Positions 1 to 24,000 of a stretch of 24,000 nucleotides of DNA are shown piece by piece (position 1 is the first letter of the stretch; the number at the start of each line of letters is the position of its first letter). The notes below the pieces were generated by a model. That model saw only the letters and a list, made by a program, of their open reading frames with translations. It was not told the DNA's origin and searched no databases. The DNA is taken from positions 137,469-161,468 of the forward strand of contig NZ_LLWQ01000215.1 of assembly GCF_001447385.1 (NCBI RefSeq), in the 5' to 3' direction. The DNA comes from Paracoccus sp. MKU1 (GTDB lineage: Bacteria > Pseudomonadota > Alphaproteobacteria > Rhodobacterales > Rhodobacteraceae). A program made the translations under genes and the position numbers.

Positions 1-133
1 TCTTGCCGGCGCCGTTGGCGCCGATGATGGCGACGACCTCGCCTTGCTCCAGCGCCACGTCGACGCCGAACAGCGCCTGGAAATCGCCGTAATGCGCGGT
101 CAGGCCGGAAACCGACAGGATGGGTTCGCTCAT
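1..133 (-). CDS. ABC transporter ATP-binding protein, LivF-like (N-terminal part only; gene continues beyond window start)
   Basis: Reverse complement of 1-133 reads MSEPILSVSGLTAHYGDFQALFGVDVALEQGEVVAIIGANGAGK, ending in a Walker A motif. The ATG (133-131) overlaps the TGA (132-130) of the upstream gene, an ATGA coupling. Confidence 0.85.
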   Translation of the reverse strand, partial: MSEPILSVSGLTAHYGDFQALFGVDVALEQGEVVAIIGANGAGK

Positions 134-849
134 ACCTCGGCCCCCAGATAGATCTCGCGCACCTCGGCCGAGTTCATCACCGTCTTGACGTCGCCGACCA
201 TCAGCAGCCGCCCGAAATTCAGCACGATCAGCCGGTTCACGACGCTGTTCAGCGCATGCAGCACATGCTCGATCCAGACGATGGCGGTGCCCTCGGCATG
301 GATGGCGCGGATGGTGGCGACCAGTTCGACGCATTCGGCATCGGTCAGCCCGCCGGCGATCTCGTCGAGCAGCAGCACCCGCGGCCGCGTCGCCATGGCG
401 CGCGCCAGCTCCAGCCGCTTGCGGCTGAGCAGCGGCAACCCGCCGGCGGGACTGTCGGCCACGCCGGCCAGCCCGGTGCGGCGCAGGATGTCCATGCAGA
501 ACTCCGGCGCCTCGGCCGCCGCAAGGCCGCCGCCGAACCGCGCCGCGACCAGCAGGTTCTCATAGACCGACAGATGGCCGAAGGGCTGCGGGATCTGGAA
601 CGAGCGGCCGATGCCCGCCGCGCAGCGCGCCATGACCGAATCGGCGCTGACATCGCGGCCGTCCAGCAGGATCTGCCCGGCATCCGGCCGCAGGTTGCCG
701 GTGATCAGGTTGAACAGGGTCGATTTCCCGGCGCCGTTGGGGCCGATGATGCCAAGCGCCTCGCCCGGTTGCAGGTCGAAGCTGACATCGTCGGTGACCT
801 TCAGCGCGCCGAAGCTTTTCGACACGGATCGCAGCGAAAGCAGGGCCAT
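130..849 (-). CDS. ABC transporter ATP-binding protein, LivG-like (239 aa)
   Basis: Starts MALLSLRSVSKSFGALKV. Has Walker A GPNGAGKST, STLFNLITG and Walker B LLLDEIAGG. The ATG at 849-847 overlaps the stop of the upstream SBP gene. The 764-aa track ORF (130-2424) is this gene plus spurious upstream read-through. Confidence 0.9.
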   Translation of the reverse strand: MALLSLRSVSKSFGALKVTDDVSFDLQPGEALGIIGPNGAGKSTLFNLITGNLRPDAGQILLDGRDVSADSVMARCAAGIGRSFQIPQPFGHLSVYENLLVAARFGGGLAAAEAPEFCMDILRRTGLAGVADSPAGGLPLLSRKRLELARAMATRPRVLLLDEIAGGLTDAECVELVATIRAIHAEGTAIVWIEHVLHALNSVVNRLIVLNFGRLLMVGDVKTVMNSAEVREIYLGAEV

Positions 850-2114
850 CACGCCAGCGTCCGGATGCTGTCGCCCAGCGGGATCTCGGGCGCCAGGGCG
901 TTCTCGACGATCACCAGATCGAAGCTGCCATCCTCCTTGCGGCGCCATTGTCCGCCGACCAGCGGCGTCTTGGCGACGTTCTTGCGGGCGAATTCGGGCA
1001 CGTTCTCCTGTCCCCAGGCGACGCGGCCGACCACGGTTTGCAGGTCGGTGGCGGCGATGGATTCGGCCAGCGCATCGCCGTCGGTCGGGTCCTCGGTGCG
1101 GCGGATGGCGTCGGCGGCGACCTCGAACAGCGCATGGACGAAGCCGGCGGGCTGGGTCCATTGCCGCTTCGCCGCCGCCTCGAAGGCGCCGGCCAGCTCG
1201 CCGGCGCTCTGCCCGGTCAGGGACGAGCGGAACGGGTGCTGCGGCGACCACCAGACCTCGGAGGTCAGGTTGTCGCCCAGCTCGCCAAGCGCGGCGACGC
1301 TTTCGGGAAACAGCAGCGCCTTGGCGACCGAAACCAGCTTGGGCCGGTAGCCCTGCTGGCGGGCCTGGGTCCAGAAGGTGGTGAAATCCGGCGGGATCGG
1401 GATGCCGACCAGGATCTCGGCCTGCGCCTGCTTGAAGGCGTTGATCTGGGCGCTGAAATCGTCGGTCAGGTTCTGGTAGCGGCCCGGATCGGTCAGCCTG
1501 TAGCCGGCTTCGGCCAGCGCCGGCGGCATGCCCACGTCCGAGGCCCAGGCATTGCCGTCGCTGTCGTTCGGCCAGAGCGCGCCGACCGATTTGTTGGTCT
1601 GCACCGTCTCCCACATGTTCATGAAGACCCGGACATTGTCCTCGAGCCCCCAGAAGAAGTGATAGGCATAGTCGAATTCCTGCCAGCTTTCCGCGTCGGC
1701 CGGATTGCCCTGCTGGCCGATGAACCAGGGCTGCCAGGGCGCCACGGTCGAGATCACCGGGATCTCCTCGGATTCCGCCACGCTGCACACCGGGTTGGTG
1801 GTCTCGGGGGTCGAGGCGACCAGCAGCAGGTTCACCTCGTCGCGGCTGATCAGCTCGCGCGCCACCTCGGCGGCGCGGTTGGGGTTGGACTGGCTGTCCT
1901 TGACTATGACCTCGACATCCAGGCCAAGCCCCGGTGCTGCGGCCAGGAACTGCCTGACGGTGAAGTCGTCCGCCGCCGAAAAGGCCGAAAGCGGCCCGGT
2001 CTGCGGGCTGACATAGCCGATCCTGATCGCCTTGCGCTGCGCGAGCGCCGGGCGTGCCAGCCCCAGTCCCGCCAGCGCCGCGCCCGAAGCGATGAATGTC
2101 CGTCTGTTGAGCAT
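849..2114 (-). CDS. Periplasmic substrate-binding protein of a Liv-type ABC transporter (421 aa), twin-arginine-type signal peptide
   Basis: The N-terminus MLNRRTFIASGAALAGLGLARPALA has an RRxF Tat-like motif and an AxA cleavage site. A GGGAGG SD lies 7 nt upstream of the ATG at 2114. The gene is operonic with and coupled to LivG/LivF-like ATPases. Family assignment comes from context and general type-I binding-protein character. Confidence 0.8.
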   Translation of the reverse strand: MLNRRTFIASGAALAGLGLARPALAQRKAIRIGYVSPQTGPLSAFSAADDFTVRQFLAAAPGLGLDVEVIVKDSQSNPNRAAEVARELISRDEVNLLLVASTPETTNPVCSVAESEEIPVISTVAPWQPWFIGQQGNPADAESWQEFDYAYHFFWGLEDNVRVFMNMWETVQTNKSVGALWPNDSDGNAWASDVGMPPALAEAGYRLTDPGRYQNLTDDFSAQINAFKQAQAEILVGIPIPPDFTTFWTQARQQGYRPKLVSVAKALLFPESVAALGELGDNLTSEVWWSPQHPFRSSLTGQSAGELAGAFEAAAKRQWTQPAGFVHALFEVAADAIRRTEDPTDGDALAESIAATDLQTVVGRVAWGQENVPEFARKNVAKTPLVGGQWRRKEDGSFDLVIVENALAPEIPLGDSIRTLA

Positions 2115-2363
2115 TGCCTAACCTCCCATGATCCGCCGCATTCCGTTGCGGTGGCGTGGCCCTCCTCTGGCCGGCGCCTGCGGCAAGCGTCCTGAGGCAG
2201 CACTCTATCTTGGGGAAGGCGGCCATATCATCGCATGGTCGCGCAGAAATATGCCTTTGGGTTATGTCTATGCGGATTGCATCCATGGGCGGGCCGGCAC
2301 CGATCCCGCCGACTCCTGCGGCGAAACCCGGCCCGGCCCAGCCAGGCCGGGACGCGGCAAGCG

Positions 2364-2396
2364 TGAGGCGCCGCCCCGCTGGGGGACGGCGCCTCA
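2364..2396 (-). terminator. GC-rich hairpin between the two ABC operons (candidate intrinsic terminator of the livHMGF-like operon)
   Basis: TGAGGCGCCGCCCC-GCT-GGGGGACGGCGCCTCA forms a 14-bp stem with one bulge. It lies about 60 nt downstream (minus sense) of the LivF-like stop at 2458. No clear U-tract on either strand. Confidence 0.45.
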
Positions 2397-2457
2397 AGGC
2401 ATTCGCATTGGCCGGGGTCGGCATGGGACGGGCCAGCGGGCCGGCCGGTCCCGGCGG

Positions 2458-3156
2458 TCACAGATACATGTGCCGGATCGTGTCGTCCTGAAGCATCTCG
2501 GCGCGGGTGCCGCTGACCGCGATCTGGCCGCGCACCAGCAGATAGCCGCGGTCCGAGATCGACAGCGCGGTCTCGGCGTTCTGCTCGATCAGCAGCACGG
2601 TCTTGCCCTCGGCATGGATGCGGACCACGGTCTCGAAATATTCATCGATCAGCTTGGGCGACAGGCCCAGCGAGGGTTCGTCCATCACCAGCATCTCGGG
2701 ATCGCCGATCAGCGCCCGCGCCAGTGCCACCATGGCCTGCTCGCCCCCGGACATGGTGTTGGCCTGCTGGTTCATCCGCTCGCGGATGCGCGGGAACATG
2801 TCGTAGATCAGTTCCAGCCGGCTCTCGAAGGGGATGGTGCAGCCCGAGGCATCGTAGCCGAGCTTCAGGTTTTCGCGCACGGTCAGCGAGGGGAACAGCC
2901 GCCGCCCCTCGGGCACGAAGCCCACGCCGAGCGCGGCGAGCTTTTCCGTGCCCAGGCGCGAGATGTCGCGGCCCATCAGGCGCACCTCGCCGCCGTCCAG
3001 CGGCAAAAGCCCGGTCAGCGCCTTGAAGGTGGTGGACTTGCCGGCGCCGTTCGGACCCAGCAGGCAGACGAGTTCGCCCTTGCCGATGGTCATGCTGACC
3101 CCGCGCAGCATGGCGACGGGGCCATAGGAGGTGCTGACGTTGCTGAGTTCAAGCAT
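2458..3156 (-). CDS. ABC transporter ATP-binding protein, LivF-like (232 aa)
   Basis: Starts MLELSNVSTSYGPVAMLRGVS. Has Walker A GPNGAGKST, signature MSGGEQ and Walker B LVMDEPSLGL. The ATG at 3156-3154 overlaps the 3' end of the upstream LivG-like gene by 8 nt. Confidence 0.92.
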   Translation of the reverse strand: MLELSNVSTSYGPVAMLRGVSMTIGKGELVCLLGPNGAGKSTTFKALTGLLPLDGGEVRLMGRDISRLGTEKLAALGVGFVPEGRRLFPSLTVRENLKLGYDASGCTIPFESRLELIYDMFPRIRERMNQQANTMSGGEQAMVALARALIGDPEMLVMDEPSLGLSPKLIDEYFETVVRIHAEGKTVLLIEQNAETALSISDRGYLLVRGQIAVSGTRAEMLQDDTIRHMYL

Positions 3157-3940
3157 GTTCGACCGCCTTCTGTCCGAGATAGGCCTGCTGCACGCGGGGA
3201 AGCTGGCGCACGGTGGCGAAATCCCCCTCGGCGATCTTCTTGCCGTAGTCGATGACCACGACATTGTCGGGCAATTCGGCCACCAGCCGCATGTCATGCT
3301 CGATGATCAGGAAGGACAGGCCGGGATTGTCGGCCATGACGCGGCGGATATCGGCCATCAGCGCGGCCGTGTCGCGGTCGTCCATGCCCGAGGAGGGCTC
3401 GTCCAGCAGGATCAGCCGGGGATGCGAGGCCAGCGCCCGGGCGATCTCCAGCCGGCGCCGGTCGGCCTGCGGCAGGATGCCGGCGGGCTGGTAGCGGCGG
3501 GCGAAAAGCTCGTCCGAGATGCCGCGCAGGATCGTCTCGGCCTCGGCGGCGCAGGCCTCCAGCTCGCGCCGGGACTTCGCCGGGCGCAGCAGCGCGGTCA
3601 GCACGCCGGTGCGGGTGCGGCCATGCATGCCGATGATGACGTTGTCGAGGATCGACAGGTCCTCGAACAGCCGCGAGGACTGGAAGGTCCGGGCGATGCC
3701 GCGCATGGCGATCTTGTGCGCGGGCAGGCCGGTGATCTCGTCGCCCTGCAAGGCCACCGTGCCCGAGGTCGGCCGGTAGATGCCGGTGATCAGGTTGAAC
3801 AGCGTGGATTTCCCGGCCCCGTTCGGGCCGATGATGCAGGTGATGGTCGAGGGGGCGACGGTCAGGTCGACGGCATCGACGGCGACGAGGCCGCCGAAGC
3901 GGATGCCGAGCCCGCTCAGTTTCAGCAGCGGGGTGGTCAT
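3149..3940 (-). CDS. ABC transporter ATP-binding protein, LivG-like (263 aa)
   Basis: Starts MTTPLLKLSGLGIRFGGLVAV. Has Walker A GPNGAGKST, LFNLITG and Walker B LILLDEPSSGM. The ATG at 3940-3938 overlaps the TGA of the LivM-like gene (ATGA). Confidence 0.92.
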   Translation of the reverse strand: MTTPLLKLSGLGIRFGGLVAVDAVDLTVAPSTITCIIGPNGAGKSTLFNLITGIYRPTSGTVALQGDEITGLPAHKIAMRGIARTFQSSRLFEDLSILDNVIIGMHGRTRTGVLTALLRPAKSRRELEACAAEAETILRGISDELFARRYQPAGILPQADRRRLEIARALASHPRLILLDEPSSGMDDRDTAALMADIRRVMADNPGLSFLIIEHDMRLVAELPDNVVVIDYGKKIAEGDFATVRQLPRVQQAYLGQKAVEHA

Positions 3941-5115
3941 CAATGGCCTCCGTAATGGCGCTGGCGTTGCGGGAACAGCCCCTTGGGGCGCAGAATCAGG
4001 AACAGGATCACCACGACCGAGACGAAAAGCAGGCGGTAGTCGGAAAATACCCGCAGCTTTTCCGGCAGCATGGTCAGCAGGAAGGCGCCCAGGATCACGC
4101 CCAGCGTGTTGTCCATGCCGCCGACGATCACCATGGTCATGATCGTGACCGAGACCAGGAAGGTGAAGTTGTCGGGCGAGATATACGAGATGTAGAAGGC
4201 ATAGATCGTGCCGGCGAAGGCGGCCAGGAAGGCGTCCACGCCGAAGGCCAGGATCTTGTACCAGACCACGTTGATGCCCTGGCATTTCGCCGCCAGCTCG
4301 TCGGCGCGGATCGCGTTCCAGGCCAGGCCGACGCGGCTTTCGTGCAGCCGCTTGGCCGACAGGATCGCCAGCCCCAGCAGCGCCGCCGAGAGATAGTAGA
4401 AATTCGCCTGCGAGGGCAGCCGGAAGCCGAACAGCTCGATGGGCCGCATGAAGGAATGGCCCAGCAGGCTGGGCGCCGGGATGCCGACCAGGCCGTTCGG
4501 GCCGCCGGTCCAGCTGAGATTGTTCAGCATCTGGTGGATGACGATGCCGAAGGCGATGGTCACCAGCGCCAGGTAGCTGTCGCGCGTGCGCATCGACGGG
4601 ATGCCCAGCAGGAAGCCGAAGACCGTGGCGACGATGGCGGCGGCGGGCAGCGTCGCCCAGAAGGTCCAGCCGAAATGGATCGCCAGCAGCGCCGAGGTAT
4701 AGGCGCCGATGCCATAGGTCGCGCCGGTGGCGAAGTTCGGGATATTGGCCGAGCCGAGCTGGAAGTTCAGCGCCAGGGCCAGCACCGAATAAAGCAGCGA
4801 GACGATCAGCAGGTGCAGCGCATAGGTGTTGCCGCCCAGGAAGAACGGATAGATCAGCACGATGGCGACGGCCAGCACCGTGGCCAGCCCGCGCGCGTCG
4901 TGAAAGGCGGCGACGATCACCTCCTCGATCTGCGGGCGGAGTTGCAAGGCGGCGAACAGCGCGCCCATCACCGCCAGCAGCGCCACCACCAGCGGCGTCG
5001 ATTCGGCCAGCAGGAAGGCGCCGAGCAGGATCGCGCCGCCGATCTCGGTCGCGGCGACGATCAGGCTGGCGGGCAGGGCGGCGCGGCTCTGGATATTGGT
5101 CAGGGTCGTGGACAT
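3940..5115 (-). CDS. Branched-chain amino acid-type ABC permease, LivM-like (391 aa)
   Basis: Highly hydrophobic multi-TM protein sitting between LivH-like and LivG-like genes. ATG at 5115-5113, 4 nt after the LivH-like stop. Confidence 0.88.
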   Translation of the reverse strand: MSTTLTNIQSRAALPASLIVAATEIGGAILLGAFLLAESTPLVVALLAVMGALFAALQLRPQIEEVIVAAFHDARGLATVLAVAIVLIYPFFLGGNTYALHLLIVSLLYSVLALALNFQLGSANIPNFATGATYGIGAYTSALLAIHFGWTFWATLPAAAIVATVFGFLLGIPSMRTRDSYLALVTIAFGIVIHQMLNNLSWTGGPNGLVGIPAPSLLGHSFMRPIELFGFRLPSQANFYYLSAALLGLAILSAKRLHESRVGLAWNAIRADELAAKCQGINVVWYKILAFGVDAFLAAFAGTIYAFYISYISPDNFTFLVSVTIMTMVIVGGMDNTLGVILGAFLLTMLPEKLRVFSDYRLLFVSVVVILFLILRPKGLFPQRQRHYGGH

Positions 5116-5119
5116 CGGC

Positions 5120-6037
5120 TCAGACCTTTTCGAAGACGGGCTTGCCCAGCAGGCCCGAGGGGCGCAGGCACAGCATCAGGATGACGAGCAGGAAGGCGAA
5201 GACGAGGCGGTACGAGGCGCCGTCGGCGATGTTGGCCTGCACGATGCTTTCGATCCCGGCAATGGCGAGCGCGCCCAGGATCGCCCCGGTCATCGAGCCG
5301 AGGCCGCCGATCACCGCGGCGGAAAAGCCGATCAGGCCCAGCTGCACGCCGAAGTCGAATCGCACCACCCCGGCATGGCTGGCGAAGAACAGCGCCCCCA
5401 GCGCCCCCGCCGCCGAGGCGAGGAAGAAGGTGAAGGCGAAGATGCGCGAGGGGGTGATTCCCATCAGCCGCGCGGTCGCCGCATCCTCGGCCACGGCGCG
5501 GATGCGGGTGCCGATGGGCGTCTTCTGCATCAGCCCATACATCAGCGCCACGACCAGCGCGGTCGTGCCGACGATCAGCACCGGCTGGGCGGGCAGCCGC
5601 AGCGGGCCGAGCTCCAGGAAGCCCTGGGCGATGGCCGGGAACGCCTTGGGGTTCGAGCCCTGCGGATAAAAGCCCCGGATCAGCTCGCGGATCACCGTGC
5701 CCAGGGCCACGGTGGCCACCAGCGCCATCATCGCCGGCGAGCGGCGAAAGCGCGAGATCACCAGCTTGTCCGCGCCGATGCCGATCAGCCCCGTGACCAG
5801 GATCGCGATGGCCAGCACCGTCAGGATCGGCAGGATGCCCATGCTGCCGCCGGTGATGCCGAAGACCGCCTGAAGGCTGCCGAGCGCCACGAAAGGGGCG
5901 ATCATCGACACGTCGCCATGCGAGAAATGGATGACGTTGAGCAGCCCGAACAGCAGGCTGAACCCCAGCGCCACCAGCGCGTAAATACTTCCCAGAACCA
6001 GCCAGTTAAGCAGGTGCTGGAGGATCAGACTTTCCAT
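5120..6037 (-). CDS. Branched-chain amino acid-type ABC permease, LivH-like (305 aa)
   Basis: I chose the start MESLILQHLLNWLVLGSIYALVALGFSL (ATG 6037-6035) because a GGGAGGAC SD lies just upstream. The N-terminus is typical of LivH family permeases. The upstream 24 codons of the track ORF are rejected. Confidence 0.88.
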   Translation of the reverse strand: MESLILQHLLNWLVLGSIYALVALGFSLLFGLLNVIHFSHGDVSMIAPFVALGSLQAVFGITGGSMGILPILTVLAIAILVTGLIGIGADKLVISRFRRSPAMMALVATVALGTVIRELIRGFYPQGSNPKAFPAIAQGFLELGPLRLPAQPVLIVGTTALVVALMYGLMQKTPIGTRIRAVAEDAATARLMGITPSRIFAFTFFLASAAGALGALFFASHAGVVRFDFGVQLGLIGFSAAVIGGLGSMTGAILGALAIAGIESIVQANIADGASYRLVFAFLLVILMLCLRPSGLLGKPVFEKV

Positions 6038-6322
6038 GTCGTCCTCCCATGTTGATGCGTTGGATTGGTTTTTCCGACGAAGATGACGGCGGGAGCGCCC
6101 ATCAGGCAAATGAAATGCTTGGCCGGATGCTTCGTATTTTTTGAGGCACTGGTTCAGTTAATGCGACTTCTCAGCCGGGCGGAAATCGGTCGATGTTCGG
6201 GGTGCGACAACAAGCCGCGAGACCGGCGAGCCAGCATCCCCGAAAGGGTGCCCGGCCGGCCAACGCGGCAGATCCCAACCCAAACGCGACCGCGGAAACT
6301 TCCGCTTCGACAGGAGAGGTCC
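6038..6322. promoter_or_regulatory. Divergent intergenic control region between the livH-like operon (-) and the SBP/oxygenase cluster (+)
   Basis: 285-bp non-coding gap flanked by divergent starts, locally less GC-rich (about 6100-6170). Contains ATGCTT direct repeats at 6116 and 6128. I could not place -35/-10 elements confidently. Confidence 0.4.
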
Positions 6323-7459
6323 ATGGCTTTCATGCCCACCACCCGCCGCGCCGTTCTGGCCGGTCTCGTGCTTTCGACGGCGGTCTTTGCCGCCCCCGCA
6401 TTCGCCGAGAAGGCGAAGGTCAAGATCGGCTTCATGGGCCCGCTTTCGGGCGGCAACGCCCAGCAGGGTCTGGGCGCCCGGAACGGCTTCCTGCTGGCGA
6501 TCGAGCAGGCGAATGCCGATCCGGCCGGCCAGTATCAGATCGAGCCGGTGGTGCTGGACGACGCCTCGGACCCGCAGACCGGCGTCGGCGCGGCGATGAA
6601 GCTGGTGAACGACCCCGATGTGGTGGCCGCGACCGGGCACTGGAACTCGCCCGTGGCGCTGGCGACCATGCCGGTATTCTCGCGCTTCCAGACGCCGCTG
6701 GTGATCTGGGGCGCGATCTCTCCGGCGATCACCGAGCAGAACCTGCCCGAGGTGACGCGCGTCACCCCGACGCTTTTGACCGAGAACCAGCCGCTTTCGG
6801 AATGGATGGTCAAGGATCTGGGCGCCAAGCGCATCGCCGTCATCGCCGACACCTCGGATTACGGCAAGTCGAACGCCGAGGCGATTGCCGAATTCGTCCC
6901 GGCGGCGGGCGGCGAGGTGGTCTCGACCGACCTGCTGCCGGTGGGCTCGACCGATTTTCGCACCGTCCTGACCTCGCTGAAGGGCAAGCAGGTCGATGCG
7001 GTCTATTTCGGCGGCGTCATCACCGAGGCCGGCATCCTGGCCCGGCAGATGAAGGAAGTCGGGCTGGACAAGCCGATGCTGGGCATCTCGGGCTTCTACG
7101 ACCCGGAATTCATCGCGGTGGCGGGCGACGCGGCCTCGAACACCATCGTCTCCTATCCGGTGGCCTCGCAGACGCCGAAGCTGGCCAAGATGGAGGCCGA
7201 CTACCAGGCCAAGGGCTTCGCCGAACCGATGAGCCCCTATACGAAATACGCCTTCGATGCCGCGAACATCATCATCCAGGCGATCAACGAGGTCGGGGTC
7301 GAGAACAAGGCCAAGCTGGCCGAGACGATCCGCGCGATCCAGCATGACGGCGCCACCGGCCAGATCACCTTCGACGCGAACGGCCAGACCCAGACCCCCA
7401 TCGCCATCGAGCTGAAGACCGTCAAGGACGGCGCCTGGACCACCTATGCCAAGTCCTGA
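6323..7459 (+). CDS. Periplasmic substrate-binding protein, LivK/Leu-Ile-Val-binding family (378 aa)
   Basis: Starts MAFMPTTRRAVLAGLVLSTAVFAAPAFA (signal peptide with RR). The mature part begins EKAKVKIGFMGPLSGGNAQQG, typical of type-I amino-acid binding proteins. A GGAGAGG SD lies upstream of the ATG at 6323. Confidence 0.88.
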   Translation: MAFMPTTRRAVLAGLVLSTAVFAAPAFAEKAKVKIGFMGPLSGGNAQQGLGARNGFLLAIEQANADPAGQYQIEPVVLDDASDPQTGVGAAMKLVNDPDVVAATGHWNSPVALATMPVFSRFQTPLVIWGAISPAITEQNLPEVTRVTPTLLTENQPLSEWMVKDLGAKRIAVIADTSDYGKSNAEAIAEFVPAAGGEVVSTDLLPVGSTDFRTVLTSLKGKQVDAVYFGGVITEAGILARQMKEVGLDKPMLGISGFYDPEFIAVAGDAASNTIVSYPVASQTPKLAKMEADYQAKGFAEPMSPYTKYAFDAANIIIQAINEVGVENKAKLAETIRAIQHDGATGQITFDANGQTQTPIAIELKTVKDGAWTTYAKS

Positions 7460-7497
7460 CGCCCGCTGATCCGATCCATCCCCGCCGGCCGATCCCG

Positions 7498-7519
7498 CCC
7501 CTGCGAACGTTTGCAGGGG
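7498..7519 (+). terminator. Near-perfect palindrome/hairpin downstream of the SBP gene (terminator, attenuator or operator)
   Basis: CCCCTGCGAACGTTTGCAGGGG has a 7-bp GC-rich outer stem and is centred on AACGTT. It lies 39 nt after the stop at 7459 and 88 nt before the next ATG. No U-tract. Confidence 0.35.
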
Positions 7520-7606
7520 ACGGGAGAGGTCTGCCCGATCCCCCCCGCCGAGGGCCAGCGCGCCCGGGCCGAACCCATCCGCCGAAAGGCCAATCCCGAG
7601 GAAATC

Positions 7607-9061
7607 ATGTTAAGAACCGGAGAACAGTATCGCGACTCCATCCGCGACGGCCGCCGCGTCTGGATCAATGGCGAGCGCGTGCAGGACATCACCCGGCATC
7701 CGATGTTCAAGCCGCTGGTCGATATCCGCGCGCATATCTACGACATGGCCCATGCCGAGGCCACGCGCGACCTGATGAGCTACGAGGAGAACGGCGAGCG
7801 TTTCTCGGTCGGGCTCAAGCTGCCCTTCACCCGCGAGGACTGGCGCGCCAAGCGCGCCGCCACCAACGCGGTTCTGGAAGAGGTGGGCGGCATCGTCACC
7901 CGCGTCGGCGACGAGACGGCGGGCGAGATGTGGTCGCTGTTCGACGGCCAGGACATCCTGAACGAGGTGGATCCGCGCTTTTCGGAAAACATCCGCAACC
8001 ACATCCACCGCGTCATCATGACCGACCCCTTCCACGTCTCGGCCAATACCGATCCCAAGGGCGACCGCTCCAAGCGGCCGCAGGACCAGGACCCGGACAT
8101 GCTGCTGCACGTGGTCAAGGAAACCGACGCGGGCATCATCGTGCGCGGCGCGAAATACGAGACCGCCGCCGCCTATGCCAACCAGGCCTTCACCAAGCCG
8201 ACCATCGCCAACTGGGGCAACGAGGCCATGTCGGATTACGCGGTGGGCTTCGTGTGCGACTTTTCCTCGCCCAACCTGCGCTTCATCGCCCGCACCGGCT
8301 TTGCCGGCCGCGCGCCGGCCCGGGACTATCCGCTGTCGAACCGCTTCGACGAGGTCGAGACGCTGGTGATCTATGACGACGTGCTGATCCCGTGGGAAAA
8401 CGTGCTGTTCTACCAGCACACCAAGGCCGCGACCTTCATCCGCGCCACGCTGCACCGCTATTCCGCCTTTGCCTTCGTGCAGCGCAACCTCAAGCTTGCC
8501 GACCTCTTGATCGGCGCGGCGCTGTGGAACGTGCGCCAGACCGGGCTGGAGCATCAGCCGGCCGTGCAGGAAAAGCTGGCGACGCTGGCCTGCTACCGCG
8601 AGGGGATCAACGCCCACCTGACCGCGGCCATCGCCGAGGCCGAAGAAAGCCCCGGCGGGCTGATGATGCCGAACCAGTCGCTGCTGATGACCGGCCGGGT
8701 GCTGGCCTGTTCGCAGCTGCATCACATGATGCATCTGGCGCGCGAGCTTTGCGGCGGCCAGATCTGCATCACCCCCGATGCCGCCTGTTTCGAGGACCCC
8801 GAAACCGCGCCCTGGCTCGACAAGTTCTATACGCTGAACGAGAACTGGGGCAGCGAGGATCGCCGCAAGCTTCTGGCCTATGCGCGCGACCTGCTGAACT
8901 CGGACTATGCCGGCCACCGGCTGACCTTCCAGCTTTTCGCGCAATCCCCGCCCTTCGCCCATCTGGCTGCCGTCTATCGCAACTTCGACTGGAACGAGGC
9001 GCTGCGCTTCACCCACAAATCCGCGGGCCTGTCCGATCAGGTCTGGGGCACGAAACACTGA
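7607..9061 (+). CDS. 4-hydroxyphenylacetate 3-hydroxylase (HpaB) family protein, oxygenase component of a two-component flavin monooxygenase (484 aa); substrate unknown
   Basis: Alignable by eye to E. coli HpaB. Matching blocks include GEQYRDSIRDGRRVWINGERVQDITRHP, VKETDAGIIVRGAK and DYPLSNRFDEVETLVIYDDVLIPWENVL. The ATG at 7607 fits where homology begins. The upstream 32 codons of the track ORF are rejected. Confidence 0.88.
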   Translation: MLRTGEQYRDSIRDGRRVWINGERVQDITRHPMFKPLVDIRAHIYDMAHAEATRDLMSYEENGERFSVGLKLPFTREDWRAKRAATNAVLEEVGGIVTRVGDETAGEMWSLFDGQDILNEVDPRFSENIRNHIHRVIMTDPFHVSANTDPKGDRSKRPQDQDPDMLLHVVKETDAGIIVRGAKYETAAAYANQAFTKPTIANWGNEAMSDYAVGFVCDFSSPNLRFIARTGFAGRAPARDYPLSNRFDEVETLVIYDDVLIPWENVLFYQHTKAATFIRATLHRYSAFAFVQRNLKLADLLIGAALWNVRQTGLEHQPAVQEKLATLACYREGINAHLTAAIAEAEESPGGLMMPNQSLLMTGRVLACSQLHHMMHLARELCGGQICITPDAACFEDPETAPWLDKFYTLNENWGSEDRRKLLAYARDLLNSDYAGHRLTFQLFAQSPPFAHLAAVYRNFDWNEALRFTHKSAGLSDQVWGTKH

Positions 9062-9079
9062 ATGACCGGAGCAGACACC

Positions 9080-9499
9080 ATGACCATCCATCACCGCATC
9101 CGCCCCTTCAACACCAAGGAAACCTATCCCGAGCAGAAGCTGAACAACGACCTGAGCCAGGGCGTCGTCGCCCGCGGCACCATGGTCTTCCTGCGCGGCC
9201 AGGTCTCGCAGGACCTCGAGACCCGCGAATGCCTGCATGTCGGCGACCCGGCGGCGCAGACCCGCAAGACCATGGAAAACATCCGGATGCTGCTGGAAGA
9301 GGCGGGCTCGCGGATGGAGCATATCTGCCGCATCGTCGTCTATGTGACCGACATCCGCTATCGCGAGGCGGTCTATCAGGAGATGGGCAAGCATCTGCAA
9401 GGCGTGCATCCCTGCTCGACCGGCATCGTGGTCCCGGCGCTGGCCCGGCCCGAATGGGTGGTCGAGATCGAGGCCACCGCCGTCATCCCGGACGCATGA
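9080..9499 (+). CDS. RidA/YjgF/endoribonuclease L-PSP family protein (about 139 aa; alternative start at 9062 gives 145 aa)
   Basis: Size and sequence are typical of RidA-family proteins (GQVSQDLE.., AQTRKTMENIRMLLEEAG, IVVYVTDI, VEIEATAV). GGAG at 9068-9071 is well spaced for the ATG at 9080. The ATG at 9062 directly abuts the TGA of the upstream gene, so either start is possible. Confidence 0.85.
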   Translation: MTIHHRIRPFNTKETYPEQKLNNDLSQGVVARGTMVFLRGQVSQDLETRECLHVGDPAAQTRKTMENIRMLLEEAGSRMEHICRIVVYVTDIRYREAVYQEMGKHLQGVHPCSTGIVVPALARPEWVVEIEATAVIPDA

Positions 9500-9506
9500 G
9501 GCGGGC

Positions 9507-10184
9507 ATGACCTTCTCGATCTCCGCCCGCTGCCCCGAGACCGGCATGTTCGGCATCGCGGTCTCCTCCTCCTCGCCCTGCGTGGCGGCGCGTTGCGCCC
9601 ATGCGCGGGCGGGCGTGGGGGTGGTCGCGACCCAGAACGTCACCGATCCGAGCCTGGGGCCGAAGGGGCTGGACCTGATGGCGCAGGGGCTTTCCGCGGC
9701 GCAGGCGCTGGAGCGGCTGGTGGCCGAGGCGCCGCATGTCGAATACCGCCAGCTGGCGCTGGTCGATGCGGCGGGCGGCACCGCCGGGCGTTCCGGCGCC
9801 CGGACGCTGGGCACGCATGGCATCGCCTATGGCGAGGGCGTGGCGGCGGCGGGCAACCTGCTTCGCTCGGACGAGATCCCGCGGAAGATGGTCGATGCCT
9901 TCATGGCGGCCAGCGGCCGGCATCTGGGCGACCGGCTGTTGGCGGGCATGCGCGCCTCGGTCGCCGCCGGCGGCGAGGAGGGGCCGGTGCATTCCATGGG
10001 CATGCTGATCGTGGACAGGGTGAGCTGGCCCATAGCCGACCTGCGCATCGACTGGAGCGAGGGCGATCCCATCGAGGATTGCGCCGCCCTGTGGGAACGC
10101 TGGCGGCTCGAGATGGACGCCTATGTGACCCGCGCGCTGAACCCCGACGCCGCGCCCAGCTATGGCGTGCCCGGCGACGAATGA
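9507..10184 (+). CDS. DUF1028 family protein (Ntn-hydrolase-like fold), 225 aa
   Basis: The N-terminus MTFSISARCPETGMFGIAVSSSSPCVAARC matches the characteristic MTFSI..D/CPETG..GVAV start of DUF1028 proteins as I remember them. Starts 7 nt after the RidA stop. Confidence 0.8.
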   Translation: MTFSISARCPETGMFGIAVSSSSPCVAARCAHARAGVGVVATQNVTDPSLGPKGLDLMAQGLSAAQALERLVAEAPHVEYRQLALVDAAGGTAGRSGARTLGTHGIAYGEGVAAAGNLLRSDEIPRKMVDAFMAASGRHLGDRLLAGMRASVAAGGEEGPVHSMGMLIVDRVSWPIADLRIDWSEGDPIEDCAALWERWRLEMDAYVTRALNPDAAPSYGVPGDE

Positions 10185-10239
10185 TCCCCCCAACTCGGGG
10201 GCGGCCCGTGCCGCCCCCGGTCTTTGCGACGAGATTTCC

Positions 10240-11409
10240 ATGACCGCGATCCCCTCGACCGTCGATATCCTGCGCCGGCTGGTCGCCTATCAGACGGTGT
10301 CCCGCCGCCCGAACCTCGACCTGCTGGACTATGTCGAGGGGCTGCTGCGTCCCGCTGGGGCGCGCGTCGAACGCTTCGCGCATGCCGATGGCAGCCGCGC
10401 CAATCTGTGGGCGACCATCGGTCCCGAGGGGCCGGGCGGCGTGGTGCTGTCGGGCCATACCGACGTGGTGCCGGTGACCGGCCAGGACTGGAGCCTGGAC
10501 CCCTTTGCCCTGACCGAGCGCGACGGGCTCTATTACGGGCGCGGCACGGCGGACATGAAGGGCTTCGTCGCCGCCGCCATCCATGCCGCCCTGCATGCCG
10601 CCCGGCGCGATTTGCGGATGCCGCTGCATCTGGCGCTGTCCTATGACGAGGAAATCGGCTGCATGGGCGTGCGTGGCATGATCGAGGCGCTGGCCGCGCG
10701 TCCCGACCGTCCGGCGCTGTGCATCGTGGGCGAGCCGACCGGCATGCGCATCGCCGCCGGCCACAAGGGCAAGGCGGCCTATCGCGCCTGCTGCCATGGC
10801 CGCGAGGGCCATTCGGCGCTGGCTCCGAACGCGCTGAACGCCTTGCATCTGGGCGCGGCCTTCGTCGCCGGGCTTCAGGTCCGGCAGCAGGAACTGGCCA
10901 GCAGCGGTGCCCGCGACCCTGCCTATGACATTCCCTATTCCACCATCCATGCCGGCATCATGCAGGGCGGCACGGCGCTGAACATCGTGCCGAACCGCTG
11001 CGAGATCGATTTCGAGATCCGCAACATCGTCGCCGACGACCCTGCCGCGATCCTGGCTGCCATCGCCGGCGATGCCGAGGCCATCGCCGCCGCCCATCGC
11101 GCCCGTTTTCCCGAGGCGCGGATCGAGATCGAGACGGTCTCGGCCTATCCCGGCCTCGACACCCCCGAGGACGCGCCCGCGATCCGGCTGCTGCGCCGCA
11201 TCACCGGGGCGGACGGGCCGGCGATCAAGGTGGCCTTCGGGACCGAGGGCGGGCTGTTCCATCAGGGCCTTGGCATGTCCACGGCGATCTGCGGGCCGGG
11301 CTTCATGGAGCAGGGCCACAAGCCCGACGAATTCGTTGCCGCCGAACAGCTGGCGGCCTGCGACCGGATGCTGTCGCGCCTGCTCGATGCGCTGGAGGCG
11401 GCGGCCTGA
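10240..11409 (+). CDS. M20 family metallopeptidase, acetylornithine deacetylase (ArgE)-like deacylase (389 aa)
   Basis: Starts MTAIPSTVDILRRLVAYQTVS. Has the metal-binding and catalytic motifs SGHTDVVP, GRGTADMKG and SYDEEIGC typical of ArgE/DapE-type M20 enzymes. The upstream 26 codons of the track ORF are rejected. Confidence 0.88.
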   Translation: MTAIPSTVDILRRLVAYQTVSRRPNLDLLDYVEGLLRPAGARVERFAHADGSRANLWATIGPEGPGGVVLSGHTDVVPVTGQDWSLDPFALTERDGLYYGRGTADMKGFVAAAIHAALHAARRDLRMPLHLALSYDEEIGCMGVRGMIEALAARPDRPALCIVGEPTGMRIAAGHKGKAAYRACCHGREGHSALAPNALNALHLGAAFVAGLQVRQQELASSGARDPAYDIPYSTIHAGIMQGGTALNIVPNRCEIDFEIRNIVADDPAAILAAIAGDAEAIAAAHRARFPEARIEIETVSAYPGLDTPEDAPAIRLLRRITGADGPAIKVAFGTEGGLFHQGLGMSTAICGPGFMEQGHKPDEFVAAEQLAACDRMLSRLLDALEAAA

Positions 11410-11489
11410 CCCAAGAACCAGCTTCCAATTCGGCGGGTGAGCGCGGAAAGAATGTTGCCACTTTGCGCGCATGACAGGGGACCAGGACG

Positions 11490-12458
11490 ATGCGATTCAC
11501 GCTCAGGCAACTCAGCTATTTCATCGCGGCCGGCGAGACGCTGTCGGTCACCAAGGCGGCCGAGCAGGTCAATATCTCGCAGCCCTCGATCTCGGCGGCC
11601 ATCGCGCATCTGGAGACCGAGCTGAACGTGCAGCTTTTCGTGCGCCATCACGCGCAGGGCCTGTCGCTGACGCCCGCCGGCACCCGGCTGCTGCGCGCGG
11701 CCAAGGAATCGCTGCGCGCCGCCTCCGAGCTTTACGACGTGGCCAGCGACGTGAACGACCATGTCGCGGGCACGCTGAATGTCGGCACCTTCTTCACCTT
11801 CGCGCCGCTGATCGCCCCGGAGCTCTGGACCGGTTTCTCGGGCCGCTACGAGGCGGTGCAGATGACCATGGCCGAGGGCAGCGAGGTCGATCTGTTGGAA
11901 AAGCTGCGGCTGGCGCGGATCGACCTGGCGCTGACCTATGACCTGAACCTGCCGCCGGATGTCTCGTTCATCGAACTGGCGCGGCTCAGGACCTATGTCA
12001 TCGTCGGGGCCGGGCATCGCATGGCGGATCGCAAGTCCGTCCGGCTGGCCGAGCTGATCGACGACCCCTTCGTCCTGCTGGACCCGCCGCTGACGCGCGA
12101 CTACTTCCTGGGCATGTTCCGCAAGATCGGCGGCACCCCCCGCATCGTGATGGAAACCTCGTCCACCGCCTCGCTGCGCTCCTATGTCGCGGCGGGCATC
12201 GGCTACAGCATGATGACCGTCCGGCCTGCCAACCGCCATGCCGAGAATGGGCTGCCGCTGGTCTATCTTCCGATCGAGGACGTCTCGCAATCCATCGCCT
12301 TCGGCATCGCCTATCTGACCGAGCTGCGCCGGTCGCGCGCGGCCGAGGCCTTCATCGACTATTGCCGCGAGGTGATCCGCGACGGCGCCCTGCCGGGCAT
12401 GCTGCCGGCCGAGCAGACCGAATGCGGGCCCGAGGATCCGGCCCATCAATCTTCCTGA
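11490..12458 (+). CDS. LysR-family transcriptional regulator (322 aa, HTH plus effector domain)
   Basis: N-terminal wHTH MRFTLRQLSYFIAAGETLSVTKAAEQVNISQPSISAAIAHLETELNVQLFVR, followed by a LysR substrate-binding domain. An AGGA SD lies upstream of the ATG. Confidence 0.93.
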   Translation: MRFTLRQLSYFIAAGETLSVTKAAEQVNISQPSISAAIAHLETELNVQLFVRHHAQGLSLTPAGTRLLRAAKESLRAASELYDVASDVNDHVAGTLNVGTFFTFAPLIAPELWTGFSGRYEAVQMTMAEGSEVDLLEKLRLARIDLALTYDLNLPPDVSFIELARLRTYVIVGAGHRMADRKSVRLAELIDDPFVLLDPPLTRDYFLGMFRKIGGTPRIVMETSSTASLRSYVAAGIGYSMMTVRPANRHAENGLPLVYLPIEDVSQSIAFGIAYLTELRRSRAAEAFIDYCREVIRDGALPGMLPAEQTECGPEDPAHQSS

Positions 12459-12553
12459 GGCAGAGCTGCGGAAAACACGATTTTGGCCCGAGGGCAAAAG
12501 CCGGCAATCTGCATGCAGGACAATCGGAACGAACCCACGCAAGGACAGCAGCC

Positions 12554-13723
12554 ATGAACGCCGACCCGCAGATGCCCCAGATCCCGCTTCGCGACCGCTT
12601 CGTCGCGGGGATGAGCCATGCCGCCTGCACGGTGAATGTCGTCACCACCGACGGCCCGGCTGGCAAGGCGGGGGTCACGGTTTCGGCCATGGCCTCGGTC
12701 TCGGCCGATGGCGAGGCGCCGACGCTGCTGATCTGCGTCCATCACCTCAGCCCGGCGGCGCCCAGGATCATCGAGAACGGCGTGCTGTGCGTGAACGTGC
12801 TGCGCGAGGACCAGTCCTATATCTCCGAAGCCTTCGCCGGGCGTTTCAAGGACGAGCTGGGCGACAAGTTCGAATGCACGGACTGGGTGGTGCTGGCCAA
12901 TGGCACGCCGCGCGTCGCCGACCCGCTGGTGGCATTCGAGTGCCATGTGCTTTCGGCCGAGCGGGTCGGCACGCATCACGTCCTGCTGTGCGCCGTCGAT
13001 GACACGCATAGCGCTCGGCTCGGCTCGCCGCTGATCTATGCCAACCGCTCCTATGGCTCGTCGCGCCGGATCGATGCGCCGCGCAGCATGCGGGGCGTGC
13101 TGAACGGCGAGGGGATCAAGCTGAAGGTCGGCTGCTTCCACACCTTCGGGCCGTTCCTGATGCCCTCGCTGATCCGGCAACTGGGCGGGCTCGATATCGA
13201 GCTGCTGGAAGGCGACCAGCGCCGGCTGACCGAAAGCCTGGTCTCGGGCGAGTCCGAAATCGCGGTGCTCTATGACAACGACCTGGACGAACGTTTCGAA
13301 TGGCAGGCGCTGAGCGTGCTGAAGCCCTATGTGCTGATGGCCGAGGATCATCCGATGGCGCGTCAGGCCGAGATCCTGCCGACCGACCTGGCGGCCGAGC
13401 CGATGGTGCTGTTGGATGCGCCGCCCTCCAGCGCCTATTTCACCGGCATCCTCGAGGCGCAGGGGGTCGAGCCGCTGATCGCGCATCGCTCGGCCTCGTT
13501 CGAGATGGTGCGGGGCATGGTCGCGCATGGGCTGGGCTATACGCTGCTGTGCACGAAGCCCGCGTCGAGCATGAGCTATGACGGGTTGCCGCTGGTGGCG
13601 CTGCCGCTGGCGGGCGATCATGCGCTGTCGCAGATCGTGCTGGCCTGGCGCAAGGGGCATGCGCTGTCCAGCGCCGCCCAGCGTTTCGCCCAGAAATGCC
13701 GCGAGAAATTCGCGCGGGCCTAG
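12554..13723 (+). CDS. Fusion protein: N-terminal HpaC-like NAD(P)H:flavin reductase domain (aa ~12-168) plus C-terminal LysR-type effector-binding domain (aa ~187-385); no HTH domain (389 aa)
   Basis: The N-terminal part aligns by eye with E. coli HpaC (FVAGMSHAACTVNVVTTDG.AG..GVTVSA..SVS...PTLLICV....., NGVLCVNVL.EDQ....AFAG). The C-terminal part aligns with the effector domain of the adjacent LysR (LKVGCFHTFGPFL, PMVLLDAPP, GLGYTLL, GLPLVALPL). Only about 20 aa link the two, and only 95 nt separate this gene from the upstream stop, so there is no room for an HTH. An AAGGA SD lies 8 nt before the ATG at 12554. Confidence 0.85.
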   Translation: MNADPQMPQIPLRDRFVAGMSHAACTVNVVTTDGPAGKAGVTVSAMASVSADGEAPTLLICVHHLSPAAPRIIENGVLCVNVLREDQSYISEAFAGRFKDELGDKFECTDWVVLANGTPRVADPLVAFECHVLSAERVGTHHVLLCAVDDTHSARLGSPLIYANRSYGSSRRIDAPRSMRGVLNGEGIKLKVGCFHTFGPFLMPSLIRQLGGLDIELLEGDQRRLTESLVSGESEIAVLYDNDLDERFEWQALSVLKPYVLMAEDHPMARQAEILPTDLAAEPMVLLDAPPSSAYFTGILEAQGVEPLIAHRSASFEMVRGMVAHGLGYTLLCTKPASSMSYDGLPLVALPLAGDHALSQIVLAWRKGHALSSAAQRFAQKCREKFARA

Positions 13724-13726
13724 TTC

Positions 13727-13747
13727 GGCGGGGCCTGACGGCCCGCC
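13727..13747. terminator. Bidirectional hairpin between convergent genes
   Basis: GGCGGGGCC-TGAC-GGCCCGCC lies between the TAG at 13721-13723 (plus gene) and the stop at 13753-13755 (minus gene). Confidence 0.5.
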
Positions 13748-13752
13748 ACGCG

Positions 13753-14307
13753 TCAGCCAGCGGGCGCCAGGGCGACGACCAGCGCCCGCCCGCCGCGCCG
13801 CAGCGGTCCCGGCCCGCAGATCAGCGTATCCTGCCGGGCAAGGTAATGCAGGCGGCCGCCGGTCTCGGCCTGCTGGGGCTCCAGCGCGAACAGGACGGTC
13901 AGGCCGGCCGCCTCGTCCATCCCCTTTTCCAGCACCGCCGCCCGCGCGATGGTCCAGGCGTCGCGATCGGCCATGACGTTGAACACCCGCACCGGCCCGC
14001 CGACGGGCCGCCCCACCGGCGCCAGGCCGGTGTCGAAGCGGAAGGGCGCCAGCGGGGCCAGATGCTCGCTGCGGCTGCCGAAATCCAGCACCAGCCCCGC
14101 GCCCTCGATCAGCGTGATGACCCGGTCGGCGCCGGCAAAGGCGGAAAAGCCGCCATCCGTCAGGATCGGCGCGCGCGAGATGCGGATCGAAAAGGCGTCG
14201 CGGTCGCCGCGGGGCGGCCAGAGCCAGACCTCGTCCGTGGCGCCGGTGCCGTTCTTCCACGGCATGGTGCGATAGGCGCTGGCCGGCAGGTGCAGGGGCA
14301 GTTCCAT
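13753..14307 (-). CDS. HutD/Ves family protein (184 aa)
   Basis: Has the motifs YRTMPWKNGTGATDEV, GGFSAFAGADRVITLIEGAG and PFRFDTG, as in HutD-family proteins. I chose the ATG at 14307 (MELPLHL) because AAAGGAA lies 5 nt upstream. The track start at 14325 is a TTG. Confidence 0.8.
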   Translation of the reverse strand: MELPLHLPASAYRTMPWKNGTGATDEVWLWPPRGDRDAFSIRISRAPILTDGGFSAFAGADRVITLIEGAGLVLDFGSRSEHLAPLAPFRFDTGLAPVGRPVGGPVRVFNVMADRDAWTIARAAVLEKGMDEAAGLTVLFALEPQQAETGGRLHYLARQDTLICGPGPLRRGGRALVVALAPAG

Positions 14308-14331
14308 GGGGTTCCTTTCGGGCAAGGCGGA

Positions 14332-15099
14332 TCAGTCGCGCCGATCCAGGAATTCGATCCGTCGCGGCAGGCTCTCGGGGGACAGGATACGGCCGTCCGC
14401 GTCCAGCCGGACCAGTTCGGGCCCGGCGCCGCGCTGCGCACGGACCAGATACCGGCCCGCCGGCGGGCGGATCTGCGCGGGGGCAAGCCACCCGGCATCC
14501 AGCACGCCCTCCCATGGACGGCCGAGGCAGCGCCGTGCCTGCCGCATGTCGCCGGCCAGGATCGCCTCGCGCGCCGCGGTCGAGGAAAAGCCGCCCTGCA
14601 ACGGCAGGACCGTGACACCGATGCCGCGCGCCGTGCATTCCTGCGTCAGGGTCCGGGTCGTGCCCGCGCGTTTCGCGCCGAAATGGAAATCCGCGCCGAC
14701 CACCACATGCGAGACCCCCAGCCGCCGGCACAGCACCTCGTCGATGAAGTCGCAGGGCGTCATGCCGGCGAAGGCGCGGTCGAAGACGGGCTCGAACAGG
14801 TAATCCAGCCCGATCCGCCGCGCCGTCCCGTGCTTCTGTTCGGGCAGGGCCAGGCGGAAGGGCGCGGCCTCGGGGGCAAACACCTGGCGCGGATGGGGCT
14901 CCACCGACATGACGCCGACCGCCCGCCCGTCCGCCGCAATCCGACGCGCCGAGCGGATCAGGAACTGGTGGCCGCGATGAAAGCCGTCGAAATTCCCCAG
15001 CACGATGACGCCTTGGCGCAGCGCCGACCCTGCCGCGATGCCGCTGCGCAGGATCGCCAATTCCGGGCGGAACGGATGGGGAGAGGGGATCTGGGTCAT
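14332..15099 (-). CDS. RibF-like FMN adenylyltransferase (FAD synthetase) domain protein with a shortened, degenerate riboflavin-kinase region (255 aa)
   Basis: The N-terminal module has the FAD-synthetase motifs VLGNFDGFHRGHQ, VGADFHFG and SSTAAREAI. After the LGRPW junction only 59 residues remain, and I see no GFPTAN-like or G.RPT kinase motifs. Confidence 0.8.
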   Translation of the reverse strand: MTQIPSPHPFRPELAILRSGIAAGSALRQGVIVLGNFDGFHRGHQFLIRSARRIAADGRAVGVMSVEPHPRQVFAPEAAPFRLALPEQKHGTARRIGLDYLFEPVFDRAFAGMTPCDFIDEVLCRRLGVSHVVVGADFHFGAKRAGTTRTLTQECTARGIGVTVLPLQGGFSSTAAREAILAGDMRQARRCLGRPWEGVLDAGWLAPAQIRPPAGRYLVRAQRGAGPELVRLDADGRILSPESLPRRIEFLDRRD

Positions 15100-15213
15100 G
15101 GCTTGCTCATCGTCCTGGCCGTTTGCCCAAGACTAGCGAAGCCGCGACCCCGCAAAAAATCGCCATTCCATTGCCAGCGTCTCAGGATTTCCGATGCAGC
15201 GGCACCAGGCGCG

Positions 15214-15687
15214 TCACAGAAAGCCGATCCAGCGCCCCGCCAGCAGCACCGACAGCCAGATCGCCACCGAAAGCGCCGCCAGAATGCGCGCATCCGGGCC
15301 GGGCGCTCCGGTCTCGACTGCCTGTCGCCAACCCTTGCCGATATGTTGCAGGGCGACGACCACAAGGCCAAGTGCGATCAGCGCCATTTTCCAGCGGAAG
15401 GCGGCATTGGCCAGATAGTCGCGGCCCGCGACCGACCACAGGACGGGGCCGGTCGCAAGGGCGATGGCAAGCCCGACCCCCGCTGCACGCGACAGGAAGG
15501 GCGCCAGGACGCGCAGCGCCCCGCCGCGGATGATCCCGACAAGGCGAAGGTCCAGCGGAACGATCGCCCCCAGCAGCAGCGCGATTCCCAGGATATGCGT
15601 GGCATTCACCACCATGTAGAGATGGCCCGAACGGCGCAGCGCCGCCGCCAGGGCGGTGCTCTCGGCCCAGGCCGCGAAGTCCTGCAC
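15214..15687 (-). CDS. Hypothetical integral membrane protein, about 4 TM helices (157 aa)
   Basis: GTG start at 15687-15685, 3 nt after the upstream stop, with AGGA 7 nt upstream. Four hydrophobic segments (ILGIALLLGAIV, GVGLAIALATGPVLW, MALIALGLVVVAL, LAALSVAIWLSVLLA). Confidence 0.7.
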   Translation of the reverse strand: MQDFAAWAESTALAAALRRSGHLYMVVNATHILGIALLLGAIVPLDLRLVGIIRGGALRVLAPFLSRAAGVGLAIALATGPVLWSVAGRDYLANAAFRWKMALIALGLVVVALQHIGKGWRQAVETGAPGPDARILAALSVAIWLSVLLAGRWIGFL

Positions 15688-15690
15688 GGC

Positions 15691-16074
15691 TCAGTCCTGG
15701 ATGCGATCAGGATACATGTCGTAGTTCTGCCCGTCGATCACGATGCGGACGGCCTTCATATGCGCGCTTTGGTCCTGGTTGCGATTGCCGATCACCGTGA
15801 TCGCATCGCCCGGCTCTGCCGTGTCGGCGGTAAAGCCCGAGCGGGCGGTCTGGTTGGGATTGCCCAGATCGACCTGCCAGACGGTGCCCTGGGCATCGCG
15901 GACCTGAATGGTGGGATGGGGCGGGTTCATCGAGACGCTTTCGATGGTTCCCTCCAGCGTCGACTGCTCGCCTTCGGCCCATGACCAGCCGTGATGCGCA
16001 AGCGCGGGCACAGCGCCGAGCGTCAGGGCAGCGGCGAGCATGATGGAGGGAAGGATGCGGGCTTGGATATGCAT
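15691..16074 (-). CDS. Secreted small protein, DUF6152-like (127 aa); mature N-terminus predicted HHGWSW
   Basis: Signal peptide MHIQARILPSIMLAAALTLGAVPALA, then HHGWSWAEGEQSTLEGTIESVSMNPPHPTI. This matches the AHH...TL.GT......NPH pattern I recall for DUF6152 proteins. An AAGAGG SD lies 6 nt upstream of the ATG at 16074. Confidence 0.7.
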   Translation of the reverse strand: MHIQARILPSIMLAAALTLGAVPALAHHGWSWAEGEQSTLEGTIESVSMNPPHPTIQVRDAQGTVWQVDLGNPNQTARSGFTADTAEPGDAITVIGNRNQDQSAHMKAVRIVIDGQNYDMYPDRIQD

Positions 16075-16229
16075 GTCGGACCTCTTTTTCGGATGTTGGT
16101 CGGGACTGCCGCGCGCCAGGTGGTGGCCGCCGCTCCATGATCCGCCAGCGCGCGCCGGTCTGCGCTGACAATCGCGTGAACGCCGCGATCTGCCGGGGGC
16201 GTGATTTCTGAGCGATGGGCTTTCAATAA

Positions 16230-16258
16230 TTGACCGACCGAACGGTTAACGATAACCA
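16230..16258 (+). promoter_or_regulatory. Candidate promoter/operator of the acylase gene (TTGACC -35-like, weak -10)
   Basis: TTGACC at 16230-16235 is followed by the palindromic ACCG-AA-CGGT (16237-16246). TAACCA sits 17 nt downstream as a poor -10. The block is shared with the paaJ upstream region. Confidence 0.3.
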
Positions 16259-16302
16259 TGGCGAGGCGCCGGAGGAGGCGCCTACACCCGGAGGAGAATC
16301 AC

Positions 16303-18675
16303 ATGTCCAGGTCCCTGCTTGGCCGCCTGTTGCTGTCGGCCGGCCTTTCCGCCCTCGTTGCCTGCCCGGCGCTGGCCGACACCCAGGTCGAGATCATCCG
16401 CGACGACTGGGGCGTGCCGCATGTCTATGCCGACGACGTGCATGGGCTTTACGCGGGCTTCGGCTACAGCGTCGCGCAGGACCGGCTGTTCCAGATGGAG
16501 ATGGCGCGGCGCTCGGTCCTGGGCGAGGTGGCCGAGGTGCTGGGCATCGAGCGGCTGCCCTTCGACATCCAGACCCGGGCCATGTTCGACCATGCCGAGA
16601 TCCGCAGCCAGATCGAGGCGCTGGCCCCGGAAGAGCGCGACATCCTGCGCGGCTATGCGGCGGGCTTCAACCTGTGGGTGGACCGGGTTCTGGCCGAACC
16701 GGCTGAGCTGATGCCCAGGCAGTTCAACGATTTCGGCTTCAAGCCCCGGCGCTGGACCGAGTTCGACGTGGCGATGATCTATGTCGGGACCATGGCCGGC
16801 CGCTTTTCGGGCTACAGCTCCGAACTGGGCAATGCCAAGACGCTGGCCGAACTCGAGGCGCAACTCGGCCCTGAAAAGGCGCGCGCACTTTTCGACCAGA
16901 TGTTCTGGAACGAGGACCCGCTGGCCCCGACCACCGTGCCCGAGGGCGAGCAATACCAGCGCAAGGCCGGGCTGGCCCCGCCTTCGGCCAGCCGCTTCGC
17001 CGAATTGCTGCACGCCGGCGAGTTGCCCGGCGACGACGACCGCCCGCGCGCCAGCAACCTGTGGATCGCCGGGCCGCAAAAGACCACCGATGGCAGCACC
17101 ATCCTGATCAACGGGCCGCAATTCGGCAATTTCAACCCGTCCTATGTCTTCAGCATCGGGCTGCACGGCGCGGGGTTCGACCTGACCGGCAACACGCCCT
17201 TTGCCGTGCCCAACGTCCTGTTCGGCACCAACGGCACCATCGCCTGGGGCGCCACCGCCGGGCCGCGCGACGTGAACGACTATTACCGGCTGGAGCTGAA
17301 CCCCGAGAACCCGCGCCAATACCGCGCCGGCGACGGCTGGAAGGAGATGACGGCGCGCCGCGAGACCTTCCGCGTCAAGGGCCAGCCCGAGGTCGAAACC
17401 ACGGTCTGGGAAAGCGATTACGGCGTGGTCGGCCAGATCGATCCCGAGGCGGCGACCGCCTATGCCTTCAACCGCGCCTGGGACGGGCAGGAGATCTCGA
17501 CGCTCATGGCCTGGGTGAACTCGACCAAGGCGCAGAATTACGAGGAATGGCTGGACCAGGCGGAAAAGGTCGCGACGACGATCAACTGGTATTACGCCGA
17601 CCGGGACGGCAACATCGGCTATGTCTCGCCCGGCCATGTCCCCCTCCGCGCCGAAGGCCACGACCAGCGGCTTCCGGCCCAGCCGGGCAAGGACGACTGG
17701 CAGGGCGTGCGGCCCTTTGCCGATGCGCCCAAGGCCTATAACCCCAGCCAGGGCTGGATCGCGAACTGGAACAACCGCTCGGCCAAGGGCGATGCCGCGA
17801 ATTTCGAGGCCACGCCCTGGGGCAGCGCCGACCGGGTGGTCGAGATCACCGCGCGGCTCGACGCCAAGGACAAGCTGACCCCCGAGGAGATCTGGGACAT
17901 CAACCGCGAGATCAGCTTTCTCGACATCAACGCGCGCTATTTCCTGCCCTTCATCCTTGATGCGGCCGAGGGCATCGACCCGCAAAGCCAGCGCGCCGAA
18001 CTGGTCGAGATCCTGCGCAACTGGGACGGGCAGCAGATCCGGGGCGAGGACGGCCGCGCGAGCTCCCCGGCGGTGGGGCTGTTCCAGACCTGGCTGGACG
18101 TGATGGTCGAGGACGTGCTGCGCGACGACAGCCCGGCGATCCCGCCGGCGATCCTGTACAACCGCATCTCGCGCGCCGCGCAAATGCTGCACAACGCGCT
18201 GCTGGGCGAGCGGGCCGGCGTGCCGCAGACCCATGATTTCTTCAACGGCGCCGATGAGGCGGGCCGCAAGGAGATCATCCTGGCCTCGCTGGACAAGGCC
18301 GCCGCGCGGCTGGCCGACAGGTTCGGCAGCCAGGAGCCCGCCGACTGGCGCATCGAGATCAAGCAGCATGTGTTCGAGACCAGCAACTACCTGGGCATCC
18401 CGCAGGCCGGCGAGGACGAGACGCGCGCCATCGGCACCGCGATGAACCGCGGCACCGAGAACAACCGGATCACCTTCCGCGACGGCAAGGCCGAGTTCTG
18501 CGCCGTGACCCCGCCGGGCCAAAGCGGGTTCATCGGCCCCTCGGGCGAGGCGTCGCCGCATTACGAGGACCAGCTGGCGCTTTACCAGAACTTCGATTGC
18601 CGCCCGCAGGCGCTGACCCGCGACGAGGTCGAGGCCGCGGCCGTGTCGCGCGAAACCATCGCCGTTCCGCGCTGA
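16303..18675 (+). CDS. pac: Penicillin G acylase (penicillin amidase, S45 Ntn-hydrolase) precursor, 790 aa
   Basis: Strong by-eye alignment to E. coli PGA along the whole length. Matching blocks include VAQDRLFQMEMARRS, the beta-chain start SNLWIAG (Ser251, codon 17053-17055), NGPQFG, GLHGAGFDLTGNTPFA, INWYYADRDGNIGYV, NRGTEN and PPGQSGFIGPSGEASPHYEDQLALYQNF. Signal peptide MSRSLLGRLLLSAGLSALVACPALA. A GGAGGAG SD lies upstream of the ATG at 16303. Confidence 0.95.
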   Translation: MSRSLLGRLLLSAGLSALVACPALADTQVEIIRDDWGVPHVYADDVHGLYAGFGYSVAQDRLFQMEMARRSVLGEVAEVLGIERLPFDIQTRAMFDHAEIRSQIEALAPEERDILRGYAAGFNLWVDRVLAEPAELMPRQFNDFGFKPRRWTEFDVAMIYVGTMAGRFSGYSSELGNAKTLAELEAQLGPEKARALFDQMFWNEDPLAPTTVPEGEQYQRKAGLAPPSASRFAELLHAGELPGDDDRPRASNLWIAGPQKTTDGSTILINGPQFGNFNPSYVFSIGLHGAGFDLTGNTPFAVPNVLFGTNGTIAWGATAGPRDVNDYYRLELNPENPRQYRAGDGWKEMTARRETFRVKGQPEVETTVWESDYGVVGQIDPEAATAYAFNRAWDGQEISTLMAWVNSTKAQNYEEWLDQAEKVATTINWYYADRDGNIGYVSPGHVPLRAEGHDQRLPAQPGKDDWQGVRPFADAPKAYNPSQGWIANWNNRSAKGDAANFEATPWGSADRVVEITARLDAKDKLTPEEIWDINREISFLDINARYFLPFILDAAEGIDPQSQRAELVEILRNWDGQQIRGEDGRASSPAVGLFQTWLDVMVEDVLRDDSPAIPPAILYNRISRAAQMLHNALLGERAGVPQTHDFFNGADEAGRKEIILASLDKAAARLADRFGSQEPADWRIEIKQHVFETSNYLGIPQAGEDETRAIGTAMNRGTENNRITFRDGKAEFCAVTPPGQSGFIGPSGEASPHYEDQLALYQNFDCRPQALTRDEVEAAAVSRETIAVPR

Positions 18676-18681
18676 GGTTCG

Positions 18682-18707
18682 GCCGGCCATCGCGACAGGT
18701 GGCCGGC
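18682..18707 (+). terminator. Hairpin downstream of the acylase gene
   Basis: GCCGGCCA-N10-TGGCCGGC begins 7 nt after the stop at 18675. No U-tract, so termination efficiency is uncertain. Confidence 0.4.
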
Positions 18708-18792
18708 ATCCGCATCCGAGGCAGGGGCAAGCCGCATTGCGCATGGCCGCTTTCCCGGCTTCTATGGCAGCGGTGGCGGATGGCGAGGAAAC

Positions 18793-19647
18793 ATGCAGCA
18801 GGGCGGAATGGCCGAGCGCGGGCTGCTCGACGGAATATTGCAGGGGATGGCGCTGCGTTCGGCCGCGTTCATCGTCACCGTCTATGGCGATGTGGTCGTG
18901 CCGCGCGGCGGCGTGTTGTGGACCGGCACGCTGATCGAGGTTTGCGAGCGGGTCGGCATCAGCGAATCGCTGGTGCGCACCGCCGTCTCGCGCCTGGTCG
19001 CCGCCCACCGGCTGCGCGGCGAGCGGCTGGGGCGGCGCAGCTATTACCGGCTGGACGCCTCGGCCCAGCGGGAATTCGACCAGGCGGCGGGACTGCTCTA
19101 CAAGGCCGAGGTGCCGGCGCAGGGCTGGCAGATCCTGCACGCCCCGGAGCTTGCCGAGGACGAGGCCCGCCACCAGCGCATGGGCCATATGGGCGGGGCG
19201 GTCTTCATCCGGCCCGACCGCGGCCAGCCGGTGCCCGAGGGCGCGCTGGTTTTCCACGCCTCGGACCCGCCCGAGCTGGGCCGGATCGGGCAGTTCTGGG
19301 ATCTCTCGGCGCTGCATCAGCGTTATCTCGACATGCTGGCGCGCTTTGCGCCGCTGGCCGAGGCGGGCGCGGCGCTGTCGGACGAGATGGCGCTGATCGC
19401 CCGGCTGCTCTTGGTGCATGACTATCGCGGCGTCCTGCTGCGCGATCCGCGCCTGCCGCAGGCGGCCCTGCCGCCGGATTGGAGGGGGCATGAGGCGCGG
19501 GCGCTGTTCCGCCGCCTCTATCGGCAGCTTTCCCCGGCGGCGGAACGCTGGATCGGGGCGCATTTCGAGGGCAGCGCCGGCTTCCTGCCCGAGAAAACCG
19601 CCGAAAGCGAGACGAGGCTGGCCGATCTGTCCGGGACAACGACTTGA
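18793..19647 (+). CDS. paaX: Phenylacetic acid degradation operon negative regulator PaaX (284 aa; start could be the ATG at 18808)
   Basis: Aligns by eye to E. coli PaaX (SAAFIVTVYGD...PRGG.LW.G.LI......G.SE..VRTAVSRL......L...R.GRRSYY.L, and C-terminal LL.HDYR.VLL.DP.LP...LP..W.G). Both ATGs have weak SD context. Confidence 0.9.
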   Translation: MQQGGMAERGLLDGILQGMALRSAAFIVTVYGDVVVPRGGVLWTGTLIEVCERVGISESLVRTAVSRLVAAHRLRGERLGRRSYYRLDASAQREFDQAAGLLYKAEVPAQGWQILHAPELAEDEARHQRMGHMGGAVFIRPDRGQPVPEGALVFHASDPPELGRIGQFWDLSALHQRYLDMLARFAPLAEAGAALSDEMALIARLLLVHDYRGVLLRDPRLPQAALPPDWRGHEARALFRRLYRQLSPAAERWIGAHFEGSAGFLPEKTAESETRLADLSGTTT

Positions 19648-19670
19648 AATAGTAAGACTATCTTGCGCAT

Positions 19671-19722
19671 CCTAAAACATCACAAGGCAGGCGAAGTTTT
19701 TTCTTTCTTTGTGATGTTTAGG
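19671..19722. promoter_or_regulatory. Long-spaced inverted repeat in the AT-rich paaX-paaJ intergenic region (candidate operator)
   Basis: CCTAAAACATCACAA (19671-19685) and TTGTGATGTTTAGG (19709-19722) are reverse complements apart from a 1-nt indel. They are separated by a 23-nt T-rich spacer, and the right arm ends 11 nt before a TTGACC -35-like hexamer. Confidence 0.45.
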
Positions 19723-19732
19723 AATGTATAAG

Positions 19733-19761
19733 TTGACCAACCGGTCGGTGAATTGGAGAAT
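19733..19761 (+). promoter_or_regulatory. Candidate sigma-70-type promoter of paaJ-paaABCDE
   Basis: TTGACC (19733-19738), a 17-nt spacer, then GAGAAT (19756-19761). This is 31 nt upstream of the paaJ ATG. The spacer contains the palindromic ACCG-GT-CGGT. Confidence 0.35.
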
Positions 19762-19791
19762 CACCCGCCGTTGCCAAAAAGGGGAGAGAGC

Positions 19792-20997
19792 ATGCAGGAC
19801 GCCTTCATCTGTGATGCGGTGCGCACGCCGATCGGTCGCTATGGCGGGGCGCTGGCCTCGGTCCGGGCGGATGACCTGGCCGCGGTGCCGCTGAAAGCGT
19901 TGATGGAGCGCAATCCGCGCGTGGACTGGTCGGCGGTCGACGACCTGATCTATGGCTGCGCCAACCAGGCGGGCGAGGACAACCGCAATGTCGGCCGCAT
20001 GGCGGTGCTGTTGGCCGGGATGCCGGTGGGCGTGCCGGCGACCACGGTGAACCGGCTTTGCGGCTCGGGCATGGATGCGGTCGGCATGGCGGCCCGCGCC
20101 ATCAAGGCGGGCGATTGCGATTTCGTCATTGCCGGCGGCGTCGAAAGCATGACTCGCGCCCCCTTCGTGATGCCCAAGGCGGAAACCGTCTTTTCCCGCG
20201 CCAATGCGGTCTATGACACCACCATCGGTTGGCGCTTCGTCAATCCGGCGATGAAGGCGCAGTTCGGCATCGACTCGATGCCGCAGACCGCCGACAACGT
20301 GGCCGCCGATTTCAACATCAGCCGCGCCGACCAGGACGCTTTCGCCGCCCGCAGCCAGGCCCGCTGGGAAGCCGCGCAGAAGGCCGGGGTCTTTGCCGAC
20401 GAGATCGTGCCCGTCACCGTCCCGCAGAAAAAGGGCGAGCTCGTCGTGGTCGATACCGACGAGCATCCGCGCCCCGGCACCACGGCCGAGACGCTGGCCA
20501 AGCTCAGGGGCGTGAACGGTCCCGACCTGACGGTGACGGCCGGCAATGCCTCGGGCGTCAATGACGGCGCTGCGGCGCTGGCGATCCTGTCGGGCGCGGC
20601 GGCGGAACAGCACGGGCTGGTGCCCAAGGCGCGCATCGTCGCCATGGCGGCGGCGGGGGTCGAGCCGCGCATCATGGGCATCGGCCCGGCGCCGGCGGCG
20701 AAAAAAGTGCTGGCGCGCGCAGGGATGACCATCGAGCAGATGGATGTGATAGAATTGAACGAGGCCTTCGCCAGTCAGGCGCTGGCGACGCTGCGCGATC
20801 TTGGTTTGCCCGATGATGCCGCCCATGTGAATCCGAACGGCGGCGCCATCGCGATCGGCCATCCGCTTGGCATGTCGGGGGCCCGGCTTGTGACGACGGC
20901 GATGTATCAGCTGCATCGCACCGGCGGGCGCTATGCGCTCTGTACCATGTGCATCGGTGTGGGACAGGGGATCGCCATCATCATCGAACGCGTTTGA
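19792..20997 (+). CDS. paaJ: 3-oxoadipyl-CoA/3-oxo-5,6-dehydrosuberyl-CoA thiolase (401 aa)
   Basis: [34 protein letters not shown].. is nearly colinear with E. coli PaaJ ([34 protein letters not shown]). Has thiolase motifs NRLCGSG and [20 protein letters not shown], and ends [28 protein letters not shown] lies upstream. Confidence 0.95.
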
Positions 20998-21016
20998 TCC
21001 AGGGGAGGATCCAGCC

Positions 21017-22006
21017 ATGTATGCCCAGCTTGTGAAATCCGAAGGCACCAAGACCCGCGAGGAGATGACGCCCGAGGAGCTTGCCTTCCAGGAGCGCATC
21101 GACCGCGGCGAGAAGATCGAGCCCAAGGAATGGATGCCCGAGGGCTATCGCAAGACGCTGATCCGCCAGATCGGCCAGCATGCCCATAGCGAGATCGTCG
21201 GCCAGCTGCCCGAGGGCAACTGGATCACCCGCGCCCCCACGCTGGAGCGCAAGGCGATCCTGCTGGCCAAGGTGCAGGACGAGGCCGGGCACGGGCTCTA
21301 TCTCTATTCGGCGGCCGAGACGCTGGGCGTCTCGCGCGATGAGCTGATGGAACTGCTGCACGCCGGCAAGATGAAATATTCCTCGATCTTCAACTATCCG
21401 ACGCTGACCTGGGCCGATATGGGCGCGGTGGGCTGGCTGGTCGATGGCGCGGCGATCATGAACCAGGTGCCGCTGCAACGCACCAGCTACGGTCCCTATT
21501 CCCGCGCCATGATCCGCATCTGCAAGGAGGAATCGTTCCACCAGCGCCAGGGCTATGCCATCATGATGAAGATGGCGCAGGGCACGCCGGCGCAGAAGCG
21601 CATGGCACAGGATGCGCTGAACCGGCTCTGGTATCCGGCGCTGATGATGTTCGGGCCATCCGACAAGGACTCGGTGCATTCCGCGCAGTCCATGGCCTGG
21701 AAGATCAAGATGAACACCAATGACGAGCTGCGGCAGAAATTCGTCGACCAGACCGTGCCGCAGGCGGAATATCTGGGCCTGACCGTCCCCGACCCGAACC
21801 TGAAATGGAACGAGGAAAAGGGCGGCTACGATTTCAGCGAGCCGGACTGGTCGGAATTCTACGACGTGCTGGCCGGCAACGGGCCCTGCAACAAGGACCG
21901 GCTGGGCGCGCGCGTCAAGGCCTGGGAGGACGGCGCCTGGTTCCGAGAGGGGCTGATGGCCCATGCCGAAAAGGCCGCCGCCCGCCGGGCGCAGGCCGCC
22001 GAATAA
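21017..22006 (+). CDS. paaA: 1,2-phenylacetyl-CoA epoxidase subunit A (329 aa)
   Basis: Has the di-iron ligand regions [11 protein letters not shown] and [11 protein letters not shown] typical of PaaA. A GGGGAGGA SD lies upstream. Position is directly before paaB. Confidence 0.95.
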
Positions 22007-22062
22007 GCCCGCTATCGCCAGGAACACGCGCCAGTCGCAGAACCAAGTTTAGGGAGAGAACC

Positions 22063-22347
22063 ATGTCCAAGGAATGGCCGCTCTGGGAGGTCTTCATCCG
22101 GGGCCAGCACGGGCTGAACCACCGCCATGTCGGCAGCCTGCACGCGCCCGACGCCGAAATGGCGATCATGAACGCCCGCGACGTCTATACCCGCCGCAAC
22201 GAGGGCGTGTCGATCTGGGTGGTGCCCTCGGCGCAGATCACCGCGTCGAGCCCCTCGGACAAGGGGCCGCTGTTCGAGCCGTCGAACAGCAAGGTCTATC
22301 GCCACCCGACCTTTTTCGACATTCCCGAAGAAGTGGGGCATATGTGA
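22063..22347 (+). CDS. paaB: 1,2-phenylacetyl-CoA epoxidase subunit B (94 aa)
   Basis: MSKEWPLWEVFIRGQHGLNHRHVGSLHAPD...SKVYRHPTFFDIPEEVGHM matches E. coli PaaB almost block for block. An AGGGAGAG SD lies upstream. Confidence 0.95.
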   Translation: MSKEWPLWEVFIRGQHGLNHRHVGSLHAPDAEMAIMNARDVYTRRNEGVSIWVVPSAQITASSPSDKGPLFEPSNSKVYRHPTFFDIPEEVGHM

Positions 22348-23201
22348 TGCCGTCGCTGCCCGACATGAACACACCCGAGGTGGCGGACCTGGCCCGGCGC
22401 GAGGCCGATGCCCATCCCGCCCATCCGACCGTGCCCCAGCCCGATGCCGGGCAGGAGGCGCTGTTCGAAACCCTGCTGCGCATCGGCGACTCGACGCTGA
22501 TCCTGGGCCATCGCGTGTCCGAATGGTGCGGCCATTCGCCGGCGCTGGAAGAGGATATCGCGCTGGCCAACGTGGCGCTGGACCTGATCGGCCAGACCCA
22601 GCTGTGGCTGGGCTTGGCCGGCGAGGTCGAGGGGCAGGGCCGCTCGGCCGACGACCTGGCCTATCTGCGCGACGCCTGGGACTTCCGCAACCTGCTGATC
22701 TGCGAGCGTCCGAACGGCGATTTCGGCCATACCCTGATGCGGCAGTTCCTGTTCGACGCCTGGCACCACGAGTTGCTGAAGGGGCTGGCGGCTTCGTCGG
22801 ACCCGCGCGTGGCCGAGATTGCGGCCAAGGCCGGCAAGGAGGTCGCCTATCACCTGGAACGCTCGTCCGACCTGGTGGTGCGGCTGGGCGACGGGACCGA
22901 GGAAAGCCATCGCCGGATGCAGGAGGCGCTGGACGCGCTCTGGCCCTATACGGGCGAGATGTTCCTGGGCGACGACAAGGATGCCGATATGGCGGCACGC
23001 GGTATCGCCCCCGATCCGGCCAGCCTGCGCGCCGGCTGGGACGAGACCCTGCGTCATGTGCTGACCGAGGCCACCTTGCAGATCCCCGAGGGCGATTTCG
23101 CGCATAAGGGCGGCAAGCAGGGCATCCATACCGAACACTTGGGCTATATCCTGGCCGAGATGCAGTTCCTGCAACGCGCCTATCCGGGCGCAAGCTGGTA
23201 A
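22347..23201 (+). CDS. paaC: 1,2-phenylacetyl-CoA epoxidase subunit C (284 aa)
   Basis: Matching blocks include LRIGDSTLILGHRVSEWCGHSPALEEDIALANVALDLIGQ and GIHTEHLGYILAEMQFLQRAYPG, as in E. coli PaaC. The ATG overlaps the paaB TGA (TGATG). The start could be a few codons downstream. Confidence 0.92.
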   Translation: MPSLPDMNTPEVADLARREADAHPAHPTVPQPDAGQEALFETLLRIGDSTLILGHRVSEWCGHSPALEEDIALANVALDLIGQTQLWLGLAGEVEGQGRSADDLAYLRDAWDFRNLLICERPNGDFGHTLMRQFLFDAWHHELLKGLAASSDPRVAEIAAKAGKEVAYHLERSSDLVVRLGDGTEESHRRMQEALDALWPYTGEMFLGDDKDADMAARGIAPDPASLRAGWDETLRHVLTEATLQIPEGDFAHKGGKQGIHTEHLGYILAEMQFLQRAYPGASW

Positions 23202-23207
23202 AGCGCC

Positions 23208-23729
23208 ATGGCCGCTGCGACCCATCCCAGCGTCGAGGAGGTCTGGGGCTGGCTTTCGGAGGTGCCCGACCCGGAAATCCCGGTGATCAGCCTGACCGAT
23301 CTGGGCATCATCCGCGGCGTCGAATGGCAGGGCGACACGCTGGTCGTCAGGGTCACGCCGACCTATTCCGGCTGTCCCGCGACCAGCATCATCAACCTGG
23401 ACATCGAGACCGCGCTGCGCGGTCGCGGCATCGAAAAGCTGCGGCTGGAACGCCAGATGTCGCCGCCCTGGACCACCGACTGGATAACGCCGGAGGGGCG
23501 GGAAAAGCTGCGCGCCTATGGCATCGCGCCGCCCGTGGACGGCACGGCGGCGGACGGGGTGCTGGCCGGGCGCATCGCCCGGATGACCGGCGCGAACCTG
23601 ACCATCGCCTGCCCGCGCTGCGGCTCGACCCATACCGAAAAGATCAGCCAGTTCGGCTCGACCCCCTGCAAGGCGAATTATCGCTGCAAGGACTGTCTGG
23701 AACCCTTCGACTATTTCAAATGCCTGTAA
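23208..23729 (+). CDS. paaD: Phenylacetate-CoA oxygenase subunit PaaD (173 aa)
   Basis: VPDPEIPVISLTDLGIIR, TPTYSGCPAT and the C-terminal CPRCGS...FGSTPCKANYRCKDCLEPFDYFKCL match PaaD. Confidence 0.93.
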   Translation: MAAATHPSVEEVWGWLSEVPDPEIPVISLTDLGIIRGVEWQGDTLVVRVTPTYSGCPATSIINLDIETALRGRGIEKLRLERQMSPPWTTDWITPEGREKLRAYGIAPPVDGTAADGVLAGRIARMTGANLTIACPRCGSTHTEKISQFGSTPCKANYRCKDCLEPFDYFKCL

Positions 23730-23760
23730 GAAGGCGCCCCGCTTCAGGAAGGATACCCAC

Positions 23761-24000
23761 ATGGCACGCTTCCACCCGCTGAAGGTCACCGACGTGAAGC
23801 GCGAGACGCGCGACGCGGTGGTCGTCACCCTTGCGCCCCGCGACGAGGACCGCGCGCTGTTCGACTTTACCCAAGGCCAATACCTGACCTTTCGCCGCGA
23901 CTTCGACGGCGAGGAGCTGCGCCGCTCTTATTCGATCTGCGCCGGCAAGGACGAGGGCATGCTGCGCGTCGGCATCAAGCGCGTCGATGGCGGGGCTTTC
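23761..24000 (+). CDS. paaE: Phenylacetate-CoA oxygenase reductase subunit PaaE (first 80 codons; continues beyond window end)
   Basis: MARFHPLKVTDVKRETRDAVVVTL...GQYLTFRRDFDGEELRRSYSIC matches the FAD-binding N-terminus of E. coli PaaE (..FDGEELRRCYSIC). An AGGAAGGA SD lies upstream. Confidence 0.9.
   Translation, partial: MARFHPLKVTDVKRETRDAVVVTLAPRDEDRALFDFTQGQYLTFRRDFDGEELRRSYSICAGKDEGMLRVGIKRVDGGAF

Follow-up and report, generated by a model that had tools for sequence, protein, structure and literature searches.

A probable imidazole-4-acetate catabolic cluster in Paracoccus, with an HpaB-family oxygenase and a fusion of flavin reductase and HinK-like effector domain

A seven-gene cluster of Paracoccus sp. 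MKU1, together with the ABC importer that diverges from it, probably forms a module for the uptake and catabolism of imidazole-4-acetate (ImAA), equivalent to the lower Hin pathway (hinFLHG and hinK) of Pseudomonas. The cluster occupies positions 6323-13723 (+) of the window, the stretch of 24,000 nucleotides that was analysed. Relative to the Hin reference system (P. putida U; P. aeruginosa PA5393-PA5390 and PA0218), it has two new features: a two-component oxygenase substituting for HinF, and a conserved flavin reductase fused to an HTH-less HinK-like effector domain. The initial annotation was right in outline in recognizing a catabolic module that joins a Rid-family protein and two hydrolases to a two-component flavin oxygenase with its reductase and to a dedicated importer, but it found no characterized pathway to match; the RidA–DUF1028–M20 series and the LysR regulator in fact correspond to hinL–hinH–hinG and hinK (PMC8231116, PMC6467879). 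That interpretation is thus partly supported. What was observed directly is the domain content of the proteins, their similarity at the level of orthologues, and the synteny and co-occurrence of the genes; the substrate, the individual reactions and the allosteric role of the fused domain are inferred.

As in the Hin pathway, three consecutive genes encode, in the same order, a Rid-family protein (HinL-like; Ribonuc_L-PSP; 9080..9499, +), a DUF1028 protein of the Ntn-hydrolase fold (HinH-like, 'amidase'; DUF1028 E 4e-65; 9507..10184, +) and an M20 ArgE-type deacylase (HinG-like; Peptidase_M20 and M20_dimer; 10240..11409, +), and here as there the Rid gene is immediately preceded by that of the oxygenase. 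The hinFLHG products have been described as an FAD monooxygenase (EC 1.14.13.5), an enamine deaminase, an amidase and an amidase of EC 3.5.1.8 (PMC8231116, PMC6467879), the last being HinG (PMC6467879). Four-gene FMO-like–Ribonuc_L-PSP–DUF1028–M20 operons were found in Pseudomonas taiwanensis, Metapseudomonas furukawaii and Burkholderia, in the last with a divergent LysR gene; the Pseudomonas operon is equated with hinFLHG from the order of its genes and from what has been published on the Hin products. The window proteins are 55-56% (Rid), 55% (DUF1028) and 48-49% (M20) identical to the corresponding members of the Pseudomonas and Burkholderia operons, and the identity of the trio to DUF1028 genes in histamine dehydrogenase-linked loci is 57-98%.

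The canonical RidA arginine is absent from the window Rid protein. The N-terminal M-T-x-S of the DUF1028 protein (Thr2), whose solved relative is 2IMH, is invariant. HinH has been known from genetic work since 2018 to be required for histamine catabolism, and DUF1028 therefore does not gain its first functional context here, as had been anticipated. No link between HinH and DUF1028 was found in openly searchable papers, and databases still name the HinH type DUF1028 or 'FimA'. The M20 protein passes the NCBI acetylornithine deacetylase equivalog cut-off (369.9 versus 297.7 bits) and lies above the TIGR01892 and NF005710 cut-offs, but the 'argE' model equally captures the M20 protein of the Pseudomonas hin-type operon. 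It is proposed here to be an N-formyl-L-aspartate deformylase.

Pfam searches confirmed all seven co-directional genes with their named domains. Delimited by open reading frame, the HpaB gene spans 7511-9061, the Ribonuc_L-PSP gene 9062-9499, the M20 gene 10162-11409 and the reductase fusion 12362-13723; ribosome-binding-site context and the PGAP calls in a near-identical Paracoccus plasmid place their likely true ATG starts at 7607, 9080, 10240 and 12554, respectively. The intergenic gaps are consequently 7-147 nt rather than the 0-95 nt given in the initial annotation. The conserved unit exceeds the seven genes, in that positions 2452-15033 form a single block, 87.7% identical at the nucleotide level to three other Paracoccus genomes, which also includes the ABC importer, a HutD gene and an FAD_syn-like gene. 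This set of genes was met again in many metagenome contigs and in Roseovarius, Hwanghaeella, Labrys, Aminobacter, Mesorhizobium and Ancylobacter. The seven genes are strongly co-conserved, and their arrangement is far from chance.

Conservation of the gene neighbourhood had been put forward as a check on the initial reading, and it was found both in a census of 80 genome loci, collected through DUF1028 proteins of this type, and in metagenome contigs. Of the 80 loci, 77 have RidA and 57 have M20. The oxygenase is of the HinF (FMO) type only in 45 loci and of the HpaB type only in 15; two loci have both, and the HinF and HpaB types may thus not be strictly equivalent. A flavin reductase domain accompanies 11/17 HpaB-containing loci and 0/47 FMO-containing loci. 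True histamine dehydrogenase homologues, identified with a reference protein that matches PDB 6DE6 at E 0, occur in half of the census (40/80), with 32/47 FMO-containing versus 4/17 HpaB-containing loci, and an aspartate ammonia-lyase gene (the HinI function) adjoins the HpaB-type modules of Aminobacter and Mesorhizobium. A linkage shared with the Hin pathway, seen in relatives of the cluster, is that to genes for aspartate ammonia-lyase, histamine dehydrogenase and aldehyde dehydrogenase. In the reverse direction, among 44 HpaB-clade metagenome contigs with at least 2.5 kb downstream, RidA was found in 38 and DUF1028 in 35, with RidA/DUF1028 absent from six. An FMO-type gene was found in none of 80 HpaB-clade metagenome contigs. 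In Roseovarius, a Rieske oxygenase gene is inserted behind the HpaB gene.

The oxygenase component (HpaB_N and HpaB; 7607..9061, +) resembles the HpaB/HpaC systems of Thermus thermophilus (2YYG) and E. coli in its fold and in having a separate reductase of the HpaC/RutF type, and it presumably shares their C4a-hydroperoxyflavin hydroxylation chemistry. Its closest solved relative is TtHpaB (E 2e-52). Unlike these enzymes, however, it scores far below the HpaB equivalog cut-offs (223 and 157 bits versus 480 and 885), and the phenol triad of TtHpaB, R100-Y104-H142, is replaced by R-E-S, which is invariant among 23 clade members. Judged by sequence, the clade has thus lost the phenol-binding tyrosine and histidine of the 4-hydroxyphenylacetate (4-HPA) hydroxylase. 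The genomic context differs as well, being homoprotocatechuate catabolism for HpaB/HpaC and imidazole catabolism here. We propose that the protein is a two-component imidazole-4-acetate monooxygenase acting in place of HinF; no literature on a two-component ImAA monooxygenase was found.

Two proteins of the cluster point toward ImAA as an effector. The LysR-type regulator (HTH_1 and LysR_substrate; 11490..12458, +) has as its best solved relative HinK (6M5F/3FZV; E 4e-59), followed by 2ql3 (E 3e-28) and CysB (2e-24). PDB 6M5F is the ImAA sensor HinK, a LysR regulator responsive to ImAA (PMC8231116, PMC6467879). Its gene stands alone in the Hin system, whereas in Paracoccus it lies within the operon. 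The next gene (12554..13723, +) encodes what had been noted simply as a reductase fusion; the fusion exists, and its partner can now be specified as a LysR effector-binding domain without HTH. A flavin reductase domain (Flavin_Reduct; residues ~8-156) is followed by a linker of ~30 residues and the effector domain (LysR_substrate; ~187-389), a second HinK-like domain that has no counterpart in Hin. This domain matches HinK at E 3e-42, and Foldseek also placed HinK on top (37-39% identical; E 1e-23, where the LTTRs of other names that follow reach 1e-15). Both domains are modelled with confidence by AlphaFold, but their relative geometry is not (pTM 0.53). The architecture is kept in 120/120 best homologues, down to 56% identity and across several alphaproteobacterial orders, in the same gene context at every locus checked. 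In most HpaB-type loci the reductase is unfused, and the fused sensor domain is therefore not essential to the pathway.

A similar arrangement is known from the C1 reductase of Acinetobacter baumannii (AbHpaC; PDB 5ZC2), a short-chain flavin reductase likewise followed by a C-terminal domain of a transcription-factor family. In C1, this MarR domain binds 4-HPA, the substrate of the oxygenase, and relieves autoinhibition of NADH:flavin reduction (PMC10816480). By analogy, the Paracoccus fusion is probably a substrate-gated reductase. The two differ in their sensor folds, which are a MarR winged helix in C1 and a LysR-type, periplasmic-binding-protein-like fold in Paracoccus; in sequence they resemble each other over the reductase domain only (E 3e-4), and C2, the partner oxygenase of C1, belongs to another group than HpaB.

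In place of the APC permease of the Hin pathway, the Paracoccus cluster has a dedicated, divergent Liv-type ABC importer at 2458-6037 (-), in agreement with the initial annotation. It comprises LivF-like (2458..3156, -; ABC_tran; ATG at 3156) and LivG-like ATPases (3149..3940, -; ABC_tran and BCA_ABC_TP_C; ATG 3940, GGAGG ribosome-binding site) and LivM-like (3940..5115, -; BPD_transp_2 E 2.9e-44) and LivH-like permeases (5120..6037, -; BPD_transp_2 E 7e-32; ATG 6037, GGGAGGA ribosome-binding site). The LivF-like counterpart in the syntenic Paracoccus plasmid is named 'ABC transporter ATP-binding protein'. The periplasmic solute-binding protein, of the LivK fold (Peripla_BP_6 E 5e-54), is the first gene of the cluster (6323..7459, +); its homologues, at 53-96% identity, adjoin RidA–DUF1028 modules in Labrys, Ensifer, Mesorhizobium and metagenome loci, and its proposed ligand is imidazole-4-acetate or histamine. 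The divergent promoter region contains a dyad element (TGAGGCACTGGTTCA ... GCGACTTCTC; 6140..6172), which is kept at the same position in five Paracoccus loci and one of Labrys, while the flanking intergenic sequence has diverged. This dyad is a candidate operator of the HinK-like regulator.

Together, these observations suggest the following route. The importer would take up the substrate, likely ImAA, the oxidation product of histamine, since genes for a histamine dehydrogenase, an aminotransferase and an aldehyde dehydrogenase are all missing from the conserved block. The window as a whole encodes neither of these two dehydrogenases nor an aspartase, a point against the assignment. The HpaB-family oxygenase, with reduced flavin from the reductase, would hydroxylate the imidazole ring, the imidazoleacetate 4-monooxygenase reaction normally carried out by the single-component, FMO-like HinF. 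The ring-opened N-formimino-L-aspartate may then be converted to N-formyl-L-aspartate and ammonia by the Rid and DUF1028 proteins, and the M20 enzyme would remove the formyl group to give L-aspartate; these intermediates fit the N-acylated amino acid theme of the initial annotation. The full-length LysR protein would act as an ImAA-responsive activator at the divergent promoter. The fused effector domain, unable to bind DNA, may sense ImAA and gate NADH:flavin reduction, such that free reduced flavin is formed only with substrate present, as in 4-HPA-activated C1.

We consider it unlikely that ImAA is not the natural substrate and that the HpaB-type enzyme acts instead on another N-heterocyclic or amino-acid-like compound (for example another imidazole acid such as imidazole-lactate or imidazole-propionate, or a pyrrole or hydroxy-heteroaromatic acid), yielding a ring-opened N-formimino or N-acyl amino acid that the HinL/H/G-like enzymes process incidentally. 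The oxygenase is non-orthologous to HinF and need not share its substrate, and the scarcity of histamine dehydrogenase around HpaB-type genes, the lack of this enzyme and of aldehyde dehydrogenase in the window, the loci with both oxygenases, the Roseovarius Rieske gene and the HpaB-clade contigs missing the trio would all fit such a view. Yet both sensor domains are nearest to the ImAA sensor, the trio is close to that of the hin operons and of the histamine dehydrogenase-linked loci, the recurrent neighbour is an aspartase and no glutamate-related enzyme, and the mutual exclusion of FMO and flavin reductase fits a simple enzyme replacement at the same step. Far less probable, and disfavoured, is that the database names are correct, with a pac/paa-linked 4-hydroxyphenylacetate 3-hydroxylase, an arginine-biosynthetic argE and a generic RidA. 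PGAP gives these names to the genes of the near-identical plasmid, the M20 scores agree with them, and the distance to pac and paa genes is no more than 3-10 kb. However, the HpaB scores, the substituted phenol-binding residues, the absence of hpa ring-cleavage genes, the hin-type M20 captured by the same 'argE' model and the synteny of M20 with RidA–DUF1028 in 57/80 loci argue against this. The conserved block does not include the paa genes, which are bystanders, and in other Paracoccus the pac gene lies at the opposite end. The pac/paa link is not supported, but the possibly aromatic substrate once suggested from these neighbours and from the HpaB family agrees with the (hetero)aromatic nature of the substrate proposed here.

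For the fused domain, gating by ImAA has a more serious competitor, though still a somewhat doubtful one, in which the domain is not allosteric but serves as a hetero-oligomer partner of the neighbouring LysR protein (an anti-activator or co-sensor) or as an oligomerization or docking scaffold. Effector domains of LTTRs take part in the contacts that hold dimers and tetramers together, a full-length HinK-like LysR was always present beside the fusion in the loci examined, many HpaB-type loci make do with a plain reductase, and no confident interdomain interface was predicted. Conversely, the domain is 32% identical to the ligand-binding domain of its neighbour versus 37-40% to HinK of Pseudomonas and Burkholderia, unlike a recent copy retained for heterodimerization, and substrate-gated reductases have precedent in this enzyme class.

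The resemblance to the Rut pathway (RutA-F) noted earlier holds in outline, as there too an N-heterocycle is opened by a flavin monooxygenase that relies on a separate reductase of the RutF type, before hydrolases and a Rid-family protein act. It does not extend to the parts: RutB, RutD and the luciferase-like RutA are absent from the window, scores with the RutC and RutF models fall far short of the cut-offs, and the end product and regulator differ. Also unlike Hin, the conserved block carries two accessory genes, encoding a HutD-family protein (13753..14325, -; E 1.9e-36) and an FAD_syn-like protein with the FMN adenylyltransferase domain only (14332..15099, -; E 5e-39), which aligns with just the N-terminal half of RibF models. 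HutD genes are also found near HpaB-type modules in Aminobacter and metagenome loci, and the pairing of the two genes is repeated at four loci.

All seven genes that the initial annotation had recognized in the module are borne out by Pfam. They encode a binding protein (Peripla_BP_6; 6323-7459), an HpaB-family oxygenase (HpaB_N and HpaB, E values 3e-82 and 6e-57; ORF 7511-9061, likely start 7607), a Rid-family protein (Ribonuc_L-PSP; ORF 9062-9499, likely start 9080), a DUF1028 protein (9507-10184), an M20-family protein (Peptidase_M20 and M20_dimer; ORF 10162-11409, likely start 10240), a LysR regulator (HTH_1 and LysR_substrate; 11490-12458) and a fusion of Flavin_Reduct with LysR_substrate (ORF 12362-13723, likely start 12554). 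Divergent from them, on the minus strand, is a Liv-type importer made up of two permeases (BPD_transp_2) and two ATPases (ABC_tran). The starts at 7607, 9080, 10240 and 12554 were assigned from ribosome-binding-site context and the PGAP models of a syntenic plasmid, and because of them the intergenic gaps, initially put at 0-95 nt, are corrected to 7-147 nt.

The window has a G+C content of 64-72%. P. binzhouensis, P. simplex and a Paracoccus sp. TOH plasmid match it with approximately 88% nucleotide identity, and the fusion protein is 100% identical to one from Paracoccus sp. PXZ. Comparison by blastn with three other Paracoccus loci delimits a single conserved block at 2452-15033, in which minus-strand genes for a HutD-family and an FAD_syn-like protein are also included. 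Genes for PaaX, thiolase, PaaA/C and PaaD fall outside this block, and the functional tie to these nearby paa genes that had first been considered is therefore rejected.

The operons of relatives located by searching with the window DUF1028 protein provide a more specific context. In Burkholderia, genes for an NAD(P)/FAD oxidoreductase, RidA, DUF1028 and 'argE' are accompanied by a divergent LysR gene, and in P. taiwanensis and Metapseudomonas furukawaii a stand-alone operon encodes an FMO-like protein (438 aa), a Ribonuc_L-PSP protein (143 aa), a DUF1028 protein (225 aa) and an M20 protein (390 aa). In the Hin pathway of P. putida U, whose lower part acts on imidazole-4-acetate (ImAA), the product of histamine oxidation, HinF is an FAD monooxygenase (EC 1.14.13.5), HinL an enamine deaminase, HinH an amidase, HinG an amidase of EC 3.5.1.8 and HinI an aspartate ammonia-lyase (PMC6467879). 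Gene order and the published product names strongly indicate that the FMO-like–RidA–DUF1028–M20 operon is hinF-L-H-G; the assignment of HinH to the DUF1028 gene is drawn from the operon order F-L-H-G and product names rather than from a deposited HinH sequence.

The window module works like this Hin lower pathway and is largely orthologous to it. Its Rid protein is 55-56% identical to those of the Burkholderia and Pseudomonas operons, its DUF1028 protein is 55% identical to their counterparts, and its M20 protein is 48-49% identical to theirs over the full length. The one defining feature that the module lacks is HinF: tblastn queries of the FMO type from Pseudomonas and Leisingera, that is, single-component oxygenases like HinF, gave no match in the window, and the HinF position is occupied by the HpaB-family gene. 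ImAA is the substrate that we infer for the module. No histamine-oxidizing genes are present in the window, and the module probably depends on direct uptake of ImAA or on genes elsewhere. The importer ligand could be histamine, since FMO-type loci with histamine dehydrogenase are likewise flanked by binding proteins, at 53-55% identity.

The cluster previously called unassigned thus has a testable pathway assignment, which gives a pathway context, overlooked in current annotation, to DUF1028, 'argE' and 'RidA' genes that number in the thousands across Proteobacteria; 'Hin' labels are absent from the names of the database cluster members. The assignment also concerns histamine and ImAA turnover in environmental and host-associated bacteria, with a bearing on food spoilage and host signalling. 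Literature searches found no paper on a two-component ImAA monooxygenase, on a flavin reductase–LysR-LBD fusion or on DUF1028 as HinH, and nothing useful on DUF1028, PA5390-93 or formimino- and formyl-aspartate enzymes.

Conservation of the arrangement was assessed by a DUF1028 alignment scan of one genome per species, in which the best 80 loci (57-98% identical) were scored by tblastn with reference proteins. RidA adjoins DUF1028 in 77 of the 80 loci and M20 is present in 57. An FMO-type oxygenase alone occurs in 45/80 and an HpaB-type oxygenase alone in 15/80; two loci have both types and 18 have neither, 10 of these with truncated flanks. The partners differ by oxygenase type: a flavin reductase domain is encoded at 11/17 HpaB-containing loci versus 0/47 FMO-containing loci, and a histamine dehydrogenase homologue (its reference protein matches PDB 6DE6 with an E value of 0) at 4/17 versus 32/47, with aldehyde dehydrogenase at 29/47 FMO-containing loci. 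Aspartate ammonia-lyase adjoins modules of both kinds, HpaB-type in Aminobacter and Mesorhizobium and FMO-type in Leisingera. In 37/47 loci RidA immediately follows the FMO gene. It immediately follows HpaB in 7/16; in the others the HpaB gene is within approximately 2.2 kb on the same strand, and a reductase or M20 gene usually intervenes.

In the reverse test, an alignment of the HpaB clade was used to scan metagenomes and returned 80 contigs that were 76-99% identical, none of which (0/80) carries an FMO-type gene. Among the 44 with at least 2.5 kb downstream, RidA was found in 38 and DUF1028 in 35, and both were found in 19 of the 21 with at least 5 kb on each side. The RidA–DUF1028–M20 trio is missing from six of the 44; on one such contig, L132, the neighbouring genes were uninformative. 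Together, the census and the reverse test therefore establish the co-conservation of the HpaB–RidA–DUF1028–M20 quartet for which the initial annotation had proposed a check, and the HpaB-type enzyme behaves as a non-orthologous stand-in for HinF.

Some loci depart from this pattern. In Rhizobium sp. Q54 (L037) and a Rhodobacteraceae MAG (L077), HpaB-type and FMO-type genes adjoin one RidA–DUF1028 pair, and given these loci redundancy between the two enzymes may be incomplete. Conversely, the trio lacks either oxygenase within approximately 10 kb on a Klebsiella plasmid (L003), in Shinella (L007, L016, L019 and L020) and in Ensifer (L017), and a third route for the oxygenation step may exist. 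The Shinella trio is accompanied by histamine dehydrogenase, aldehyde dehydrogenase and an ABC importer. RidA–DUF1028–M20 is found on approximately 105 Klebsiella plasmids, and neighbours common to the Klebsiella plasmid and Aminobacter are GST, a type II dehydroquinase-like protein and an NAD(P)H-quinone oxidoreductase. In Roseovarius litorisediminis (L011, 5397-6530), an inserted Rieske/Ring_hydroxyl_A oxygenase gene separates HpaB from RidA in a module that is identical in other respects.

Other known systems share parts with the module and were weighed against the Hin assignment. The likeness to the Rut pyrimidine pathway noted initially does not extend to membership, as the module has neither a luciferase-like (RutA) nor an isochorismatase (RutB) gene and its scores fall below the equivalog cut-offs for RutC (44.6 against 169.1) and RutF (129.3 against 254.75). 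The oxygenase does possess the HpaB_N and HpaB fold of 4-HPA 3-monooxygenase (HpaB, EC 1.14.14.9), yet its scores of 222.9 bits for TIGR02309 (cut-off 480.2) and 157.1 for TIGR02310 (cut-off 885.2) mark it as a diverged member of the HpaB family. Its closest solved relative is T. thermophilus HpaB (E 2e-52), in which phenol is bound via R100-Y104-H142 (PMC10816480). In the alignment, Arg, Glu and Ser occupy these positions in the window enzyme, and this combination is invariant in 23/23 clade members from hin-like loci (61-98% identical). A 4-HPA hydroxylase system is therefore rejected on both the equivalog scores and the triad, and the missing Tyr/His pair speaks against a phenolic substrate. 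A Glu carboxylate at the site of this pair would suit an imidazole N-H, and the data point to a non-orthologous two-component ImAA monooxygenase that would extend HpaB-family chemistry from phenols to imidazoles.

An arginine-biosynthesis locus is suggested by the M20 protein, which reaches the cut-off of the acetylornithine deacetylase equivalog TIGR01892 (369.9 bits against 297.7). However, the M20 protein of the Pseudomonas hin-type operon (L004, 8671-9843) passes the same model with 407.5, and the arginine reading is rejected. Since the Pseudomonas enzyme passes too, TIGR01892 seems over-inclusive and does not separate HinG-type enzymes. Both proteins also pass NF005710, and it is because of these two models that PGAP names such genes argE, which is probably a systematic misnaming of orthologues of the formylaspartate deformylase HinG.

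The reactions of the pathway can be distributed over the remaining enzymes. EC 1.14.13.5 yields 5-hydroxyimidazole-4-acetate, which opens to N-formimino-L-aspartate; removal of ammonia by EC 3.5.3.5 gives N-formyl-L-aspartate, and EC 3.5.1.8 releases formate and L-aspartate (KEGG histidine metabolism). An ArgE-type M20 deacylase fits this final step. In the DUF1028 protein, Thr2, which follows the initiator Met, is invariant, the signature of an Ntn-hydrolase, and 2IMH is a solved relative. The Rid protein (9080-9499) lacks the canonical substrate-binding Arg of RidA, having Ser in 'HPCSTG' where 2B33 has 'PAR', and scores under the TIGR00004 cut-off; a Ser-containing motif ('YPISTG') is likewise found in the Rid of the Burkholderia hin-type operon. 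The disposal of a reactive enamine, with which this protein had been credited, is therefore not established, and the label 'RidA / enamine deaminase' probably holds at the superfamily level only. HinL and HinH probably cover ring-opening and deimination jointly.

The regulatory proteins connect the module to the same substrate. The LysR protein (11490-12458) matches HinK (PDB 6M5F/3FZV) with an E value of 4e-59, against 3e-28 and 2e-24 for the next solved LTTRs, and the effector domain of the fusion likewise matches this P. aeruginosa protein (E 3e-42) far above other solved proteins. HinK, the protein of PDB 6M5F, is a LysR regulator of the histamine pathway, responsive to ImAA, that switches on hinDAC and hinFLHG (PMC8231116). 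A dyad in the divergent promoter, TGAGGCACTGGTTCA then GCGACTTCTC (6140-6172), is kept in Paracoccus spp. and Labrys despite divergence of the remaining intergenic sequence, and is a candidate operator of the HinK-like LysR. Pseudomonas hinF upstream regions bear only a loose resemblance to the window, and a common operator is not claimed. A scan for sigma-70 promoters and terminators gave no signal above shuffled expectation.

In the fusion protein (12554-13723), a flavin reductase of the RutF/HpaC type occupies residues ~8-156 and a complete LysR effector domain residues ~187-389, with the Flavin_Reduct domain placed at ~20-170 and LysR_substrate at ~189-387; Pfam finds no HTH_1, the N-terminus being Flavin_Reduct, and the same holds for 120/120 best homologues. 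An AlphaFold2 model built on a 35-sequence alignment shows two domains with high confidence and, between them, a low-confidence linker (157-186), with a mean pLDDT of 80 and a pTM of 0.53, which leaves their relative orientation undefined. For the fused domain, Foldseek places HinK first (E ~1e-23, 37-39% identity), followed by the C-terminal domain of a Rhodococcus LysR (2QL3; E 1.6e-22, 35%) and differently named LTTRs (~1e-15, 17-28%). The domain is 40% identical to the Burkholderia HinK-like LysR versus 32% to the LBD of the neighbouring LysR.

A frameshift or assembly artefact is rejected as the origin of the fusion, since both Pfam domains occur in all of the 120 closest homologues in the database, at identities as low as 56%, and both fold confidently. 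These homologues come from Paracoccus, Labrys, Ensifer, Pseudogemmobacter, Leisingera, Ruegeria, Sulfitobacter, Roseovarius and Hwanghaeella; the fusion shares its locus with HpaB, RidA, DUF1028, M20 and a full-length LysR in Roseovarius, Hwanghaeella and Labrys. The architecture is real and selected but derived; a plain reductase serves in many HpaB-type loci, such as those of Aminobacter and Ancylobacter. In Methylobacterium dankookense (L089) a reductase–LysR-LBD fusion adjoins RidA–DUF1028, and no HpaB-clade gene was detected there at 40% identity or above; either the oxygenase is more divergent or it is encoded elsewhere.

To our knowledge, the only precedent for a substrate-gated reductase of this kind is C1 of A. 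baumannii. In C1, binding of 4-HPA to a C-terminal MarR domain releases the enzyme from autoinhibition and increases flavin reduction by a factor of 30 or more, and such gating has been termed uncommon (PMC10816480). As in the window fusion, the reductase domain of C1 precedes an effector-binding domain; in contrast, this domain is MarR in C1 and a LysR-type LBD in the fusion, and the similarity of C1 (5ZC2) to the fusion is confined to the reductase part. By analogy, ImAA binding to the HinK-like domain might switch on NADH:flavin reduction, a mechanism that we put forward tentatively. The fusion would then be a ligand-gated flavin reductase, in which the ImAA sensor domain of an LTTR, freed from its DNA-binding domain, has been reused as an allosteric switch, and its partner would be a previously unrecognized clade of the HpaB family that hydroxylates the imidazole ring and not phenol; this reading is a serious possibility, if somewhat short of an even chance. 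Alternatively, the fused domain may form a regulatory hetero-oligomer with LysR or act as a scaffold. Should the ligand-gated reductase be correct, the fusion would be a second, independently evolved answer to the problem solved by the MarR sensor of C1. The enzyme–sensor fusion is conserved, with over 120 sequence clusters containing it; it may be a new case of substrate-controlled supply of reduced flavin, which would interest flavoenzymologists and biosensor designers.

Several genes flank the module. The HutD and FAD_syn-like pair (13753-15099, minus strand) is found again close to HpaB-type modules, both in Aminobacter (L008 and L025) and on metagenome contigs (L094, L113 and L114). HutD is otherwise known from histidine-utilization operons. 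The FAD_syn-like protein corresponds to the FMN-adenylyltransferase half of RibF only, without the riboflavin-kinase half, and may supply FAD to the oxygenase. Just beyond the conserved block, on the minus strand, a second Liv-type binding protein gene (Peripla_BP_6, 849-2114) and an ABC ATPase gene (ending at 130) appear to belong to a separate transporter. A penicillin-acylase-family gene (16258-18675) is 77% identical at the nucleotide level to a gene in three other Paracoccus loci (the plasmid L001, at 2494-4860, L014 and L015), where its position is the other end of the block and its orientation is reversed. Its placement is a local rearrangement, and the gene remains near the module, whereas the paa genes do not. 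In the interval between the module and this gene lie two small genes on the minus strand, encoding the membrane protein DUF6644 and DUF6152 (15214-16074).

Follow-up and report, generated by a model that had tools for sequence, protein, structure and literature searches.

Free reduced flavin is costly and toxic, and we know of no built-in means by which two-component monooxygenases match its supply to the presence of their substrate; to our knowledge, the MarR-domain reductases C1 and NtaB constitute the one characterized solution so far. A gene of Paracoccus sp. MKU1, in which a flavin reductase is joined to a LysR-type effector-binding domain lacking a helix-turn-helix (HTH), raises the question of what such a sensor domain might be doing on an enzyme of this class. 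In this work we analyze the gene in the context of a window of 24,000 nucleotides of contig NZ_LLWQ01000215.1. The original prediction, made from the sequence of this window, had put forward two ideas, namely that the protein is a ligand-gated reductase or that it forms hetero-oligomers with the LysR-type transcriptional regulator (LTTR) encoded next to it.

Architecture and integrity of the fusion gene

The gene and its parts were delimited as follows:

12554..13723, + strand: fusion gene, 389 aa, comprising flavin reductase, linker and HinK-type LysR effector-binding domain, with no HTH (Pfam, third-position GC, homologues)
12587..13063, + strand: reductase domain of the HpaC/RutF class, aa 12-170 (PF01613 over profile positions 1-151 of 153)
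13064..13117, + strand: linker, aa 171-188, variable in sequence and of low model confidence
13118..13714, + strand: LysR-type effector-binding domain of the HinK type, aa 189-387 (PF03466, PDB match, phylogeny)

Pfam places Flavin_Reduct (PF01613) at aa 20-169 of the product (profile 1-151/153, 90.6 bits, E 1.4e-25, for a cut-off of 27) and LysR_substrate (PF03466) at aa 189-386 (profile 7-208/209, 115 bits, E 4e-33). HTH_1 (PF00126) has no match in the 389 aa, the N-terminus of which is occupied by the reductase domain, and the LTTR linker helix is also absent, with full-length LTTR models aligning only from profile position ~76-86. The domain order and missing HTH read by the original prediction are thus borne out by Pfam, and the linker that it put at about 20 aa measures about 18 and is variable. 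Its statement that no member of this architecture has been characterized agrees with our literature searches, which found nothing relevant on the architecture or on HTH-less LysR domains fused to enzymes.

The fusion is a genuine, conserved gene. An AAGGA lies 8 nt upstream of the start at 12554, which yields a product equal in length to its homologues, and third-position GC stays at 0.84-0.94 throughout the junction. Both domains are present in all 120 of the 120 best database homologues (56-100% identical, ~385-400 aa), at least 23 full-length representatives remain at 50% clustering, a 389-aa protein of Paracoccus sp. PXZ is 100% identical, and the gene is also found on complete Paracoccus replicons. 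In comparisons with three other Paracoccus species, the reductase half has a dN/dS of 0.08-0.16 and the faster-evolving sensor half one of 0.15-0.37, so both halves are under purifying selection. The reading of the gene as an artefact, two genes merged by a frameshift or by sequencing, assembly or annotation error, can point to a locus from a metagenome-assembled genome (L064) in which the halves lie in different frames, but it is contradicted by the independent two-domain homologues, the full-length representatives, the complete replicons, the continuous coding signal over the junction and the selection on both halves; these comparative data already refute it, and we give it practically no credence.

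The AlphaFold model (pLDDT 84, pTM 0.55) is confident for the domains and not for their mutual arrangement, so that no autoinhibitory interface is predicted for the fusion. Over about aa 160-190 the pLDDT falls to 45-58, with only a 5-residue helix at 179-183, and dN/dS of the linker approaches or exceeds 1 in four of five distant comparisons and 0.54 in the fifth (L003), dS being saturated at these distances. Among the fold matches there is no solved structure spanning both halves.

The reductase half

Structural relatives of the reductase half in the PDB are 2r0x, CobR (3cb0) and TftC (3k86). Residues R13, S44, S48, P56, G139 and H141 are invariant among 59 fusions, with T140 nearly so (at least 90%), and the six invariant residues are also common to the stand-alone orthologues, so that the N-terminal Arg, the S-x-S..P motif and the G-x-H motif are all present. 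The N-terminal Arg contacts NADH in C1, and residue roles in the fusion are assigned here from that literature (PMC11618861). The scores obtained with the NCBIfam equivalog models for RutF (TIGR03615, 129.7 for a cut-off of 254.75) and HpaC (TIGR02296, 102.7 for a cut-off of 205.95) fall below their thresholds, and the fusion is therefore neither of these named enzymes.

Stand-alone reductases of the HpaC/RutF/TftC class (PF01613) share with the fusion the full-length domain and the motifs R13, SVSAD..PT and GTHH, and those encoded beside HinF-type oxygenases occupy the same genomic slot. They align end to end with the reductase half, and the nearest of them (63-67% identical, from Rhizobium and Shinella loci) stop exactly where the linker begins, whereas the fusion continues for ~220 further C-terminal residues. 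Neither tblastn with the reductase half nor Pfam scans of the other ORFs detected a second reductase copy in the 24-kb window, confirming the fusion as the only flavin reductase of the cluster, as the original prediction had it.

The gene cluster and its pathway

The genes that accompany the fusion, with imidazole-4-acetate abbreviated as ImAA, are listed below:

2458..6109, - strand: Liv-type ABC transporter, two permeases and two ATPases (BPD_transp_2 x2, ABC_tran x2)
6324..7459, + strand: Liv-type periplasmic binding protein of the cluster's ABC transporter (Peripla_BP_6; start read from the sequence)
7607..9061, + strand: HpaB-family oxygenase of the HinF type, 484 aa (HpaB_N and HpaB), predicted ImAA monooxygenase and partner of the reductase
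9062..9499, + strand: RidA-family protein, HinL-type enamine/imine deaminase (Ribonuc_L-PSP; conserved synteny)
9507..10184, + strand: DUF1028 protein, putative HinH-type amidase (PF06267; synteny)
10240..11409, + strand: M20 (ArgE/DapE-type) hydrolase of the HinG type, putative N-formylaspartate deformylase (Peptidase_M20 and M20_dimer)
13753..15099, - strand: HutD-family protein and FAD_syn-only protein with no riboflavin-kinase domain (Pfam, NCBIfam)

The HpaB-family assignment of the oxygenase, part of the original prediction, is upheld by Pfam. The start of the M20 gene is probably the Met at 10240 and not 10162, based on an NCBIfam alignment that begins at residue 27 and on homologues of 385-389 aa. 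For the oxygenase, RidA and DUF1028 genes, NCBIfam offers no dedicated model.

From the oxygenase to the M20 hydrolase, the four gene families and their order are those of the hinFLHG operon of P. putida U and P. aeruginosa. As outlined in the accounts of that operon, it encodes an FAD-monooxygenase (EC 1.14.13.5), an enamine deaminase, an amidase and an EC 3.5.1.8 amidase that convert ImAA to aspartate (PMC6467879, PMC8231116); HinL is described there as the enamine deaminase (PMC6467879), and the DUF1028 gene takes the position given for hinH (PMC8231116, PMC6467879). A Pseudomonas locus (L061) connects the two systems: its HpaB-RidA-DUF1028-M20 genes, 50-77% identical to those of the window, stand beside an LTTR 88% identical to HinK and beside an aldehyde dehydrogenase and a class-III aminotransferase, which are hinD/hinC-type genes like those around hinK in PAO1. 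On the basis of this synteny and HinK orthologue, we infer that HinF belongs to the HpaB family; classical enzymology, which recorded EC 1.14.13.5 as a single NADH-dependent flavoprotein, speaks against this identity. The Paracoccus cluster is apparently a hinFLHG-type pathway for ImAA, that is, for histamine breakdown.

The published gene list of hinFLHG includes no reductase. Beyond hinFLHG, the Paracoccus cluster has the fusion reductase, the Liv-type ABC transporter, a LysR of the group here called clade II, and the HutD and FAD_syn-only genes. The transporter operon is divergent from the catabolic genes; its binding protein is syntenic in Labrys and Ensifer, and in Labrys the fusion gene directly follows the transporter operon. 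The HutD/FAD_syn pair is a recurrent accessory of the cluster, which it accompanies in at least 13 related loci.

Orthologues of the oxygenase are 75-99% identical throughout Proteobacteria (77% in L061), and using the orthologous oxygenase as query we found 80 loci, of which 18 have a fusion, 24 a stand-alone orthologue of its reductase and 37 no reductase nearby. We counted 27 fusion loci that contain an HpaB-family gene; the fusion is intact in 26 and frameshifted in L064. In Labrys, Hwanghaeella, Roseovarius and Ensifer, the HpaB-RidA-DUF1028-M20 cluster includes the fusion. In at least nine loci the fusion follows immediately on HpaB, the position that HpaC classically has; in 24 further loci a stand-alone reductase takes that same or an adjacent position. 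Judged from sequence and gene context, the fusion is very probably the dedicated reductase of the HpaB-family oxygenase.

Origin of the sensor half

HinK (PA0218 of P. aeruginosa; PDB 3fzv, 6m5f), the regulator of histamine/ImAA catabolism, is the nearest solved relative of the C-terminal half, both as sequence match (E 2.8e-42, 39-40% identity) and as fold match (rmsd 1.5-1.8 Å on most chains, ~203 residues), with BenM, RipR and ItcR as further fold matches. Like the fusion, HinK accompanies hinFLHG-type genes; unlike it, HinK is a DNA-binding protein with an HTH and a linker helix, in place of which the fusion carries a reductase. HinK senses ImAA, bound between the two lobes of the ligand-binding domain, with a low measured affinity of 1.56 mM (PMC8231116).

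The original prediction had regarded the sensor half as a paralogue of the adjacent LysR. Two features are relevant to that claim:

11490..12458, + strand: full-length LysR-type regulator, 322 aa (HTH_1 and LysR_substrate), clade II of the cluster-associated LTTRs
12466..12499, no strand assigned: conserved block in the spacer between LysR and fusion, GGAAAACACGATTTTGG...GGGCAAAA, of inverted-repeat character

The paralogy is real, with 32% identity to the effector domain of the neighboring LysR over 199 aa (E 6e-29), but the neighbor is not the closest relative, identities to HinK and HinK-type LTTRs being 40-46%. The fusion domain groups with HinK-type regulators in 67 of 100 bootstraps and with the neighbor in 7 (neighbor-joining, 68 taxa), a moderate support for the HinK grouping, and among the signature columns of fusion domains 13 are common to the HinK type, compared with 4 common to the neighbor type. 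The neighbor also has HinK as its best PDB match (E 3e-59), and its clade II is monophyletic in 99 of 100 bootstraps. A recent duplication of the adjacent LysR is rejected by the identities and by the separate clades of the tree; the best reading of the comparisons is that a HinK-type LysR regulator was the source from which the sensor half was captured.

The spacer block at 12466..12499 is kept among four Paracoccus species while its flanks vary, and may serve the fusion gene as an operator or promoter element. A scan for promoter and terminator consensus sequences returned nothing above chance.

The neighboring regulator as a possible partner

LTTR effector domains mediate oligomerization, and the fusion might on these grounds be a partner of the neighboring LysR, forming mixed oligomers or competing for inducer, and thereby coupling flavin/NADH redox state to transcription or acting as an anti-activator. 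The window and the majority of fusion loci have, next to the fusion, a full-length LTTR belonging broadly to the same subfamily. Wherever a fusion locus has an LTTR, one of clade II is found, and the fusion is missing from all 11 loci whose LTTR is of the HinK type (clade I). This exclusivity is marginal (about P = 0.05, uncorrected for phylogeny) and agrees with the domain simply having arisen from a clade-I gene. Furthermore, the effector domains of fusion and neighbor belong to different clades, clade-II LTTRs occur equally with stand-alone reductases (e.g. L012-15, L031 and L036), and two loci with HpaB and fusion (L079, L087) have no LTTR within 8 kb, while in two others (L088, L090) the fusion gene is an orphan. 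In many loci the fusion gene fills the reductase slot behind HpaB, and its product is without the linker helix used for LTTR tetramerization. We consider a role as LysR partner quite improbable, and the hetero-oligomers of the original prediction are disfavored.

Proposed function

The MarR-like C-terminal domain of C1, the reductase of the A. baumannii HPA hydroxylase, makes this enzyme a substrate-gated reductase: the substrate of the oxygenase binds the domain and relieves autoinhibition, and NtaB and the HPAH reductase of P. putida are similar (PMC11618861). Like the fusion, C1 comprises an N-terminal HpaC-class reductase, a flexible loop and a C-terminal ligand-binding domain from a transcription factor family, and works with a separate oxygenase. 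Its C-terminal domain is helical and of the MarR/NadR type, whereas the fusion has a LysR effector domain, which is unrelated to it, two-lobed and of alpha/beta type, and the NCBIfam model of C1 (NF045919) matches the fusion only over model positions 15-157 of 309. The partner of C1 is an acyl-CoA-dehydrogenase-fold oxygenase, unlike the HpaB-family partner of the fusion. The fusion would thus be a non-homologous analogue of C1: the principle of a substrate-gated reductase is already known, and its LysR-domain form would be new.

In the explanation that we favor, a HinF-type two-component monooxygenase would start the breakdown to aspartate of ImAA, the acid formed from histamine, and the HpaC-like N-terminal domain would reduce free flavin with NAD(P)H for it. 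The HTH-less effector-binding domain, joined to the reductase through the flexible linker of ~18 residues, would keep the enzyme in a low-activity state until ImAA or a close pathway metabolite binds, closes the two lobes and releases the reductase. The supply of reduced flavin would thereby be confined to times when the oxygenase has its substrate, avoiding futile NADH oxidation and H2O2 formation. What the analysis demonstrates is the domain make-up, the conserved association with the oxygenase cluster, the homology to HinK and the correspondence of the cluster to hinFLHG; the reductase activity, the identity of the ligand and the allosteric effect are inferred. That the sensor domain gates the reductase by a pathway ligand is, in our estimation, nearly as probable as its contrary, and the whole explanation, a dedicated oxygenase reductase that is substrate-gated through a captured HinK-type sensor domain, has an even chance of being correct. 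With the HinK-type sensor, the hinFLHG-type cluster and the C1 precedent, the ligand-gated reductase of the original prediction appears both more specific and stronger than when it was proposed.

Several observations count against gating. It is dispensable for the pathway, a plain reductase being found in 24 loci and none nearby in 37, and to this are added the missing confident interface in the AlphaFold model, the faster evolution of the sensor half and the low affinity of HinK for ImAA.

The conservation of the sensor half bears on whether it senses anything at all. LTTR effector domains dimerize, as do HpaC-type reductases, and the fusion could be a constitutive reductase with a LysR-type domain that serves oligomerization, stabilization or oxygenase docking; no fixed inter-domain interface appears in the model, stand-alone reductases suffice in the 24 related loci, and dN/dS is higher in the sensor half. 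That dN/dS is nonetheless one of clear purifying selection, and the fusion domain retains 32 columns conserved in all three groups of cluster-associated LTTRs, including T197, E219, D288, S292 and R320. Invariant residues are found at the strand-to-helix switch points of the fold (H196-T197, E219-G220-D221, D241, P291-S292 and S315/E317), which we take to line the inter-lobe cleft in the fusion as in LTTR effector domains; a pure scaffold would not need them. The C1 precedent indicates, in addition, that appended regulator domains can be allosteric (PMC11618861). A purely structural role is hence unlikely, though it deserves serious weight.

If the domain does sense a ligand, the signal might be one other than ImAA, either a downstream intermediate or product providing feedback or an unrelated metabolite. 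The sensor half is just 40% identical to HinK, has six fusion-specific conserved positions (F198, M318, H325, L327, K335 and L371) and carries H196 at the position of HinK E103; a 44%-identical member lies in an aromatic ortho-cleavage operon. Family members occur outside the cluster, at the end of a catechol/benzoate-type operon (L091) and as the orphans L088 and L090, so that the ligand need not be ImAA in all of them. The fusion is nevertheless closely and repeatedly linked to the hinFLHG-type cluster, which favors a pathway metabolite, and the precedents C1 and NtaB are all activated by the oxygenase substrate (PMC11618861). Gating by another signal is accordingly a fairly improbable reading.

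A combined role may also be envisaged, in which the fusion is both an enzyme and an HTH-less LTTR subunit, a gated reductase that also enters mixed LysR oligomers or titrates inducer. We rate it as highly improbable; if true, the flavin/NADH redox state would feed directly into transcription of the histamine/ImAA pathway.

Conclusions

A dedicated reductase gated by ImAA would mean that the same solution to reduced-flavin supply was reached twice, here by way of a structurally unrelated sensor taken from the pathway's own LysR regulator, and would suggest that capture of regulator domains is a general route to allosteric enzymes. It could provide a compact, ligand-switched NADH-oxidizing module of use in biosensing, or in biocatalysis as a means of controlling the flavin supply. 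For the pathway itself, the fusion would supply the missing reductase of the HinF-type ImAA monooxygenase, and the histamine/ImAA pathway would extend to Alphaproteobacteria, including marine bacteria of the Roseobacter group and rhizobia.

Architecture and conservation of the fusion

The fusion gene and its neighbours in the window are arranged as follows:

2458-6109, reverse strand: Liv-type ABC transporter
6324-7459: binding protein of the Liv-type ABC transporter
7607-9061: HpaB-family oxygenase
9062-9499: RidA
9507-10184: DUF1028
about 10240-11409: M20 hydrolase
11490-12458: full-length LysR, directly before the fusion
12554-13723, forward strand: fusion, 389 aa
13753-15099, reverse strand: HutD-family gene and FAD_syn-only gene, convergent with the fusion

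Pfam searches bear out the original prediction of a flavin reductase joined to an HTH-less LysR effector domain, assigning Flavin_Reduct to residues 20-169 of the fusion product (profile 1-151 of 153, 90.6 bits) and LysR_substrate to the C-terminal residues 189-386 (profile 7-208 of 209, 115 bits), with no match to HTH_1 in the 389 aa. Full-length models of LysR-type regulators (LTTRs) match only from about profile position 76-86 onwards, so the reductase is joined to the LTTR at the hinge, without the HTH and linker helix. An AAGGA motif lies 8 nt ahead of the ATG at 12554. The gene had also been described as the only flavin reductase of its cluster, and no second reductase of its class was found in the 24-kb window.

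The fusion represents a real, conserved gene family. Both domains are present in all of the best 120 database homologues (56-100% identical, mostly 384-400 aa), found in Paracoccus, Labrys, Ensifer, Ruegeria, Roseovarius, Sulfitobacter and Hwanghaeella as well as in many metagenomes. Among 1.84 billion representatives, searched exhaustively, at least 23 were full-length two-domain proteins at 37-55% identity, ranked ahead of single-domain reductases and ordinary LTTRs. The window is Paracoccus sequence (67% GC); an 889-kb P. versutus replicon matches its region at 94.6% identity, and Paracoccus sp. PXZ encodes a protein 100% identical to the fusion product. Comparison with three further Paracoccus species puts dN/dS at 0.08-0.16 in the reductase half and 0.15-0.37 in the sensor half; it is the linker that varies. 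An assembly or annotation artefact is excluded by continuous third-position GC across the junction (0.84-0.94), by the conserved two-domain homologues and by purifying selection on both halves. Public records name the gene either "LysR substrate-binding domain-containing protein" or "flavin reductase", and literature searches on the architecture found no published work, in keeping with the earlier statement that no characterised member was known.

Several family members in related loci of other bacteria (L-numbers, each with its own coordinates) depart from this setting. At L064 (9553-10672) the two halves lie in different frames, reflecting a pseudogene or a MAG sequencing error. L087 (fusion gene at 8001-9179) carries HpaB-fusion-RidA-DUF1028, with thrS/infC/thiolase/EamA genes on one side and an OYE-type flavoprotein on the other; L090 (8001-9173) shares its left flank and has the fusion gene, without HpaB, RidA or DUF1028, and the L088 gene (4856-6022) is an orphan amid housekeeping genes. 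Part of the family serves another context: the 44%-identical homologue of L091 (8001-9173) is the last gene of an operon encoding Rieske dioxygenase alpha/beta, catechol 1,2-dioxygenase, muconate cycloisomerase, muconolactone isomerase and a hydrolase, adjoined by a MarR gene and with no HpaB gene nearby.

Pathway context

The best solved relative of both the fusion C-terminal half and the adjacent LysR is PDB 3fzv/6m5f, HinK of P. aeruginosa. HinK is an activator of histamine genes that responds to imidazole-4-acetate (ImAA) and controls hinFLHG, the route from ImAA to aspartate (PMC8231116). These genes encode an FAD-monooxygenase (HinF, EC 1.14.13.5), an enamine deaminase (HinL), an amidase (HinH) and an EC 3.5.1.8 amidase (HinG) (PMC6467879); compared by these published descriptions, they agree in kind and order with HpaB-RidA-DUF1028-M20 of the window.

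Scanning one genome per species with the oxygenase alignment returned 80 loci with an oxygenase at least 75% identical. One of them, L061 of Pseudomonas sp. UMAB-08 (7220-15931), contains HpaB (77% identical)-RidA-DUF1028-M20, next an LTTR that shares 88% identity with HinK across 295 aa, and then aldehyde dehydrogenase and class-III aminotransferase genes, the families of hinD and hinC beside hinK in PAO1, with a stand-alone flavin reductase divergent upstream. This gene content makes a strong, though indirect, case that the window cluster encodes the ImAA branch of histamine catabolism, and that its HpaB-type enzyme is an ImAA monooxygenase of HinF type and functions as a two-component system. 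By implication, the Pseudomonas ImAA monooxygenase is also two-component; the published operon lists no reductase.

Labrys, Ensifer, Roseovarius and Hwanghaeella carry the gene set of the window in rearranged order. A Roseovarius cluster (L005, 1433-6550) is enlarged: HpaB lies between two Rieske-type oxygenase genes, and a gene of the histone-deacetylase family (acetylpolyamine amidohydrolase-like) is also present. Of the two domains of RibF, the FAD_syn-only gene of the window retains FMN adenylyltransferase and lacks riboflavin kinase; paired with HutD, such a gene borders the hinFLHG-type cluster in at least 13 related loci (L006-9, L012-15, L020, L023, L026, L029, L078), and the pair may provide a dedicated FAD supply or play another pathway role. 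Just past the LysR stop codon, a block at 12466-12499 (GGAAAACACGATTTTGGCCCGAGGGCAAAA) has inverted-repeat character and is conserved across four Paracoccus species amid variable flanks; it may serve the fusion gene as an operator or promoter element. The region at 15214-24000 (a DUF6644/DUF6152 pair, a penicillin-amidase-family gene at 16258-18675, PaaX, thiolase and PaaA/PaaC/PaaD) belongs to phenylacetate catabolism and has no relation to the fusion.

Reductase supply

The fusion occurs in 18 of the 80 oxygenase loci, and frameshifted in L064; a stand-alone reductase lies directly before or after the oxygenase in 24, and 37, some of them on short contigs, have no reductase within 8 kb. In Hwanghaeella the fusion starts 8 nt past HpaB, the classical oxygenase-reductase arrangement. 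In the Rhizobium and Shinella loci L031, L036 and L054, the slot immediately downstream of HpaB is filled by the stand-alone reductases most similar to the fusion (63-67% identical). These share the peculiar family motifs SVSADG..PT and GTHH, and stop 8-10 residues past the YANRxYG motif, exactly at the start of the fusion's linker. Slot, motifs and end point thus identify the fusion as the pathway's own reductase with an added sensor domain, an addition that is optional for the pathway. We consider it very probable that this predicted reductase is the dedicated partner of the HinF-type oxygenase. In an uncultured alphaproteobacterial MAG (L046, 9601-10536), a stand-alone reductase and the downstream RidA share one frame with no stop between them, and the resulting 334-aa ORF may be a reductase-RidA fusion.

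Origin of the sensor domain

The sensor domain is 40% identical to HinK (E 2.7e-50), 35-46% to HinK-type LTTRs of fusion-less loci and 32% to the adjacent LysR, whose own effector domain is 32% identical to HinK. A neighbour-joining tree built from 100 effector domains splits the cluster LTTRs (loci L007-L086) into two groups: clade I, of HinK type and usually divergent upstream of the oxygenase, and clade II, which includes the window LysR and sits downstream, past DUF1028 or M20. Fusion domains form their own clade next to clade I. Bootstrapping on 68 taxa recovered clade II in 99 of 100 replicates, the fusion domains in 72, fusions with HinK to the exclusion of clade II in 67, and fusions with the window LysR to the exclusion of HinK in 7. 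Fusions share 13 specific alignment columns with clade I and 4 with clade II, and 32 columns are conserved in all three. The sensor domain hence appears to descend from the HinK-type lineage, and its designation as a paralogue of the adjacent LysR holds only in a broad sense. The fusion is absent from all 11 loci that have a clade-I LTTR, and wherever a fusion locus has an LTTR, it is a clade-II one; this exclusivity is suggestive of an origin from a clade-I gene, on a statistic that is marginal and not adjusted for phylogeny.

The proposal that the fusion forms hetero-oligomers with the adjacent LysR is weakened by this difference in clade and by the missing LTTR linker helix. Moreover, clade-II LTTRs also accompany plain reductases, two HpaB-fusion loci (L079, L087) have no LTTR within 8 kb, and orphan fusion genes exist (L088, L090).

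Predicted structure and proposed gating

An AlphaFold model from 59 sequences shows two well-folded domains (mean pLDDT 84.4) with low confidence at about residues 160-190 and a pTM of only 0.55, so their relative orientation is not defined by the model. HinK chains rank first as fold matches, most of them superposing at an rmsd of 1.5-1.8 Å across about 203 residues, with 39-40% identity, and ligand-bound BenM, RipR, ItcR, QuiR and CynR domains come next; the N-terminal half matches CobR, TftC and 2r0x, and no solved chain among the matches spans both halves. Residues invariant or nearly so in 59 fusions (H196-T197, E219-G220-D221, D241, P291-S292, S315, E317 and R320) fall at strand-to-helix switch points of the model. 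Such points, we assume, line the inter-lobe ligand cleft of the LTTR effector fold, and the conserved residues may line the predicted cleft of the fusion. It is also possible that the C-terminal domain is purely structural or oligomerising, given that the model predicts no interface between domains and that plain reductases are enough in other loci.

The fusion shares its layout with a characterised analogue, the A. baumannii p-hydroxyphenylacetate hydroxylase reductase C1, in which a flexible loop connects the flavin reductase domain to a C-terminal, MarR/NadR-like domain that occludes the NADH site; comparable additional domains occur in NtaB and a P. putida enzyme (PMC11618861). The Paracoccus fusion instead carries a non-homologous LysR-type sensor, from the regulator family that senses the oxygenase's substrate. 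The data establish the fusion's domain composition, its conservation, its partnership with the oxygenase and its homologies; activity, ligand and allostery we infer. In the most economical reading, the sensor domain would gate the reductase, which ImAA or a closely related metabolite of the pathway would activate, and substrate gating would have evolved convergently with C1-type reductases. For ligand gating itself, as originally proposed, we see at best an even chance. A ligand other than ImAA is possible too, since HinK E103 is replaced by H196 in fusions, six positions are fusion-specific, and the L091 homologue belongs to a Rieske-dioxygenase/catechol ortho-cleavage operon.

The fusion, uncharacterised and fairly widespread, would be a variant on the substrate-gated reductase, a principle already known, and its genomic context makes it more interesting than could be seen from the sequence alone.
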